Assembly (NCBI GenBank): GCA_902825985.1 | Contig: CADEDC010000002.1 | Coordinates: 23,226 to 87,225 of the forward strand | DNA length: 64,000 bases | Direction: 5' to 3' | DNA from: an uncultured Acidobacteriota bacterium | GTDB lineage: Bacteria > Acidobacteriota > Vicinamibacteria > Vicinamibacterales > CAVVIG01 | Shown here: one piece after another, positions 1-64,000 of the stretch | How positions within the stretch are numbered: position 1 is the first letter of the stretch | Layout of the letters: each line of letters starts with the position of its first letter | Position numbers and translations under genes: made by a program | Notes under the pieces: model-generated | What the model was told of the DNA's origin: nothing | Database searches by the model: none | What the model saw: the letters and a program-made list of their open reading frames with translations, nothing else

Positions 1-285
1 GTGCCCGAGCGTGAACAGACTGACGTACAGCAGCACGTCGGTCACCCGGTACAGGAAGAAGATCACGCCGCACAGGAACAGCAGGTGATCGTAGCCGGTC
101 ACCATGTGCTTGGCGCCGAGATACATCAGCGGTCCGATGGCGGCGCCGTCGAGGCCCTGCAGGAACACGGCATCCTTGCCGGTCACGCCATGCGCGGCCA
201 GCGGCGCCGTCGCGACCAGGATGGCGACAACGATGAGGGCGGCGGACGTCCCGCGCGCGACAGCGACACGTAAGGAACCGGTCAT
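1..285 (-). CDS. HupE/UreJ-family metal (Ni/Co) transporter, N-terminal part; the gene runs off the left edge
   Basis: Not in the ORF track as a complete ORF. Reverse translation from the ATG at 285-283 gives MTGSLRVAVARGTSAALIVVAILVATAPLAAHGVTGKDAVFLQGL...AKHMVTGYDHLLFLCGVIFF. This is a signal-like N-terminus, then His, then the GxDHLLF motif typical of HupE/UreJ. The + ORF 1..273 is its antisense shadow. Confidence 0.55.
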   Translation of the reverse strand, partial: MTGSLRVAVARGTSAALIVVAILVATAPLAAHGVTGKDAVFLQGLDGAAIGPLMYLGAKHMVTGYDHLLFLCGVIFFLYRVTDVLLYVSLFTLGH

Positions 286-294
286 CGTTCGAGC

Positions 295-795
295 CTATCG
301 CATGTACTGCTGGTGACAGCCATCGCAGCTCGTATACAGCGCGCCACCAGCGTCGAACACCCCCGGCGCACTCCGCGCGGCAACGGCTGCCAGCGTCTGC
401 CGGGCCCCATCCACCATCCCCTGGGCCATCCGCGTCCAGTCCTGGCGGTCGACGGCTCGCCCGTCGGCCATGAGCAGCCGGCCGGCTTCCGCCAGCGCCG
501 CGGCGGCTGCTCCGACTGCCTCCCACTCGGCGGCGGTGGACGGCGCCTTCTCCTCGGTCCCCTCCTTGGTCACCGTCGTGCTGACCGATTCGAAGACGAC
601 GACCGCGGCCGGCTCGACGACACCGAGCATCAACTGGCGCACGGTCGCGATCGGCGGCGTCGCCGCCGCCGGACGGGCCGCTGCCGGCGCCTGGCGCGCC
701 GCCCGTGCACCGACGACGACAAAGCCGATACCGATCACGAAGAGCGCTGCGCCGACCGCGAACAGCCATTCGGCGGCACGCATGACTACCCCCAC
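295..795 (-). CDS. Class II (cytochrome c'/c556-like) c-type cytochrome with N-terminal membrane anchor or signal
   Basis: 166 aa. Hydrophobic N-terminus (WLFAVGAALFVIGIGFVVVGA) and an Ala-rich helical body. A single CxxCH heme motif (CDGCH) lies a few residues from the C-terminus, which is the class II cytochrome c layout. Confidence 0.6.
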   Translation of the reverse strand: MGVVMRAAEWLFAVGAALFVIGIGFVVVGARAARQAPAAARPAAATPPIATVRQLMLGVVEPAAVVVFESVSTTVTKEGTEEKAPSTAAEWEAVGAAAAALAEAGRLLMADGRAVDRQDWTRMAQGMVDGARQTLAAVAARSAPGVFDAGGALYTSCDGCHQQYMR

Positions 796-1033
796 ATCCT
801 GGTGCGGCCGGCGGCACGGTCACAGTCCTTCGCGCCAACCCGGCCGGCCACCGATTCACCTCCGCCAGATGTCGGATTTCCGACGCCCGGCGACATCACC
901 TTGCCGGAACCCCTGACCGGAACCGCGCGCCTTCCCTGGCGTCGAGCCGGGCGGCGCGCCGCCGACCGGGTCCCATCGCCGCGGTACGTAACATGCTACA
1001 TCCTACGGCGCACCGTGCTCTTCGAATCCCGTC

Positions 1034-2710
1034 GTGCGCCGCGTCATCCAGACGCCGGTTGCCGGTGACGAAAGAGGTCTTGTGAGCGGAAGCGGCGACG
1101 AACACGACCGCCCAGTGACCGCCGACACCGGCCGGCGCGAGGGTCCGTCGGAGGAATCCGGACACGTCGGTTCGACCCTGACGGCATCCTGCGACGCGCT
1201 GCTTCACGACATTGCATCGACGACCAATCAGGTCATCTGGATCTGGGACGCGCACTCCGGCGCCATGCGATACGTCAGCCGGTCGTACGCCTCGGTCTGG
1301 CAGCGGCCCGACGAACCGGCGCCGCAAACGATTGCGGCCCTGAGCGAAACCATCCATCCGGTCGACCGCGGTCGCGTGCGGCAATCGCACCAACGTTCGC
1401 TCGAGACCGGCGGATCTGTCGAGTGCTACCGTATCACCACCCGGGAAGGCTCGGTGCGCTGGATTCACGAGCGTGCGTCGGTCATGCGCGACGCCGACGG
1501 CCGGCCGCTGCTGGTCATCGGCATCGCCGAGGACATCACCGAGCGGCGGCAGCTCGAGGAGCAGCTGCGTCAGGCGCAGAAAATGGAGTCGATGGGCCAG
1601 CTGGCGAGCGGCGTCGCCCACGACTTCAACAACTGGCTGACCGTCATCATCGGCTACGTCGAACTGCTCGGCAATGCCCTGCCGGCGGAGAGCCCGTCGG
1701 CCAAGTACGTGGCCGAGATTCGCCGCGCCAGCGAACGTGCCAGCGGCCTCACCCGACAGCTGCTCGCGTTCAGCCGGAAGGAACGCATCGACCCGCAGGT
1801 CGTCAACTTCAACAGCCTGGTCGCCGACACGCAGCGGATGCTGCGCCGCCTCCTCGGCGACGACATCATCCTCGAATCGCGACTGGCACCCGGAGTCGGA
1901 CGGGTCAAGGTCGATCCGACGCAGTGGGTGCAGGTGCTGACGAACCTGGCCGTCAATGCGCGGGACGCGATGCCGACCGGCGGCCGGCTCACGATCACCA
2001 CCGACGCGGTCACGGCAGATGCGTCGCGGCTGGCACGCCACCCGGGGGCCGCACCCGGACGCTTCGTCTGCCTCTCGGTGGCCGATTCGGGCTGCGGCAT
2101 GACGCGCGACGTCGTCGATCGCGTGTTCGAGCCGTTCTTCACGACCAAGCCGGCCGGCAAGGGCACCGGCCTGGGGCTCACCCTGGTCTACGGAGTGGTC
2201 GACGGAGCCGGCGGATTCGTCGAGGTCGAGAGCGATGCGGGCCGTGGCACGACCTTCAGCCTCTACATCCCGGAGGTGCAGGACCCGGCCGAAGCGACAG
2301 TCACCCAGACCACCCCTCAGTCCGGTGGCGGCGAGAGCATCCTCGTCGTCGACGACGAGCCGAGCCTGCGCGACGTCGCCTGCTTCACGCTTCGCGGTTA
2401 CGGCTACCGGGTGTTCCAGGCCAGCGACGGCGTCGAGGCCCTTCGGGTGCTGGACGACCACGGTCCGGAGATTGACATCCTCTTCACCGACGTCGTGATG
2501 CCGGGCAAGGGCGGGCGTGAGATCGTCGAGGCGGTCACCTCGTCGTGGCCGCACATCCGCGTCATCTACACCAGCGGGTATACCGACGATGCGATGGTGC
2601 GATACGGCATCGCCCACAATGAGTTCGCGTTCCTGCCGAAGCCGTATACGCCGAAGGGCCTGCTCTCTACCATCCACCGCGTGCTGCAGTCCGCTGGTGG
2701 CGCGACCTGA
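1034..2710 (+). CDS. PAS-domain hybrid sensor histidine kinase (PAS-HisKA-HATPase-REC)
   Basis: 558 aa. PAS-like segment (IWIWDAHSGAMRYVS...ITERRQLEEQL), H-box SGVAHDFNNWLTVIIGY, ATPase motifs (NLAVNARDAM, DSGCGM, GKGTGLGL) and a C-terminal receiver (ILVVDDEPSLRD...DILFTDVVMPG...KP). Confidence 0.9.
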   Translation: MRRVIQTPVAGDERGLVSGSGDEHDRPVTADTGRREGPSEESGHVGSTLTASCDALLHDIASTTNQVIWIWDAHSGAMRYVSRSYASVWQRPDEPAPQTIAALSETIHPVDRGRVRQSHQRSLETGGSVECYRITTREGSVRWIHERASVMRDADGRPLLVIGIAEDITERRQLEEQLRQAQKMESMGQLASGVAHDFNNWLTVIIGYVELLGNALPAESPSAKYVAEIRRASERASGLTRQLLAFSRKERIDPQVVNFNSLVADTQRMLRRLLGDDIILESRLAPGVGRVKVDPTQWVQVLTNLAVNARDAMPTGGRLTITTDAVTADASRLARHPGAAPGRFVCLSVADSGCGMTRDVVDRVFEPFFTTKPAGKGTGLGLTLVYGVVDGAGGFVEVESDAGRGTTFSLYIPEVQDPAEATVTQTTPQSGGGESILVVDDEPSLRDVACFTLRGYGYRVFQASDGVEALRVLDDHGPEIDILFTDVVMPGKGGREIVEAVTSSWPHIRVIYTSGYTDDAMVRYGIAHNEFAFLPKPYTPKGLLSTIHRVLQSAGGAT

Positions 2711-2762
2711 CCCACCGAAGGCCAACCCGTCGCATCGATCGCCTCGGCAGAGGCCCGTGCGG

Positions 2763-3305
2763 TCAGTACTGGAGCACGGTGTGCAGCGGCTCGGCCCCGA
2801 GTCTGGCACGTCCGTTGAGGAACGTCAGTTCGATGAGACAGGCGACGGCGACGACCTCGCCGCCGAGCTGCCGAACGAGGTTACAGGTCGCTTGCGCGGT
2901 GCCGCCGGTCGCCAGCAGGTCGTCGACGATCAGCACGCGCTGGCCGCGGGCGACGCCGTCGTGGTGGATCTCGAGCGCATCGGAGCCGTACTCCAGATCG
3001 TAGGATGCGCGCATGGTCTTCGACGGCAGCTTCCCCGGTTTGCGGACTGGCGAGAAACCGGCGCCAATCCGGTCAGCCACCGCCGAACCGAGGATGAACC
3101 CGCGGCTCTCGATACCGACCACCACCTCGATGCCGCGGCCGGCGAACGGCAGCGCCAGGCTGTCGATCGCCATCCGGAAGCCGGCCGCGTCCTGGAGCAG
3201 GGTCGTGATGTCGTAGAAGAGGATGCCCGGCTTGGGGAAATCTGGGACGCTGCGGATGCGGCTCTTGAGCGCCTCCGGGTCGATCGTCATCGGCTGTCCT
3301 GTCAC
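2763..3305 (-). CDS. apt: Adenine phosphoribosyltransferase
   Basis: 180 aa. DFPKPGILFYDIT, GIESRGFILG and the PRPP-binding motif VLIVDDLLATGGT are all characteristic of Apt. Confidence 0.95.
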   Translation of the reverse strand: MTGQPMTIDPEALKSRIRSVPDFPKPGILFYDITTLLQDAAGFRMAIDSLALPFAGRGIEVVVGIESRGFILGSAVADRIGAGFSPVRKPGKLPSKTMRASYDLEYGSDALEIHHDGVARGQRVLIVDDLLATGGTAQATCNLVRQLGGEVVAVACLIELTFLNGRARLGAEPLHTVLQY

Positions 3306-3577
3306 TCTCGCACCTCGAAGCCGGCGCTGCGGCCGCCGGCCCCCATATCGGTTACATCAACCTGCTCCACACGGGCGGCAGGCGGTCCCTGCCAGAGACG
3401 CCGTTCGAAGCGCTCGAGCGCCTCTGCGTCCCCTTCCGCCGAGACGTCCACGCCGCCGTCCGGCCGGTTGCGGACCCAGCCGTGGATGCCCTCGCGCATC
3501 GCGGCAGCCTGGGTGAACGCCCGGTAGCCGACCCGCTGGACGCGGCCGCTGACGACATAGTGACGGCCCAGACGCAT
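3302..3577 (-). CDS. acyP: Acylphosphatase
   Basis: Only the last 91 aa of the 1572-aa ORF 3302..8020 look real: MRLGRHYVVSGRVQRVGYRAFT...GIHGWVRNRPDGGVDV. This contains the acylphosphatase signature V.G.VQGVGFR...GWV.N. ATG at 3577. The stop overlaps the apt start (ATGA at 3302-3305). Confidence 0.85.
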   Translation of the reverse strand: MRLGRHYVVSGRVQRVGYRAFTQAAAMREGIHGWVRNRPDGGVDVSAEGDAEALERFERRLWQGPPAARVEQVDVTDMGAGGRSAGFEVRE

Positions 3578-3725
3578 AGGCAGGAGTTCCGGGATTATAG
3601 CCCGCACGGCACGGACGCCGTGCGACCGGTCCCGCCGATGTCGGGCCGCGTCGCACGTGAGATACAGTTTTGCGCACGCCGACGCGTTTGCCGCGCCACT
3701 CGAGACGCATTCGACGGCGGCTGAG

Positions 3726-3754
3726 TTGGTGTTCGTGCCGCGACACCATACAAT
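3726..3754 (+). promoter_or_regulatory. Possible sigma-70-type promoter (TTGGTG-N17-TACAAT) upstream of the orphan receiver gene
   Basis: TACAAT at 3749-3754 is a rare AT hexamer in this GC-rich DNA. TTGGTG lies 17 nt upstream, inside the 258-bp gap between acyP and the receiver gene. Confidence 0.25.
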
Positions 3755-3835
3755 CGCGACACGGTGGGATGGCCAGCGGCCTGCTGCAGCGTGACGGACA
3801 CGGTGTACGTGCCGTGGTTGTAGCCCACCATCGAC

Positions 3836-4234
3836 ATGATGCCTGACCCGCACCGGACGCGCGCGACTGCACACTGCCCGATTCTCATCGTCGAGGACGA
3901 CGCCGATCTCCGAGAGATGATGGCGCAGTTGCTGACGCTCGAAGGCTACAAGGCTGAGACCGTCGCCAACGGCCGCGACGCCCTCGAGTATCTCCATCAG
4001 GGCGACCCGCCGGATCTGATCCTGTTGGATCTCATGATGCCGATCATGGACGGCTGGGAGTTCCGCCGCCGGCAGCGGGAAGATCCGGCCCTGGCGTCGG
4101 TTCCCGTCGTCGTTCTCTCGGCCCTCGATCAGACGCGGGCCGCCGACCTGGGCGGCACCGCGTTCCTGAAGAAGCCGCTCGATTTCGACCGTCTCCTCGA
4201 ACTCGTCCGCCAGCACTGCCGCGACCCGCGCTGA
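3836..4234 (+). CDS. Single-domain response regulator (receiver only)
   Basis: 132 aa. ILIVEDDADLRE...DLILLDLMMPIMDG...VVVLSA...KKP carries the receiver acidic pocket, phospho-Asp and conserved Lys. Confidence 0.9.
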   Translation: MMPDPHRTRATAHCPILIVEDDADLREMMAQLLTLEGYKAETVANGRDALEYLHQGDPPDLILLDLMMPIMDGWEFRRRQREDPALASVPVVVLSALDQTRAADLGGTAFLKKPLDFDRLLELVRQHCRDPR

Positions 4235-4294
4235 CCCGTCCGCCAGAACCGGGTCGCAGCGACACGGTCGCGTTGATAACATGCCCTCAGGCGG

Positions 4295-7200
4295 ATGCGA
4301 GTGACCCCACGACGAATCGTCCGGATGCTCGGCCGGGTCCTCGTGTCGACACTCGCCCTGCTGCTGGCGGCGATCGTCATCGGCGGCCTCGCACTCCAGT
4401 CGTCGTGGGGCAAGGAACGGATCCGTCGGCTCATTGTCTCGCAGGCCGCCCGGGTGCTCAACGGCACGCTCGACATCGGCCGGATCGACGGGTCGATCCT
4501 CGGCGGCATCACGCTCGTCGACGTTCGACTGCAACAGGACGACGTCGCGGTCATCCGTATCGCTCGCGCCGAGGTGGACTACGGCATTCGCGAGCTCTAT
4601 CAGGGCGGGACCTTCATTCGCCGCCTGCGCCTCGAACGCCTGCACGTCGTCGGCGCGAAGGACCGCGCCGGCCGCTGGAACCTCGGGCAGCTGATACGGC
4701 CGCGGCCACCGCGTCCACCAAGCGGCGCTCCGCCGCGTCTGATTGGCTTCGATCGCGTCGAACTGGTGGACGCGACCGTCGAGTTCGCGGACCCGCTGTT
4801 CTTCGGGGCGGCGCGGGTGTCCAGCCGCTTCGATGATCTCGACGCCGTCTTCGCCTTCGAACTGCGAGGCCCGGCCTGGAGCCTGTCGTTCGACCGCGCA
4901 TCGTGGACCGGCCGGGATCCGGATCTGACGATCGGACGATTGGCCGGTGGGATCGCGACCGACGCGACCGGGTGGACGTTCACCCAGTTGCGCGTGGAAT
5001 CGGCACGCAGCGCCTTCACGGTCGATGGCGCCGTGCGCCGGCAACCGGCGCCGACCGTTCTCGCTCTGGAGGTCGCCGCCGATCGCTTCGCGTTCCAGGA
5101 ATGGGGCGGCATGCTCGGCGGTCTGCGCAACATCGCGGTGGAAGCGGCATTCACCACCCACCTCGACGGCCCGCTCGGCCGGCTCGCGACGACGCTCGAT
5201 CTCCGGTCGACGGGCGGCGCCGTCCGTGGCGACTTCGTGCTCGACAGCACGGTGCCCGGCTGGCATGGCTCGGGCACCGCGGACGTCACGCGCCTCGACG
5301 TCGCGCACTGGTTCAATCGACCGGACCGCCGGTCGGATGTCACGGGTCGGATCGAATTCGACCTCGACCTCGACCTCGGCCGCCGCTTCCCGCGCGGCAC
5401 CTATCGGTTCAGCGGCCGCCATGCCGCCTACATCGGTTACGAGGCGGACAACGTCATCGCCGCCGGGACGTTGACGGCCACCGAGGCGGTGATTGCCGCG
5501 GCCACGGCGACCGCGTACGGCGCGGACGTCCGGGTGCGCTCGGGCGCCATCGCCATCGACGCCCCGTACCGGTATCGCTTCGCCGGGCGGGCGGCAGGGC
5601 TCGATCTGCGCCGCGTGCCCCGCGAGGTGCCGGTGCCGCACGTCGACAGCACGCTGGTGCTCGATTACGACGTGCACGGCCAGTTCGCGCCCGGCTACAT
5701 CATCGGCGAGGCGACGTTCGGATCGTCCGAGTTCCTCGGCGCCCAGATCGCGGCCGGCGCATTCGGCTCGATCGATACCTCGGCGACGCCGGTCCATTAC
5801 AGCGGCGAGGGGACGATGACCGGCATCAGCCTCCGCCGGTTCGGCGACGGGCTGGACGTCGCCTGGATGCGGGAGGCGCGCTACGACGGAATCATCGCCG
5901 GACGGTTTCATGTCGACGCGACCGGATCCGGTGCGGCCGGCCTGGTGCTGGACGGCGGCGGTCGCCTGTCGCAGGCGCACATCTTCCAGGGACGGCTGCA
6001 TGACGCCGACGTCACCGTCCACCTCGAGGACGGCTCGCTCCGCGGTTCGTACGACGGCGCGTTCGAGCGGATCAATCCCGCACGCGCGACCGGCGACGAC
6101 CGCCTGGTCGCCTCGCTGACCGGCGCCGGTCGGGCGACTTTCGCCGTGGCCGGTCTGCTGACCCGTGCGGTGGCGCTGGCCGACTACAGCGTGGCGGCGA
6201 CGGCGACGCTGCGCGATTCGGTGATCCGCATGGTCGACGTCGATCGCGCGGCGGTGGAGTTCGGACTCGCCGATGAGGTGCTGACGCTCACCACGCTCGA
6301 CCTCCGCGGCCCGCTGCTCGAGGCCACCGCCCGCGGCGTCGTGCCGCTCGACGACGTCCGCAGTTCGGACGTCGACTTCGATCTGTTGCGTGGCGACCTC
6401 GCGCTGGTGCGCCAGTCGGCCGGCGGCCGACTGGCCGGCGCCGTCACCAGCCAGGGGCACCTCAGCGGCCCCCTCAGCGAGCTGCGGGTCACCGGCGACG
6501 CCCGGATCTCGCGCCTGACCGCCGCTGGCCTCGAGATCTTGACCGGTGGCGCCGCCTACGATGCGACGCTGCGGCCGGCTCACCTGGAGCAGACCGTGGC
6601 GCGGGTGTCTGGAACCGTCGGGCCGCTCACGATCAGCGGCCAGGCGATCAATGAGATCTCCGGCAATGCGGCGCTCGACGGCCAGCGGCTCACCATCGAC
6701 CTGCGCGGCACCCGCGCCGGCGGGCTCAACGGCAGCGTCGGCATGGTGCTGCGCGTCAGCACGGCGGCCCGGCAGATCGATGTCTCGGCCCTCGACGTCG
6801 TGGTGCAGGATGTCGCCTGGCGCGCCGCCGTCGCGACGCCGCCGGGCCTGCGCTGGGATGACGACGGTGTCACCATTCGCGAATTGATCCTCACCGACGT
6901 GGCGACCGCGGCACAGCGCGTCACGATATCCGGCGAATGGCGGTCCGGCACGACATCCGGGCTGCGCGTGCGGGCGGCGGCGGTGGACATCGACAACGTC
7001 TCCGGCGCATTCGCGCAGCCGCCGCGCTACGGCGGGCGCCTGAACGCCGATGCCGTCATCCGGCCGGCGAGCGGCGCCGGCAACGCGATCGTCACCGGCA
7101 CGTTCACGGTCACCGATGGGCGCATCAGACGGCTTGCCTACGATCGCCTGGCCGCCACCATCGGCTACGACGACGGGCAGTTCGCCGTCGATGCCCGCCT

Positions 7201-8674
7201 GGATCAGCGGCCCGGCGTCTGGATCACCGCGCAGGGCCGCGTGCCGCTCGGCGTCCTGGTCGACGGCCAGCCGGATCTCCCGATGCAGCTGGCGATCGCG
7301 TCCAGCCAGATCGACGTCGGCATCCTCGAAGGTCTCACCGACACGGTGCGTGACGTGCGCGGCACGATGCAGCTGCAGGTCGACGTCGTCGGCACGGCGA
7401 ACGATCCGCATTTCGACGGGTTCGTCGACATCACGAACGCCGGCTTCGTCGTGAGCCGGACCGGGGCGGCCTACCAGAACACGCGGATGGCGGTGGCCCT
7501 GGCGCGCGATCAGGTCACCGTCAAGGCGTTGCATGTCGAGGACCGTCGCGGCCACGCCCTCGACGTCACCGGCAGTCTCGCGACGCACGAACTGCGCGTC
7601 GGCGACTTCGCGGTGACCGCCCGGGCCCGCCAGTTCGAGGTCATGCGCAACGAGTTCGGCACCACCGAAGTGGACGCCGACCTGGATCTGCAGGGACGCT
7701 TCGAGTCGCCGCGGCTCGCCGGGACGATTGCCATCACCGGCGGCGATCTGAACGTCGACGAGATCCTCGATCGCGCGCTGCTCCGCCCCTATGCGACCGA
7801 GGCGGCCGCGCCGGCCGCGGCAGACAGCGGCATCGAAGTCGATCCGCTGGTCGTGCTCAATCCGTGGGAGCGCCTCGGCATCGACCTGACCGTCAGCACG
7901 CGCGGCACGCTGCGCATGGTCGGCGACAACGTCCAGGTGTCCACCGGCACGCCGCTCGGCCTCGGCAACGTGAACGTCCGCGCCTACGGCGAGGTCTATC
8001 TCTACAAGGATCCGGCGCAACCGCTGTTCGTCACCGGCTCGCTCGACTCGTTGACCGGCACCTACGCGTTCCAGGGACGCCGCTTCGACCTCGATCCCGC
8101 CAGTTCGATCAACTTCCGCGGCGATCTCAACCCGGAGCTCTACGTCACCGTGCGCCGCACCATCTCGGCCGTCGAGACCCGCGTCTCGATTGTCGGTCCG
8201 CTCACCGAGCCGGAGCTGCGGCTGTCGAGCACGCCGGCGCTCGACGACTCGAACATACTGGCGCTGATCGTCTTCAACACGACGCTGAACGAGCTGAACG
8301 CAGTGCAGCAGCAGGAACTGGCGGTGCGCGCCGGCACGCTGGCCGCCGGCTTCCTCGCGACGCCACTGGTCACGGCGCTGGAACGGTCGCTCGGCCTCGA
8401 CATCCTCGAGATCGAACTCCAGCCGAGCGGCGCCGCCGGGACGACCGCATCCCCGCGCGTGACGGTCGGCGACGAGATCGCTCCCGGGCTGGTCGCGAGA
8501 TTCAGCCGGCAGTTTGGCGCGAACGACTACAGCGAAGCGACGATCGAGTACTACCTGTCGCGGCTGTTCCGCATCCGTGCGACCTTCTCGGACGCCGGCA
8601 TCGTCGCGCCGACCTCACGACTCCGCCGCGTCGAGCGGATTGGCATCGACCTGCTGGTCTTCTTCAGCTTCTGA
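4295..8674 (+). CDS. tamB: TamB / AsmA-family translocation and assembly module protein (C-terminal DUF490)
   Basis: 1459 aa. N-terminal signal anchor (LVSTLALLLAAIVIGGLAL). The long beta-rich body repeats the pattern 'L.G.L.I..G.I'. The C-terminus (GANDYSEATIEYYLSRLFRIRATFSD) resembles the TamB DUF490 tail. No tamA is adjacent. Confidence 0.8.
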   Translation: MRVTPRRIVRMLGRVLVSTLALLLAAIVIGGLALQSSWGKERIRRLIVSQAARVLNGTLDIGRIDGSILGGITLVDVRLQQDDVAVIRIARAEVDYGIRELYQGGTFIRRLRLERLHVVGAKDRAGRWNLGQLIRPRPPRPPSGAPPRLIGFDRVELVDATVEFADPLFFGAARVSSRFDDLDAVFAFELRGPAWSLSFDRASWTGRDPDLTIGRLAGGIATDATGWTFTQLRVESARSAFTVDGAVRRQPAPTVLALEVAADRFAFQEWGGMLGGLRNIAVEAAFTTHLDGPLGRLATTLDLRSTGGAVRGDFVLDSTVPGWHGSGTADVTRLDVAHWFNRPDRRSDVTGRIEFDLDLDLGRRFPRGTYRFSGRHAAYIGYEADNVIAAGTLTATEAVIAAATATAYGADVRVRSGAIAIDAPYRYRFAGRAAGLDLRRVPREVPVPHVDSTLVLDYDVHGQFAPGYIIGEATFGSSEFLGAQIAAGAFGSIDTSATPVHYSGEGTMTGISLRRFGDGLDVAWMREARYDGIIAGRFHVDATGSGAAGLVLDGGGRLSQAHIFQGRLHDADVTVHLEDGSLRGSYDGAFERINPARATGDDRLVASLTGAGRATFAVAGLLTRAVALADYSVAATATLRDSVIRMVDVDRAAVEFGLADEVLTLTTLDLRGPLLEATARGVVPLDDVRSSDVDFDLLRGDLALVRQSAGGRLAGAVTSQGHLSGPLSELRVTGDARISRLTAAGLEILTGGAAYDATLRPAHLEQTVARVSGTVGPLTISGQAINEISGNAALDGQRLTIDLRGTRAGGLNGSVGMVLRVSTAARQIDVSALDVVVQDVAWRAAVATPPGLRWDDDGVTIRELILTDVATAAQRVTISGEWRSGTTSGLRVRAAAVDIDNVSGAFAQPPRYGGRLNADAVIRPASGAGNAIVTGTFTVTDGRIRRLAYDRLAATIGYDDGQFAVDARLDQRPGVWITAQGRVPLGVLVDGQPDLPMQLAIASSQIDVGILEGLTDTVRDVRGTMQLQVDVVGTANDPHFDGFVDITNAGFVVSRTGAAYQNTRMAVALARDQVTVKALHVEDRRGHALDVTGSLATHELRVGDFAVTARARQFEVMRNEFGTTEVDADLDLQGRFESPRLAGTIAITGGDLNVDEILDRALLRPYATEAAAPAAADSGIEVDPLVVLNPWERLGIDLTVSTRGTLRMVGDNVQVSTGTPLGLGNVNVRAYGEVYLYKDPAQPLFVTGSLDSLTGTYAFQGRRFDLDPASSINFRGDLNPELYVTVRRTISAVETRVSIVGPLTEPELRLSSTPALDDSNILALIVFNTTLNELNAVQQQELAVRAGTLAAGFLATPLVTALERSLGLDILEIELQPSGAAGTTASPRVTVGDEIAPGLVARFSRQFGANDYSEATIEYYLSRLFRIRATFSDAGIVAPTSRLRRVERIGIDLLVFFSF

Positions 8675-8688
8675 GCCACGGCGCGGCG

Positions 8689-9459
8689 TCACGGCAGCGC
8701 CAGCGTCAGGTGCTGTCCCTCGCCGACGTCAATCGCCTGCTCGCTCCGATCGCGCGACGTGTAGACGATCGCCGTATAGCGGCCGGGGGCGACGCCGGAC
8801 ACTTCGAAGGCCCCGTCTGCCGCCGCCACCGCCCAGTACGGCGATGAGGTGGAGACCACCAATCCGTACATGTTCTGATGCACGTCACAGCGGACGTCCC
8901 AGGCGCTGTCCTTCCGGAAGACGTAGTCGTAGGTCACGCCCTGCTCGAGCGCGACGTTGAACGCGAGGTCGTCGGCGGCGTGCCCACGCTCGCGGACGCG
9001 GACGTTGTGCAGCGTCGGGTCGTCATTGCGGAAGTCAGCCGCCAGGCCGGTGCGGACGACTATCGCCGCTGGCGTGAAACGCCCCGCGATCTGATCCATC
9101 ATCGGACGTTCAGCCGGTGGTGGGTGCGCGTAGCGCTGGGTCGGCTCCAGCACGATGACCGCCGGCACGTCGTCGATGGGCAGCGGTGCCGTGCCGCTGA
9201 CCGTGGCGGGATGCCTGACCGCCGGCGGCGGCGGAAGACGATCGGGATCCGGCGTGGCCGCCGCCGGATCCGCCTCGATGCGGACCGCGGCCGTGGATGG
9301 CGGCGGCGCTCCCGATCGATCCGGCGATGGCGAACAACCGGCCGTGAGACCGATCGCGGCAACGAGAACCGCCGCCATGCCGGACCCGACGGTCGACCCG
9401 CACACAGGCATTCGATACACGCGCTCCACCCGCTCTCGACGCGGCCGCCTCGGCGTCAC
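8689..9459 (-). CDS. Cupredoxin-like (amicyanin-type ligand spacing) lipoprotein with C-terminal beta-sandwich (CarboxypepD_reg-like) domain
   Basis: 256 aa. Lipobox LTAGC. Putative type-1 Cu ligands: H in FRNDDPTLHNV, and C-x2-H-x2-M in CDVHQNM. C-terminal AADGAFEVSGVAPGRYTAIVY. Paralog of the next gene. Confidence 0.6.
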   Translation of the reverse strand: MTPRRPRRERVERVYRMPVCGSTVGSGMAAVLVAAIGLTAGCSPSPDRSGAPPPSTAAVRIEADPAAATPDPDRLPPPPAVRHPATVSGTAPLPIDDVPAVIVLEPTQRYAHPPPAERPMMDQIAGRFTPAAIVVRTGLAADFRNDDPTLHNVRVRERGHAADDLAFNVALEQGVTYDYVFRKDSAWDVRCDVHQNMYGLVVSTSSPYWAVAAADGAFEVSGVAPGRYTAIVYTSRDRSEQAIDVGEGQHLTLALP

Positions 9460-9478
9460 AGCACCGGGTCGATCGCCG

Positions 9479-10207
9479 TCAGTCGGTGACGGTGCCGACC
9501 GCCGTCCGGCCGGCCTTCACGGCGACGGGACGTTCGATTTTGCGGACGTCGGCATAGACGGTCAGGGTGTAGTCACCCGGCGTGACGCCGGCGATCTCGA
9601 ACGCGCCGTCGGCGGCGGCCTGGGCGGCATACGGCGACCGCGACGCGACCACCACGGCAGACATGGCCGGGTGGATGTCACAGCCGACGTCGTAGAAGCC
9701 GTCGTTCAGGAACGTGTATTCGAAGGTCTGGCCGGTCGGCAGCGCAATGTTGAACGCCGACTCCTTCGTCTCGTCGTGACGGGTGCGGATGTTGTGCAGC
9801 ACGTCGTCGCTGTTGCGGAACTCGGCGACCTGACCGGTACGGACGAACAGCACGGCAGGCGTGAAGGTCTGCGACACCTGGTCCATGACCGGGACGGCGG
9901 CTGGCGGCGGGAAGTCCCGCGGCGTCGTCGGTTCGAGGATGACGATGGCCGGCAGGCCGCCGGCGGCGGCCGGAGCGGTGCCGCTGACGATGCCCTCGCC
10001 GCGCGCGGCCGCCGCATCTGCGGCGCTGTCGGCGGCGGGAAGCGGGTCGGACGGCGCCTCGCCGGCACAGCCGGCGAGCCCGACCATCAGAGCAGCAGTC
10101 GTCGCGGCACGGCCCAGGCTGACGCGGCGCGCGTATCGCTGGAGGGACTGGAAAAAGAATGCAGGCACAATCCAGCAATTCTCCGCCAAAAGGCGGTCCG
10201 GGGACAA
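9479..10207 (-). CDS. Cupredoxin-like lipoprotein, tandem paralog of 8689..9459
   Basis: 242 aa. Lipobox LAGC. FRNSDDVLHNI and CDIHPAM (C-x2-H-x2-M). C-terminal AADGAFEIAGVTPGDYTLTVY. Collinear with its neighbour. Confidence 0.6.
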   Translation of the reverse strand: MSPDRLLAENCWIVPAFFFQSLQRYARRVSLGRAATTAALMVGLAGCAGEAPSDPLPAADSAADAAAARGEGIVSGTAPAAAGGLPAIVILEPTTPRDFPPPAAVPVMDQVSQTFTPAVLFVRTGQVAEFRNSDDVLHNIRTRHDETKESAFNIALPTGQTFEYTFLNDGFYDVGCDIHPAMSAVVVASRSPYAAQAAADGAFEIAGVTPGDYTLTVYADVRKIERPVAVKAGRTAVGTVTD

Positions 10208-10244
10208 CTGTCGACGCCGCAGCGGTCGTGGACCGGCGATCGCT

Positions 10245-10625
10245 TCAGGGCGCGAGCAGGGCGCGGACGGTCTCGAGAAAGCGCTTCGTCGTGAACGGCT
10301 TGCCGATGAACTGCGCGGCGGCGACCGCGTCGTGCGCCAGACGGTCCAGCGACGGATCGCCGGACATCAGCAGGATCGCGAGGCCGGGATGGCCGGCGGC
10401 GAGTCGGCGAGCGAGTTCCGGGCCGCTCACGCCGGGCAGACACACGTCGCAGACGAGCAGGGCGACCGCCGACGTCTGCGTCTCGACGATCGACTCTGCC
10501 TCCTCCGCCGACGCCGCGGTCACCACGTCGTAGCCGTTGGTCTGCAGCACCCGTGCCAGCAGGTCGCGCACCGTCTGGTCGTCGTCGATCAGCAGGATCG
10601 TCATGACGGGGTGCGTCCCGCGCAT
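10245..10625 (-). CDS. Single-domain response regulator (CheY-like receiver)
   Basis: 126 aa. ILLIDDDQTVRD...LLVCDVCLPGVSG...LLMSG...GKP. The true start may instead be the Met at 10604 (MTILLIDDD). Confidence 0.85.
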   Translation of the reverse strand: MRGTHPVMTILLIDDDQTVRDLLARVLQTNGYDVVTAASAEEAESIVETQTSAVALLVCDVCLPGVSGPELARRLAAGHPGLAILLMSGDPSLDRLAHDAVAAAQFIGKPFTTKRFLETVRALLAP

Positions 10626-10656
10626 CGCCCCTGGAGCAGCCTGGACAACGGCCGCC

Positions 10657-11106
10657 CTATTGCGGGCGCAGTAAGGTCACGATGACCGGCTCTTCGTCGG
10701 ATTCGAAGGCCTGTCGGGCGACGACCTGCGTTCCCGACATCCGCACATGGTAATCGCGCCCCTCGATCACGGTCGGCAGCGACAGGTAACAACCATCATC
10801 CGAGAACAGGGCCTTGAGGTTGCCTCCGATCATGTTCGCGAGCTCGCCGACGGCATCCTGGACGTCCTGCGGATTGTCGTCCTCCTCTTCGAGACCGAAC
10901 ATGACCTGGGCGGCGCGTCGTGCAGCCGTGCGCGAGCACTGGAAGACCAGGGTGCCGGTCCAGCGTCCCGTGATGTGCACGTGCCCCTCGATCGTGCCGC
11001 CGGTCGGCGCCGGCGGCACCGCCGGGCTCGGGTGTAACGGCAGTCCGAGCGTCTGCGACCACACCGCCTCGCTCAACTCCGTGACGTAGCGTTCCATCTC
11101 TTCCAT
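10657..11106 (-). CDS. cheX: CheX-type CheY-P phosphatase (CheC/CheX/FliY family)
   Basis: 149 aa. Carries the CXY active-site motif D-x3-E-x2-N (DAVGELAN) followed by ...LSLP. Sits inside the che operon. Confidence 0.8.
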   Translation of the reverse strand: MEEMERYVTELSEAVWSQTLGLPLHPSPAVPPAPTGGTIEGHVHITGRWTGTLVFQCSRTAARRAAQVMFGLEEEDDNPQDVQDAVGELANMIGGNLKALFSDDGCYLSLPTVIEGRDYHVRMSGTQVVARQAFESDEEPVIVTLLRPQ

Positions 11107-11120
11107 GTCGTCCTCTCAGC

Positions 11121-11948
11121 TTACGTCCTGGTCCCGGTCCCGGTTGGCAGATAGCAGCCGGCGCGATTCACCGGCATGCGCACGTACCGTTCGTCGAGAT
11201 TCATCGTCGATTCGGCAGCGCCCAGGAACAGATAGCCGTCGGGACGCAGCAGGTCGTAGATCTTGCCGAGGATGCGCTGCTTGGCCGCCACGTCGAAGTA
11301 GATCATCACGTTGCGGATGAACACGATGTCGCACTGCGGGATGCGCGACCAGGCGCCGTTCAGGTTCATCTCGTGGAAGGTCACCATCGATCGGATGTCG
11401 TCCTTCAGCTGCCACTCGAGTCCCTGCTTGTCGAAATAGCGGAGCAACAGCTTCGCCGGCATGCCGCGGTTGACCTCGAGCTGCGAGTAGCGGCCGGCGC
11501 GCGCCCGGTCCAGCGCCTTTCGGCAGATGTCGGTGGCGACCTGCTCGATCCGCCAGTCCTTGAGCTCGGGGAAGTGTTCGCGGAGGAGGATTGAGACCGA
11601 GTACGGCTCCTGCCCGGTCGAACTGGCGGCATACCAGATGGTCAGCCGCTTCGACAGCCGCCGGGCGTTGATCAACTTCGGCAGCAGGTCGGTGCGCAGC
11701 AGCTCGAACGGATCGATGTCGCGGAAGAACGTCGTCTCGTTCGTGGTCATCGCGTCGACGACCTTGCGGTGCAGCTCGGTCTGCCGGCTGCCCCGCAGCG
11801 TCTGCACGAGTGCGTCGATGGAGGCCAGGCCTTCACTGCGCACGATGGGTGCGAGCCGCGACTCGACGAGGTATTCCTTGCCGGCTTCGATGACGATGCC
11901 CGCTTCGTTCCGAACGAATTCGCGGACGAATTCGAATGAGGTGTCCAT
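11121..11948 (-). CDS. cheR: Chemotaxis protein methyltransferase CheR
   Basis: 275 aa. TNETTFFRD, IWYAASSTGQEPYS and IFIRNVMIYFD are canonical CheR motifs. Confidence 0.95.
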   Translation of the reverse strand: MDTSFEFVREFVRNEAGIVIEAGKEYLVESRLAPIVRSEGLASIDALVQTLRGSRQTELHRKVVDAMTTNETTFFRDIDPFELLRTDLLPKLINARRLSKRLTIWYAASSTGQEPYSVSILLREHFPELKDWRIEQVATDICRKALDRARAGRYSQLEVNRGMPAKLLLRYFDKQGLEWQLKDDIRSMVTFHEMNLNGAWSRIPQCDIVFIRNVMIYFDVAAKQRILGKIYDLLRPDGYLFLGAAESTMNLDERYVRMPVNRAGCYLPTGTGTRT

Positions 11949-11963
11949 GTAATCCGTTCCCGT

Positions 11964-13103
11964 TTATCGCGCAACGCCCGCAGGCGATCCTGCGGGGCGT
12001 GCGCACCTGCGCATCAACTCGGTGGCGATGTCGGAGAGTGGCAGCACGCGCTCCGCGAGTCCGGCGCGGGCAACGAAGCCCGGCATCCCCCAGACGACGC
12101 TCGAGGCTTCGTCCTGGACGATCACCCGCCCGCCCGCCGCCCGGATGTCTTCGGCACCGCGCAGGCCGTCCTGGCCCATCCCGGTGAGGACCACGGCGAG
12201 CGCCCGGGCGCCGTAGATCTGGCTGACCGATCGGAACAGCGGATCGACGGCCGGCCGGCACGAGTTCTCGGGCGGCTGCTGGTTCAGGGCCGTGACGATC
12301 TGCGTGCCGCGCCGCTGCAACACGAGATGGTGGTTGCCGGGCGCGACGTAGACGACGCCGGGCGCCAGCACTTCGCCGCCGGCCGCCTCGACGACGGTCA
12401 GGGCCGACTGCGCGTTCAGGCGTTCGGCCAGCAGCCGCGTGAACATCGGCGGCATGTGCTGTACGAGCACGATCGGAACCGCCAGCGTGGCGGCCAGTTG
12501 CGGCAGCACCACCGCGAGGGCGTTCGGCCCGCCGGTCGAAACGCCGATGGCGATGATCTCGACGGATTGGCTGCCGGCGGGCGGCGGACCGGCGGCGGCG
12601 TCTCGCCTGACGACGGCAGACGGCGGCGGCACCGGCCGCACCGTGGCGGACGGGCGCGCCGCATCGGTGGCAGGCGACGGGCTGGTGCCCAGAACGCCAC
12701 GACACAGCGCCTTCACCTTCGGGATCAGCTCCTCGCGGATCCGCTGCTGCGCGAGCGCGACGCTGCCGACGTTCGCCGGCTTGGTGACGTAGTCCGAGGC
12801 GCCGAGCGACAGCGCCTCGAGCGTCTCGGCGGCGCCGCGTTCGGTCAGCGTGCTGAACATGATGACCGGCAGGTTCGGATGGGTCTGCCGGAGCGCGCGC
12901 AGCGTCTCGAGGCCGTTCAACTCCGGCATCTCGACATCGAGCGTCACGACGTCGGGGTTGACCTGAGTGAGCTTCTGCAGGCCGATGCGGCCATTCGCGG
13001 CCGTGCCGACGACCTCGATGTCGGGGTCCTCCGACAGGACGTCGCTGACCATGCGACGGACGACCACGGCGTCGTCGACGACCAGAGCACGAATCTTCTT
13101 CAT
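11964..13103 (-). CDS. cheB: Chemotaxis response regulator protein-glutamate methylesterase CheB
   Basis: 379 aa. N-terminal receiver (ALVVDDAVVVRR...VTLDVEMPELNG), a Pro/Ala linker, and an esterase domain (IAIGVSTGGP, VQHMPP, TGMGQDG). Confidence 0.95.
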   Translation of the reverse strand: MKKIRALVVDDAVVVRRMVSDVLSEDPDIEVVGTAANGRIGLQKLTQVNPDVVTLDVEMPELNGLETLRALRQTHPNLPVIMFSTLTERGAAETLEALSLGASDYVTKPANVGSVALAQQRIREELIPKVKALCRGVLGTSPSPATDAARPSATVRPVPPPSAVVRRDAAAGPPPAGSQSVEIIAIGVSTGGPNALAVVLPQLAATLAVPIVLVQHMPPMFTRLLAERLNAQSALTVVEAAGGEVLAPGVVYVAPGNHHLVLQRRGTQIVTALNQQPPENSCRPAVDPLFRSVSQIYGARALAVVLTGMGQDGLRGAEDIRAAGGRVIVQDEASSVVWGMPGFVARAGLAERVLPLSDIATELMRRCARPAGSPAGVAR

Positions 13104-13134
13104 CGCATACCCATACGCACGGCCACCGCCACGG

Positions 13135-13500
13135 TCAGAATCCGAGGAGCCTGAGCTTGTCGGCGATCACGTCCTTCGTGAATGGCTTCATCACGTACTC
13201 GTTGGCGCCGGCGTCGAGAGCGCGCTGCATGTGTGCCATCTCGGTTTCCGTGGTCACCATCATCAGCCGGACGTCGGCGAGCGCCGCCTCGCGGCGGACC
13301 GCCTCGACCATCTCGATGCCGGTCATTTCCGGCATGTTCCAGTCCACGAGCGCCAGGCTGGTGTCAGGATGGCTCTGCAGGTAGGCGAGCCCCTCCTTGC
13401 CGTGCTGCGCCTGCGCGACTTCCGCGAACCCGTGCTCGCGCAGGGCCTGCGACAGGATCGACCGCATCGCGCGCGAATCATCGACAACCAGTGCCTTCAT
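13135..13500 (-). CDS. cheY: Chemotaxis response regulator CheY
   Basis: 121 aa. ALVVDDSRAMR...LVDWNMPEMTG...MVTTE...YVMKPF. Confidence 0.95.
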   Translation of the reverse strand: MKALVVDDSRAMRSILSQALREHGFAEVAQAQHGKEGLAYLQSHPDTSLALVDWNMPEMTGIEMVEAVRREAALADVRLMMVTTETEMAHMQRALDAGANEYVMKPFTKDVIADKLRLLGF

Positions 13501-13512
13501 CTTGTCCTCTCG

Positions 13513-14760
13513 TCAACCGTGAGTGCCGATCGGCGCTGTCGGCCCGCCCCGCCGCCCGCCGGCCCATTCCCGCAACTCGGCGGCGTGCCCCTTCAGCCAG
13601 CCGCCCGTCCACTTCCCGATCAGCCGCTCGACATCGTCCTCGGCGCCGGGATAGCCACGCGCGACCAGGTCGGCCGCCAGTCCGCGCCGGGCGGCGGCGC
13701 CGCCGGCGAACAGCGTCTGCAACAACCCTTCAATCGGCCGCTGCGCCATCCACTGGTGCCAGTCGGCCATCTCCTGGTCGACGAGCCGCAGCACGGCGGG
13801 CACCGCACGCTCACGGCGGGACAGGGCCTCGTCCTGTCGGGTGACCAGGTCGTCGACGGTCACGCAGGGCATGCCGGCCGGCGGCTCGATGTTGCGCGGC
13901 ACGCCGGCGTCGATCAGCAGCGGCTGCCGGCCCGCGAGGCCTTCACCCCGAACAATCGGCAGGCGGGCCGACGTCGCACAGACGACGACGTCCGCCCGCT
14001 GCAATGCCTCGTCCAACCGGTCCCACTCGCCGGTCGCCGCCCCGCACATCCGGGCCAGGGCCGCCGCCCGCTCGCCGGTCCGATTCACTACCGTCAGCGT
14101 GCCGATGCGCCGTTTCGTGATCTGCCGGGCAATGTCGCGCGCCGTGGCGCCGGCGCCGACGAGCAGCGTCGCCGGGCTGCCGCTGACCCGCTCGTGGATG
14201 ACGGTCGCAATCACGGCGCCGAGGCTCGCCTCGCCGCGGCCGATGTCGGTCGTCCGGCGCGCCCGGTGCCCGATCTTGAACGCCTGCTGGAACGACCGGC
14301 TGAGCACGGCGCCGAGCGTGCCGGCGGCGCTGGCCAGCTGCAGGGCCTCCTTCATCTGGCGGACGATGAATCCGTCGCCGAGGATGAGCGAGGCGGTGCC
14401 GGTGGCCACCCGGAACAGGTGGCGTACGGCGTCGTCGTCGATCGCCCGCCGCAGCCGGCACTGCGGCGAGTGCGGTCCGACACCCGGCCGATCCGCCCTG
14501 ACGACGTCCAGTACCGCATCGGCGGCGGCAAGGCTGCCGACGACGTAGAACTCGGTGCGATTGCAGGTGGAGACGATCGCCGCCTCCTGGAGGCCCGGGA
14601 TCCAGCGCGCCCGCTCGAGCAGTCCGCGCGCCTGGGACGCGTCGTAGCTGAGGCGCTCGCGCTCGGCGAGCGACGCCCACGAATAGTCGACGCCGAACAG
14701 GACGACATGCGCGTCCGGTCCGGCGAGCGGGCCGCGAACCGATGGGGAGAGGTGCACCAC
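13513..14760 (-). CDS. hemA: Glutamyl-tRNA reductase (heme/tetrapyrrole biosynthesis), embedded in the che operon
   Basis: 415 aa with a GTG start. Catalytic-Cys motif STCNRTEFY, NADPH-binding LLVGAGATARDIA, and the N-terminal pattern ERERLS typical of HemA. Lies 12 nt upstream of cheY and 50 nt downstream of the globin-MCP gene. Confidence 0.85.
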   Translation of the reverse strand: MVHLSPSVRGPLAGPDAHVVLFGVDYSWASLAERERLSYDASQARGLLERARWIPGLQEAAIVSTCNRTEFYVVGSLAAADAVLDVVRADRPGVGPHSPQCRLRRAIDDDAVRHLFRVATGTASLILGDGFIVRQMKEALQLASAAGTLGAVLSRSFQQAFKIGHRARRTTDIGRGEASLGAVIATVIHERVSGSPATLLVGAGATARDIARQITKRRIGTLTVVNRTGERAAALARMCGAATGEWDRLDEALQRADVVVCATSARLPIVRGEGLAGRQPLLIDAGVPRNIEPPAGMPCVTVDDLVTRQDEALSRRERAVPAVLRLVDQEMADWHQWMAQRPIEGLLQTLFAGGAAARRGLAADLVARGYPGAEDDVERLIGKWTGGWLKGHAAELREWAGGRRGGPTAPIGTHG

Positions 14761-14772
14761 GATGGTTGCATC

Positions 14773-14802
14773 CCGGGATGCCCGGCCCCCCGGACATCCC
14801 GG
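14773..14802 (-). promoter_or_regulatory. GC-rich intercistronic stem-loop between the globin-MCP gene and hemA
   Basis: CCGGGATG (14773-14780) pairs with CATCCCGG (14795-14802), giving 8 bp. An inner CCGG/CCGG 4-bp stem (14782-85/14790-93) adds to it. CATCCCGG also occurs as a direct copy at 14769-14776. No U-tract follows. Confidence 0.35.
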
Positions 14803-14810
14803 TGTGACGG

Positions 14811-17420
14811 TTAGTAGGTGAACCGGGCGATGAGCGACTGCAGCTCGTTCGCCATCTTGGACAGCTGGGCCGCGGCCTTCTGCGTGTCGTTCGCGCCGTC
14901 GGTGGTGCTGCGCGCCGCCTGCGCCACGCCGGTGATGTTCTGGGCGATCTCGGAACTGCCCTTTGCCGCTTCGGTGACGTTGCGGCCGATCTCGTTGGTG
15001 GTCGCGGTCTGTTCCTCCACCGCGCTCGCGATGGTGTTCGAGATGTCGTTGATCTGGTTGATGATGGCGCTGATCTGGCCAATCGCCTCGACGGCGCCCT
15101 TCGTGTCGGTCTGAATCGCCTCGATCTTCTGGCTGATGTCCTCGGTCGCCTTGGCCGTCTCCTTGGCCAGTTCCTTGACCTCGTTGGCGACGACCGCGAA
15201 CCCCTTGCCGGCTTCGCCGGCGCGGGCCGCCTCGATCGTGGCGTTCAGCGCCAGCAGGTTCGTCTGCTGCGCGATGGAGGTGATCACCTTGATGACCTTG
15301 CCAATCTCGGCCGAGCTCTCGCCCAGTTTGGCAACCGTGCTATTGGTGCTCTCGGCCACCTTGACCGCCGCGGTCGCGACCTTCGCCGCTTCGTTCGCGT
15401 TCTTGGCGATCTCCTTGATGGAGGCGCTCATCTCCTCGGTCCCGGTGGCGACCGTCTGGACGTTCTTGCTGACCTCCTCCGAAGCAGCCGACACGACGTT
15501 GGCCTGGGCCGACGTCTCTTCGGCATTGGCGCCCATCTGCGTGCTGACGGCCGACAGCTCTTCGGACGAGCTCGCGAGGGCGTTGGCGTTCTCGCCAATC
15601 GCCGAGATGCTGCGGCGCAGGTCCGTCAGGAAGGTCCCCAGGCCGGTCGCCATCTGGCCGACGGCATCGTCGCCGCTGATCGTCATCGTCTGCGTCAGGT
15701 CACCCTTGGTCGCGGCGTTGACGACGCCGAGGATGGCGTCGACCTTGCGCTTCAGCTCGGCCGTCGCCTGGCGTTCACGCTCGGCGGCGTCGGCGACCTG
15801 ATGCTCCTGCTCCATCTTGGCGCGCACCTTGTCCGTGATGTCGACGGCGTACTTGGCGACCTTGTAGGGACGTCCGTTCGCATCGAGCACCGGATTGTAC
15901 GAGGCCTGGATCCACACCTCGCGTCCGCCCTTGCCGAGGCGCTTGTAGTCGGCGGCCTGGAACTCGCCGCGGTTCAGCGCCGCCCAGAAGTCGCGGTACT
16001 CGCTGCTCGTCTTGTACGACGGCTCGACGAACATGCTGTGGTGCTGCCCCTTGATTTCGTCGAGCGTGTAGCCGAGGGTCTTGCAGAAGTTCTCGTTCGC
16101 GTAGTTGATGGTACCGTCCATCGTGAACTCGATGACCGCCTGCGTCCGGCTGATCGCCGCCAGCTGCGCGGTGAAGTCGGCGTTGGTCGCCTCCAGGCGC
16201 AGCGTCTCGGTGACGACGTCCCAGTTGACCATGCCGCCCATGTAGGTGCCCTGGTCGTCATAGGTGGCCGACACGAGCAGGCTCAGCACCTCAGGCCCGA
16301 CCTTGATGTTGGCCTGGTGCGGCAGGTCCTTCGGGTCGCCGAGCAGGCGGCGCTGGTGCGACGGGTTCTTGTGGAAGACATCGATGGTCTGGCCGATCAT
16401 GTCGTCGACCTTGACCGGCAGGTACTGCTCCAGCGTCTTCAGGGTCTTCTTCGACGCCGGATTCATGTACTGAATCTTGAGATCGAGGTCGGCGAACATG
16501 ATGTTGCTCGGCGAATTCTCGGTCATCGACGTCACGCGCGCCATCTCGGTGCGCTGCCGCCGTTCGGCGGTGATGTCCGTCCAGTTGACGATGTAGCCGA
16601 GCAGCTGGCGCTGGCCGTCCTGAATCGCGTTGATGTGGGTGCGCAGCGTCACCTTGCCGAACGAGAACTCGGCGTCCCGCGGCAGCGTGCCGGGCGTCCG
16701 CAGGATCTTCTCGATGCGCGCCGGGTCGCGATGGAAGCGGTGGATGGAGCCGCCCAGCAGGTCGGCGACCGACACCCCGAACGCCTTCTTGATCTCGTCG
16801 GCGAATCCCGACGCCGTCTGCGCCGCCATCGGGTTGAGGTAGACGAGGTTCAGGTCCGTATCCGCAATGAACACGTTGGCCCGCAGCGAGTCGAGCGAGG
16901 CGCGCATGCCCTCGAGACTCTCCGTGATGACCGGTTCCTCGACCGCGGGCTGCGTCTGCGCCACGGCCACCTTCAAGCGACCATTCGACATGCCAATCTC
17001 CTTCTTCGAGCGGTGTCCGCCGGCAGGTGCCGGCGACACGGTGACGATATCGCCGGCCAGCGGGGCGACGGCCGCAATGACTTCGTTGACAATCGATCTC
17101 GGCACGCGCAGCTCGGCGAGCGCCGCCGCCAGGTGCCCGGCGGTGCGATCGAACTGCGCCCGGGTGATGCGCATGCCGGCGTGGGCGGACTTCATGTCCT
17201 TCCCCTTGTAGACACCGGGGCCGCCGAGGGCGGTGATGAAGAAGGCGTTCTGTCGCGCCTTCAGGTGCGCCATGTTCGTCCTGGCGAAGAACGGCGCGAG
17301 CTCGCCGTCGGCGAGGACCTTCTGGTAGAAGAGATCGACGGCGGCCTTGATGGCCGGTACGCCGCCGACGCGTTCGAAAAGGGTTGCGGACTGAACCGCC
17401 GCCGCCGACTGTCTCGCCAT
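14811..17420 (-). CDS. Soluble chemoreceptor: truncated hemoglobin (group I-like) + 3 PAS + HAMP-like + MCP signalling domain
   Basis: 869 aa with no TM segment. The N-terminus [70 protein letters not shown] is a trHb fold signature (B10 Tyr, proximal His). Three PAS-like repeats follow ([45 protein letters not shown]). The C-terminal hairpin tip reads [37 protein letters not shown]. Confidence 0.9.
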
Positions 17421-17441
17421 GATGTTCTTCGATTCCTTCGC

Positions 17442-17915
17442 TTAGGCCGCGTCGACGTGACGGGCGTTGATATCCACCGTTCGCTCCACATCCAGGATGA
17501 GCAGGAGCCGGGCGGGCAGCTTGTACACGCCGGTCACGAGGCCATCCACTTTCGTTCGCACGGTCTCGGGCGCCTGCTCGAACTGCGCCGCGTTCACCTC
17601 GACCACATCGTCGATTTCGTCCACCAGCAGACTGACGGCACCGTCCGGCGTCCGGACGACGACGTTCATCGGCAACTCGCCGTCGGGCCGCGGCGTCAGG
17701 CCGAGCCGGGAGCGGAGGTCGAGCGCGGTCACGATCTGGCCGCGCAGGTTGATGAGCCCGCGGACGACGGCCGGCGCCAGCGGCACCGGCGTCATCTCCT
17801 GATGGCGGATGACCTCCTGCACGCTCAGGACCGCGATGCCGAAGTAGAGGCCGTCGAGAAAGAAGGTCGCGTACTGCGCGGTGCCGGAGTCTGCGGCTGT
17901 GGTTGTGGTTGTCAT
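17442..17915 (-). CDS. cheW: Chemotaxis coupling protein CheW
   Basis: 157 aa. YATFFLDGLYFGIAVLSVQEV...VRGLINLRGQIV is the typical CheW domain. Confidence 0.95.
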   Translation of the reverse strand: MTTTTTAADSGTAQYATFFLDGLYFGIAVLSVQEVIRHQEMTPVPLAPAVVRGLINLRGQIVTALDLRSRLGLTPRPDGELPMNVVVRTPDGAVSLLVDEIDDVVEVNAAQFEQAPETVRTKVDGLVTGVYKLPARLLLILDVERTVDINARHVDAA

Positions 17916-17931
17916 CTGGCTTCCTTGACGC

Positions 17932-20181
17932 TTACGCCGCTGCCGGGGCGACCGCGGCCGGATCGGCGGCGGCGACGACCGCCGCCACGTCCACCAGATC
18001 GGTGACCCGCTGCTGCAGCACCACCGAACCGACGACGCCGGGCCGCGACACCCGCCGCTGCACGTCGATCCGCTCGCTGACGATGTCGAGAATCTGGCTC
18101 ACCACGAGACCGACGCTGCGGCCACCGTCGGCGTAGACGACGACCTGTCGCATGTCGGCGTCGTTGGTCGGGCGGCCCGCGAAGACCATGCCGAGGTCGA
18201 CGAGCGGCATGATCTCGCCGCGATACTGCACCACGTCCTGGTCACCCGAGCGTTCGATCGCCGAGACCGCGAATTCCTCGAGACGCGCCACCAGGTTGAG
18301 CGGGATCGCCATGCGGTCCTTCTCCCCCACCCGGCACACCAGGAGCGTCTGCAGGTCGTGCGCCGCATCGTCACGTACCTCGCTCGCGTCGCCGTCGTTC
18401 AGCCGGCGATCGCGGACCTCGGCGACGACCCGGGCCCGCTGGGCGATCCCGAGCACGTCGAGAATCAGTGCGACGCGGCCGTCGCCCATGATGGTGGCGC
18501 CGGCGAACGACTCGATCCCCTTCAGTTGCTTGCCGAGCGGCTTGACGACGATCTCCTCGGTGTCGTGGATCGCGTCGACGACCAACCCGAACTGCCGGTC
18601 GTCGGCTTTCAGCACGACGATGTTCACGACGTCGGCGTTGGTGCCGGCACCCGGGCGGTGGAAGGCTTCGTCGAGATGGACGAGCGGCAGCAGGTTGCCG
18701 CGCAAGCGGTAGAACGGCGCGCCCTGGATCCGCTCGATGCCGGCGCGCGCCTGCGTCCCTTCCAGCCGCACGAGTTCCAGCAGGCTGACCTGCGGAATCG
18801 CGTAGCGCTCGCCGTCGCCGCCGGCCACCATCAGCGCCGGGATGATCGCGAGGGTGAGCGGGATCTTGATCTTGAGCGTCGTCCCTTCGCCCATCTTGCT
18901 CTGGATGTCGACCTGTCCGCCGATCTTCTCGATGTTGGTCTTGACGACATCCATGCCGACGCCGCGGCCCGAGATGTTGGAGATCTTCTCGGCGGTCGAG
19001 AAGCCCGGCAGGAACACCAGACGCAGCACCTCGTGGTCGGACATGCGGCTCGCCTGGTCGGCCGAGATGAGGCCGCGCTGGGTCGCCTTGGTGCGCAACC
19101 GCGCCGGGTCGATGCCGGCACCGTCGTCGGAGATCTCGATATTGATCTGACCGCCTTCGTGGAAGGCGCGCAGGCGGATCAGCCCTTCCGCCGGCTTGCC
19201 GCGGAGCATCCGTGCCTCGGGCGACTCGACGCCGTGATCGACCGAGTTGCGGACGACGTGGGTCAGCGGATCCTTGATCGCCTCGATGATCGTCTTGTCG
19301 AGCTCCGTCTCCTTCCCCTCCATCTCGATGCGCACCTGCTTCTGGCAGAGCACGGCGAGGTCACGGACGATGCGCGGGAACTTGCTCCAGACGTTGCCGA
19401 TCGGCTGCATGCGTGTCTTCATCACGCCTTCCTGCAGCTCGGAGGTCACCAGGTTCAGCCGCTGCGTCGCGCCGACGAAGCTGTTGTCGGTCTGTGTCGC
19501 GGTGAACTGGAGGATCTGGTTGCGCGCCAGCACCAGTTCGCCGACCAGGTTCATCAGCTTGTCGAGCAGCACGACGTCGATGCGCAGCGACGAGTCGGCG
19601 GCGGCCCCGCGCCGGTCGTCCCCGGTGCGGCGGTCCTCGCCGGTCCGACGTTCGTCGGACGCGTCGTGCGCCGGCGCCGCCGGCTCGGCGTCCGCCGTCG
19701 CCGCGACGGGCGCGGCGGCATCGGCGGACGACGCAACCGCCGCCGGTGCAGCGGTCGCGTCGGCGGGGGCCCGCGGCGCAGACGTCGGCGGCTTGGCGAG
19801 CCCGCCCTCGTTGAGGCGCTTCAGCTCGGCGACCAATGCCCCGTAGTCACCGTCGCCCTCGACGCCTGTCTGCTCGACCTGCGCCAGGATCTGGCGGATG
19901 GCGTCCACCATGGCGAGCAGTCCGGTCGTGATCTCGGCGTTGAGCAGCAACTCGCCGTCGCGCATCTTCGACAGCAGGCTCTCACCCACGTGACTGATCG
20001 CTTCGAGCTTGTTGAAGGCGAGGAAGCCACAGGTGCCTTTGATGGTGTGGATGGTCCGGAACACGCTCGCGAGCGTGTCCGCGTTCCGCGGATCTTTTTC
20101 GAGGTCGACGAGCTCTTTGTCGAGCCGATCGAGGTTCTCGTAGCTCTCGATCAGGAACTCTTTGACCAGGTCTTCACTCAT
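17932..20181 (-). CDS. cheA: Chemotaxis histidine kinase CheA
   Basis: 749 aa. P1 Hpt (FRTIHTIKGTCGFL), a P/A-rich linker, dimerisation and HATPase regions (HVVRNSVDHG, DDGAGID, GRGVGMDVV), and a C-terminal CheW-like P5 domain. Confidence 0.95.
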   Translation of the reverse strand: MSEDLVKEFLIESYENLDRLDKELVDLEKDPRNADTLASVFRTIHTIKGTCGFLAFNKLEAISHVGESLLSKMRDGELLLNAEITTGLLAMVDAIRQILAQVEQTGVEGDGDYGALVAELKRLNEGGLAKPPTSAPRAPADATAAPAAVASSADAAAPVAATADAEPAAPAHDASDERRTGEDRRTGDDRRGAAADSSLRIDVVLLDKLMNLVGELVLARNQILQFTATQTDNSFVGATQRLNLVTSELQEGVMKTRMQPIGNVWSKFPRIVRDLAVLCQKQVRIEMEGKETELDKTIIEAIKDPLTHVVRNSVDHGVESPEARMLRGKPAEGLIRLRAFHEGGQINIEISDDGAGIDPARLRTKATQRGLISADQASRMSDHEVLRLVFLPGFSTAEKISNISGRGVGMDVVKTNIEKIGGQVDIQSKMGEGTTLKIKIPLTLAIIPALMVAGGDGERYAIPQVSLLELVRLEGTQARAGIERIQGAPFYRLRGNLLPLVHLDEAFHRPGAGTNADVVNIVVLKADDRQFGLVVDAIHDTEEIVVKPLGKQLKGIESFAGATIMGDGRVALILDVLGIAQRARVVAEVRDRRLNDGDASEVRDDAAHDLQTLLVCRVGEKDRMAIPLNLVARLEEFAVSAIERSGDQDVVQYRGEIMPLVDLGMVFAGRPTNDADMRQVVVYADGGRSVGLVVSQILDIVSERIDVQRRVSRPGVVGSVVLQQRVTDLVDVAAVVAAADPAAVAPAAA

Positions 20182-20245
20182 GGCGCCTCACCAGTTGACG
20201 AAACCCGACGCGGACGGGCAGGACCGTCGGACCACGGCCTGCATT

Positions 20246-20262
20246 GAGCAACCGACGTGCCT
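20246..20262 (-). promoter_or_regulatory. Candidate sigma-54 (-24/-12) promoter for the cheA operon
   Basis: The minus strand reads AGGCACGTCGGTTGCTC (consensus TGGCAC-N5-TTGCW) with correct GG-N10-GC spacing. It lies ~65-80 nt upstream of the cheA ATG (20181). It is 14/17 identical to the motif at 47982-47998. Confidence 0.4.
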
Positions 20263-20431
20263 CCGTGCCAGCCGGCCCGATCGGCGGCCGATCCGGGCGG
20301 GTTGCCTGGGATTTCCGCCCGCCACGACGACACGCGGGCGGCGGCGCGACGGCCGATCGATGTCGGCCGGCCGTCGCCGGCGGTCAACAATCCGTCAGAC
20401 AGCCGGGCGCGCCCTGGAGTGGAATCGGCGG

Positions 20432-20455
20432 CCGGCCTGGTAGCTTGAAGGCCGG
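20432..20455 (-). terminator. Candidate terminator hairpin just after the REC-REC-CheX gene
   Basis: CCGGCCT (20432-38) pairs with AGGCCGG (20449-55): 7-bp stem, 10-nt loop, starting 8 nt past the stop at 20463. A second 7-bp hairpin lies at 20351-20370 (CGGCCGA/TCGGCCG). No U-tract. Confidence 0.35.
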
Positions 20456-20462
20456 GACCCCG

Positions 20463-21785
20463 TCAAGCGACGGCGTCCTGCGATCTGGCCGTTCCGGCCA
20501 CGTCGGCACTGTCCCCGAGGAGGTCGCTGACCTCGCACGACATGACGATGTCGGCGCTCAACGGCGATACCTTGAGCTTGACGACCATGCCGTCGTCGGC
20601 CAGCCGGTCGGCATCCCAGACCGCCGGCTCGCTCTCGAGCTGCGGCAGTGAGCAGTCACTGGTCACCGCCCGCTCGTCGAGATGGGCGTGCATGCGGCCG
20701 CTGACCAGATTGGCGAGCTCAGCGGCCGTCGACAGGTAGTCCTCGACGACGACGTCGGCCGCTTCCATGCCCAGCATGCGGGCGGCGATCGCGGTCATCG
20801 ACGGCACCGTCGCGCGGATCCCGAGCTTCACGACGTAGCGGTTCTGGATGGTGATGTCGGAGATCGCCGCGATCATCGGCGCCGCCTCGGCGGCCTGTTC
20901 GAGCGGCTCGATCTCGGCGTCGAGCATCATGCCGAACACCTGCCGCGCGGCGCTGGTCACGCCCTGCGCGAGGTCGCCGGTCAGGCTGGTCACGGCGGCC
21001 AGCGGGCCCGGCACCCGCGTGAAACGCCGCAGCTCGGTCTTGAACTTCGCCGGGATGTACGAGCGGAGCATCACGTCGTCGAACAGCGCACCGCGCGGCT
21101 CGCCGGCGTCGGACGGATCGACGATGCCGACGATGCGGACCGGCTGCGACCCGGCCATGGCGCGCAGCTTCGGGACCAGCAGGTCGGCGCCCAGGATGCC
21201 GAGCTCCGAGCCGAGGAAGACGAGGCGGACCGGCGACTGCCGGAAGTGGGCCAGCGCCGCGGCGCCGGACCCGACCTCCATGATCGGTCCCTGCGTCGAA
21301 CCCTGGCTGACGAAGAAGTGGCGGTAGTCCAGACTGCCGTCGACGAGCAGCGCCGGCATGTCGGGACCCAGGCGGATCGACTGCACGTTGCCGTTGCGGA
21401 CCGACTTGCTCCGCGTCGACAGGTTGCTGCGCAGGCGCTCGAGCGCCGCCAGCACCTTCTCGGTGCGCGGCGGCTTGAGGATGTAGCCCTCGATGCCGAG
21501 GCGGACCAGGCGCACGACGATGTCCTCGCGGCGCTCCTTGGAGAGCATGAGCACCGGCAGCGTCTTCAGACGCGACGAGGAACGGATCGCCTCGAGCACC
21601 TCGACGCCGTCGATGAGCGGCATCTCGACGTCGAGGACGATGAGGTCGGCCTCCTCCTCGTCGAGCCGGCGCAGGGCCTCGACGCCGTCGACGCACTCGG
21701 CCGTCGTGCAGCCGAGGTTCTGTGTCAGCAGCCGCTTGATGACGAAGCGTGTCGACGCATCGTCGTCGCAGATCAGCACGTGCAT
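20463..21785 (-). CDS. Response regulator fusion: REC + degenerate REC-like middle domain + C-terminal CheX-like phosphatase domain
   Basis: 440 aa. N-terminal receiver (VLICDDDASTRF...LIVLDVEMPLIDG...MLSK...LKP). The middle region resembles a receiver (PALLVDGSLDYRH...LVFLGSELG) but lacks an obvious acidic pocket. The C-terminus carries the CXY motif S-x3-E-x2-N (STAAELAN) followed by ...SLP. Confidence 0.8.
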   Translation of the reverse strand: MHVLICDDDASTRFVIKRLLTQNLGCTTAECVDGVEALRRLDEEEADLIVLDVEMPLIDGVEVLEAIRSSSRLKTLPVLMLSKERREDIVVRLVRLGIEGYILKPPRTEKVLAALERLRSNLSTRSKSVRNGNVQSIRLGPDMPALLVDGSLDYRHFFVSQGSTQGPIMEVGSGAAALAHFRQSPVRLVFLGSELGILGADLLVPKLRAMAGSQPVRIVGIVDPSDAGEPRGALFDDVMLRSYIPAKFKTELRRFTRVPGPLAAVTSLTGDLAQGVTSAARQVFGMMLDAEIEPLEQAAEAAPMIAAISDITIQNRYVVKLGIRATVPSMTAIAARMLGMEAADVVVEDYLSTAAELANLVSGRMHAHLDERAVTSDCSLPQLESEPAVWDADRLADDGMVVKLKVSPLSADIVMSCEVSDLLGDSADVAGTARSQDAVA

Positions 21786-21794
21786 GGCTGCCCC

Positions 21795-22469
21795 CTATCG
21801 ACTCTCAGTCCGTGGATCCAGCGTGCCGTCGAGCTGCGGCCGGACGTAGCGATCGAAGCACTGCGGGCAGAAGCCGTGCGAGAACTTCACGTCGGTGTGA
21901 TGGCTGACGTACTCCTCGAGCGTCTGCCAGCTGTCACGATCGTCCCGGATGCGGCGGCAGTAGCTGCAGGTCGGCAGCAGGCTGCGCAGCTGGCGCACCT
22001 CGGCCAGCGCGGTTTCGAGCTGGAGCGCGCGCTGCACCAGGCGGTCGCGCAGGTCGACGGTCCGCAGGCCGACGCTCACACGCGCCCGCAGTTCGGCGGC
22101 GTTGGTCGGCTTGACCAGGTAGTCGTCGGCACCGGCGTCGAGCCCGGCGACGATGTCGGCTGCCTCGTTCCGGACGGTCACGAGGATGATGTAGGGTGCC
22201 AGCTGCGCGTCGCGGCTGCGCACCTGTTGACAGAGCTCGAGACCGCTCAGGTCCGGCATCATCCAGTCCACGAGTGCGACCCGCGGCCCGTCGTCCGCCG
22301 CCAGCGCCGCCAGCGCCCGGGTGCCGCAATCGACGGTCACCGCCTCCCACCCGGAGCGCTTGAGCACCGCGGCCAGCGCCGATCTCGTCGTCGCATCGTC
22401 ATCGGCGATGAGCACGCTGGCGGGGCGCGCCGTCGCGGCCGCGGCCGCCCGCGGTGTCATGGCTGGCAT
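21795..22469 (-). CDS. Response regulator with C-terminal coiled-coil and 4-Cys module (LPxCxxC..IRDD..W..FSHGxCPxC)
   Basis: Trimmed from ORF 21795..22634; start at 22469 (MPAMTP), or at 22460 as an ATGA overlap with the Hpt stop. Receiver VLIADDDATTR...ALVDWMMPDLSG...KP. C-terminus LLPTCSYCRRIRDDRDSWQTLEEYVSHHTDVKFSHGFCPQCF. Confidence 0.8.
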   Translation of the reverse strand: MPAMTPRAAAAATARPASVLIADDDATTRSALAAVLKRSGWEAVTVDCGTRALAALAADDGPRVALVDWMMPDLSGLELCQQVRSRDAQLAPYIILVTVRNEAADIVAGLDAGADDYLVKPTNAAELRARVSVGLRTVDLRDRLVQRALQLETALAEVRQLRSLLPTCSYCRRIRDDRDSWQTLEEYVSHHTDVKFSHGFCPQCFDRYVRPQLDGTLDPRTESR

Positions 22470-22855
22470 CCCGGTCCGCCGGCGGATGACGGGTGCCGGC
22501 TGATCGTCCGCACCCACGCCGCGAGCTCGGTCAACAGCGCATCGGCGGTCACCCGGAAGTCGGGCCGCAGGGCGGCGACCCGCCGGGCGTCGCCGCCGCG
22601 CGCCCCGAGCTCGAGCGCCTCGGTGACGCCGCACAACCGGAGCGCGCAGACGTTGCCCACCGCCCCCTTGATCGTGTGGGCGACACGGGCCACCTGGGCG
22701 AGGTCGCCGGCCTCCGCCGCCTGCTCGAGGCTGTGGACGTAGCGTGGCAGATCGGCCTGGACGAGGCCGATGAGTTCCTGAATCGCCTCGAGGTCGTTGT
22801 CATACCAGCGACACACCTCCTCGGGGTCAAACGCCAGTTGGCTGTCTTCCGTCAT
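22457..22855 (-). CDS. Histidine phosphotransfer (Hpt) protein
   Basis: Trimmed from ORF 22457..22963; the start ATG at 22855 overlaps the upstream kinase stop (ATGA). 132 aa with the Hpt motif VAHTIKGAVGNVCA. Confidence 0.8.
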   Translation of the reverse strand: MTEDSQLAFDPEEVCRWYDNDLEAIQELIGLVQADLPRYVHSLEQAAEAGDLAQVARVAHTIKGAVGNVCALRLCGVTEALELGARGGDARRVAALRPDFRVTADALLTELAAWVRTISRHPSSAGGPGCQP

Positions 22856-25680
22856 GCTGCGCCCTCCTGCGCCGCCGTCGACCCGATGCGTGCCAAGGCG
22901 GTCGCCAGCGCCTCGGACTGCAACGGCTTGGACAGATAGTCCGACATGCCGGCGTCGAGGCATTTTTCACGGTCCCCGCGCATGGCATGGGCCGTCATCG
23001 CGATAATCGGCAGTTGGCGGCAATCCGGGAGCAGCCGAATCCGCCGGGTTGCCTCGTAGCCGTCCATCTTCGGCATCTGGCAGTCCATGAACACCGCGTC
23101 GTAGCGGTGTGTCCCGACCCGGGCGAGCGCCTCCTCGCCGTTCTCGACGATCTCGACGCTGCACCCGAGCTTCTCGAGAAAGCGGCGCGCGACCTTCTGG
23201 TTGATCGTGTTGTCCTCGGCGACGAGGACGTGCAGGCCGGCGACGAGCGGCGCGGCGGCGCCGGCAGACTCGACGGCGACCCTGGCGCGGGCCGCCTCGA
23301 CGAGGGGCAGCTCGAACCAGAACGTCGAGCCTTCGCCGACCGTGCTGAACACGCCGATCTCGCCGCCCATCAGCTCGACCAGCTGCCGGCAGATCGTCAG
23401 GCCGAGGCCGCTGCCGCCGTACTTGCGGGTTGTCGAGCTGTCGGCCTGCGTGAACTTCTCGAAGATGGCGTCGAGCTTCTCGGCGGCGATCCCGATTCCC
23501 TGATCGGCGACGGCAAACCGCAGGCGCGGCCGTTCGCCGGCGGGCGTCAGCGCGCTGACGGCAATCGACACCATGCCCTGATGGGTGAACTTGATGGCGT
23601 TGTCGGCCAGGTTGATGAGCACCTGGCGGATCCGCGTCGGGTCGCTGATGATGCTGGACGGCACGTCCGACGCGACGTTCATCACCAGCGCCAGCCCCTT
23701 CTTCTGCGCCTTGACGGTGACCGGCTCGAGCGCCGACGTCAGCTCCTTGCGCAGCTCGAACGACACCGGGTCGATGGTCAGCTTGCCGGCCTCGATCTTC
23801 GACAGGTCGAGCACGTCGTTGACGATGGTCAGCAACGCCTCGGCCGACGAGCGGATGCCCTCGCTGAGGTCACGCTGCTCGCCGCTGAGCGGTGTATCGA
23901 GGAGCAACGTCGTGAGGCCGATGACGCCGTTGATCGGCGTCCGCACCTCGTGGCTCATGTTGGCGACGAACTCGGATTTCAGCCGCGACGCCGCGAGCGC
24001 CTCCTGGCCGGCGCGGACCAGCGCATCCGACAGTTCACGCTGCTCCGTGATGTCGCGCAAGGTGCCCGACGTGCCGGTGCCGCGCCCGTCGTCGGTCATG
24101 CGGGCGTGCACCTCGATCCAGCGCACCGCACTCCCGCGGGTGCGGCAGCGGACTTCGTAGCGCGACAGCGCCTTGTCGCGCCGCAGCAGCGGCAGGAACC
24201 GCTTCTCGTGCAGGTCGCGGTCGTCCTCGTGCACGAAGTCGATGATGTTCCGGCCGAGGCTGTCGTCCGGATCGAAGCCGGTGATTTCGGTCCACGCCGG
24301 ATTGAGGTAGGTCCAGCGGCCGTCCTGATCGGTCTCGAACAGCACGTCCTGCAGGCTCTCGACGACGCGGCGGAAGCGCTGCTCGCTGGCCAGGATCGAC
24401 TGTTCGTCGCGCAGCCGTTCCGAGATGTCACGGGCGATCAGCGCGTAGAACTCGACGCTGCCCTGGTAGCCGACCTGCGCCAGCACCAGCCGCGACACCG
24501 GCGTCAGCGTGCCGTCGCGATGCTGGATGTGGGTTTCGCACTGGCTGGTGCCGCCGTTGTCGCGCGCCCGCTCCAGCGCCTCGCGGAACTCGCGCGCCTG
24601 GCCGTCGCTGCCGAGCAGCGCCTCGAGCGGCGTGCCGAGCACCGGCGTGTTCACCGCCAGCCCGCACATCGTGCGGGCCGCCCGATTCATGTAGGTCGGC
24701 AGGCCGTCCCGGTCGAAGAACGCGACGAAATCGGGCGAGCTGTCGAGCACGCGGGCCATCCGGCGGTTCACGCCCTCGATGCGGACGCGGTCGGAGATGT
24801 CGATCCCGTGCGCCATGACCAGCGGGCCATCGGGCGACTCGAAGACGAAGTTCTGATAGGCGAGCGCGATGCGGCGCCCGCCGGGGCCCTGGAGGGTGAG
24901 CAGCCCCTGGAAGTGGCCGTTCTGTTCGGCGAGCTGCAGGTAGCGCTCGTAGCCCTCCCAGTACTCGGGCGGCACGAACTCGCGGAGATTCGCGCCGAGC
25001 ATGTCGGCCCGCGCGCGACCGAGCGCCCGGCAGCCGGCGCCGTTGATCATGCGGATGGTGCCGTCGAGTTCGTGATAGAGAATGACGCCCTGCGCGTTCT
25101 CCACCAGCTCGCGGTAGTGCTGCTCGCTGCGCGCCAGCTCGCCGTGGGCCGCCGCGACGTCGTGCAGCTCCAGCCGCAGGCGAGCCGCCGCCTGTCGGAG
25201 ATCGATCTGCGACAGCACCTGCCGCGCCAGCCGCTGCAGCGCGTCCAGCTGGTCGGCCGTCAGCCGGCGCGGGACCCGATCGATCACGCAGAGGGTGCCG
25301 AGCGCATGCCCGTCCACCCCGACCAGCGGCACCCCGGCGTAGGCGCGGATGTGCGGCTCGCCGGTCACCAGCGGATTGTCGGCGAAGCGCGGGTCCAGCC
25401 GGGCATCCTCGACCAACATCGGGACATCCGGCGTGAGGATCGCGTGCGAACAGAAGGCGACGTCCGGCGGTGCCCCGGCCGCCGCCAGGCCGTGCGACGA
25501 CTGGCACCACTGGCGGTCCGCGCCGACCAGGCTGATCAGGGCGATCGGCGCGCCACAGATCTGGGCGGCCAGACGGGTGAGGTCGTCGAACGCCGGTTCG
25601 GGCGGCGTGTCGAGGATGCCGAGGCGGCGCAGTGCCGCCAGCCGTTCGGGCTCGCCGGTCGTCGTGGCGGGCGGGATCAT
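22852..25680 (-). CDS. GAF-PAS-PAS-PAS hybrid sensor histidine kinase with C-terminal receiver
   Basis: 942 aa. N-terminal GAF-like region (LGILDTPPEPAFDDLTRLAAQICGAPIALISL). PAS repeats. H-box FVANMSHEVRTPINGVIG. HATPase motifs (DNAIKFT, DQGIGI, GGSGLGL). Receiver (VLVAEDNTINQKV...VFMDCQMPKMDG...KP). Confidence 0.9.
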   Translation of the reverse strand: MIPPATTTGEPERLAALRRLGILDTPPEPAFDDLTRLAAQICGAPIALISLVGADRQWCQSSHGLAAAGAPPDVAFCSHAILTPDVPMLVEDARLDPRFADNPLVTGEPHIRAYAGVPLVGVDGHALGTLCVIDRVPRRLTADQLDALQRLARQVLSQIDLRQAAARLRLELHDVAAAHGELARSEQHYRELVENAQGVILYHELDGTIRMINGAGCRALGRARADMLGANLREFVPPEYWEGYERYLQLAEQNGHFQGLLTLQGPGGRRIALAYQNFVFESPDGPLVMAHGIDISDRVRIEGVNRRMARVLDSSPDFVAFFDRDGLPTYMNRAARTMCGLAVNTPVLGTPLEALLGSDGQAREFREALERARDNGGTSQCETHIQHRDGTLTPVSRLVLAQVGYQGSVEFYALIARDISERLRDEQSILASEQRFRRVVESLQDVLFETDQDGRWTYLNPAWTEITGFDPDDSLGRNIIDFVHEDDRDLHEKRFLPLLRRDKALSRYEVRCRTRGSAVRWIEVHARMTDDGRGTGTSGTLRDITEQRELSDALVRAGQEALAASRLKSEFVANMSHEVRTPINGVIGLTTLLLDTPLSGEQRDLSEGIRSSAEALLTIVNDVLDLSKIEAGKLTIDPVSFELRKELTSALEPVTVKAQKKGLALVMNVASDVPSSIISDPTRIRQVLINLADNAIKFTHQGMVSIAVSALTPAGERPRLRFAVADQGIGIAAEKLDAIFEKFTQADSSTTRKYGGSGLGLTICRQLVELMGGEIGVFSTVGEGSTFWFELPLVEAARARVAVESAGAAAPLVAGLHVLVAEDNTINQKVARRFLEKLGCSVEIVENGEEALARVGTHRYDAVFMDCQMPKMDGYEATRRIRLLPDCRQLPIIAMTAHAMRGDREKCLDAGMSDYLSKPLQSEALATALARIGSTAAQEGAA

Positions 25681-26873
25681 CAGTGCGCCACCTCACCGCC
25701 GCCGCTCGCGCCGACATCGTCCAGGCACTCGCGTATCGCCTGCAGCAGGACGCGCGGCCGGCACGGCTTCCGCAACAGCCGTGCCGACGGCTCGGCCAGC
25801 TGTGCCTCGACCGCCGCGTGCTCGGTGTGGGCGGTGAGGAAGATGGCGCGCAGTTCGGGGCGCTGGACCCGCAGCCGGTCGAGCAGCTCACGGCCGCTCA
25901 TCTGCGGCATCACGAGGTCCGACAGCAGCAGATCGATGGGCTCGCCGCCGGCGCCGGCCTGCCGGCAGGCTTCGGCGCCGTCGACCGCCGACAGCACGCG
26001 GTAGCCGGCATTCGCCAACGTGCGCTGCAGCAGTCCGCGGACGATGCCGTCGTCCTCGGCGATGAGGATCGTTTCGCTGCCGCCCGGCCCGGCCGCCGGA
26101 GCGACGACGGCGTCGCTCTCGGGCACGCCGGCATCCGCCAGCGGCAGGTAGACCTCGAACGTGGTGCCGCGACCGGGCGCCGACAGCACGTCGACGTAGC
26201 CTCCGCTCGACTTGACGATGCCGTACACGGTCGCCAGTCCGAGTCCAGTCCCCTTGCCGGCCGCCTTGGTGGTGAAGAACGGTTCGAAGATGCGGAGGCG
26301 GACAGCCTCCTCCATGCCGGCACCGGTATCCGACACCGCCAGCCGCACGTAGTCGCCATCGGGTGCCTGCTCACCCGACGCGTCGACGAAGCCGGCCCGC
26401 CGCACACCCTGCACGGTGACGGTGAGCCGGCCGCCGGCCGGCATGGCATCGCGGCCGTTGGCCACCAGGTTGAAGACCACCTGATCGAGCTGGCCGCGAT
26501 CGACGCGCGCCACCAGCCGGCTGTCGGTGCCGACGATGTCGAGCGTGACGTCCTCCGGCACCAGCCGCCGCAGCATCTTCTCGAGCGACTGCACGGCCGG
26601 TGCGATGGCGACGTCGGCCGGGTCGATCGCCTGGCGGCGGCTGAACAGCAGCAGCTGCCGGGTCAGCGTGCCGGCGCGTTCCGCCGCTTCCAGGATCGTC
26701 TGCACCGCCTCCTTCGAGTCGTCGTCGGCGACCGACTGCGCCAGCATCTCGGCGTAGCCGCTGATCACCATCAACACGTTGTTGAAGTCGTGCGCCACGC
26801 CACCCGCCAGACGCCCGAGCGCTTCCATACGCTGGGCCGCGGTGCTCGCGTCGCCGGTGTGTGGAGTGCGCAT
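25680..26873 (-). CDS. Input-less hybrid histidine kinase (HisKA-HATPase-REC, no sensor domain)
   Basis: 397 aa. The H-box GGVAHDFNNVLMVISGY starts about 20 residues from the N-terminus, so there is no room for a sensor domain. Also NLVANGRDAM, DTGAGM, GKGTGLGL, and the receiver ILIAEDDGIVRG...LLLSDLVMPQMSG...KP. Confidence 0.9.
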   Translation of the reverse strand: MRTPHTGDASTAAQRMEALGRLAGGVAHDFNNVLMVISGYAEMLAQSVADDDSKEAVQTILEAAERAGTLTRQLLLFSRRQAIDPADVAIAPAVQSLEKMLRRLVPEDVTLDIVGTDSRLVARVDRGQLDQVVFNLVANGRDAMPAGGRLTVTVQGVRRAGFVDASGEQAPDGDYVRLAVSDTGAGMEEAVRLRIFEPFFTTKAAGKGTGLGLATVYGIVKSSGGYVDVLSAPGRGTTFEVYLPLADAGVPESDAVVAPAAGPGGSETILIAEDDGIVRGLLQRTLANAGYRVLSAVDGAEACRQAGAGGEPIDLLLSDLVMPQMSGRELLDRLRVQRPELRAIFLTAHTEHAAVEAQLAEPSARLLRKPCRPRVLLQAIRECLDDVGASGGGEVAH

Positions 26874-26881
26874 GCCAGTCC

Positions 26882-27763
26882 TCAGTGCTCGGTGCCGGTC
26901 TTCGTCGCCGTGACCGCCGCCGGATCCGGCTCGCGCCGGTTGACACTCGAGTCGGACACCGGCGCGTTCAGCGCGCCCTCGATCTGCCGGCTCGCTTCGC
27001 TGCGGACGACGATGGAGACGCGGCGATTGCGCGGATCGAGCGGCACGTCGGGCATCTGCAGCTGGCGGTCGGCGAAGCCGCGGACCGCCCGCACCTGACC
27101 GTCGCGCAGTCCGGTCCGCTCCATCACCCGCCGGGCGGCGTTCGCCCGCTCCGCCGAGAGTTCCCAGTTGCCGTAGCGATCGCCGTCGGCATACTGCCGG
27201 CTGTCGGTGTGGCCTTCCACGACGACGTCATTGGTCAGCGCGCCCAGCTCGTGGGCGATCAGTCCGAGGATCTGCTCGCTCTCGCCGCGCAGCGCGGCGC
27301 TGCCGGAATCGAAGAAGCTGGACGCGGCCTTGTCGACCAGATCGATGCGCAGCCCTTCGGAGGTCACGGTGAACTGCACCTGGTCGCGCAGCGTGTCGAA
27401 ACCCTTGATGGCGGTCATTTCCTGGCGGATGAGCGCCGCCGTCGCCTCGAGCCGGGCCCGTTCGTCCTCGGCCGCGGTCCGGGCGGCCGAGACTTCGGGC
27501 GCCGCACCCGGTTCGACGCCCGGCTGGCCGCCTGGCAGCACCCCCTTGCCCTTCTCGAACTCGAAGATGCCGGGATCGCGGAAGTAGCCGCCGACCGCCG
27601 ACTTCACCTCCTTGCTTTGCGTGACCAGCCACATCACGAGGAAGAACGCCATCATGGCGGTCACGAAATCGGCATAGGCCACCTTCCAGGCGCCGCCGTG
27701 ATGGCCGCCATGGCCGCCCTTCTTGCGGACGATGACGATCGTTTCGCCTTCCTTGCCGCTCAT
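26882..27763 (-). CDS. motB: Flagellar stator protein MotB (set 1)
   Basis: Trimmed from ORF 26882..27922; the ATG at 27763 overlaps the motA stop (ATGA). 293 aa. WKVAYADFVTAMMAFFLVMWL holds the TM segment and the conserved Asp. OmpA-like C-terminus (VVEGHTD...NWELSAERANAARR...NRRV). Confidence 0.9.
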   Translation of the reverse strand: MSGKEGETIVIVRKKGGHGGHHGGAWKVAYADFVTAMMAFFLVMWLVTQSKEVKSAVGGYFRDPGIFEFEKGKGVLPGGQPGVEPGAAPEVSAARTAAEDERARLEATAALIRQEMTAIKGFDTLRDQVQFTVTSEGLRIDLVDKAASSFFDSGSAALRGESEQILGLIAHELGALTNDVVVEGHTDSRQYADGDRYGNWELSAERANAARRVMERTGLRDGQVRAVRGFADRQLQMPDVPLDPRNRRVSIVVRSEASRQIEGALNAPVSDSSVNRREPDPAAVTATKTGTEH

Positions 27764-28635
27764 GCCGCCGCCGCCTGGCCGCCGTCGCGGGTCGCCTTGC
27801 AGATCTGTTCGGTCTCCTCGAAGCTCGGCCGGACGTGTGACGGCAGCACGCGACGGGCGAACTCGATGGCGAGTGCCGGCGGCAGCCCCTTGTAGGTGGC
27901 CAGCAGCCCGGACTTGATGCACTGCTCGTAGCGGCCGTCGTCGTGGACGCGCGCCTCCATGCTGGCCGAGAGCGGCTGCAGGAAGCCGTACGAGAGCAGG
28001 ATGCCGAGGAAGGTGCCGACCAGGGCGGCGCCGACCTTGTGGCCGATCTCCGACGGCGGGCCGTCGATCGCGCCCATCGTGATGACGATGCCGAGCACCG
28101 CGGCGACGATGCCGAGGCCCGGCAGCGCGTCACCGACGCGCGTCAGCGTGCCGGCCGGGCTCTTGGCCTCCTCGTGATGGACCTCGAGGTCCTCGGCCAT
28201 CAGGTCGGCGAGGTCGTGTGGCGAGATGCCGCCGACGATGATGACCTTGATCGAGTCGGAGAGAAACGCCACCGAGTGATGGCGCGACAGGAACTTCGGG
28301 TGTCCCTTGAGGATGGTGCTCTCCTCCGGCTTGTCGAAGTGCGTCTCGAGCGCCATGATGCCGTTCTGCTGTGCGGTGCGGAACACCTTGAACAGCAGGC
28401 CGAGCAGGTCGGCGAAGTCCTCGCGGGTCAGGCCGGTGCCGAACAGCGCCGTCAGCTGGCCGACGAGCGCCTTCACCACGACCGGTGACGTGCTGATCAG
28501 CAGGCTGCCGACGGCGGCGCCGCCGATGATGACGAGCTCGGCGGGCTGGATCAGGACGCCGAGCGCGCCGCCTTCCATCAGATAGCCGCCGATGACCGAA
28601 CCGATGACGACCAGAATACCGACGATCACCAACAT
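27760..28635 (-). CDS. motA: Flagellar stator protein MotA (set 1)
   Basis: 291 aa. Four TM segments and the C-terminal MotA/TolQ/ExbB channel motifs (GLGIVAAVLGIVITM...ALVGTFLGILLSYGF). Confidence 0.95.
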   Translation of the reverse strand: MLVIVGILVVIGSVIGGYLMEGGALGVLIQPAELVIIGGAAVGSLLISTSPVVVKALVGQLTALFGTGLTREDFADLLGLLFKVFRTAQQNGIMALETHFDKPEESTILKGHPKFLSRHHSVAFLSDSIKVIIVGGISPHDLADLMAEDLEVHHEEAKSPAGTLTRVGDALPGLGIVAAVLGIVITMGAIDGPPSEIGHKVGAALVGTFLGILLSYGFLQPLSASMEARVHDDGRYEQCIKSGLLATYKGLPPALAIEFARRVLPSHVRPSFEETEQICKATRDGGQAAAA

Positions 28636-28647
28636 GGTTTCAACGCC

Positions 28648-29331
28648 TCATGACACGGAGGATCCGGCGCGGTCGCCCGGCCGGGGATGGGCCTGCATGG
28701 ATTGTTCTTCGATGAGCCGCAGCCAGGCCGCCACGACCGCGGCATCGAATCGGCTGCCGGAATGGCGGACGAGTTCCACGTTGGCCGAGTCCGACGGCAT
28801 CGAGAACATCGCGCACAGCTCCTGCAACGCATCGAACGTGTCGGCGACGTGCAGGATGCGGGCGCCCAGCGGAATCGCCTCGCCTTCGAGATGATGGGGA
28901 AAGCCGGTGCCGTCCATGCACTCGCGCGACGCCATGACCAGCGCGGCGGCCGGCCGGAGCGCCGGCGCGGCGTCGAGGATGTCGCGCGTCACGGCGAGCT
29001 GCTCGCTCCAGCGTTCGACGTCGGCGCGGCTCACGTTGTCGGTGTCGGCGTCGGATCGCTCGGGGATGATCAGCTTGCCGAGGTCGTGCACCCACGCCGC
29101 CCGTTCGATGTCGATCACCGCCCGATCGGTCAGCCCGAGTTCGACGGCGATGCGGACCGAGATGTTGGCGACGCGCTGTGCGTGCGCGAGATCGTCCGGC
29201 CGCTCCCGGTAGAGCGCGGCCAGCACCGAGAGCAGCGCCTCGGAGGAGGCGATGCCGGCGTCGGCGAAGATCGCCGTCAGACGCATCTCGCGATCGCTTC
29301 TCCGCCAGGGTATCGACTCGCTGGTACTCAT
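28648..29331 (-). CDS. HD-GYP-type HD-domain protein (likely c-di-GMP phosphodiesterase), stand-alone
   Basis: Trimmed from ORF 28648..29544; start at 29331 (MSTSES). 227 aa. HAQRVANISV, AWVHDLGKLIIP, MDGTGFPHHLEGEAIPLGARILHVADTFDAL. This is the HD-GYP layout with GFP in place of GYP. Confidence 0.75.
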   Translation of the reverse strand: MSTSESIPWRRSDREMRLTAIFADAGIASSEALLSVLAALYRERPDDLAHAQRVANISVRIAVELGLTDRAVIDIERAAWVHDLGKLIIPERSDADTDNVSRADVERWSEQLAVTRDILDAAPALRPAAALVMASRECMDGTGFPHHLEGEAIPLGARILHVADTFDALQELCAMFSMPSDSANVELVRHSGSRFDAAVVAAWLRLIEEQSMQAHPRPGDRAGSSVS

Positions 29332-29406
29332 CTCTGCTCCGGTGATCTCGTCCGCGGGCACCCGAACGGCGGCGCCGACCACGGATCGGGGCCGCGTCCT
29401 CCGGAT

Positions 29407-29433
29407 CAATCGGCGGGCGGTGCGACGGCTTGA
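29407..29433 (-). promoter_or_regulatory. Candidate sigma-28 (FliA) promoter for the HD-GYP/motAB operon
   Basis: The minus strand reads TCAA-N15-GCCGATTG (consensus TAAA-N15-GCCGATAA). It lies ~76 nt upstream of the HD-GYP start. Confidence 0.35.
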
Positions 29434-29499
29434 CTGGTGCGGCCGCCGACCGGCCGGCGGCGGCATGGAACTCGCTGGTTCGGCAGCGCTGGAGTACAC

Positions 29500-30102
29500 A
29501 TGACGCACCTGTTCATCGACCGGCAGCCCATCGACTTCAACCAATCGGTGCAGACGTGGGCCGATCTGCTCACTCAGCTCGATGCCGACCTCGACGCGTC
29601 CGGGCGGGTGCTGACGGAAGTGCAGTTCGATGGTGTCGGCGATCCGACATTCCGCGACCCTGGCGCGCTGACACGCCGGCTGATCGCCGTCGGGCGGATT
29701 GACGCCGCCACGGCGACGCCGGCCGACCTGCTGCGCGACTGCCTCCTGGAGGCCGCCGGCACGGTGTCCGGATTACACGACGAAGCGATGAAGGTCGCCG
29801 AGCAGTTCCGCACCGTCCGACCGGGCGGCGCGCATCTGCGCCTCGGCCACCTCGCCGAGGCACTGGGTCAGCTCGTCGTCCTCGTCCAGACGCTGCAAGG
29901 CCCGCTCGGGCTCGACCTCGCCCGGCTCGACGACCCGACGGCCGCCGGCGACGCCGACCTGGCGCGCCTCAGCGGCATCATCGATGCGCTCGTCGCGGCG
30001 CAGGGCGGCGCCGACACGCTGACCGTCGCCGACATCCTCGAGGACGACCTGCTGCCGTTCCTGCGCGCCTGGCAGACGCGGTTCGAGCGCCTCGCCGGCT
30101 GA
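29500..30102 (+). CDS. Hypothetical protein, left-hand member of a paralog pair bracketing the glycosylation island
   Basis: Trimmed from ORF 29437..30102; ATG at 29500 is preceded by GGAG. 200 aa. Homologous to 58203..58811: GRVLTEVQFDGVGDPTFRDPG aligns with GRIVTAVRFDGVVRPSFRGQG, and the C-terminal LLPFLRAWQTRFERLA aligns with LRPAIRRWHALFDRLE. I recognise no known domain. Confidence 0.65.
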   Translation: MTHLFIDRQPIDFNQSVQTWADLLTQLDADLDASGRVLTEVQFDGVGDPTFRDPGALTRRLIAVGRIDAATATPADLLRDCLLEAAGTVSGLHDEAMKVAEQFRTVRPGGAHLRLGHLAEALGQLVVLVQTLQGPLGLDLARLDDPTAAGDADLARLSGIIDALVAAQGGADTLTVADILEDDLLPFLRAWQTRFERLAG

Positions 30103-30103
30103 C

Positions 30104-31141
30104 GTGCCGAGCGACATGGCACCCGCGCTCTACATCCTGAGCGAGCCGACCGTCGCCAGCTACGGCACGATCGGCCGACTCTATCGCGACACGTTCCGGG
30201 CGATGGGCCGTCGCGCCGTCGCGGCGCCGGCGCCAGCCCGCGCCGGCGAGCTGCCGCGCGGGGCGATCGTGCTCCACAACACCCTCGGCGCGCGATGTGC
30301 GCCGCTTCCCGGGGTCCGCAACATCGCGGTGCCGTTTCACGAGTGGGACCGCTATCCGGCGGCGTGGGCCGCGCGGCTGAACGCGTTCGACGAGATCTGG
30401 GCGGCCACCGGCTACCTGGCGCGCGTCCTCCGGCGCAGCGGCGTGACCTCCCGGATCCTGGTGCTGCCCCCGGCCCTCGACCTGGCGCCGCCGCTGGCGC
30501 GGCTGTCCTGGTCACCGCGCGGAGCGTTCCGATTCCTGTTCGTCGGCGAACCCCACTTCCGCAAGGGGCACCACCTGCTGCTCGAGGGATTTCGGCGGCT
30601 TGCCGTCTCGCCGCGCCACGCCACGCTGACGATCAAGACGGCGAAGGACTGCGCCTGGCGCGTCGGCGACCCGGGTGTCAGGCTGATCCGCGAACGCTGG
30701 TCCACCGAGCGGATGCGCCGCCTCTACGCGAGCCACGACGCGTTCGTCTCCGCCAGCCTCGCCGAGGGTCTGGGTCTCGGGGTCGCCGAAGCCATGCTCG
30801 CCCGCGTGCCGGTGGCGGCCACGGCCTGGGGTGGCCACACGGCGCTGTTCGCACCGGGCGGCGCCGTGCGGATTCCGCATCGCGTCGTGCCGCAGCCGTT
30901 CTGCTCGCGCCCGGACTTCTACGCCCCCGGGCAACGCTGCGCCCTCGCCTCGCCCGATGCCGTCGCCGACGCCATGGCGACGCTGCTGGCGATGACGCCG
31001 CCGGCCCGGCGGCGGCAGGCGCTGGCCGCGTCAGCCTGGGTGCGCGCCCGCTTCGGTCTGGCGGCCTGTGCCCCGCGTCTCGCCGCGGCGCTCGCGAACG
31101 AAGAGATTGCCGAACTGCCGGTATCGCCCGCCGGCGAGTAG
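30104..31141 (+). CDS. Glycosyltransferase, GT-B fold (GT4-like)
   Basis: 345 aa. FLFVGEPHFRKGHHLLLEGF and the E-x7-E region SLAEGLGLGVAEAMLARVPV are typical of GT4. Confidence 0.8.
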   Translation: MPSDMAPALYILSEPTVASYGTIGRLYRDTFRAMGRRAVAAPAPARAGELPRGAIVLHNTLGARCAPLPGVRNIAVPFHEWDRYPAAWAARLNAFDEIWAATGYLARVLRRSGVTSRILVLPPALDLAPPLARLSWSPRGAFRFLFVGEPHFRKGHHLLLEGFRRLAVSPRHATLTIKTAKDCAWRVGDPGVRLIRERWSTERMRRLYASHDAFVSASLAEGLGLGVAEAMLARVPVAATAWGGHTALFAPGGAVRIPHRVVPQPFCSRPDFYAPGQRCALASPDAVADAMATLLAMTPPARRRQALAASAWVRARFGLAACAPRLAAALANEEIAELPVSPAGE

Positions 31142-32035
31142 CCGCCGCGCCCGCTGCTCCACCTGCGACAGCGCGGTGACCGCGATGACGTCCGCCGGTT
31201 CCGCCGCCGTGCCGATCCGGAAGCCCTCCGACGGCGCGATGCGGCGAAAGATCGCCGCCCCGCGATCGTCGTTCGGCAGCCAGAGCGTCGCCGGGTGCGG
31301 CAGGTCGTGCCGCTGGCGCCGGACGAATCGCAGCTTGGCGGCGATGACCCGCTCGACCTGGGCGTCGCGGCGGCGGGCGCTGGAACTCGCCGCGTGCACG
31401 CGGACCGTATACAGCCGGTCTGGCAGGCGGGCGAACTGGTGGTGCGGCAGGAGCCGCAGCCACAGATCGTAGTCCTCCGCCGGCACCATCGCCTGGTCGT
31501 AGCCGCCCTGCCGCAGCACGTCGCGCTTGGCGACGATGGTGGCATGGAACAGACAACAGGTCAGCGGCATCAACGCGGCAATCTGCGCGGCCGTCACCGC
31601 CCGGTCCCACTGCGACCGGACGGTCCTCGTCCACGCGTTCTCGACCGGCCGCCCGTCAGCGTCGACGAAATCGACGGCGGTCGCCAGCACGTCGATGTCG
31701 GCATGGACCGCGAGGAAGGCCAGCTGGGTCGCCAGGCGGGCCGGCGCCGACCAGTCGTCCGCGTCCTGGCGGGCGACGTAGCGACCGCGCGCTGCGTCGA
31801 GTCCGAGATTCAGGGCGGCCGCCAGGCCGCCGCCGCCACTCGACAGCGCACGCACCCGCGGGTCGGTGAGGCCACGGACGTAGTCTGCCGTGGCGTCGAC
31901 GCTGCCGTCGTCGATCACCAGGAGTTCGAAGTCGGACCACGTCTGCTGGAGGATGCTGTCGATGGCGCGAACGACATACGGCAGGCCATTGCGAACCGGC
32001 AGCAGCACGGAGACCGCGGGCGGCTGACGGCTCAT
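31031..32035 (-). CDS. Glycosyltransferase family 2
   Basis: Trimmed from ORF 31031..32122; the ATG at 32035 overlaps the upstream stop. 334 aa. VSVLLPVRNGLPYVVRAIDSILQQTWSDFELLVIDDGSVDAT and ...ARQDADDWS (the DxD region). Confidence 0.85.
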   Translation of the reverse strand: MSRQPPAVSVLLPVRNGLPYVVRAIDSILQQTWSDFELLVIDDGSVDATADYVRGLTDPRVRALSSGGGGLAAALNLGLDAARGRYVARQDADDWSAPARLATQLAFLAVHADIDVLATAVDFVDADGRPVENAWTRTVRSQWDRAVTAAQIAALMPLTCCLFHATIVAKRDVLRQGGYDQAMVPAEDYDLWLRLLPHHQFARLPDRLYTVRVHAASSSARRRDAQVERVIAAKLRFVRRQRHDLPHPATLWLPNDDRGAAIFRRIAPSEGFRIGTAAEPADVIAVTALSQVEQRARRLLAGGRYRQFGNLFVRERRGETRGTGRQTEAGAHPG

Positions 32036-33243
32036 GCCGACACCCCGTAGCGCCGCAGCTGCACCACCAGCGCGCGGTGCTGCGCGATCACCTCGTGCGC
32101 GCACAGCGCCAGCGGCCGCCACAACAGCGGTCCGAGCGCACGATCAGGCGGCGTGCGCCAGTAGCGCGGCAGATAGCCGCAACCGAGGCCGGTCTGAACG
32201 TCGTCGCGCGTCTCGGGATCGAAACCGCTTTCGAGCAGTGTCTCGAGCGCCGCCATCATCGCGAGGCAGCGGTCCGCCGACCGGTCGCCGTCGCGGACGC
32301 GGATGGCGGCGTCGAGCGCGGCGCCGGCCTGCGACACCAGCGGCGCCAGGCGGCGGCGCGCCGCGTCAGCGCGCGCCAGCCGCTCGCCGACGGCGGGCCA
32401 CGGCAGACGCGCGACGGCGAGCGGTCGCCGCCGACCCGATCCGACTATGTCGTCGAGGGGTGCGACCTGCCAGCCCGGTTTCGCGGCGCCGGCGTGCCCC
32501 ACGTCGACACACCGCGTCGGGGTACGAAGCGCCAGCAGGCCGAGCAGTTCCGAGAGCGGCTGTTGGCGCAGATCGGCGACGGCCGGGGTCCCGAGGTCGA
32601 CGCCAAGCAGCGCCACCGTGACGGCACCGGCCAGCAAGGCGGTCGCGACCGCGGTCCCCGGCCACAGCCCCCAGGTCGGCAGCGGATCGAGGACCAGGAG
32701 ACGATCGGCGGCAATGCCGTCGAGCAGCACGGCCGGCGTCCGCTCGTCAGTGACGATGAGCGCGTGATCACGCCAGGGGTGGGTCCGCTCGGCCAGCGCC
32801 TGCACCGAGAATTGCGCATCGAGCGGCGTCTGGTGCTCGACGACGACCACGTCGGGCTGCAGACCGGCATCGCTGAGCGCATCGGCGCCGCGCGGGGACG
32901 TGAACAGATGGACGTGCGGTCGCACCCGGCTGAGCACCGGCAGGGCGGCGGTGAGCGACGGCCCGGTTCCGACGACGACCACGGGCGTGTCATCGCCGAC
33001 GACCGGTACACCACTCCAGGCGGCGGGATGCGAGAGACGGGAGAACTGCGGGTCGAGTCGGGCGCCGCAGAAGCGCGCCCATTGGCGTTCATAGGCCGCC
33101 CAGCACGCCCGTAGCACCTCGACGTCGGTGCGGACCGCCGCGCTCAGGTCGCCGGGCGTCAACGCCCGATCGCAGCCGATTTCCTCGACGAGGCGGACGG
33201 CCGGTCCGGCGGCGCGCGCGACTTCGGTCCACGACGCGGTCAT
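32032..33243 (-). CDS. DUF115/Maf-like (motility accessory factor family) putative flagellin glycosyltransferase
   Basis: 403 aa. The core VVVVGTGPSLTAALPVLSRVR...LQPDVVVVEH resembles the DUF115 G.GPSL...PD.vv..D pattern, which is also present in 41290..44340. Confidence 0.55.
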   Translation of the reverse strand: MTASWTEVARAAGPAVRLVEEIGCDRALTPGDLSAAVRTDVEVLRACWAAYERQWARFCGARLDPQFSRLSHPAAWSGVPVVGDDTPVVVVGTGPSLTAALPVLSRVRPHVHLFTSPRGADALSDAGLQPDVVVVEHQTPLDAQFSVQALAERTHPWRDHALIVTDERTPAVLLDGIAADRLLVLDPLPTWGLWPGTAVATALLAGAVTVALLGVDLGTPAVADLRQQPLSELLGLLALRTPTRCVDVGHAGAAKPGWQVAPLDDIVGSGRRRPLAVARLPWPAVGERLARADAARRRLAPLVSQAGAALDAAIRVRDGDRSADRCLAMMAALETLLESGFDPETRDDVQTGLGCGYLPRYWRTPPDRALGPLLWRPLALCAHEVIAQHRALVVQLRRYGVSA

Positions 33244-34328
33244 GCCGACGCTCCCGCGACGGTCCGCCCGGCGGCGCGCGTCAACGCCGCCCGCAGACGC
33301 GCCGCGACGTGCTCGACGTCATGGCGGGCGGCCCGTCGACGACCGGCCCGGCCCATGGCCGCCGCCAGATCGCGGTCGCCAAGCAGACGGTGGAGGCGGT
33401 CGGTCAGTGCACCGACATCCCCGACCGGGACCACGAATCCGTCGATGCCCTCGCGGACGACGGTGCGCACGTGCCCGACGTCGGTCACCACCACGGGGCG
33501 CGCCGCCGCCATCGCCTCGAGCATCGCGGTCGGTACGCCCTCCCGGCCGGACGGCAGCGCGAAGATCAGCGACGCCTCGAGGTCCGGTCCGACGTCACCG
33601 TGCCGGCCGACGAGCTCGCAGGCCGCGCCGACGTCCAGCCGGGCGGCCAGCGCCCGGAGCCGATCGCCTTCACCACTCTCGTCGGCGCCGACCAACCGCA
33701 ACGTCACCGTCGGATGCGACGGCCGCAGTCGTGCCACGGCCCGGACGAGGTCACCCAGCCGCTTCAGCGCGTGCAGGTTGGCGACGGCGACGATCCGCGT
33801 GGGCGTCGTTGCCGACACCGGCGGGATCGTGAGGAAGTGGCGGACGTCGGCCGCCTTGCCGAGCACGGTCGCCCGCGGCTCGGGCGCGGCGTAGCCCTCT
33901 GCCAGTGCGGCGGTGGTGAAGGTCACCTGGTCGCATCCCCACATGATCGACTCATCCGGCTGCCAGCGCAGCTGGTCGTTGAGGCGGAAGGTGCCGGCCA
34001 TGTCATAGCCCTTGCCGTAGACGAGGGCGGCGGCGCAGTGGCCGGCGACGATCGGAATCCATCGACACGCCATCCGATCGACCAGGAAGTGGACGACGTC
34101 GTAACCGCGGCGGAACGTCGTCATCACGGCCTCCGGGGTTGCCGCGATCACGACTCGAGCGGCGGTCTGCCGCAGCGCCGGCTCCAATGCACCACCGGCG
34201 GTGGCCAGAATCTCGTGGTCCGCCCACGCGGCCTGCGAGTGCCACCGGCGGAGCACGTTCAGAAACGTCGTCTCCATCCCGCCGGCGCCACAGGTATCGA
34301 GGACGTGCAGTATCCGCATCGCCGTCAC
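33240..34328 (-). CDS. Glycosyltransferase, GT4-like
   Basis: 362 aa. MRILHVLDTCGAGGMETTFLN and the C-terminal LPSGREGVPTAMLEAMAAARPVVVTDVG (E-x7-E). Confidence 0.85.
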   Translation of the reverse strand: MTAMRILHVLDTCGAGGMETTFLNVLRRWHSQAAWADHEILATAGGALEPALRQTAARVVIAATPEAVMTTFRRGYDVVHFLVDRMACRWIPIVAGHCAAALVYGKGYDMAGTFRLNDQLRWQPDESIMWGCDQVTFTTAALAEGYAAPEPRATVLGKAADVRHFLTIPPVSATTPTRIVAVANLHALKRLGDLVRAVARLRPSHPTVTLRLVGADESGEGDRLRALAARLDVGAACELVGRHGDVGPDLEASLIFALPSGREGVPTAMLEAMAAARPVVVTDVGHVRTVVREGIDGFVVPVGDVGALTDRLHRLLGDRDLAAAMGRAGRRRAARHDVEHVAARLRAALTRAAGRTVAGASA

Positions 34329-34819
34329 ATCCGGAGGTCGCGCACGACGCGCGCCGGCACGAAGACGAGCAGGCCGAGTGCCGCCAGCAGTGCCGCGGAT
34401 CGCGCCGCCCGCCCGAGCTCACGACCGAGGATCGGCCACGTCCGACGGACGACCAGCTGCCCGTCGGCGGTGATGGCGGTGAAGCCGCCAGGCGACACCA
34501 GCATCGCGGTGCGGTCGACGTTGGACTGCCCGGTGCCGGCGGGATCGTTCCACAGCACGCACACCCGGTCGAAGCGGCCGGCAATCGCGCGTGCTGCCAC
34601 TGGGCTGCGCGCGAACGCCCACGGGTGGAAGAACGCCGCCCGGTCGTAGACGAGGCGACGGTCTCCGACGATCCCGGCTTCGTCGAGCGACGCGACGCCG
34701 CCCGCCGTTGTCACGACCGTGATGTCACAGCCGGGCGAATGCGTCTGGAGCGCGGCCATCGCCGTCCGCAGGTGGCGGCCGGAGCGAAACAGCAGAATCC
34801 GCTCAGGCGGCAGCGGCAT
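34325..34819 (-). CDS. Hypothetical protein with C-terminal hydrophobic helix; related to the N-terminal extension of GT 38063..39811
   Basis: 164 aa. ERILLFRSGRHLRTAMAALQTHSPG...FDRVCVLW...SPGGF. Start and stop overlap both neighbours. Coding status rests on this tight operon packing and on the paralogous segment. Confidence 0.55.
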   Translation of the reverse strand: MPLPPERILLFRSGRHLRTAMAALQTHSPGCDITVVTTAGGVASLDEAGIVGDRRLVYDRAAFFHPWAFARSPVAARAIAGRFDRVCVLWNDPAGTGQSNVDRTAMLVSPGGFTAITADGQLVVRRTWPILGRELGRAARSAALLAALGLLVFVPARVVRDLRM

Positions 34820-36722
34820 TCCAGAGCTCCTGTCCGGCGTCGAGCACCTGACTCGCCCACCCTTCGAAGACGAACAGCATCCACACCTGCCGCCACACGC
34901 CGTCGTCGCCGCCGTAGAAGCGCCGGACGAGTCGGTCGGCCGCGGTCGGGTCGAAGACGCCGCGCCGGGCCAGCCGGGTCGGACTCAGCAGGTCGCGGAC
35001 CATCGGCTCGAGCGAGCGCCGCATCCAGACGCCGGTCGGCAGGCCGAAGCCCATCTTCGAACGGTAGAGCACGTCCTCCGGCAGCAGCGGCCGCAGGGCG
35101 CGTTTCAGGATCCACTTGCCGACGCCATCGCGGTACTTCATCTGCCATGGTATCCGCGCCAGGGCGGCGCCATAGTCGGGGTCGAGGAACGGGACGCGCA
35201 CCTCCAGCGAGTGCGCCATCGACATCGCGTCGATGTCGCGCAGCAGCACGTACGAGAGGTAGGCGCGCTGTTCCAGGCGCAGCAGCCAGTCGCCCGGGCG
35301 GTCGGGATCCGGCGGGATGTCACCCAGCAGGAAGCGGGTGGCCTGGACGCTCTCGCCCGCTGCCCGGCGGAGCGCCGGCGCCATCATCGGCTCGCGCTGA
35401 TCGGCCCCGAACATCGCGATGCCGGAGGACGACAGATAGTGGCCGTCCAGCAGTGCGTGGACGCGAAGTGCCTCCACCAGACGTGCCGCCGCCGGCCACA
35501 GATCGCTGACGTCGCAGCCGGCCAGGCGGTCGGCGATCCAGCGGACGTAGCCGGCCGGCAGGGCGCGCAGGTCCCGTCCCTGGGCGTGCCGTTCGAGCAG
35601 CCGGCCGTCGCGGGCGTAGCCGAGCATCAGTTCGTCGGCGCCGGTGCCCGACAGGGCGACAGTGACGTGCTGTGCCGCCGCGTACGACACCCAGTACGAG
35701 TTGATGCCGTCCGCGGTCGGCTGGTCCATCGCCGACAGCGTGTGTGGCATCGCCTCGCGAAACATCGCTTCGCTCAGGACGAACTCCTGGTGCGTGGTGC
35801 CGTACCGTTCGGCAACGGTGCGCGCCCACGGCCACTCCGACAGCGTCGACTCGTCGGGCCCCTGGAAGCCGACGGAGAAGGTTTTCAGGGGATGGCTCGT
35901 GCATTCCGACGCCAGGGCGACGAGCGCACTCGAATCGACGCCGCCCGACAGAAACACTCCGAGCGGACGTTCCGACATCATCTGCCGCTTCACCGCCGTG
36001 CGCAGCCCCTCGAGCGTCACCGCCGCCGCCTCCGCTTCGGAGGTGATCGGCGAAGCGACTTCGCGCGGCGGCGTCCAGTAGGTGTGCAGGTTCAGCTCGC
36101 CGCGACGATGGACGGCCAGGCGGCCGGGCGGCAGCGCCCGGACGTCCCTCAGCATGGAGAGCGGTGGCGGGACGGCCTGATAGACGAGATACTGGCCGAC
36201 CGCCTCGGCGTCGACCTCGCGCGAAATCCGGCCGCTGGCGAGCAGCGCCTTCAGCTCGGAGGCAAAGAGCAGGTGTCGCCCCTGCACGGCGTAGTACAGC
36301 GGCTTCACGCCGTGGTGGTCGCGCGCCAGGATCAGTTCGCCGGCCCGCGCGTTCCAGAGGGCGAAGGCGAAGATGCCATTCAGCTGCTCGACGGCCGCCG
36401 AGCCGCGCTCCTCGTACAGATGGAGGATGACCTCGCCGTCGGTCTGCGTGCGGAAGCGGTGGCCGCGGCCTTCGAGATGGCGGCGCAGCTCGCGATGGTT
36501 GTAGATTTCGCCATTGAACACGAGGTGCAGCGTCTCGTCCTCGTTGCTCAGCGGCTGATGGCCGCCGGCCACGTCGATGATCGACAACCGCCGGAAGCCA
36601 AGGCCGACCCGCTCGTCGAGATGGAAGCCGTCATCGTCGGGACCGCGATGCACCATCGCCGCCGCCATGCGCCCGAGCACATCGCGGTCGGGCTGGCCGA
36701 CCATTCCACAGATGCCACACAC
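34803..36722 (-). CDS. Asparagine synthase (glutamine-hydrolysing)-family amidotransferase
   Basis: 639 aa. N-terminal MCGICG (Ntn Cys2), the glutaminase domain, and the PP-loop FLSGGVDSS. Confidence 0.9.
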   Translation of the reverse strand: MCGICGMVGQPDRDVLGRMAAAMVHRGPDDDGFHLDERVGLGFRRLSIIDVAGGHQPLSNEDETLHLVFNGEIYNHRELRRHLEGRGHRFRTQTDGEVILHLYEERGSAAVEQLNGIFAFALWNARAGELILARDHHGVKPLYYAVQGRHLLFASELKALLASGRISREVDAEAVGQYLVYQAVPPPLSMLRDVRALPPGRLAVHRRGELNLHTYWTPPREVASPITSEAEAAAVTLEGLRTAVKRQMMSERPLGVFLSGGVDSSALVALASECTSHPLKTFSVGFQGPDESTLSEWPWARTVAERYGTTHQEFVLSEAMFREAMPHTLSAMDQPTADGINSYWVSYAAAQHVTVALSGTGADELMLGYARDGRLLERHAQGRDLRALPAGYVRWIADRLAGCDVSDLWPAAARLVEALRVHALLDGHYLSSSGIAMFGADQREPMMAPALRRAAGESVQATRFLLGDIPPDPDRPGDWLLRLEQRAYLSYVLLRDIDAMSMAHSLEVRVPFLDPDYGAALARIPWQMKYRDGVGKWILKRALRPLLPEDVLYRSKMGFGLPTGVWMRRSLEPMVRDLLSPTRLARRGVFDPTAADRLVRRFYGGDDGVWRQVWMLFVFEGWASQVLDAGQELWNAAAA

Positions 36723-36743
36723 CGGGGTCGTCCTTCCTGCCGT

Positions 36744-38066
36744 CTACAGGCTCGCCAGGCGCAGCAACGGCGCGAATTCTTCCAGGATGCCGGACGCGAC
36801 GAAGTCCCTCGCCTTGACGAGACCGGCGGCGGACAGCTGCGTCGAGATCGCCGGCAGGCCGTGCAGCGACGCGATGATGACGTGGTCGTAGGAGTCGCGC
36901 CGGAGCTCGGCGAACGCGGTCACCAGGTGTCCGCCCAGCCGCTGCCCCTGCTTGGCCGGGTCGTTGTCGACCACCCCGACCACCCGGTGCGACACGCCAA
37001 TCGCCGCCAGGCGATCCAGCGCCTGCTGGCCGCCGGCCCCGGCGCCGAAGATCACCAGACGCTTGTCACGGAAGTCCGGTAGCGCCTTGAACAACGGCCG
37101 GGTGCCGCTCGAGTCCTTGATGGCGCGCACCGAGGTCGGGAAGTCGAGCAGTTCCGCCTCGCGCAGGCCGCCCTCGCGGCACCACTCGACGACCCGCGTC
37201 GGCGAGCAGTCCTTGTCCTGGTAGACCGGCGAGTACCAGTCGAAGGTGTCGAGCACCCGCCAGTGCCAGTCGGCGTGCATGTTGACCGGCAGCACCCGCG
37301 GCAGCAGGGAGAACGGCGCGTGTGCCATGGCGGGCAGCCGATAGAGCGGGTAGAACACCCGGCAGATGAACGACGACCAGGCGTAGATGGCCCGGTTCGG
37401 CAACGGCCGGAGCAACCGGCGCCAGAAGTCGGTGGCGCGGTTGTACAGCCGGTCGGTGTAGTAGTAGAGCCACACGGCGATGGCCCCGCCTTCCTTCAGG
37501 TGCCGTGGCAGCGACAGGAAGGCTTCGCGCGTGTCCCGGGTGTGATGCAGCACACCGAGCGAGAAGATCACGTCGAAGACCTCCCGGCGAAACGGCAGGT
37601 GGAAGACATCCGCCTGGATGACGTCGACGTTGTCACGGCCGCCGACGTTGTTCTGGGCCGCTTCGACGGCGAACGAGAAGTCGATCCCGACCGTGCGGGC
37701 TCCCCAACGCGAGGCGATGTCGAGGAAGCGGCCGGCGCCACACCCGACGTCGAGCACCCACTTGCCCTTGAGGTCGGCCGGCGCGAACCCGGTCTTGTGG
37801 GCGAAGGCCTCTTCGGACACCCGGCTCCCATTGGCCGAGTCGACCTGCACGCGGTTCCATTTGTTCCACTCGTAGGAGAAGCTGCCGACGTAGCCGTCGT
37901 GGCTGACGAACCGCGGCACGCCGCGGACGATCGGATAGCGCGCCTGGCACCCGGTGCAGCCGAGCGCTCCCTCGAGCACCACGGCGGTCGGGCGCGCGGT
38001 GTCGAGCAGCGTCAGATCGTGCTGGCACGTCGGACAGCACAGGATGTCGAGCAGGTCGGTCTTCAT
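36744..38066 (-). CDS. Class I SAM-dependent methyltransferase with N-terminal Trm112-like Zn-ribbon and C-terminal Rossmann-like domain
   Basis: Trimmed; the ATG at 38066 overlaps the upstream stop. 440 aa. CCPTCQ...CTGCQARYPIVRGVPRF, the SAM motif VLDVGCGAGRFL, and the C-terminal RLVIFGAGAGGQQALDRL. Confidence 0.8.
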   Translation of the reverse strand: MKTDLLDILCCPTCQHDLTLLDTARPTAVVLEGALGCTGCQARYPIVRGVPRFVSHDGYVGSFSYEWNKWNRVQVDSANGSRVSEEAFAHKTGFAPADLKGKWVLDVGCGAGRFLDIASRWGARTVGIDFSFAVEAAQNNVGGRDNVDVIQADVFHLPFRREVFDVIFSLGVLHHTRDTREAFLSLPRHLKEGGAIAVWLYYYTDRLYNRATDFWRRLLRPLPNRAIYAWSSFICRVFYPLYRLPAMAHAPFSLLPRVLPVNMHADWHWRVLDTFDWYSPVYQDKDCSPTRVVEWCREGGLREAELLDFPTSVRAIKDSSGTRPLFKALPDFRDKRLVIFGAGAGGQQALDRLAAIGVSHRVVGVVDNDPAKQGQRLGGHLVTAFAELRRDSYDHVIIASLHGLPAISTQLSAAGLVKARDFVASGILEEFAPLLRLASL

Positions 38067-39811
38067 CGGTTCTCTCCTTCGGCGACCGTGCACCAGGTCG
38101 CCGCATGGTTCGGCATGCACCGGCGGCGCGCCGGCGGGCGCTCCGTCGACTCGTAGAGGGCCAGCCAGTCCGCGACCATGCGTTCGGCCGTGAACTGCTC
38201 GAGGCAGCGGCGCCGCAGTGCCGCCGCACGCTCGCGTGCCAGGTCGGGCATGGTGAAGACGCGCCCGAGCGCGCCGGCACCGGCGGCGACGTCACCGACT
38301 GGAAACCGCGAGTCGCCGTCGGTGACGAGGTCGAGCACGCCGCCGACGGCACTGCAGACCACCGGGACACCCAGCATGCCGGCTTCGAGGACGACGTTCG
38401 GAAATCCCTCCCGCCGCGAGGCGAGCACGAGCGCGTCGAGACCGCCGATTACGGCCAACGCGTCCTGTCGCGCGCTGAGAAACGAGACCGCGCCGTCGAG
38501 CCGCAGCTCGGCGGCCAGCCTCCGCAGGCCGGCTTCGCACGGTCCGTCGCCGACGATCACCGCGTGACACGCCAGTCCCCGCGCAATCGTGGCATGGACG
38601 ATACGCAGGAACGTCGCGTGCCCCTTCTCCTCGGACAGGCGGCCGACGCTGCCAACGAGCGGCACATCCGCTGGCAGCTGCAGTTCGGCGCGCAGGCGGG
38701 CGCGGGCATCAGGACCGACCGCCGCCAGCCTGGCGGGGTCGAGGCCGTTGTGGACGACCGCCAGCCGACGCGCCGGGAACCACGCCCAGCGGGCGTGATC
38801 GGCGGCCAGTGACGTGGCATTGACCGTCACGCGCGTCGCGATGCGCGATGCCAGCATGTCGGCCGGGCGAAACCACCACTGGCACCATTGCGGGAAGTGT
38901 CCCGGGTTGAAGCTGCGGATCGACATGACGATCCGCGGCACGCCGGCCAGCCGGGCGGCCGCCGTCCCGCACATGTTCGGCAGCGTCAGCCAGGTGTGCA
39001 CGACGTCGTAGGCGCCGCGGCGGCAATGATCGGCGATGGCGTCGATCACCGTGTCGTCGTGCGCCAGCGAACGCCGGATGACATGCACGGGGACGTCCGG
39101 CCGCGAGAACCGGTTGCGTGAGAACTGTCCGTCGTCGGCGAGCACCAGCACCGACACGTCGTAGCGATCCGGCGGCGTGCGGTTGACGAGTTCGGCGCAC
39201 TGCGTCTGCGCGCCGCCGAGTCCGAGACTGTTGATGACGTGCAGCACCCGGAGCCGCCGGCCGCGTGGCTGGCGTGGCGGCGACCGCCGCGTCAGCAGCG
39301 CCCGCACCATCTGACTGAGGAGGATGAGCGGCTCCGGCGTCCGCAGCGTCCGCGCCACCGCCCGCGTGATCACCCGGCGGCGTCCGAGGATGGTGCCGTA
39401 GGTGCCGCCCGGCGCGATGACGGTGGCGGGTGCGCCGATTGCCGCGGCGAGCCGCAGCAGGTTCTCCGAGCCGACCAGCGTCTCCCCCATGATCGGGATG
39501 ACGACGGCATCGAACTGCAGGGCCCGCAGGCGCCACAGCCGGCGCATGCCGATCGACCAGGGGCCGAGCCGCCGGGCGTCGTGCGCGATCACGTGCTGTG
39601 CGCCGGCGGCACGGGCATCGCCGGCGAATTCCGGCTGCGTCAGCACCCAGCTCTCGGTGCCCGGGCTCATCTCCTGAACGAGCGCCAGCGCCGCCTGGAA
39701 CTGCGGCAGGCGGCAGCTGCGCGTCACGAGCACGCGGCGCCATGGCCGCGGGCCGACCGACGGCGGCATCGCCGCCCGCTGTTGCTGTGCCGTCGTGTTC
39801 TGTCTGTGCAT
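38063..39811 (-). CDS. GT4-like glycosyltransferase with ~180-aa N-terminal extension of unknown function
   Basis: Trimmed from ORF 38063..40051; start at 39811 (MHRQNTT). 582 aa. The GT4 part starts at LRVLHVINSLGLGGAQTQ and ends with ASRREGFPNVVLEAGMLGVPVV. The N-terminal part resembles 34325..34819. Confidence 0.8.
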   Translation of the reverse strand: MHRQNTTAQQQRAAMPPSVGPRPWRRVLVTRSCRLPQFQAALALVQEMSPGTESWVLTQPEFAGDARAAGAQHVIAHDARRLGPWSIGMRRLWRLRALQFDAVVIPIMGETLVGSENLLRLAAAIGAPATVIAPGGTYGTILGRRRVITRAVARTLRTPEPLILLSQMVRALLTRRSPPRQPRGRRLRVLHVINSLGLGGAQTQCAELVNRTPPDRYDVSVLVLADDGQFSRNRFSRPDVPVHVIRRSLAHDDTVIDAIADHCRRGAYDVVHTWLTLPNMCGTAAARLAGVPRIVMSIRSFNPGHFPQWCQWWFRPADMLASRIATRVTVNATSLAADHARWAWFPARRLAVVHNGLDPARLAAVGPDARARLRAELQLPADVPLVGSVGRLSEEKGHATFLRIVHATIARGLACHAVIVGDGPCEAGLRRLAAELRLDGAVSFLSARQDALAVIGGLDALVLASRREGFPNVVLEAGMLGVPVVCSAVGGVLDLVTDGDSRFPVGDVAAGAGALGRVFTMPDLARERAAALRRRCLEQFTAERMVADWLALYESTERPPARRRCMPNHAATWCTVAEGENR

Positions 39812-39992
39812 CTCGTCGTCCGTACGACAGTCACGTGTCGGCGGTCCGATACGCGAACCGGCCGCGACTTCACAGTGGTGCCCGCCGTGGCTCCCGACAC
39901 CCTCGCCCGGAGCCCGGAACCGCCGCGATATCCGGCGGGCCGCTCGGGCTGCCGCCTCCCTGAGGGCAAGAACGCCGCCAGCCGGCCCACCG

Positions 39993-40008
39993 TGGCGTTG
40001 TCCTTGCT
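39993..40008 (+). promoter_or_regulatory. Candidate sigma-54 promoter for the + strand GT gene
   Basis: TGGCGTTGTCCTTGCT matches TGGCAC-N5-TTGCW at TGGC and TTGCT with correct spacing. GGAGG at 40021-25 and the ATG at 40029 follow. Confidence 0.35.
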
Positions 40009-40028
40009 TTCGGAGGTCCCGGAGGCAC

Positions 40029-41306
40029 ATGCCAGAGACCGTCGTCGTCATCGGGAACCCGGCGTCCGTGTTCGTTCAGGCGCCGGTGCGCTACTGGCGA
40101 AACCTCGGTGTCGACGCCGTCATCGTCACCGGCCGCTGGCCGTCGGCATCGGTCGCCGACGGCCTGCCGGTGATCTCGGCCGAGGCGCTCGCGCCGGCAG
40201 CCGCCCGGCGCGCCGCCGATGCCACCGTTCCGCTGCTCACCGGTGTCGATGCCACGGTCGCCCGCCATGAAGCGGGCCGAGTGCGGGACGCCCTGCGCAC
40301 GTGGGGGCATGGCGCCGTCCAGCCGTCGCTGGCGCCACCCATGCGGGACGCGCTGCTCATCGCGGCGGCGGTCGAGACGCTGCAACCGGCGGCAGTCCTG
40401 GGTCATGAGGCGTTCGCCTACGGACTGGCGACGCAGCTGGCCCCCGCCCCCCGCCGGGCGCTGTTCGTCTGGGGCGCCGACGTCCTGCACTACGCCTGGA
40501 CGTCCGACGTCGCGTTCGCGATGGTGCGCGAGGCGCTATTGAACGCCGACTACGTCATGACCTGCGCGGAGCCGCTGCGGTCGTTCCTGCACGACCGTTT
40601 CGGACTGCCGCTCGAGCGCATCGCCCTCGTCCACTACGGCGTGGACCGGCGTCAGTTCAGGCGCCGCACCGGGGAGGAGGATGCGCGAATCAGGGCGAGC
40701 CACGGAATTCCGCCCGGGCGGCGGGTCGTGATGAACCTGCGTCGCTATCTGCCCCACTGGGGCGCCGTGCTCGCTGGCGACGTGCTGCTCGCGGTTCTGG
40801 CGGCCCGGCCGGACACGCATGCCGTCCTGCTCGAAGGAGCCGACCGGAGCCCCTGGCTGGAGGCGGCACTGGCGCGCGCCGCGGCGCGGGGCCTGACCGA
40901 CCGCCTGACCGCGATCCGCGGACACGCATCCATGGAGACGGTGGCCGACCTGATGGGCATCAGCGACGTGGCGGTGTCGCTGGTCGATTCGCTCGAGCCG
41001 CTGTCGTGGAGCGTGCTCCAGGCCGTGGCGTCCGGCAGCGCCGTGGTCGTCACCGATCAGTCGACATACAGGAACGAGTCGGCGCGCGGCCTGTCGCTGA
41101 CGCTGGTACCGCCGGGCGAGGCGGATGCGACGGTGGCGGCGGTGCTGACGCAACTGGATGCGGCCGGGCGCACCAGTGGCGCGCCGGGCGCCGGTTTCGT
41201 CGCACGCCACTACGACCAGGACGAGGCGTTGCGGCGACAGCTGCGGATCGTCGCCGGGGCAGCGGCGGCCGAACGGATGCTGCGCCCGCCTACAGCTGCT
41301 GCCTGA
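40029..41306 (+). CDS. GT-B fold glycosyltransferase (GT4-like)
   Basis: Trimmed from ORF 39795..41306. 425 aa. C-terminal DSLEPLSWSVLQAVASGSAVVVTDQ (E-x7-type motif) and the general GT-B layout. Less canonical than the other GTs. Confidence 0.65.
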   Translation: MPETVVVIGNPASVFVQAPVRYWRNLGVDAVIVTGRWPSASVADGLPVISAEALAPAAARRAADATVPLLTGVDATVARHEAGRVRDALRTWGHGAVQPSLAPPMRDALLIAAAVETLQPAAVLGHEAFAYGLATQLAPAPRRALFVWGADVLHYAWTSDVAFAMVREALLNADYVMTCAEPLRSFLHDRFGLPLERIALVHYGVDRRQFRRRTGEEDARIRASHGIPPGRRVVMNLRRYLPHWGAVLAGDVLLAVLAARPDTHAVLLEGADRSPWLEAALARAAARGLTDRLTAIRGHASMETVADLMGISDVAVSLVDSLEPLSWSVLQAVASGSAVVVTDQSTYRNESARGLSLTLVPPGEADATVAAVLTQLDAAGRTSGAPGAGFVARHYDQDEALRRQLRIVAGAAAAERMLRPPTAAA

Positions 41307-44300
41307 GACAGTCGGCCAGCGACTGTTCCTCCGCCCAGGCAACGAAGGCCGGCAGGCGAACACCGTATGGTTGTCCGTTGCTGCGCGGATCCGACCCATC
41401 GCCCGACTTGATGGTCAGCTCGTCCCGCGTCAGCGTCCAGCCGGCCGCCGGGAAGTGCGCCAGCGCCTCGAGCTGTGCCAGGCGCGGCAGCTCGCGGTCG
41501 CCGACGACCACCTGCACCTCGGCCCGTGGGTCTGTGAGATACCAGCGCGCGGCGTCGGTTCGAAAGACCACCGTGCGGAGTTCGCCCGGTTCGCCGGCCA
41601 TCCGCCAGGCCGGCACGTGCCAGATCCGCCGGGGCGTGTGGACGGGTCCGGCCGGCGCCGGCGCCCGTTCCTGCACCGCGTTCGCCCGCACCGCCCACCA
41701 GACGTTCTGCTGATACAGCTCGTGCAGCCGCACCGCGGTCCGGTGCATGGCACCGGCAAGCGGTCCGTCCACGGCGCCGCCGGCCAGGTGCGGCGCACGT
41801 CGGAAGACGACCAGGACGTCGAAGAGCGTCCACGGGAAGCCCCAATGGTCGTCGACGCGGGGCCGCAACGTGTCGTCCAGCACGTAGCCGTGCTGCCAGA
41901 AGCCCGCGGCCCAGTAGGCCAGCGGCCGCGCGAACGGGCTGCCATCCGACGCGCCGGGGATCCGCGACGAGAAGACCACCACGTCGCTGCGCCGCGTGCA
42001 CTCGGCGATGAAGCCGGCGTGCTGTGCCGGCGGCAGTTCCTGCGCGACCTCGAGCGCCAGGCAGAGATCGAAGCGTTCCTGGGGGCCGGCGTCACCAAGG
42101 GACACCCAATCCGCCGCCGGCGGCCACATCCCGGCGTCGCACCGTCTGACCCCCGGGTGCACGGCGGCCGTCGTATCGCGCGGCGTCAGGCCGAGCAGCC
42201 GCTGCGCGCCTCGTCGCTCGAACGCCTGCAACCAGAACCCGGCGCCGCAACCGAGGTCGATGACGCTGCGAGGCTGCAGCTGCTCGGCAATCAGCCCGAC
42301 GAGACGATCGGCGACCGCCGCGTGAGCCGGATCCCACTTCGCCCGATCGATGCCGGCGGGGTCGCTCCTGCGCCGGCCGGCGTCCGCCCGGATGATGCTG
42401 ACCACCGACGACTGATCGGTGAACCGGCGGTAGTCGAGCCACAGATCGGGCCGCTCGCAGAGCAGCGCGTCCACTGCGCGTCGCACCTGCCCGCCGACCG
42501 CCTGTGCGACGCGATCGACGATCACCACGGCGTCGTCGACACCGAGGTCCTGCGCGATCTGCCGCAGCTGCGCCGTCAGATCCTGCGCCGCGTCGCGCAG
42601 CTCGAGCCACCGCAGCGTGTGCGTCTGGCCGAGGGCGGCGACGCACCCGGCGTCGGCCGCGCTCAGGCCGATCAGTCTGGCGTCCGGCGGCGCCGTGGTC
42701 GGCGTCCTGGACGGCGGACGGTCAACGGCCGGCGGCGGCGGGAGCGCCGCCGCGGTCGCGGGAGCCGACCGACCGAGGGCGCGCTCGATGTCGGCATCCG
42801 TCACCCGCCCGAACTCCCGCCACGCGCGCATCACGTCCGCGGTGACGGCAGCCGCCGACGGTGACGGGCCGGCGCCGCCCGCGGCCTGCAGGCGCAGCGT
42901 CGTGCGGACCGTCTCTGGAAGCGGTGGCGCATCGCCGAGGACATCGCCGAGGGAGGCGAGGCCGACTGCCGGGCCAACGAGGATGCCGCGGCCGGTGGCG
43001 TTGACGATGCGGCGGCCGGTGGCCCGGCCCGCCTCGGTGACGAGCCAGTCGCGAAACGCGCGCAAGTGGGGCGCCGTGCGCACGGCAACTCCCGCGATTC
43101 CAGGCTCGAGCGTCTCCGGCCACTCGGCCACCCGAGCCGCCCAGCTCTCGTCGAGCGGTCGCCCCCACGCGGCTTCGCGCCGCCAATCTTCCTCGTAGGT
43201 CGTGCCGCGGGCGTACGGCTGCCCCTCGGTGAAGCCGAGGTCGGCGCCGGTGAAGACGATGGGATTGCACCCCAGCTTCAGGGCGAGGTCGAAGGCGGTC
43301 GTCAGCACCGATCCCCACGCCCGCAGGCGGCCGGCATCGACCTGTTGGGCGCGAAGCCACGGCCACGGATGGTGATCGCCGACGCGGAACACGAACAGCC
43401 GGCCGTGAAAGCCGCGCATCGCCTCGCGATCGAGGCTGCCCTCCGCGACCAGCCCGACATGCGGGCACGGCGGCAGATCGACGAGATGCCGCGCGTTGGC
43501 CTCGCCGGGGTCGACGGCGACCACCAGGTCCGGTTCGATCGCCGCCTGCAGCATCGGCCGCAGCGCGGTGTCGGCGGCGATGACAATGGCGCGGGAGCGC
43601 AGCGGTGCCAGCTCCGCGAGGTTGCGGTTCAATGAGGGGCCCGCCGCCACGAGCACGGCAGGCAGCCCGGCGAAGCGATTCGCCAGCCGGTCGACATTCG
43701 CCGCCTGGCAGATGGCGCTGGTGTTGCGCAACGTGTTCAGCAGGTAGCGCCCGCCATTGCGGGCGCGCGCCTCCTGGTTCGCACGCGCGCCGAACCAGGC
43801 CCGCGCCGTCCGCCGCAGCGCCTCTTCGATCAGGAGCGGGTCCAGCCGCGCCATGACCGGGTTGACGATGACGACCGGATCGGCACGATTGGGGGACAGC
43901 GTCGGTGCAACGCGGTCGAGCCCCTCGTAGTCCGGCGCCACGACGATCGACAGCCGTCCGGAGCCGAACCAGTCCCGGCAATCGCGGCGACGCAGGAGTG
44001 CCTCGACGCACGCCGGCTCCGGTTCGAGGGCGACGACCGTCCCGGTCCAGCCCTGTCGATCGAGGACGTCGAGGAGGTAGCCGAGGCCAAGGCCAATCAC
44101 GAACAGCGTCGACGAAGCGGCGGCGTCGACGGCCGCCAGGCTGCGTTCCGCCTCGCGAAGCGGGTCGCGTCGGCTGTGGACCGCGACCCATTGGTCGCCG
44201 TCTGCCATCAGCAGCGCCGGGTGCGGCGGGTTCGCGTCAACCCGGACGCGAGCCGCCGCCGCACCTGCCGGAACCGGCGGCACCGCGGCCGGCCACGCGG

Positions 44301-44340
44301 CCAGGTTGGCGCGGTAGATGGTCTCGGGCGATCCGCTCAT
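41290..44340 (-). CDS. Maf/DUF115 motility-accessory-factor domain fused to a SAM-dependent methyltransferase and a C-terminal unknown domain
   Basis: Trimmed from ORF 41290..44823; the ATG at 44340 overlaps the WbqC stop (ATGA). 1016 aa. DUF115 core LPAVLVAAGPSLNRNL...IVIAADTALRPMLQAAIEPDLVVAVDP. Later the SAM motif VIDLGCGAGFWLQAFERRG. The last ~230 aa are unassigned. Confidence 0.8.
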   Translation of the reverse strand: MSGSPETIYRANLAAWPAAVPPVPAGAAAARVRVDANPPHPALLMADGDQWVAVHSRRDPLREAERSLAAVDAAASSTLFVIGLGLGYLLDVLDRQGWTGTVVALEPEPACVEALLRRRDCRDWFGSGRLSIVVAPDYEGLDRVAPTLSPNRADPVVIVNPVMARLDPLLIEEALRRTARAWFGARANQEARARNGGRYLLNTLRNTSAICQAANVDRLANRFAGLPAVLVAAGPSLNRNLAELAPLRSRAIVIAADTALRPMLQAAIEPDLVVAVDPGEANARHLVDLPPCPHVGLVAEGSLDREAMRGFHGRLFVFRVGDHHPWPWLRAQQVDAGRLRAWGSVLTTAFDLALKLGCNPIVFTGADLGFTEGQPYARGTTYEEDWRREAAWGRPLDESWAARVAEWPETLEPGIAGVAVRTAPHLRAFRDWLVTEAGRATGRRIVNATGRGILVGPAVGLASLGDVLGDAPPLPETVRTTLRLQAAGGAGPSPSAAAVTADVMRAWREFGRVTDADIERALGRSAPATAAALPPPPAVDRPPSRTPTTAPPDARLIGLSAADAGCVAALGQTHTLRWLELRDAAQDLTAQLRQIAQDLGVDDAVVIVDRVAQAVGGQVRRAVDALLCERPDLWLDYRRFTDQSSVVSIIRADAGRRRSDPAGIDRAKWDPAHAAVADRLVGLIAEQLQPRSVIDLGCGAGFWLQAFERRGAQRLLGLTPRDTTAAVHPGVRRCDAGMWPPAADWVSLGDAGPQERFDLCLALEVAQELPPAQHAGFIAECTRRSDVVVFSSRIPGASDGSPFARPLAYWAAGFWQHGYVLDDTLRPRVDDHWGFPWTLFDVLVVFRRAPHLAGGAVDGPLAGAMHRTAVRLHELYQQNVWWAVRANAVQERAPAPAGPVHTPRRIWHVPAWRMAGEPGELRTVVFRTDAARWYLTDPRAEVQVVVGDRELPRLAQLEALAHFPAAGWTLTRDELTIKSGDGSDPRSNGQPYGVRLPAFVAWAEEQSLADCLRQQL

Positions 44341-45047
44341 ACCGCTCCGGGGCGTCGTCGGCCGCGCCAGCCCCAGATGTGGTCGGGCGCCGCCGGACCC
44401 AGGTGGAACAGGAGGTCGAGGATCGTGACCTGATGCGTGAATGGCGGATGGAGCTGCGGGTACTCGGGATAGCCGCCATAGTCCTTCCACTCGACCTGTA
44501 CCCCGATGCCGGCGAAGTCGGCCTCGCTGATGTACGAGCGGGCCGCCGGTCCTGACACGTAGACGTCGGCGCCGGCCTGCGACAGCAGCTCCAGCAGCCG
44601 CTCGCCTTTCGTCCTGGTCAGCCGGAACTCGGTCGACTGGCGGAACCGCGTGCCGATGCCGAGCAGGTCGCCGGCAATGCCGGTGACGAAGGCCTGGTTC
44701 AGCTCGGAGAGCGAGATCCACTGGCGGCCGAGGTACAGCTGCTCGAAGTAGGCGCCATACGTCTGAAAGTACGGCGCCTTCTCGTACGAAGCCTGCAGCA
44801 GGCTCCAGTGGCGCCGCGCCCATTCCGAGGACGGCAACCGAACGTCGCAGATCCGGCGCCGCTCGTCCTTGCCGACCGGGATGGTCAGCCAGCGGCCGCC
44901 GGCCGGTGTCTTGATCCAGTTGCGGTTGCGCCAGTCGTTCTTCGTGTACTGCACGTCGTCATAGAAGATGAACTCGTCGACATCGTGGATGATGTCGAAG
45001 TAGCCCTTCCAGGGGATGTAGTTCGACTGCAGGACGGCGATTCGCAT
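44337..45047 (-). CDS. WbqC-family protein
   Basis: Only the C-terminal 236 aa of ORF 44337..45833. MRIAVLQSNYIPWKGYFDIIHDVDEFIFYDDVQYTKNDWRNRN is the characteristic WbqC N-terminus. Confidence 0.85.
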   Translation of the reverse strand: MRIAVLQSNYIPWKGYFDIIHDVDEFIFYDDVQYTKNDWRNRNWIKTPAGGRWLTIPVGKDERRRICDVRLPSSEWARRHWSLLQASYEKAPYFQTYGAYFEQLYLGRQWISLSELNQAFVTGIAGDLLGIGTRFRQSTEFRLTRTKGERLLELLSQAGADVYVSGPAARSYISEADFAGIGVQVEWKDYGGYPEYPQLHPPFTHQVTILDLLFHLGPAAPDHIWGWRGRRRPGAV

Positions 45048-45784
45048 CAGCGCATGGCCGGCCGGGCCCGGCGCGCGACGAAGCACTTGCGCGTCATCTG
45101 CGCGGTGACGTCGAAGCCCGGATTGTTGAGGATGCGATCGGCGATCGCCCGGTCCACCCCGTCGTATCCCGATCCGGCGTCGTCGAAGCAGATCCAGCCG
45201 CCAGGCACGAGGTACGGCACGAGGCGATCGATGTCGTCCACGACCGCCCGATAACCGTGGTCGCCGTCGATGAACAACAGGCGGACCTGAAAGCCCGGCA
45301 GCGCGCTCGCGGCAAACGTGGCGGTGGTGCCGCGGTGCGCCGCGACGAACCGCTCGAGACCGCGGGCGTGGAGGTTGGCGTGGAATCCCTCCAGGATGTC
45401 GGGCGTCTCGTCGTAGCGCGGCGCCAGCTGTGCCTGGAACGGACCGGCCCACACGGTCTGCTCCTGATAGCCGCCGTAGCGCCGCCCGTCGATCTCGACC
45501 GAGCACGAGTAGCTGCCGTCGGTATTGCACCGCCAGTCGTCCCGCGCCGGAAACAGATCGATGCAGTGCACGCGGCCGCCGGTGTCGCGGGCCGCGGCCG
45601 CCAGGACGATCGCCGAGCGTCCGAGCCACGAGCCGACTTCCACCAGGTCGCCGGGCAGGCCGACCGTCGCCCGCGCCAGCAGCGACAGCGTGAAGAGTTC
45701 GTCGACCGGCGACCAGCCGGGCACACCGTCCACGAGCGCTTCGATCTCGGACATCAGCGAGGTCGCGCCGCCGGTCGTCGTCAC
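45047..45784 (-). CDS. Class I SAM-dependent methyltransferase (Methyltransf_24 / macrocin-O-MT-like)
   Basis: 245 aa. LVEVGSWLGRSAIVLAAAA...LLFIDGDHGYRAVVDDI...LVPGGWICFDD. Confidence 0.75.
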   Translation of the reverse strand: MTTTGGATSLMSEIEALVDGVPGWSPVDELFTLSLLARATVGLPGDLVEVGSWLGRSAIVLAAAARDTGGRVHCIDLFPARDDWRCNTDGSYSCSVEIDGRRYGGYQEQTVWAGPFQAQLAPRYDETPDILEGFHANLHARGLERFVAAHRGTTATFAASALPGFQVRLLFIDGDHGYRAVVDDIDRLVPYLVPGGWICFDDAGSGYDGVDRAIADRILNNPGFDVTAQMTRKCFVARRARPAMR

Positions 45785-46770
45785 GCCCGCCCCCGCATCT
45801 GTTCCACCAGCGTCGCGTAGCTGGCGCCTTCATGCGGCCAACGGGTCTCCTGCCAGTCGGGGCATTGGCCGCAGAAGCCGTGTCTCCGGTAGTCGCCGGT
45901 CAGATGGGCGCTGCGCAGGGCGCGATACAGCGGGCCCTGCCAGAGGTCGGCAATCGTCGTCGTCCGGTAGTCGGCGAGTGACGAGCCGTGCGTCCAGTCC
46001 GCCGGGCAGAAGGCGAGGGTTCCGCGCGGCGTCAGCACCACCCGCTCCCACGGATACACGCAGGGGCGCCGCTCGACGGCCGCGGTGCGCCGGCGCATCA
46101 CGGCGGCAACCGGGATGACGGCACCGGCCGCCGAGTGCAGGCGCCGCACGACGACGTCTGCAGCACCGGCGTCTCGCCAGAACCGCTCGAACGCGCCGGT
46201 CTCGTGCTGGTTCTCCGGCTGCTCGACATAACTGACGACGACGCGCGTCGCCGCCGCCGACTCGTGGCTGCGCCGAATCAGTCTGAGGACGTTGGCGCGG
46301 GTGATGGCCAGCGTGCCGCCCACCCGGATGCGCGCGTAGGTGTCCGGCTCGACGGCATCGATGCTGATGTCGACCATGTGCACGCCGGTGGCCAGCAGCC
46401 GCTCGACCCGCGGCTCGGTCAGCAGCACGCCATTGGTCGTCAGCGACACGAAGGTGCCCGCCCGCGCCACCGCGTCGGCCAGCATCGCGAATATCTGCCG
46501 ATGCGCCAGGGGCTCGCCCTCGCTGGTGAAGCGCACCTGCTGCACCACGCCGCGTCCGGCGGCCGCCACTTCGCCGACGGCCTTCGCGACGAGTTCCGGC
46601 TCCAGCATGCGGGCGGCGTAGCGATCGGACTGCTTGAACGCCGGATGTGGGCAGTGCGTGCACGCGAGGTTGCACACCTCGGTGGTGTCGATGATGAGCT
46701 GCGATGGGAACGCGGCGGTGAGCCGCCCGCCGAACGCGTAGTGCGGCGATCTGTCGGTGGTCACGGCCAT
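45781..46770 (-). CDS. Radical SAM enzyme with C-terminal Cys-rich (SPASM-like) region
   Basis: 329 aa. CNLACTHC is the Cx3Cx2C cluster motif. The C-terminal cysteines are spaced CVYPW...FCPADW...FCGQCPDW. Confidence 0.85.
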   Translation of the reverse strand: MAVTTDRSPHYAFGGRLTAAFPSQLIIDTTEVCNLACTHCPHPAFKQSDRYAARMLEPELVAKAVGEVAAAGRGVVQQVRFTSEGEPLAHRQIFAMLADAVARAGTFVSLTTNGVLLTEPRVERLLATGVHMVDISIDAVEPDTYARIRVGGTLAITRANVLRLIRRSHESAAATRVVVSYVEQPENQHETGAFERFWRDAGAADVVVRRLHSAAGAVIPVAAVMRRRTAAVERRPCVYPWERVVLTPRGTLAFCPADWTHGSSLADYRTTTIADLWQGPLYRALRSAHLTGDYRRHGFCGQCPDWQETRWPHEGASYATLVEQMRGRA

Positions 46771-46780
46771 GACTGGTCCT

Positions 46781-47962
46781 TCACTCGCCCGCCGCCTGCC
46801 GGCGGCCGCCGGACGCCAGCACGTCGGCCAGCGCGTCGCTCACGAAGCGGGCGTCGTCCGGCGTCATGGTGGCGCTGATCGGCAGGGTGAGGATCCGCTG
46901 CGCCAGGCGATCGGTGTTCGGCAGCGCGCCGGGCCGCGACCCGGCATAGAGCGGCATCAGGTGAATCGGCGGATAGTGCAGGCTGGCGCCGACGTTGCGG
47001 TCGCGCATCGCCTTCAGCACGTCGTGGCGGGACTGGCCCAGTCCGGCGACCGGCAGCTGGATGACGAACAGATGGCGCGCGTGACCGGGCGCCAGGATCC
47101 CGTCCTGCATCGCGATCGGCCAGCGCAGGGACGCCAGCGCCTCGACGTAGGTGCGCGCGATCGCCAACCGGCGGTCGGCGAACTCCGGCTGGCGCCGCAG
47201 CTGGACGCGCCCGAGCGACGCCTGCAGGTCGGTGTAGTTCATCTTGTAGCCGAGCTCCGTCACCGGCAGCGCCTCGAGCCGCCGTGGATCGGTGAACCGC
47301 TTCCAGGCGTCCTGCGGCAGGCCATGCTGCCGCAGCGAACGCAGGCGGTCCGCCTCGGGTCCGTCGGCGAGCGCAATGGCGCCGCCCTCCCCCGTCGACA
47401 GATTCTTGTTCGCGTAGAAGCTGAAGCAGGTCAGGTTGCCCGAGCCGCCCACCGGGCGGCCGGTCGCGTCGCGGGCACCCCACGCGTGGGCGGCGTCCTC
47501 GACCACGGCGATGTGGGCCGGAACCGCCCGTCGGATGGCCGCGACGTCCACGGCATAGCCGCCGTAGTGGACGACGATGACGGCGCGCGTACGCGGGCCC
47601 AGGACGGCGCGGACCGACGCGGGGGTCATGCACAGCGTCTCCGGCGACACATCGGCGAACACCACCGTTGCGCCGAGATGACGGGCGACGTTGGCCGTGC
47701 TGATCCAGGTCAGGCTCGGCACGACGACCTCGTCACCCGGCTTGATGCCGAGCACCAGCAGCGACAGAAACAGCGCCGACGTGCAGGAGTTGACCGCGAC
47801 CACCGCTCCCGCACCGCAGGCGGCGGCGAGTTCGCGCTCGAACGCCAGCGTCTCGGCGCCCATCCCGACCCAGCCGGTGCGCAGCACCTGCGAGACGGCC
47901 TGGATCTCCAGGTCGCCGAAATCGGGCTGGCCGAAGGGCAGATAGGTGTCGCGCCGAAGCAT
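46781..47962 (-). CDS. DegT/DnrJ/EryC1/StrS-family PLP-dependent sugar aminotransferase (copy 1)
   Basis: Trimmed from ORF 46781..48037; start at 47962 (MLRRDTYLPFGQPDFGDLEIQAV). 393 aa. NSCTSALFLSL and FSFYANKNLSTGEGG (the PLP Lys region). Confidence 0.9.
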   Translation of the reverse strand: MLRRDTYLPFGQPDFGDLEIQAVSQVLRTGWVGMGAETLAFERELAAACGAGAVVAVNSCTSALFLSLLVLGIKPGDEVVVPSLTWISTANVARHLGATVVFADVSPETLCMTPASVRAVLGPRTRAVIVVHYGGYAVDVAAIRRAVPAHIAVVEDAAHAWGARDATGRPVGGSGNLTCFSFYANKNLSTGEGGAIALADGPEADRLRSLRQHGLPQDAWKRFTDPRRLEALPVTELGYKMNYTDLQASLGRVQLRRQPEFADRRLAIARTYVEALASLRWPIAMQDGILAPGHARHLFVIQLPVAGLGQSRHDVLKAMRDRNVGASLHYPPIHLMPLYAGSRPGALPNTDRLAQRILTLPISATMTPDDARFVSDALADVLASGGRRQAAGE

Positions 47963-47981
47963 TGATGGCCACCCAGCGCCT

Positions 47982-47998
47982 GAGCAACCGATATGCCG
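47982..47998 (-). promoter_or_regulatory. Candidate internal sigma-54 promoter in the only large gap of the 17-gene operon
   Basis: The minus strand reads CGGCATATCGGTTGCTC, with GG-N10-GC spacing and TTGCT at -12. It is 14/17 identical to the cheA-upstream motif. It lies in the 201-nt gap between GT 48164..49255 and the aminotransferase start. Confidence 0.35.
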
Positions 47999-48163
47999 CG
48001 CGCCGCCCGGGCGCGCCCGGCGGCGTTTCCGCGCCATTCACCCGCCGGCGGCGACGCCCGACGGGCGACCGCCGGTCCGGTGCGCGACGTGGCGACGACA
48101 GCGATCGTCGGCCCGCCGTCACCGCCGGGACGCACGCGCCCCGAGGCCGGCGCGGCGGGCCGC

Positions 48164-49255
48164 CTACGACGCGCGGGCCCGCAGGCCGGCCGGGCGGCCG
48201 GCCACCGACCGGGCGGCGCCCTGCCGCACCGCCTCGTACTCCGCCATGTAGGCGCCGTACACCGCCCGCGGCGTGAAGTGCTGCCGGTACTGCGCCCGTG
48301 CCCGCTCGATCAGCAGTCGGCGCGCCGCCGGCGTCGTGCCCCGGACGGTGGCGATGGCACGCGCCAGGTCGAGCGCATCGGGCGCGTCGAAGAACACCGT
48401 GCCGTGCCCCTGTTCGTCCATCCCGGAGAAGTGGGCGTTGCGGCCGGCGATGACGGGAATGCCATCGCACCACGCCTCGACCAGTGCGAACGGCCGCCGC
48501 TCGTCGAACGCCGGCAACGTCAGGTAGTCGCAGCGCGCCGCAATCGCGCGCGGGTGATGACGCGGCCCGCACACGCGGATCCGGTCGTCGACCCCGAGCG
48601 CCATGGCGAGTTCGGCGCAGGTCCTCGCGTCCACCTGGCCGGCGAGGACGCAGAGGAGTCCGTCGCGCTGCGAGACGCAGGCCAGCGCCCTCAGCACGGT
48701 CTCGTGGTGCACGCTGGTGCTGCCGTGACCGACGGCGCACAGGACGTCGCCGCCCTGGGTCCGCCACGCCACCAGCTCACGGTCCAGGGCGCTCTCCTCG
48801 GCGGTGAGCCGCGGCGTCGCCTCGACGGCGTACGGGATGACCCGCACCTGCTGCGGCTGGACGCCGAGCGTCGTGACCAGCGACGCCGCCAGCGACGACG
48901 GCACGGTCACCAGGTCGGCGAGCGTCAGCGACGGGATGTCGGGCTGCGCCGCGCGAATCCCCTCGTCGTAGACCCAGTCGTGCAGCGTCGCAATCACCGG
49001 CGTCCGGGTGCCGGCCGGCTCGCGAAGCGCCAGGCTGACCGGGACGGCGGCGGTCCCATGGGCGTGGATCAGATCGAAGGTCGCGGCGCCACCGAGCGTG
49101 CGATCGACGAACTGCGCGATGCCGGCGTCGTCGCCGAATACCGCCATCGAGGCGACCGCGACGGTGTGGCGCTCTAGCCGCTGTTCGTCGATCAGACGCG
49201 ACACGGCCATCGCCCCGTGCGGGACGAGCGTCGACAACACATGGAGGATTCGCAT
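48164..49255 (-). CDS. Glycosyltransferase, GT4-like
   Basis: 363 aa. MRILHVLSTLVPHGAM and the C-terminal FDERRPFALVEAWCDGIPVIAG (E-x7-E-like). Confidence 0.8.
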   Translation of the reverse strand: MRILHVLSTLVPHGAMAVSRLIDEQRLERHTVAVASMAVFGDDAGIAQFVDRTLGGAATFDLIHAHGTAAVPVSLALREPAGTRTPVIATLHDWVYDEGIRAAQPDIPSLTLADLVTVPSSLAASLVTTLGVQPQQVRVIPYAVEATPRLTAEESALDRELVAWRTQGGDVLCAVGHGSTSVHHETVLRALACVSQRDGLLCVLAGQVDARTCAELAMALGVDDRIRVCGPRHHPRAIAARCDYLTLPAFDERRPFALVEAWCDGIPVIAGRNAHFSGMDEQGHGTVFFDAPDALDLARAIATVRGTTPAARRLLIERARAQYRQHFTPRAVYGAYMAEYEAVRQGAARSVAGRPAGLRARAS

Positions 49256-49257
49256 GA

Positions 49258-50409
49258 TCAGGCGGTCCGCTGCTTTCGAAGTGAGCCCACCGGCCGGGCA
49301 TGCACGGTGTGCGAGGCCGCCGCGGCGCGCGCCTGCGCACTGACGGCGAAGTCGTCGACGACGCGTTCGATGGCCGCGAGCACGGCGGTGGCGTCACCGC
49401 GGCTCACGTCGCGGCCGATGCTGTCGACCGCTCGCGCCAGCACCGCCGGATCGGCCGGCCGCTGGCGCGCCACCCAGATCCGCCGGTGCCGGGTCGGACA
49501 CATCCGGAGCCCCTGGCTGGAGAGCTCCTCGCGCAGCTTCTCGCCGGGCCGCAGGCCGATGTGCTCGACGGCGACGCGCACGAACCCGCCGCGGGCTTCG
49601 AGGTCGAGCAGCCGGTCGGCGAGCGTGCCGATGCGGACCGGCGCTCCCATGTCGAGCCAGTAGGTCTCGGCCCGCCGGGCCTGCAGCTCGGTCTTCATGA
49701 CCAGCGCGACCGCCTCACCGGCGGTCATGAAATAGCGCGTCGCCTCGGGATCGGTGATCGGGATCGGCCGGCCCTGACGCACCTGCTCGCGCATGATCGT
49801 CAGGACGCTGCCGCTGCTGCCGAGGACGTTGCCGAAACGGACGACGATCGGCTGGAAGGTCTTCGACGTCCGCGACAGCACCACGAACTCGGCGAATCGC
49901 TTGGTCGCGCCCATCACGCTTTGCGGCGTCGCCGCCTTGTCCGACGAGATGAGGACGAAACGGGCGCCGACCGCGCGTGCCGCGTCGACGGCGCAGCGCG
50001 TGCCGAGGATGTTCGCGTCGGCGGCGGCACAGACCGCCCGCTCCGCCATCGTGACGTGCTTGTAGGCCGCCGCGTGGTAGACGACGTGCGGACGGTGGGC
50101 GCGACACGCGTGGTCCATCGCACCGGCCCGTGCGACGTCGGTGAGGACGACCTCGAGCGGCAGGTCCGGAAACTGCCCGGACAGCTCACGTTCGACCTGG
50201 AACAGCGCCAGTTCCGACTGATCGAGCAGCACCAGCCGCTGCGGCGCCAGCGGCGCGATCCGGCGTGCCAGCTCCGAGCCGATCGAACCACCGGCGCCGG
50301 TGATCAGGACGCGCCGCCCGGCAAAGGCGCGGCGGTCGGCGTCGGTCAGCAGCCGGCGGACCGGCCGCTGCAGCAGGAACTCGAGATCGGCCTCCGAGAA
50401 CGCGGTCAT
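49258..50409 (-). CDS. CapD/PglF/WbpM-type NDP-sugar 4,6-dehydratase (soluble catalytic domain; candidate first step of nonulosonate synthesis)
   Basis: 383 aa. VLITGAGGSIGSELARRI, HAAAYKHV, ISSDKAATPQSVMGATKR (the polysaccharide biosynthesis CapD family). Confidence 0.85.
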   Translation of the reverse strand: MTAFSEADLEFLLQRPVRRLLTDADRRAFAGRRVLITGAGGSIGSELARRIAPLAPQRLVLLDQSELALFQVERELSGQFPDLPLEVVLTDVARAGAMDHACRAHRPHVVYHAAAYKHVTMAERAVCAAADANILGTRCAVDAARAVGARFVLISSDKAATPQSVMGATKRFAEFVVLSRTSKTFQPIVVRFGNVLGSSGSVLTIMREQVRQGRPIPITDPEATRYFMTAGEAVALVMKTELQARRAETYWLDMGAPVRIGTLADRLLDLEARGGFVRVAVEHIGLRPGEKLREELSSQGLRMCPTRHRRIWVARQRPADPAVLARAVDSIGRDVSRGDATAVLAAIERVVDDFAVSAQARAAAASHTVHARPVGSLRKQRTA

Positions 50410-51236
50410 CGCCCGCCTCCGGCCGGCGTGCCTGGCGCGGCGCCGCCGCCGAGCGCCTCGGGACGCCCGATCCCCGGCCGGCCGACGCCGCTCGCCGACG
50501 GTTCCTCCGCCGCGTCGGTGCCGCCGTTCAGGATGACGATGTCGACGCGGCGGTTGCGGCTGCGGCCGCCGTCGGTGGTGTTCGAGACCCGCGGCCGGTA
50601 CTCGCCATAGCCGGCGACCGACAGCCGGGCCGGCGACACGGCGTCACGGGCCATCAGAATCTCGACCACGCGGATCGCGCGCGCCGCCGACAGGTCCCAG
50701 TTCGAGGCGAACCGCGCCGTGTGGATCGGGACATCGTCGGTGTGCCCCTCGATGCGGATGGCGTTGGGCAACCGCTCGAGCGCCTGGGCGAGCCGCGCCA
50801 TCACCTGCTCCAGCGCCGGTGACAGGTCGTCGCTCCCGACCGGGAACGCCCCGGTCTCGGGGATCGAGATGATCAAGCCGCGCCGGTCGCGGTTGATCTC
50901 GACCTGGCCGGCCCGGATCGCCTCGTCGAGTTCGGTCTCGACCTGCGATCGTACGTAGGCGATCTGCGCGTCGAGCACCTCGCCGCCGTGCTGCAGCACT
51001 TCCCGACCGCTGCCGCCGGCGACGCCGTCGAGCGATGTCGCCGGCACCGCCGGCGTGTCGAAGGCGGTCTGCATGCCCTCGGCGACGCCCGACAGCTTGG
51101 CGACATCGACGGTCGAGGCCGCGTACAGAGTCGTGAAGAACGCGAAGAGGAGCGTCACGAAGTCGGCATAGGAGATGATCCAGCGGTCGCGGACCCCTTC
51201 CGACATCCGCCGGCGGCGTTCGAACGCGCGCCTCAT
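50406..51236 (-). CDS. motB: Flagellar stator protein MotB-like (set 2), inside the sugar operon
   Basis: 276 aa. DRWIISYADFVTLLFAFFTTLY holds the TM segment and the conserved Asp. OmpA-like C-terminus (IEGHTDDVP...NWDLSAARAIRV...NRRVDI). ATGA overlaps at both ends (50406-09, 51233-36). Confidence 0.85.
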   Translation of the reverse strand: MRRAFERRRRMSEGVRDRWIISYADFVTLLFAFFTTLYAASTVDVAKLSGVAEGMQTAFDTPAVPATSLDGVAGGSGREVLQHGGEVLDAQIAYVRSQVETELDEAIRAGQVEINRDRRGLIISIPETGAFPVGSDDLSPALEQVMARLAQALERLPNAIRIEGHTDDVPIHTARFASNWDLSAARAIRVVEILMARDAVSPARLSVAGYGEYRPRVSNTTDGGRSRNRRVDIVILNGGTDAAEEPSASGVGRPGIGRPEALGGGAAPGTPAGGGR

Positions 51237-52036
51237 GCCGCCCGCCTCACGGTCTGCCGCTCGCGCAGCCGGACGTAGGCGTCGAGCTGCTCCTCGAGCT
51301 GCCGCGGATGCATGCCCTGTTGAATCGAGACCACCGCCTCGACGATCAACTCGCGCCGCAAGGCTGCCATGCGCGTCTGGTTCCGCACGCGCGCCGCCAG
51401 CGGCATGAAGACGAGGTTCGCGGAGCCGACGCCGTAGACCGTGGCGACGAACGCCACGGCGATACCGGCACCGAGCTTCGACGGCGCCGCCAGGTTCTCC
51501 ATGACGTGGATCAGACCGAGCACGGCGCCGAGAATCCCGAGTGTCGGGGCGTAGCCCGACGCCGACTCGAGGACGTGCGCCACCTCATCGTCGAACTCCT
51601 CCTGGGCGTGGCTTTCGGTCTCCATCGTCCGGCGTACCGCGTCCGGTGGCAGGCCGTCGATCGCCAGACCCAGCGCCCGCCCGAGAAACCGATCGCCGGT
51701 TTCCATCGCCGTATTCTCGAGCGACATCAGACCCTTCTTCTTCGAGCGCAGCGCCATGCTGGACAGCTCGGCCACCAGCGCCCGCATCGCCGGCGGCGGC
51801 GTGACGAAGGCATCCCGGACGGCGGACACCGTGCGGGCCAGGGTGGCGAGCGGGAAGCTCACCAGCAGCGCCGCTGCGGTTCCGCCGAAGACGACCAGCG
51901 CCGCGGTCGGCTGCACCAGCGACTGCAGGCTGCCGCCTTCGATCCGCTGCGCCACGATCACCGCCGCGAACGCCAGGCCGAGGCCGGCCAGCCCACTGAA
52001 GTCGAACTGTCGACGAGACGGAGGCTTCACGGTCAT
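51233..52036 (-). CDS. motA: Flagellar stator protein MotA-like (set 2; MotA/TolQ/ExbB channel family)
   Basis: 267 aa. TM segments and PTLGILGAVLGLIHVM...AFVATVYGVGSANLVFMPLA. The start overlaps the cytidylyltransferase stop (ATGA at 52033-36). Confidence 0.85.
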   Translation of the reverse strand: MTVKPPSRRQFDFSGLAGLGLAFAAVIVAQRIEGGSLQSLVQPTAALVVFGGTAAALLVSFPLATLARTVSAVRDAFVTPPPAMRALVAELSSMALRSKKKGLMSLENTAMETGDRFLGRALGLAIDGLPPDAVRRTMETESHAQEEFDDEVAHVLESASGYAPTLGILGAVLGLIHVMENLAAPSKLGAGIAVAFVATVYGVGSANLVFMPLAARVRNQTRMAALRRELIVEAVVSIQQGMHPRQLEEQLDAYVRLRERQTVRRAA

Positions 52037-52755
52037 CCGACATCTGACGCGGTCGTATGGTCGCCGGACACCGGCATGGTCAGCGCTCGCGCCGCCGCTC
52101 TGAGGATCTCGACAAGCGGCGCCGGCTCGCCCGGCATGGCGCCGGCCAGCGCGAAGACGCGGCGCATGAAGGCGAGGTCGGCGCCCGTGTCGACTGTCAG
52201 GCGGACGGCCGGGCGGCGGACGACGCCGGGTGCCAGCGCCGGCAGCGCGAAGAACCGGCGGTCGCGCCGGATGAGCGGCGTCACGTGTTCCCGATCGAAC
52301 GGATCGACCGCCAGACCGGCCGCCCGCGCCAGCGCTTCCACGGTGACCGCTTCCACCGCCGCGCCATGCGGCAGGCCGTGCTCGACCACATGATCGGCGC
52401 CGCTCCGGTGCAGCAGCGACAACGTCCGCGCCGCGGCGTCCATGTCGACCGCCGGGTTGTCGGCCGTCGCGCGGATGACCTCGGTGAGCCCGTGGCGGAC
52501 CGCCGCGGCGTAGTAGCGGCCGAGCACGTCTTCGGTCGCGCCCCGGAACACCGATGCACCGAGCCGCGCCGCCTCCGCGGCGACACGGTCGTCGTCGGCG
52601 AGTTCAGTCGTGGCGACGATCACCGTCAGTCCCGACGTCTTCAGGCGCTCGATGCAGTGGGCGAGCATCGAGCGGCCGGCGATGGGCGCCAGCACCTTCC
52701 CCGGAAGACGCGACGAGCCCATGCGGGCCTGCAGAATGATGGCAGCGTTCGGCAT
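52033..52755 (-). CDS. Cytidylyltransferase (SpsF/PseF-like CMP-nonulosonate synthetase family)
   Basis: C-terminal 240 aa of ORF 52033..53403. MPNAAIILQARMGSSRLPGKVLAPIAGRSML...TADNP is the typical SpsF/acylneuraminate cytidylyltransferase N-terminus. Confidence 0.8.
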   Translation of the reverse strand: MPNAAIILQARMGSSRLPGKVLAPIAGRSMLAHCIERLKTSGLTVIVATTELADDDRVAAEAARLGASVFRGATEDVLGRYYAAAVRHGLTEVIRATADNPAVDMDAAARTLSLLHRSGADHVVEHGLPHGAAVEAVTVEALARAAGLAVDPFDREHVTPLIRRDRRFFALPALAPGVVRRPAVRLTVDTGADLAFMRRVFALAGAMPGEPAPLVEILRAAARALTMPVSGDHTTASDVG

Positions 52756-53762
52756 CAGGCAACCTCGGCGATCGGCGTCGGCTGCAGCGGCTCGAGCGAC
52801 ACGTGCCGCTCGTCGACGAACACCGACGCCTCGTAATTCGTCATCCACAGGTTTTCCTTGAACTGCCCGATGATCGGCGTGACCCGGAAACCGCGGACCA
52901 GTTCGAGCAGCAGGCGCGGCACGTCGACCCCGGCGGCAATCGTCAGGCCGATGCCGCCGGAGAATCGCGGATTGATCTCGAACACCACCGGCCGTCCCTG
53001 CACGACCCGGCACTGGATGTTCACCGGCCCGACGAACGGCAGCACGCCGGCACACTGACGGGCCAGGGCGAGCAGCGACTCGTCGCGGACCGTGCGACCG
53101 CGGTCGATCACTCCGGCGCGAATCACCACCCGCTCGCGCGGGACGATCGCCAGCGGCTCGCCGCCGAAACTGCACAGCATGTCCAGCGTGAACTCCGGAC
53201 CGTCGAGATACTCCTGCACGATCGCGTCGTCGACGTAGTCGACGAAGAAGTCGAGCTCGCGCGCCGAGCGGATCGGGTAGGCGCCGACGCCGCCACGGCC
53301 GACGCGCGGCTTGACGAACAGCGGGAAACCGTGGCCGGCCGGCAGCTCGGCGGGTAGCCACGTGGGGGCCGCCGCCACCCCCCGTGCCACCAGGCTGCGG
53401 CACAACGCGTACTTGTCGTTGCAGAGCGCCGTCGTCGCCGACGGCGACACGGCGACGCGGATGCCCGCCGCCTCGAAACGCGGCTGGGCGTCGGCGAACG
53501 CGGTCAGCTCATCGTCGATCGTCGGGACGACCAGGCGGACGCGTTCGTGGCGGGCGATCCGGAGGATCTCGTCGATGTAGTCCGGCGCCGACGACAGCGG
53601 CACGCGGTACGCCGCATCCGCATAGTGGACGGCCGGCGACAGCGGGTTCACGTCGGTGGCGACCACCCGGCCGCCGCCGAGCTGCGCCAGCGCCGAGCGG
53701 AAGCCGTTGACCAGCGCGACGCGGCGCGACGCCGCGGTCACCAGGACGTTAGGCGACGACAC
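52755..53762 (-). CDS. ATP-grasp domain enzyme
   Basis: Trimmed from ORF 52755..53882. GTG start at 53762, preceded by AGGAGG. 335 aa. LVTAASRRVALV, FVKPRVGRGGVG, IVQEYLDGPEFTLD, FEINPRFSGG. Confidence 0.8.
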   Translation of the reverse strand: MSSPNVLVTAASRRVALVNGFRSALAQLGGGRVVATDVNPLSPAVHYADAAYRVPLSSAPDYIDEILRIARHERVRLVVPTIDDELTAFADAQPRFEAAGIRVAVSPSATTALCNDKYALCRSLVARGVAAAPTWLPAELPAGHGFPLFVKPRVGRGGVGAYPIRSARELDFFVDYVDDAIVQEYLDGPEFTLDMLCSFGGEPLAIVPRERVVIRAGVIDRGRTVRDESLLALARQCAGVLPFVGPVNIQCRVVQGRPVVFEINPRFSGGIGLTIAAGVDVPRLLLELVRGFRVTPIIGQFKENLWMTNYEASVFVDERHVSLEPLQPTPIAEVA

Positions 53763-54840
53763 GTGGCCTCCTCTCCTCGAGCGGCACGATGAGGTCGCGT
53801 TCCCGGAGCGGCGCCCCTGCCGCCACTGGCCGGGCGGTGCGCCGGCCGATGAACTCGGCCAGGCGTCCGGCAACCACCGCATGTGCCGGCCGCAACGCCG
53901 TCAGGTCGGCCGCTTCGATGACGTGATCGGCGGGCAGCGCTCTGGCGACGTACAGTCCGCGCCGGCTGGGGATGACGTTGGCCGACTCGGCTGGCAGGCA
54001 GACCTTCTCGCCGCTGCCGAGGGCGGCGACGGCGCGCGCCGCGTCGCGAACCGCGGCCGCCAGTTCCGTCGGGTCGCTCGACACGGCATCGTCGATCGAG
54101 CCGTCGCCGTGGGCGAGGACCAGGTGGCGCTCGTACAGACAGGCGCCGAGGGCCACGGCCATCGGCACCGCACACGTGTCGTCGGCATGGTCGGACAGGC
54201 CGACCGGGACGCCCAGGGCGTCGGCGAGCGTCTGGATGGCGCGCAGGTTCTCGCTGCCGCGCGGGACGGGATAGGCGGACACACAATGGAGCATCGCGAC
54301 GTGCCGGGCCCCGGCCTGCCGGGCGATGCCGAGCGCGTGCGACGCATCGGTCCGGCTGCCCATCCCGGTGGAGATCACCAGCGGCAGCCCGGTCTGCCCG
54401 GCGCGGGCGATCAGCCCGTCCCACGTCAAGTCGCCGCTGGCGATCTTGATGGCGTCGACGCCGACGCGCTCGAGCAACGCGACGGCGTCGAGCGAGAACG
54501 GCGTCGCCATGACGGCCAGGCCGCGCTGGCGCGCACGCTGCACGATGGCGCGGTGCGCCGCTTCGTCCAGTTCGAACGCGGCGAAGAATCCACGCAGCGA
54601 GTCGCTGCGAACGTGCGCCGGAGCCGGGCAGGCGGCGGCGACCAGGTCGTCGGCGAACAGCGTCTGCAGCTTGATAGCCGAGGCGCCGGCGTCCGCCGCC
54701 GCATCGACGAGGGCCAGCGCCTTGTCGGCGACGCCGCCATGATTCAGGCCAATCTCGGCGATGACGAACAGCGGATGGCCGGCGCCGACCGGGCGTCCGC
54801 CTATCTCGAACTCGGGGCTACGACGATCACGCGACATCAC
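53749..54840 (-). CDS. neuB: NeuB-family nonulosonic acid synthase (PseI/LegI/NeuB-type) with C-terminal SAF domain
   Basis: 363 aa. FVIAEIGLNHGG, IKLQT, KIASGDLT, VISTGM, LHCVSAYP, GLSDH, and the C-terminal RRGLYVARALPADHVIEAADL. Confidence 0.9.
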   Translation of the reverse strand: MMSRDRRSPEFEIGGRPVGAGHPLFVIAEIGLNHGGVADKALALVDAAADAGASAIKLQTLFADDLVAAACPAPAHVRSDSLRGFFAAFELDEAAHRAIVQRARQRGLAVMATPFSLDAVALLERVGVDAIKIASGDLTWDGLIARAGQTGLPLVISTGMGSRTDASHALGIARQAGARHVAMLHCVSAYPVPRGSENLRAIQTLADALGVPVGLSDHADDTCAVPMAVALGACLYERHLVLAHGDGSIDDAVSSDPTELAAAVRDAARAVAALGSGEKVCLPAESANVIPSRRGLYVARALPADHVIEAADLTALRPAHAVVAGRLAEFIGRRTARPVAAGAPLRERDLIVPLEERRPRVVA

Positions 54841-55525
54841 GACTCCCTTCCCGTCGGCTCACCAGGCCGGCCACGGCGTCCGGCACCTCACGCATCGAGC
54901 GGACGACGGCGTCGGCGGCGCTGTGCCCGGCGACCCCCGGCTGACGGCTGACGCGCACGGTTCGCATCCCCAGCGCCGCGGCGCCGCGGATGTCGCACTC
55001 CTCGTTGTCGCCGACGAACACGGCGCGGTGGGGTCCGACACCCAACTGCGTCAACGCCGCGTCGAAAGGCTCACGATCGGGCTTGCCGCGCCCGGAGCCG
55101 CACTCACCGGCGAAGACGACGGCATCGACGAGCGGCCGCAGGCCGAGCGCCGCGATCTTGGCCGCCTGGACGCGGGGGGTGCCGTTCGTGACGACGGCGA
55201 GGCGCCAGTCGGGCCGCAACGCGGCGAGCGCCGCGCGCGACGCCGGCGGCAGGCGCAACGACGGCCGATGCGAACGGCTGACGTCGACCAGCGCCGTCGT
55301 CAGCGACTCGGGCCAGCCGTACAGCGCCAGGCACAGCTGGATCTCGCGGCCGCGCTGCGGCCCGCGGTAGGCACGCGACAGCCTGCGGAAGACGTCGCGC
55401 GCCGGCACGTCGAAGCGGGCACTCAAGTGTTGCGCCATCGCCGCGAACGCGCTGAGCACGAAGCGGCGCTGCGGATAGAGCGTGTCGTCGAGGTCGAAGA
55501 GCACCGCGCACCGGTTACGCAGCAT
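54827..55525 (-). CDS. HAD-superfamily hydrolase/phosphatase
   Basis: Trimmed from ORF 54827..55642; start at 55525. 232 aa. VLFDLDDTLY (motif I), VVTNG (II), GKPD...FVGDNEECDIRGA (III/IV). Confidence 0.85.
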   Translation of the reverse strand: MLRNRCAVLFDLDDTLYPQRRFVLSAFAAMAQHLSARFDVPARDVFRRLSRAYRGPQRGREIQLCLALYGWPESLTTALVDVSRSHRPSLRLPPASRAALAALRPDWRLAVVTNGTPRVQAAKIAALGLRPLVDAVVFAGECGSGRGKPDREPFDAALTQLGVGPHRAVFVGDNEECDIRGAAALGMRTVRVSRQPGVAGHSAADAVVRSMREVPDAVAGLVSRREGSRDVA

Positions 55526-56519
55526 GTCGACCACCCTTCGAATGGCGGGCCAGTTCGCGCACCCGGTCGGCGACGCGGAAGATGCCGCGGCCATCGACGA
55601 GCGCCTGCCCGGCTGCCGCCAGCCGCCGCATGCCGCGCGCATCGTGCAGCAGGTGCGCCAGTTGCGGCGCCAGCCGCGTCAGGTGACGGGGGTTGCTGGC
55701 GCTGCCGCCGTCGCGGAGCGCGCCGGCATCAGCCAGGGCACGGATGGTCAAGGCCTGGGCCGGCGTCAGGGCGATCCCGATCGCGGGCGTGCCGATGGCG
55801 CACGCCTCGTAGGCGGTGACACCGCCCGCCAGGACGGCGACGCTGGCGCGCGCCAGCTCCTCACCGAGGCCATGGCGCGCCATCACCCACTCGCCGTGGC
55901 GCAGCGGCGGCAACCGCTGGGCGTCGGTGAAGCCGGCGGCAATCCGCACGCGCAGTCCCGGGTGAGCGGCCGCCAGTGATGCCGAGAGCCGGGCCGCGAG
56001 CGCGAAGACGTAGCTGCCGCCGCCGAGCGCCAGCAGGACGCGCCGGGGCTCGACGATCGCCGGCCGCCGTTCGCGCCAGCGGACCACGTCCGGGTCGAGC
56101 ATGGCGTAGGCCGGTCCCCGCAGGTCGCCCAGCCGATCGCGCATCGCCCGGTGCGGGCGGACGCTGCCGTCGATCCCGAGGTCCGACGTGACATAGCCGA
56201 GCCCGAGGTCGTGCACGGTCGCGACCGGCACGCCGAGCCGGCGGGCACGGATCACCCAGGCGTCCGCGTGCTCCGCCGACGGGTCGTCGATGACGAGGAC
56301 GCACGGCCGGCCGCCGTCGCGCAGCGCCTGCGTCCCGTCGTCGGCCAGCGAGAATCCGAGACGCACCGCAGCCTGCCGCGTGCGCGCCGTACCACGCAGC
56401 GACACCAGCGGCGGCACGCCGAGGGCCCGCGCCAGTGACCGGCAGCGAATCAGGTGGCCAAACCCGAGGCGCGGACCGGCCGCCGCACGGAACAGGACGC
56501 GCAATTCGTGCGCCGCCAT
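55515..56519 (-). CDS. pseG: PseG-like UDP-sugar hydrolase (GT28 C-terminal-like fold)
   Basis: C-terminal 334 aa of ORF 55515..57506. RAAAGPRLGFGHLIRCRSLARAL matches the PseG G.GH..RC..LA motif. The C-terminal half (LLALGGG...VLAGGVTAYEACAIGTPAI) is GT-B like. Confidence 0.7.
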   Translation of the reverse strand: MAAHELRVLFRAAAGPRLGFGHLIRCRSLARALGVPPLVSLRGTARTRQAAVRLGFSLADDGTQALRDGGRPCVLVIDDPSAEHADAWVIRARRLGVPVATVHDLGLGYVTSDLGIDGSVRPHRAMRDRLGDLRGPAYAMLDPDVVRWRERRPAIVEPRRVLLALGGGSYVFALAARLSASLAAAHPGLRVRIAAGFTDAQRLPPLRHGEWVMARHGLGEELARASVAVLAGGVTAYEACAIGTPAIGIALTPAQALTIRALADAGALRDGGSASNPRHLTRLAPQLAHLLHDARGMRRLAAAGQALVDGRGIFRVADRVRELARHSKGGRHAA

Positions 56520-56521
56520 GA

Positions 56522-57685
56522 CTAGCGCAGCCTCCGCACGTGGCGGCGCACCGCCGCGATCACGGCGTCGACGTCGGCCTCGCGCATGCCGGCCGACAGC
56601 GGCAGCGACAGCGTACAGTCCGAGACGCGTTCCGCCACTGGCCACATGCCGCGGCGGAATCCGAAGGTTTCGGCGTAGTAGGTGAAGAGGTGCACGGCGC
56701 GGAAGTGCACGCTGGTCATGATGCCGCTCTCGCGCAGTGCCGCCGCGAGCGCATCGCGGCTCCAGCCCGACTCGGGTTCGACCAGCACCGTGTACAGGTG
56801 CCGCGCGTGCCGGTCGCCGGCGGCGACCGGTGCCGGACGGGTCAACGGCAGATCGGAGAACGCCTCGTCGTAGCGCTGCCAGATGGCGTCGCGGCGGCGC
56901 CATCGCTCGTCCAGACGCGCGAGCTGCACGAGGCCGATCGCGGCCATGACATCCGGCATGTTGTACTTGAAGCCGGGCGTCACGACGTCGTACAGCGCGG
57001 TCCCGGTGCGCGCGTAGCGTGTCCAGCCGTCGCGGCTCATGCCGTGCAGCGACATCCGCCGGGCGGTGTCGGCCCAGGCGGCCGAATGCGTCGTCAGCAT
57101 GCCCCCTTCGCCGGTCGTCAGGTTCTTCGTCGCGTAGAAGCTGAAGCAGGTGAAGTCGGCGGTTCCGCCAATCTTCGCCCCCGCCGACCGGCCTTCGACG
57201 CAGTGGGCGGCATCCTCGATGATCCGGGCGTCGTGGCGGAGGCCGAGCGCGGCGAACGCCGTGGTGTCCACCGGCCGCCCGGCGTAGTGCACCGGAATGA
57301 TCGCCCGCGTCCGCCCGGTGATCGCGGCGTCGACGGCGGCGGGATCGAGGTTCCAGGTCGTCGAATCGATGTCGGCGAAGCGCGGTGTCGCGCCGACGTG
57401 CACCACGGTGTTGGCCGTCGCACAGAAGGTGAGCGGCGTCGTGATCACGTCGTCGCCAGGGCCGACGCCGGCGGCGAGCAGCGACAGGTGCAGCGCCGCC
57501 GTGCACGAGTTGACGGCCACGGCGTGATCGACGCCGACGTAGGTGGCGAATGCCCGCTCGAATTCCTTGACGCGTGGACCGCTCGACAGCCAGCCGGACT
57601 CGAGCGCGGCGACGGCGGCCGCAATCTCCTCCGCGCCGATGACCGGCGGGGCGAAGTCCACGGCGGCGCCTGGCGGCGGCGACAT
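56522..57685 (-). CDS. DegT/PseC-family PLP-dependent sugar aminotransferase (copy 2)
   Basis: Trimmed from ORF 56522..57859; start at 57685. 387 aa. GWLSSGPRVKEFE, NSCTAALHLSL, FSFYATKNLTTGEGG. Confidence 0.9.
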   Translation of the reverse strand: MSPPPGAAVDFAPPVIGAEEIAAAVAALESGWLSSGPRVKEFERAFATYVGVDHAVAVNSCTAALHLSLLAAGVGPGDDVITTPLTFCATANTVVHVGATPRFADIDSTTWNLDPAAVDAAITGRTRAIIPVHYAGRPVDTTAFAALGLRHDARIIEDAAHCVEGRSAGAKIGGTADFTCFSFYATKNLTTGEGGMLTTHSAAWADTARRMSLHGMSRDGWTRYARTGTALYDVVTPGFKYNMPDVMAAIGLVQLARLDERWRRRDAIWQRYDEAFSDLPLTRPAPVAAGDRHARHLYTVLVEPESGWSRDALAAALRESGIMTSVHFRAVHLFTYYAETFGFRRGMWPVAERVSDCTLSLPLSAGMREADVDAVIAAVRRHVRRLR

Positions 57686-58206
57686 CAGTGCCGCCCCTCG
57701 ATTCCCAGGTCGATGGTTGCCAGCTCGCGGGCCGGGCTCGGCGGCTTGCCGGCCCGGGCGCTGGCGTGGGCCAGCATGGCGGCGGCGAGATGCACGCGGC
57801 AGCCGGCCCGTTCGACGCCGTCGACCTGCAGGAACGGCGCCCGCCAGGTCAGGCGACACGGCCGCCAGCCGTAGTCGAGGTCGGCGCCGTTCAGCACGTC
57901 GACGAGCGTCCCGTCGAGATCGAAGATCTGCACGCGCGCGTTGCCGTAGTCGGCGACCGCCAGCCAGTAGCCGTCGGCCGGCTCGATCCCGGTGTCTTCG
58001 TCGAACGTCGGTGCGACGAGTGCGAGATCCAGCGGGACGTCGAAGGTCCCGAGGGCGGTACCGCGACGGCCGATGGTGAACAGCTCGTCGCCGGTCGCGG
58101 CGGCGGTGACGACGATGCGATGACCGCTCAGGTCGACGCGATAGGTCCGCACCTCCCCGGTGCGCAGCGTGACGCGCACCGAGCCGTGATCGAAGGGCGC
58201 GCTCAT
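57685..58206 (-). CDS. Small hypothetical protein with NHL-repeat-like segments
   Basis: 173 aa. GRRGTALGTFDVPLDLAL and YWLAVADYGNARVQIFDLDGTLV resemble NHL blades (VAD..N.R.Q.F...G). Overlaps both neighbours, by 1 nt with pseC (57685) and by an ATGA (58203-58206) with 58203..58811. Confidence 0.5.
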   Translation of the reverse strand: MSAPFDHGSVRVTLRTGEVRTYRVDLSGHRIVVTAAATGDELFTIGRRGTALGTFDVPLDLALVAPTFDEDTGIEPADGYWLAVADYGNARVQIFDLDGTLVDVLNGADLDYGWRPCRLTWRAPFLQVDGVERAGCRVHLAAAMLAHASARAGKPPSPARELATIDLGIEGRH

Positions 58207-58811
58207 GCGGCCTCCCGCAGTTCCTCGAGACGATCGAAGAGCGCGTGCCAGCGGCGAATCGCCGGCCGCAGCTCCTCCTCGAGACAGATGGCGGTGCGGG
58301 CCCAGTCGCCGACGGACTGCCAGGTGCGCAGGGCGCGCAGGGCGGTGCCGACCGGATTCGTGATGTCGGCCGCCGGCACCATCGACGGCCGGCCGGTTTC
58401 GAGCGTGATCACGTCCGCCATCGCGCCGGTGAGCACGGTCAGCGCCCGCACGGCTTCGACCAGGTCGCCCAGCTCCCGGCTGGCCGTGTCGGGATCGTCA
58501 CGGAACTTGATCGCGACGCGGGTGATTGTCGTTTCGAGCAACCCGATGCTGTTCCGGGCGGTCGTCATCGTGTCCGCCAGCAGCCGAGAGGCGCTGCTGC
58601 TCTCGATCTCAATCTTTCCCATCGTTGCCAACCCTCGGTCCAGGTCACCTTGTCCGCGAAATGACGGCCGGACGACACCGTCGAATCGGACTGCCGTCAC
58701 GATGCGACCGCGGATACGGAGGCGCCTCTCGACCGCTTTGAGCAAATTGCCCCAGTTTTGGCGTGAATGCGGCGCCCATTGCTGTTGGTGGTCGAGCACG
58801 TATCCGGTCAT
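58203..58811 (-). CDS. Hypothetical protein, right-hand member of the paralog pair; first gene of the 17-gene operon
   Basis: Trimmed from ORF 58203..58988; start at 58811 (MTGYVLDHQ). 202 aa, homologous over its length to 29500..30102. Confidence 0.65.
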   Translation of the reverse strand: MTGYVLDHQQQWAPHSRQNWGNLLKAVERRLRIRGRIVTAVRFDGVVRPSFRGQGDLDRGLATMGKIEIESSSASRLLADTMTTARNSIGLLETTITRVAIKFRDDPDTASRELGDLVEAVRALTVLTGAMADVITLETGRPSMVPAADITNPVGTALRALRTWQSVGDWARTAICLEEELRPAIRRWHALFDRLEELREAA

Positions 58812-58833
58812 CGCGGGGTCCCGTCGGAGACAG

Positions 58834-58850
58834 GAGCGAGAAGGCTGCCA
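58834..58850 (-). promoter_or_regulatory. Candidate sigma-54-like -24/-12 promoter for the glycosylation operon
   Basis: The minus strand reads TGGCAGCCTTCTCGCTC, with GG-N10-GC spacing. It is 14/17 identical to the + strand motif at 59914-59930. It lies 23-39 nt upstream of the ATG at 58811. Confidence 0.4.
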
Positions 58851-58933
58851 CATGCCGCGGCAGGTGGCGGGCGCCCGCCGGCACGCCGACCGCCGGAACT
58901 GCACGCCGACCGTCGGCCGGCGCGGCTGTCCGC

Positions 58934-58960
58934 TAAAGCTCCGGCCGGCTCCTCCGATTA
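58934..58960 (+). promoter_or_regulatory. Sigma-28 (FliA) promoter of fliC
   Basis: TAAA(58934-37)-N15-TCCGATTA(58953-60) against the consensus TAAA-N15-GCCGATAA. About 75 nt upstream of the fliC ATG. Confidence 0.6.
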
Positions 58961-58994
58961 CTGGCCCAGCAAGGTGACACGTCGTCACAGGCAG

Positions 58995-59028
58995 CCGGCA
59001 AGGACGCCGGTTCCACAGTCACGGAGGA
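58995..59028 (+). promoter_or_regulatory. Putative CsrA binding sites in the fliC leader (GGA in a hairpin loop plus GGA overlapping the SD)
   Basis: Hairpin CCGGC-AAGGAC-GCCGG (58995-59010) presents AAGGA in its loop. The second site ACGGAGGA (59021-28) is the Shine-Dalgarno sequence, 8 nt before the ATG. Confidence 0.45.
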
Positions 59029-59035
59029 TTCACAC

Positions 59036-59833
59036 ATGGCTTCTTTTTCAGTCGTCAGCAACGTTTCGGCCTCGAATGCCCAGGCCAACCTCGTCAACAC
59101 GAACCTGCAGCTGCAGCGCACCATCACGCGTCTGTCGAGCGGCTTCCGCATCAACCAGTCCGGCGACGATGCGGCCGGCCTGGCGGTGGCCAACAGCTAT
59201 CGTTCGACGCAGGCCGTGCTCAACCAGGGCATCCGGAACGCCAATGACGGCCTGTCGACCCTGCAGATCAAGGACTCGGCCCTCAACAACGTCGGCAACC
59301 TGCTCGATCGTCTTGCGACCCTGGCGACCCAGTCGGCGTCGGCCGGCTTCACGGGTTCGCGCACGGTGCTGAACACGGAATTCCAGGACGTCCTCACGGA
59401 AATCACGCGCGAAGTCAACGCCGCGGGCATCAACGCCTCGCAGGGCTTCTCGGTGTTCATCGCGTCGGGCGCCAACGGCACGGTCGGCGGCACCATCGGC
59501 GCGGCAGACACCACGACACTCGGCATCAACGCGTCCACCATCGATACGGCCGCCAACGCCGCCACCGCTGTCACCGCGGTGACCACCGCGGTGGCGACGC
59601 TCGGTGGGGTCGTCGGCAGCATCGGTACGATTCAGAACCGGCTGTCCTACGCCATCTCGCTGGCGCAGCAGCAGGTGGTGTCGAACCAGGCGGCGGAAAG
59701 CCGGATCCGTGACGCGAACGTGGCGGCGGAGTCCGCGAACCTGACCCGCTACACCATCCTGACGCAGAGCGGTATTGCGTCCCTGGCGCAGGCCAACCAG
59801 CAGAGCTCGTCGGTCCTCTCGCTGTTGCGGTAA
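59036..59833 (+). CDS. fliC: Flagellin (short, D0/D1-only type)
   Basis: 265 aa. N-terminal LSSGFRINQSGDDAAGLAVAN and C-terminal IQNRLSYAISLAQQQVVSNQAAESRIRDANVAAESANLTRYTILTQSG...SLLR. Confidence 0.95.
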   Translation: MASFSVVSNVSASNAQANLVNTNLQLQRTITRLSSGFRINQSGDDAAGLAVANSYRSTQAVLNQGIRNANDGLSTLQIKDSALNNVGNLLDRLATLATQSASAGFTGSRTVLNTEFQDVLTEITREVNAAGINASQGFSVFIASGANGTVGGTIGAADTTTLGINASTIDTAANAATAVTAVTTAVATLGGVVGSIGTIQNRLSYAISLAQQQVVSNQAAESRIRDANVAAESANLTRYTILTQSGIASLAQANQQSSSVLSLLR

Positions 59834-59846
59834 GTGTCGGTTCGTC

Positions 59847-59881
59847 GACGGGTGGTGGCCGGTATACGGTCATCGCCCGTC
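59847..59881 (+). terminator. Candidate fliC terminator/attenuator hairpin
   Basis: GACGGGTGGTGGCCG-GTATA-CGGTCATCGCCCGTC forms a 15-bp stem (12 Watson-Crick, 3 G-U) with a 5-nt loop. It starts 14 nt after the stop. A pyrimidine-rich tract follows, but no clean U-run. Confidence 0.5.
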
Positions 59882-59913
59882 CCTCTTCCTCAGGCGGCGG
59901 AGCCCCAGGAACG

Positions 59914-59930
59914 TGGCAACGTTCTCGCTT
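59914..59930 (+). promoter_or_regulatory. Candidate sigma-54-like -24/-12 promoter for fliD-fliS
   Basis: TGGCAACGTTCTCGCTT, with GG-N10-GC spacing. It lies ~57-73 nt upstream of the fliD ATG and is the twin of the motif at 58834-58850. Confidence 0.4.
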
Positions 59931-59986
59931 AACCGATCGGGCCGACATACTTCGCACCCGATCCTTCGGCGCAGGAGCGTGACAAC

Positions 59987-61360
59987 ATGGGTTCCCCGAT
60001 CACCTTTAGCGGCTTCAACAACATCGACTTCAGCACGGTGCTCAACGCGCTGATGACGCAGGCGGCGATCCCGCTCAACCAGCTCCAGGCCCGGCAGTCG
60101 GCGCTTCAGAAGCAACAGACCAATTTCGAGACACTGTCGTCGAAACTGGCGGCGATCAGCAGTGCGTCGACCGCCCTGGCGGATCCGGCCACGCTGCGCA
60201 GCGCCACGGCGACGACGACCGACGCCGCCGCGCTCGCCATCTCCGCCTCGGGATCGACGCTGCCCGGCCACTACGACGTGGTGGTGCGCGAACTGGCACG
60301 CAGCCAGGTCACCGCGAGCGCCACGACGACGCCGGACGCCGATACCACCGCCGTCGCCACCGCCGGGGCGCTCGAGATCGCCGGCATCCAGATCACCGTG
60401 TCGCAGCCGGTCACGCTGCGGCAGCTCGCCGAGGCGATCAATGCGTCGGAGGCTCCGGTCACGGCGACCGTCGTCGCCTCCGGGACGTCGCAGTACCGGC
60501 TCGTCCTCACCGCCTCCGCGTCGGGCGTCGACAACGCCTTCACCGTCGGCAACACGCTGTCGGGCGGGTCCGGCGTCACGTTCACCGACACCGACGGGGA
60601 CGGGGTCAGCGGCGACACCGCCGCCGACAACGCCGTTCAGGCGCTCGACGCCGACGTGACGGTGAACAACATCCAGATCACGAGCTCCAGCAACACGCTG
60701 ACCGAGGCGATTCCCGGGGCGACGCTGACGCTCCTGCGACGGGATCCGGCGGCGACCATCGGCATCGATGTCGCCTCGGATTCCACGGCGACGCGGACGA
60801 CGCTCCAGAGCTTCGTGACGGCGTACAACGCGTTTGCCAGCTTCTATACGACGCAGGCAACCGCGGCGCGCGGCGGCGACGAGTCGAGCATCGGCCGCAA
60901 TCCGATGGTGCGCGGGCTGCAAACCGACATCCGGAACAGCCTGCTCCAGGCCCAGACGACCGGCGGGCGGTACACGAACCTGTCGCAAATCGGCCTCGAA
61001 TTCAGCCGGACCGGTCAGTTGCAGCTCAACGAGGCGACGTTCAACGCCGCCATGTCCGCCGATCCGGACGCGGTCCGCTCGCTGCTGTCGGGCGCCGGCG
61101 GCACGAGCGCCTTCGAGCGGGTCGCGACGACGCTGGAGACCTACACCAGCGGCTCCGGGCTGATCTCGGGCGTCAAGCAGCAGCTGACGGCCAGCATCTC
61201 GCGTCTCGGCACCCAGATCGACGCGATGACCCGGCGCCTGCTCACGCAGCGGGCGACGATGCAGCGCGAATTCGTCGAAGCGGAAGCCGCCATGACCCGA
61301 TTGAAGAATCAGAGCGGCAATCTCGGATCGCTCAGCACCAATCTGACCTCGGCCATCTAG
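59987..61360 (+). CDS. fliD: Flagellar filament cap protein FliD
   Basis: 457 aa. N-terminal ITFSGFNNIDFSTVLNALM...LQ.RQ...Q, and the C-terminal coiled coil (QREFVEAEAAMTRLKNQ) typical of FliD. AGGAG precedes the ATG. Confidence 0.9.
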   Translation: MGSPITFSGFNNIDFSTVLNALMTQAAIPLNQLQARQSALQKQQTNFETLSSKLAAISSASTALADPATLRSATATTTDAAALAISASGSTLPGHYDVVVRELARSQVTASATTTPDADTTAVATAGALEIAGIQITVSQPVTLRQLAEAINASEAPVTATVVASGTSQYRLVLTASASGVDNAFTVGNTLSGGSGVTFTDTDGDGVSGDTAADNAVQALDADVTVNNIQITSSSNTLTEAIPGATLTLLRRDPAATIGIDVASDSTATRTTLQSFVTAYNAFASFYTTQATAARGGDESSIGRNPMVRGLQTDIRNSLLQAQTTGGRYTNLSQIGLEFSRTGQLQLNEATFNAAMSADPDAVRSLLSGAGGTSAFERVATTLETYTSGSGLISGVKQQLTASISRLGTQIDAMTRRLLTQRATMQREFVEAEAAMTRLKNQSGNLGSLSTNLTSAI

Positions 61361-61390
61361 GCCGCGCCGCCGCAGGGAGAACAGGTTCGA

Positions 61391-61783
61391 ATGTACGCTG
61401 CGCTCAAAGCAACCGACGCCTACCGCCAGACCGAAGTGCGGTCGCGAACCCCGCTCGAACTGGTGGTGATGCTGTACGACGGCGCGCTCAAGTTCATGAC
61501 CGCCGCTCAAGAGGCGATCCGGCGCGGCGACATCGGCGCCCGCAAGACCGCCATCTCGAAGACGCTCGCCATCGTCTCCGAGCTGCAGAGCACGCTGAAC
61601 ATGGACCAGGGCGGCGAGATTGCCGCGTCGCTCGATGAGCTGTATCGTTGGTCGAGCGTGCGGCTGCTCGACGCGACGGTGCACAACGACCCGGCGCCGA
61701 TCGAGGAAGTGGCGGAGGTCTTTCGGACCCTGCGCGACGGCTGGAGCGGCATCGCCTCGGGGAGTGGAAGCGGGAGCAAGTGA
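61391..61783 (+). CDS. fliS: Flagellin-specific chaperone FliS
   Basis: 130 aa. AYRQTEVRSRTPLELVVMLYDGALKFM...IVSELQSTLNMDQGGEIAASLDELY are FliS family motifs. Confidence 0.95.
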   Translation: MYAALKATDAYRQTEVRSRTPLELVVMLYDGALKFMTAAQEAIRRGDIGARKTAISKTLAIVSELQSTLNMDQGGEIAASLDELYRWSSVRLLDATVHNDPAPIEEVAEVFRTLRDGWSGIASGSGSGSK

Positions 61784-62253
61784 CGCGCAACGACGTTGAG
61801 CAGCTGCTGGCCCAGTACCGCGCCGGCCTCGAAGCCGAGATGCTGCTGCTGCGCCAACTGTCGACGCTGGCGCAGCGGCAGAAAGCCAGCACCGAATCGC
61901 GCAACTTCGAACAGCTCGCCGCCGAGAGCGACGAGCGCGACCGCGTCACCCGCAGCCTGGTGACCCTCGAGGACGGCCTCGCCGACGTGCGTCACCGGCT
62001 GGCCGCCGTCAAGGCGCAGGCCATCGCCCTTCCCGCCTACGACCTCGTCGTCGCGATGCGGCAGGAGGCGGCGGAACTGGTGTCGAGTGTGCTGTCGGTC
62101 GACCAGGAATCGCTGAAGTCGCTGGCCGACGCCGAAATGGCGCGGCGAGCGGCGATGGCCAGTCTCGAGAAGGGCGAGACGACGTTGGCCGCCTATCGGA
62201 AGGTGCTCACGCCGCCGGTCGAACACGCCGCACTGGTCGATCGCCGCGGCTGA
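61780..62253 (+). CDS. Hypothetical helical/coiled-coil protein downstream of fliS (possible FliT/FlgN-like chaperone)
   Basis: Trimmed from ORF 61648..62253. The GTG at 61780 overlaps the fliS stop (GTGA). 157 aa, Leu/Ala/Glu/Arg-rich and helical. Function is inferred only from position and composition. Confidence 0.45.
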   Translation: MTRNDVEQLLAQYRAGLEAEMLLLRQLSTLAQRQKASTESRNFEQLAAESDERDRVTRSLVTLEDGLADVRHRLAAVKAQAIALPAYDLVVAMRQEAAELVSSVLSVDQESLKSLADAEMARRAAMASLEKGETTLAAYRKVLTPPVEHAALVDRRG

Positions 62254-62260
62254 CCGCGGC
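62243..62260. terminator. Perfect 7-bp GC hairpin between convergent genes (possible bidirectional terminator)
   Basis: GCCGCGG-CTGA-CCGCGGC. The loop contains the TGA stop (62251-53) of the + gene. The GNAT stop is 12 nt further on. Confidence 0.4.
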
Positions 62261-62271
62261 CTCCCCCACCG

Positions 62272-63198
62272 CTAGACGCCGGCTCCCGCCATCGACCGCC
62301 ACGCCGACAGAAATGCGCCGCGGCGCGCGAAGCCGTGGCGGCCGTAGAGCGCCATGGCCGCCCGATTGTCGTCGGCGACCAGCAGACTCACTCTGGTGTA
62401 GCCACGGCCGGCCAGCCGGGTGAGCGCGCCACGCAGCAGCCGACCTCCCCGGCCCTCGCCCTGGCAGTCGCGGTCGACGGCGATCTGCGCGATATGACCG
62501 GTGAGCGGCGCGATGCGCGTCGTCAGCACGGCGCCGATCAGGCGACCCGGCCGATCGGTCGGCTCGTCCACGAGGCTGGCCCAGGGGAGCAGTTCGCCGC
62601 AGCCGGTGTGTGCGACGAGCTGGCCGGCATAGTCCAGCCACTCGTCGGCGGTGCCGCGTGGCGCGAACGGCCGCGCCGGGTCGAAGCCGGGATAGGCACG
62701 GGCCAGCAGATCGGCCGTTGCCGCCAGCCGTCCGGCATGGAACGAGCGGCACTCGACGCGGACCTCCTCGGGAGGCAGGGCGTCGAGTCGGCGGTCGAGG
62801 TAGGCGAACGTGCGCACGGCGAATCCGCGTGCCTGGAGGATGTCGCGGACGCCGGCGCCGGTCTCGGGGATGAACGCCATCGCATCACCGGCCCGCGCCG
62901 CCTCCGGCGAGGCGAGCATGCCGTCCAGCACGGAGGCGACGGCGGCGGTGGAGCGCCCGGCGAGGGCTCCGAGCTGCAACGTCCCACGATGCAGCAGGTG
63001 GAATCCCCAGCCGGCCGGTCGCGGACCGTCATCGTAGGCGACGAGGCCCGGCAGTGTGCCGACCGCCCGGGCGGCCTCCACCTGGCGCCAGTTGTCCGTC
63101 GTGTCCCAGGCGAAGCGGTCGGTCCAGACTGCGCGTTCGTCGTCGTAGCAGCGGCTGAGTTCAGGTGCCGGCAGCGTCTGCCAGTCGACGACGATCAT
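62272..63198 (-). CDS. GNAT-family N-acetyltransferase (two-lobed, 308 aa), translationally coupled to csrA
   Basis: C-terminal GNAT core HIAQIAVDRDCQGEGRGGRLLRGAL...VSLLVADDNRAAMALYGRHGF. The ATG at 63198 overlaps the csrA stop (ATGA). Confidence 0.8.
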   Translation of the reverse strand: MIVVDWQTLPAPELSRCYDDERAVWTDRFAWDTTDNWRQVEAARAVGTLPGLVAYDDGPRPAGWGFHLLHRGTLQLGALAGRSTAAVASVLDGMLASPEAARAGDAMAFIPETGAGVRDILQARGFAVRTFAYLDRRLDALPPEEVRVECRSFHAGRLAATADLLARAYPGFDPARPFAPRGTADEWLDYAGQLVAHTGCGELLPWASLVDEPTDRPGRLIGAVLTTRIAPLTGHIAQIAVDRDCQGEGRGGRLLRGALTRLAGRGYTRVSLLVADDNRAAMALYGRHGFARRGAFLSAWRSMAGAGV

Positions 63199-63461
63199 GG
63201 CGTTGCGGCGGGCTCGGACTCGCTCGTCTCGCGCAGCCGCGCCGCCAGCGAGGTGACGACGCTGGCGTCGGTGGTGGCACGCTTCGCCGCCGAGGCGTTG
63301 CTCGACTCGACCAGCCGATAGATCTCGCTGCGGTGTACCGGCACGTCGGGCGGCGCCGTGATCCCGATGCGCACGCCGTCCTTGCCGATCCGCACCACCC
63401 GGATCTCGATGCCGTTCCCGATGATGATCGCCTCATCGCGCTTACGGGTGAAGACCAGCAT
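63195..63461 (-). CDS. csrA: Carbon storage regulator CsrA (flagellar FliW-partner type, extended C-terminus)
   Basis: C-terminal 88 aa of ORF 63195..63635. MLVFTRKRDEAIIIGNGIEIRVVRIGKDGVRIGITAPPDVPVHRSEIY is the CsrA signature. A ~40-aa tail follows the core. Confidence 0.95.
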   Translation of the reverse strand: MLVFTRKRDEAIIIGNGIEIRVVRIGKDGVRIGITAPPDVPVHRSEIYRLVESSNASAAKRATTDASVVTSLAARLRETSESEPAATP

Positions 63462-63906
63462 CGGCGGCCTCCAGCCGGAGCGGATGATCATGACGGTAGG
63501 CGCTGTCGTGCGGCAGCGCCTGGATGGCGAGCATCCGGCGGGGGTTGACGACGATCGGCGCCCGCAGGTTGACGGTAATGTCCTCACCGGCGCCGATATG
63601 CACCACGGCGAGCCAGAGCAGCGGGTCGCCGGCACCGGCGTCGAGCCGGCGATAGTCCATCGGGCTCAGCGCCTGGCCGAATGCCGCCTCGACGAGGCGC
63701 GGGTCGATGACCAGGAACGAGGGGTGCGGGGCATCGAGCCCCTGCAGGCAGTTGAACGGCTGGATGTCGGGGCCGCTGACCAGCACGTAGCGCGTGCAGG
63801 CCTCGAACGCCGGTACGCCGCCGGGCATCTGGATGACATCGTGGTCGGCGGCCTGAAAGGTCCCGAACCGTGTCTCGACCGACATCATCGTGGCAGTGCC
63901 CTTCAT
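63442..63906 (-). CDS. fliW: Flagellar assembly factor FliW
   Basis: 154 aa. FQAADHDVIQMPGGVPAFE...YVLV...PFNCLQGLD.P..SFLVIDP...ITVNLRAPIVVN fits the FliW family pattern. Directly upstream of csrA (20-nt overlap). Confidence 0.9.
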   Translation of the reverse strand: MKGTATMMSVETRFGTFQAADHDVIQMPGGVPAFEACTRYVLVSGPDIQPFNCLQGLDAPHPSFLVIDPRLVEAAFGQALSPMDYRRLDAGAGDPLLWLAVVHIGAGEDITVNLRAPIVVNPRRMLAIQALPHDSAYRHDHPLRLEAADAGLHP

Positions 63907-64000
63907 GTCAGGTAGTTCAGCAGGCTGTTCCGGCCGGCGGTGCCGACGGCGCCGAGTGCCGCGTTGTAGGCGGTCTGGGCGCGCGACATCCGGGTGATTG
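63903..64000 (-). CDS. flgL: C-terminal end of a flagellin-superfamily hook-associated protein (probably FlgL); the gene starts beyond the right edge
   Basis: Reverse translation gives ...ITRMSRAQTAYNAALGAVGTAGRNSLLNYLT*. This is the conserved C-terminal heptad (A.YQAAL...SLL.YL) of FlgL/flagellin. The stop overlaps the fliW ATG (ATGA). The flgL-fliW-csrA synteny is conserved in many phyla. Confidence 0.6.
   Translation of the reverse strand, partial: ITRMSRAQTAYNAALGAVGTAGRNSLLNYLT

Follow-up and report, generated by a model that had tools for sequence, protein, structure and literature searches.

We propose that two 17-nt motifs lying on either side of the flagellin gene fliC are very probably the -24/-12 cores of divergently oriented RpoN-dependent promoters, one of which would drive the fliD operon and the other a sugar/stator operon. 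The proposal is drawn from the sequence of the window, a 64-kb stretch of DNA from a soil acidobacterium of the order Vicinamibacterales, and from comparison with its relatives. The two cores are as follows.

58834..58850, minus strand: left sigma-54-type promoter core, TGGCAGCCTTCTCGCTC, with GG at 58849-58848, GC at 58837-58836 and a predicted transcription start at ~58825-58824.
59914..59930, plus strand: right sigma-54-type promoter core, TGGCAACGTTCTCGCTT, with GG at 59915-59916, GC at 59927-59928 and a predicted transcription start at ~59939-59940.

A sequence-only reading of this DNA had described the pair as twins with 14/17 identity, a common TGGCA and GG-N10-GC spacing, and all of this holds: the mismatches fall at positions 6, 8 and 17, and both sites carry GG at positions 2-3 and GC at positions 14-15. 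T12, the GC and W16 also match the extended consensus TGGCAC-N5-TTGCW in both sites, with C rather than T at position 13, and the unconstrained positions A5, G7, T12 and W16 agree with the sigma-54 consensus, G7 being conserved in the clade logo as well. Between site and start codon there are 22 nt on the left (ATG 58811) and 56 nt on the right (ATG 59987). The pattern TGGCANNNTTCTCGCT is found at just two places in the window, namely these two sites. With up to 2 mismatches allowed, 1.3 matches would be expected, so the count alone decides nothing. This expectation favours a chance likeness between two GC-rich 17-mers, as degenerate versions of the pattern should occur about once per window, and so does the generic sigma-54 matrix, with which the left site scores at background level. 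Because the generic matrix fails to separate the left site from background, we used a clade-specific matrix instead, trained solely on orthologous sites of other species with the window left out. Across ~128,000 window positions this matrix ranks the right site first and the left site second (scores of 19.8 and 15.9), with the next best position at 12.8; the flanks of the site carry ~0 bits while the core stays conserved.

The comparison sample consisted of 80 species-level relatives, in which 78 fliD loci and 32 regions upstream of homologues of orf202, the first gene of the left operon, were scored. FliD is only 32-57% identical across the species-level representatives compared. Of the 78 fliD loci, 35 have the right motif upstream of the gene (3.5 expected), and it is identical or nearly so in L086-L089. 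The left motif precedes the divergent orf202 homologue in 31 of the 32 (~1.6 expected), and is found in the closer relatives L086, L088 and L089 and in 11 further loci with distant homologues that lie outside the matrix training set. The sites are also present in OZ252293.1 (L078), CAVSPI010000001.1 (L050) and CAWEBU010000006.1 (L015), which come from complete or nearly complete genomes of the order. An unbiased enumeration of 4-mer-gap-3-mer patterns (~1.5e5 patterns) returned TGGC-N9-GCA (p=1e-33) and GGCA-N8-GCT (p about 5e-47) as the top dyads, one per upstream set, and thus both sets give TGGC-N9-GC(A/T) de novo, spacing included. Orthologous conservation so far above expectation, the ranks from a matrix trained without the window and the dyad enumeration together refute a chance match, to which we assign next to no probability.

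The motif is also locked in orientation and position across dozens of species, which supports a sigma-28-driven fliC flanked by two sigma-54-type promoters that point outward, as the sequence-only reading had suggested. In the relatives it is always found in the sense orientation of the gene that follows; 22-27 nt, including a GGAG Shine-Dalgarno, separate its end from the orf202 start codon, and where another gene opens the operon (L025, L026, L007 and L040) it still marks the operon start. Of seven matches upstream of flagellin paralogues, five are flagellin N-terminal coding sequence (ATGGCAAGTTTCTCGGTC) without the GC and were discarded as false positives. The motif was not found at the flgM-flgN-flgK-flgL and flgAHIJ genes sampled in relatives, a sample that covers the operon downstream of its head. 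The flgAHIJ-flgMN-flgKL genes are typical sigma-54 targets elsewhere, and to this extent the result speaks against RpoN dependence.

Inverted copies that bracket fliC plus its promoter could also be read as repeats for site-specific inversion of the fliC segment, in other words as a flagellar phase-variation switch. However, their identity is weak, limited to the 17-mers without any extended match; the left and right consensus forms differ (...GCTC versus ...GCA(C/T)), and the left copy persists although over half of the loci lack the right one. No recombinase gene lies among the neighbouring genes in the window or the relatives, and fliC has the same orientation relative to fliD in all 80+ loci. 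We therefore reject an invertible DNA switch, for which hardly any likelihood remains.

The -12 element of both sites is TCGC, which had been taken as a possible sign of weak promoters or of a factor other than RpoN. This concern does not survive comparison, as TCGC is the majority -12 form in the clade and is also present in E. coli glnAp2, and so does not imply a weak site. The -12 half varies among the relatives between TCGC, TGGC, CGGC and TTGC with the GC invariant, and in Luteitalea-type lineages the canonical TTGC replaces TCGC, giving TGGCAGGAGCCTTGCTA. Such drift with the GC kept is typical of sigma-54 promoters, as in variants from Pseudomonas putida (PMC11997794). The glnAp2 promoter (TTGGCACAGATTTCGCTT) resembles the window sites in core architecture and in its TCGCTT -12 half, and is identical to the fliD site at 13/17 positions. 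It carries NtrC enhancer sites 100-140 bp upstream, whereas the acidobacterial sites are without free upstream DNA for such an enhancer. As a separate observation, a TTGC-type site stands ahead of the second aminotransferase gene. That gene has no orthologue among the Vicinamibacterales loci, and a metagenome scan for the site returned 80 loci of mixed taxonomy (GC 36-67%) that are non-syntenic and thus uninformative on conservation.

Between the two motifs lies fliC with control elements of its own.

59036..59833, plus strand: fliC, flagellin of 265 aa (Pfam Flagellin_N and Flagellin_C).
58934..58960, plus strand: sigma-28-type promoter of fliC, TAAAG-N15-CCGATTA.
58994..59028, plus strand: hairpin in the fliC 5'UTR, GCCGGC-AAGGAC-GCCGGT, plus CACGGAGGA over the Shine-Dalgarno, in the layout of CsrA binding sites.
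59847..59881, plus strand: strong 15-bp hairpin after fliC, without a T-run (fold of -40.7 kcal/mol, z=-3.2).
63195-63906: csrA and fliW.

The sigma-28 promoter attributed to fliC is supported by comparison, with T(A/C)AAG-N15-CCGATTA conserved ~105 nt upstream of the gene. The form TAAA-N14-19-CGAT[AT] is present in 44/70 loci against 0.45 expected, mostly 100-110 nt upstream of fliC, and the loci outside these 44 mostly have TCAAG. A conserved, bipartite TAAA-N15-GCCGATAA-like element ahead of a late flagellar gene is what marks a member of the sigma-28 class. CsrA-site-like elements occur in 59/71 loci under a loose pattern. The hairpin after fliC has equivalents in the relatives and was not called by a T-run-based terminator scan; it is a putative terminator or 3' stabiliser that would separate fliC from the fliD promoter.

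The right motif precedes a short operon, and Pfam assignments bear out the places given earlier to fliC, fliD and fliS.

59987-61360, plus strand: fliD (Pfam FliD_N/FliD_C).
61391-61783, plus strand: fliS (Pfam FliS).
61780-62253, plus strand: orf157, third gene of the right operon, also called in L081, L084 and relatives.

From the right promoter, transcription would start near 59939-59940, run through a leader of ~46 nt and cover fliD-fliS-orf157. The left motif precedes a much longer series of genes.

58203..58811, minus strand: orf202, first gene of the left operon, starting at ATG 58811; a helical-bundle protein of unknown function.
57685..58206, minus strand: orf173, second gene, function unknown; its stop overlaps the pseC start.
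56522..57684, minus strand: PseC-like DegT aminotransferase (Pfam PF01041, E=7e-122), its start read from the sequence.
55515..56530, minus strand: PseG-like gene, start approximate (TIGR03590 PseG, sub-threshold, E=5e-13, matching residues 424-586 of a 663-aa ORF).
48164..55642, minus strand: rest of the left operon, with HAD hydrolase, NeuB/PseI, ATP-grasp, PseF-like cytidylyltransferase, motA, motB, PseB-like dehydratase and glycosyltransferase (Pfam, NCBIfam).

Some gene callers give orf202 as 139 aa from ATG 58622, which would put the left motif 200 nt from its gene. The N-terminal 63 aa of orf202 are conserved, however, with tblastn alignments from residue 1 (33 loci versus 11), and in L087 and L089 the gene is called at 202-203 aa by NCBI and JGI. 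The start is ATG 58811 rather than 58622, and the left motif is therefore just 22 nt from the start codon. Neither orf202 nor orf173 belongs to a significant Pfam or NCBIfam family, and searches for their homologues return 'hypothetical protein' only. The AlphaFold model of orf202 is a helical bundle (pLDDT 66) with no match in the PDB by Foldseek at E<0.001; orf173 is conserved in 21 loci and has one sub-threshold NHL/ScyF-like match as its only profile hit. Further along, the 663-aa ORF (55515-57506) is not one gene but partly a shadow frame over pseC, and the relatives hold a pseC of 389-398 aa and genes of 334-337 aa at the PseG-like position. In the rest of the operon the ORFs abut or overlap, and the same gene order is found in L086, L087 and L089.

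The left promoter had been placed ahead of a glycosylation operon. A pseudaminic-acid-type sugar cluster does lie on the minus strand, but two genes of unknown function come first and motAB is included, so that the operon comprises more than glycosylation. From a start near 58825, with a leader of ~14 nt, the left promoter would drive orf202-orf173-pseC-pseG-HAD-pseI-ATPgrasp-pseF-motA-motB-pseB-GT. The cap, the flagellin chaperone, the nonulosonic-acid glycosylation enzymes and the stator pair would then fall into an activator-dependent sigma-54 class, while the fliC between them, with its own sigma-28 (FliA)-type promoter and CsrA-type leader, would fall into the sigma-28 class.

Recognition by RpoN holoenzyme would call for a bacterial enhancer-binding protein (bEBP) as activator. 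A search whose positive controls worked found neither rpoN nor a bEBP gene, whether in the 64 kb of the window or in the 6-10 kb around fliD in 84 relatives. RpoN was present in 3/3 Acidobacteria genomes surveyed (PMC3372290, Table 1), and bEBP homologues are reported in Acidobacteriota (PMC12754779). The promoters themselves are tightly packed. From the -24 element to the -35 element of the fliC sigma-28 promoter there are just 7-19 nt in 31/39 loci, and 83 nt in the window; the right site follows directly on the fliC hairpin, ~30 nt on. This back-to-back packing is near-fixed in most relatives and leaves almost no room for a classical enhancer or upstream activating sequence (UAS).

These features lend themselves to the view that a conventional transcription factor uses the motif as its operator and co-regulates both operons flanking fliC, the -24/-12 resemblance of the motif being coincidental. 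Such an operator would need neither a nearby rpoN or bEBP gene nor space for a UAS, and could account for the overlap of the motif with the fliD ribosome-binding region in some relatives. We nevertheless regard it as improbable. The conserved positions are the exact sigma-54 contacts (TGGCA, G7, T12, GC and W16) at a fixed 10-nt spacing, the site has no dyad symmetry and is strictly oriented towards its downstream gene, and the -12 half drifts around an invariant GC as it does in sigma-54 promoters.

Alternatively, the motifs may be genuine Eσ54 sites that are unproductive, holding closed complexes as roadblocks or insulators that limit read-through from fliC into fliD and shield the divergent fliC promoter. 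The close packing of the sites next to the sigma-28 promoter and hairpin of fliC would suit such a role, as would the lack of a nearby activator gene and the short distance to the fliD start codon in some relatives. In eight distant loci (L005, L008, L016, L017, L033, L045, L048 and L050) only 11-16 nt lie between the end of the fliD motif and the start codon, so that a transcript starting 12 nt after the GC would leave out the Shine-Dalgarno. Nevertheless, the left site is the sole promoter-like element ahead of a long operon, and a change of first gene leaves it in place at the head of the operon. A search of 58600-60050 gave no sigma-70-like alternative, and in L089 the whole intergenic region of ~156 nt is, apart from the left site, taken up by the fliC promoter and leader. 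An exclusively unproductive role is thus very improbable, and productive RpoN-dependent promoters remain our preferred explanation.

FlgR of Helicobacter pylori and Campylobacter jejuni, both Epsilonproteobacteria, is an enhancer-independent sigma-54 activator. As a lead only, an activator of this kind would account for sigma-54 flagellar promoters without room for a UAS; the present analysis turned up no FlgR-like gene. We consider it possible, if rather unlikely, that the locus is a compact switch in which Eσ54 is fired either by an activator that needs no enhancer and acts from solution, or by one bound within the DNA of the fliC promoter or leader. In the latter case, activation of glycosylation and stator genes would physically restrain fliC transcription until FliA takes over.

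Two known systems bear on the RpoN-dependent reading. In P. putida KT2440, PfliD is FleQ/sigma-54-dependent (Class II) and PfliC is FliA/sigma-28-dependent (10.1101/2021.08.29.457346). As in the window, fliD has its own sigma-54-type promoter immediately after a sigma-28-driven flagellin gene. In P. putida this puts the cap and chaperone a class ahead of flagellin, and it would do so in the window as well. The P. putida PfliD is weak, keeps the -24 motif but lacks a conserved -12, and lies within a fliC-flaG-fliDST-fleQSR transcript (10.1101/2021.08.29.457346); the window differs in its invariant -12 GC, in the strong hairpin between fliC and fliD and in its acidobacterial host. P. putida also has the activator gene, fleQ, within the cluster, whereas no activator gene is near the window sites. 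In H. pylori, transcription of jhp0106, a Maf-family glycosylation gene, comes from the RpoN-dependent flaB promoter, while the pse genes themselves were not under RpoN/CsrA regulation in the same study (PMC5368276). The likeness is that a flagellin-glycosylation gene comes under a sigma-54-dependent flagellar promoter. In H. pylori, however, that is the promoter of a minor flagellin gene, with the glycosylation gene as a passenger, whereas in the window a dedicated sigma-54-type promoter heads pseC/G/I/F/B and motAB, and the sole flagellin has a sigma-28-type promoter. By analogy with PfliD of P. putida and flaB-jhp0106 of H. pylori, it is reasonable to infer that the cap, the chaperone and glycosylation would be expressed one tier before flagellin.

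The wiring is thus already known from Pseudomonas and Helicobacter, and is previously undescribed in Acidobacteriota. A literature search on sigma-54 and flagella in Acidobacteria or Vicinamibacter returned nothing specific, and the phylum is not mentioned in the main text of Francke et al. 2011 (PMC3162934). The comparison also improves annotation, as a recurrent miscall (139 aa instead of 202 aa) and the shadow ORF over pseC can now be corrected. The clade sigma-54 promoter model, TGGCa-G--TtT(c/t/g)GC(A/T), is usable for regulon annotation in hundreds of Vicinamibacterales MAGs.

Flagellar gene regulation has, to our knowledge, been worked out almost wholly in Proteobacteria, Firmicutes and spirochaetes. 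The sites described here predict joint regulation, ahead of flagellin, of the cap and chaperone, pseudaminic-acid-type glycosylation and one stator pair, and the loci document a turnover of promoter class, from sigma-54 to sigma-28, at fliD within one order. Should the compact switch prove true, it would, together with this lineage-specific sigma-54/sigma-28 swap at fliD, amount to a distinct acidobacterial design of the flagellar hierarchy.

The two 17-mers on either side of fliC lie exactly where the sequence-only reading had placed them, at 58834-58850 (as the reverse complement) facing the orf202 operon and at 59914-59930 facing fliD. Its claims of identity at 14 of 17 positions and of a shared GG-N10-GC spacing also hold. 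The surrounding DNA (G+C of the window, 70.5%) belongs, by its FliD homologues, to a Vicinamibacterales acidobacterium.

Features referred to in the text
20247-20262, minus: AGGCACGTCGGTTGCT, with the cheA start (20181) 66 nt downstream
47983-47998, minus: CGGCATATCGGTTGCT, with the second DegT aminotransferase beginning (true start, ATG 47962) 20 nt downstream
58811 down to 48164, minus: left operon, in the order orf202, orf173, pseC, pseG, HAD, neuB/pseI, ATP-grasp, pseF-like, motA, motB, pseB-like, glycosyltransferase
57684-56522, minus: PseC-type aminotransferase (Pfam E=7e-122)
within 55515-57684, minus: PseG-like gene
57685-58206, minus: orf173, sub-threshold NHL-like match
58203-58811, minus: orf202, 202 aa, ATG 58811
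58834-58850, minus: left motif, reverse complement TGGCAGCCTTCTCGCTC
59036-59833, plus: fliC
about 30 nt ahead of the right motif: hairpin after fliC, 15 bp, -40.7 kcal/mol, z=-3.2
59914-59930, plus: right motif, TGGCAACGTTCTCGCTT
59987-61360, plus: fliD
61391-61783, plus: fliS
after fliS, plus: orf157, 157 aa
63195-63461, minus: csrA, near fliC
63442-63906, minus: fliW, near fliC

The pattern TGGCANNNTTCTCGCT occurs at two places in the whole window, both of them these 17-mers. Taken alone this count is little proof, and the left site scores at background level with a generic sigma-54 matrix; comparison with other genomes was therefore needed. A genome scan by FliD alignment gave 80 loci, drawn from different species within Vicinamibacterales and elsewhere in Acidobacteriota (FliD identity 32-57%), to which four closer relatives (61-83%) were added. 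Sites were collected with the window-derived pattern TGG[CT]-N7-[TC][TCG]GC[ACT], which is found within 120 nt upstream of fliD in 35 of 78 loci (3.5 expected) and upstream of the orf202 homologue in 31 of 32 (about 1.6 expected). Because that pattern came from the window, all 4-mer-gap-3-mer dyads were also enumerated without bias. The top dyad is TGGC-N9-GCA at fliD (29/78 sequences vs 82/6000 background windows, p=1e-33) and GGCA-N8-GCT at orf202 (26/32, p=5e-47); both are GG-N10-GC. We reject a chance match as having next to no probability.

The information profile, TGGCa.G..TtTcGC(A/T), has two sharp blocks with flat flanks, and the positions left free by the search pattern (A5, G7, T10-11) fit the sigma-54 consensus. 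When a matrix is built from the relatives' orthologous sites only, the window sites rank first (19.8) and second (15.9) among all positions on both strands, with the next-best score at 12.8. The corresponding pair holds the two highest ranks in each closer relative but one (L087), whose left site reads CGGCATCCGTCTCGCTT. An operator for some factor other than sigma-54 is unlikely, being a poor fit with the motif's locked orientation, its want of dyad symmetry and its sigma-54-specific conserved positions. We likewise reject, as scarcely credible, inverted repeats serving inversion of fliC. The proposal of sigma-54-type promoters facing fliD and the glycosylation operon is supported by cross-species conservation and the clade-matrix ranks.

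It had been suggested that TCGC in the -12 element may mark weak or non-RpoN sites. This is not so, as TCGC is the majority -12 form in the clade: with GC invariant, the base before it varies, so that TCGC, TGGC, CGGC and TTGC all occur, and ahead of orf202 the Luteitalea-type lineages carry the canonical TGGCAGGAGCCTTGCTA. The core of the archetypal glnAp2 of E. coli K-12, checked directly in the sequence upstream of glnA, reads TTGGCACAGATTTCGCTT; the TCGCTT half is the same, and 13 of the 17 positions are identical to those of the window's fliD site. Sigma-54 sites of P. putida also include the variant -12 hexamers TGGCAT, GTGCTT and TAGCAT (PMC11997794).

A 139-aa ORF from 58622, the call in Logan contigs, was rejected as the first left-operon gene in favor of the 202-aa ORF from ATG 58811. 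Extending the query in this way raises the tblastn loci from 11 to 33, lets the alignments run from residue 1 and lowers E-values by as much as 14 orders of magnitude. In two relatives the gene is 202 and 203 aa long according to the NCBI and JGI callers. The gap between the left motif and the start codon thereby shrinks from about 200 nt to 22 nt. In the 31 loci with the motif ahead of an orf202 homologue this distance is always 22-27 nt, with a GGAG Shine-Dalgarno between. In 11 further loci the motif precedes a divergent ORF of about 200 aa, distantly homologous to orf202 (HMM E=1e-7 to 1e-13; hhalign probability 97.6%), and the operon head keeps the motif despite a different first gene in L025, L026, L007 and L040. 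Non-productive roadblock sites for Eσ54 are a shade less likely still than the operator, given that the left site is the only promoter-like element before a long operon; no sigma-70-like promoter was found in 58600-60050.

The genes of the left operon are tightly packed, and relatives show the identical order. Part of a '663-aa ORF' (55515-57506) is a shadow frame overlapping the real PseC aminotransferase, the PseG-like gene being the other real gene behind it. The orf202 product is a helical bundle with no match in Pfam, NCBIfam or PDB. Together with orf173 it forms a conserved pair, always heading the flagellin-glycosylation operon beside fliC, and this constant place marks both as candidate accessory or regulatory factors specific to glycosylation or to flagellin. 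The motA-motB stator pair (50406-52036, minus) sits among the genes of the pse sugar operon, flanked by pseF and pseB, a placement kept in relatives; a second pair lies 23 kb off (26882-28635, minus). A large second flagellin-modification region (31031-48037) includes two Maf/MptE-like genes (one of them coding for a 1177-aa Maf-methyltransferase fusion), an AsnB-type amidotransferase, a radical SAM/SPASM gene and several methyltransferases and glycosyltransferases, which suggests an elaborately derivatised nonulosonic acid.

Two more sigma-54-like sites, with the canonical TTGC -12 half and GGCAYRTCGGTTGCTCA in common, lie at 20247-20262 and 47983-47998 (both minus), the latter before the degT-radical SAM-methyltransferase-Maf operon; a metagenome scan for them returned non-syntenic loci. 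The former is downstream of a sigma-28-like TCAAG-N15-CCGATT (20423-20448, minus) ahead of the cheA chemotaxis operon, laid out as in the fliC promoter, so tandem promoters of the two classes may serve cheA.

The sigma-28-type promoter ascribed to fliC is present (TAAAG-N15-CCGATTA, 58934-58960) and conserved: about 105 nt upstream of fliC, the strict form occurs in 44 of 70 loci (0.45 expected), and most of the others carry TCAAG. The fliC 5'UTR (58994-59028, plus) contains a hairpin, GCCGGC-AAGGAC-GCCGGT, with GGA in its loop, and CACGGAGGA overlies the Shine-Dalgarno. This is the two-site arrangement of CsrA-controlled flagellin mRNAs; similar elements occur in 59 of 71 relatives by a loose pattern.

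Before fliD, a sigma-28-like element (...CTACAGCTTCCCGCTACACTGCCGATT...) replaces the sigma-54-type motif in Luteitalea-type and some other lineages (L052, L054, L055, L057, L060-L065, L068, L038, L043). Among those checked, L052, L055, L060, L061 and L068 retain a TTGC-bearing sigma-54-type site before orf202; the promoter class of fliD has therefore turned over within the order. In eight distant loci (L005, L008, L016, L017, L033, L045, L048, L050) the motif ends 11-16 nt before the fliD start and overlaps its Shine-Dalgarno region. A canonical transcription start would leave out the Shine-Dalgarno there, implying either a near-leaderless transcript or fliD translated only from fliC read-through.

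What is observed directly is the motif with its geometry and conservation, and the gene content of the operons; the best-supported reading of this is that two sigma-54-dependent promoters would surround a sigma-28-dependent flagellin gene. Predicted starts lie near 58825 (minus) and near 59940 (plus). We infer recognition by RpoN, these start positions, a requirement for an activator, and the timing. Queries for rpoN and for bEBPs, the enhancer-binding activators of sigma-54, drew no match from the window or from the 6-10 kb around fliD in 84 relatives; the same queries do match such genes in unrelated metagenome loci. At the phylum level, RpoN is present in 3/3 Acidobacteria genomes (PMC3372290) and bEBP homologues are reported in Acidobacteriota (PMC12754779). 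The -24 element and the -35 element of fliC are 7-19 nt apart in 31 of the 39 loci, which leaves a conventional enhancer no room; in the window the distance is 83 nt. Among the flgAHIJ-flgMN-flgKL genes covered in relatives, a stretch that stops short of the operon head, no copy of the motif was seen.

Flagellar hierarchies built on sigma-54 and sigma-28 are already known, as are fliD under sigma-54 control and glycosylation genes linked to sigma-54. In Pseudomonas, PfliD is FleQ/sigma-54-dependent and PfliC FliA-dependent (10.1101/2021.08.29.457346), the same logic as proposed here. The RpoN-dependent flaB promoter of H. pylori, which transcribes the Maf-family gene jhp0106 (PMC5368276), resembles the proposed link to glycosylation genes. 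New are the documentation of such wiring in Acidobacteriota, a usable promoter model specific to the clade, promoters packed back to back, and a fliD promoter that has switched between sigma-54-like and sigma-28-like forms inside a single order. We propose an activator-dependent class that would take in the cap, the chaperone, one stator pair and the enzymes of nonulosonic-acid glycosylation, separate from the sigma-28-dependent flagellin encoded between the two sites.
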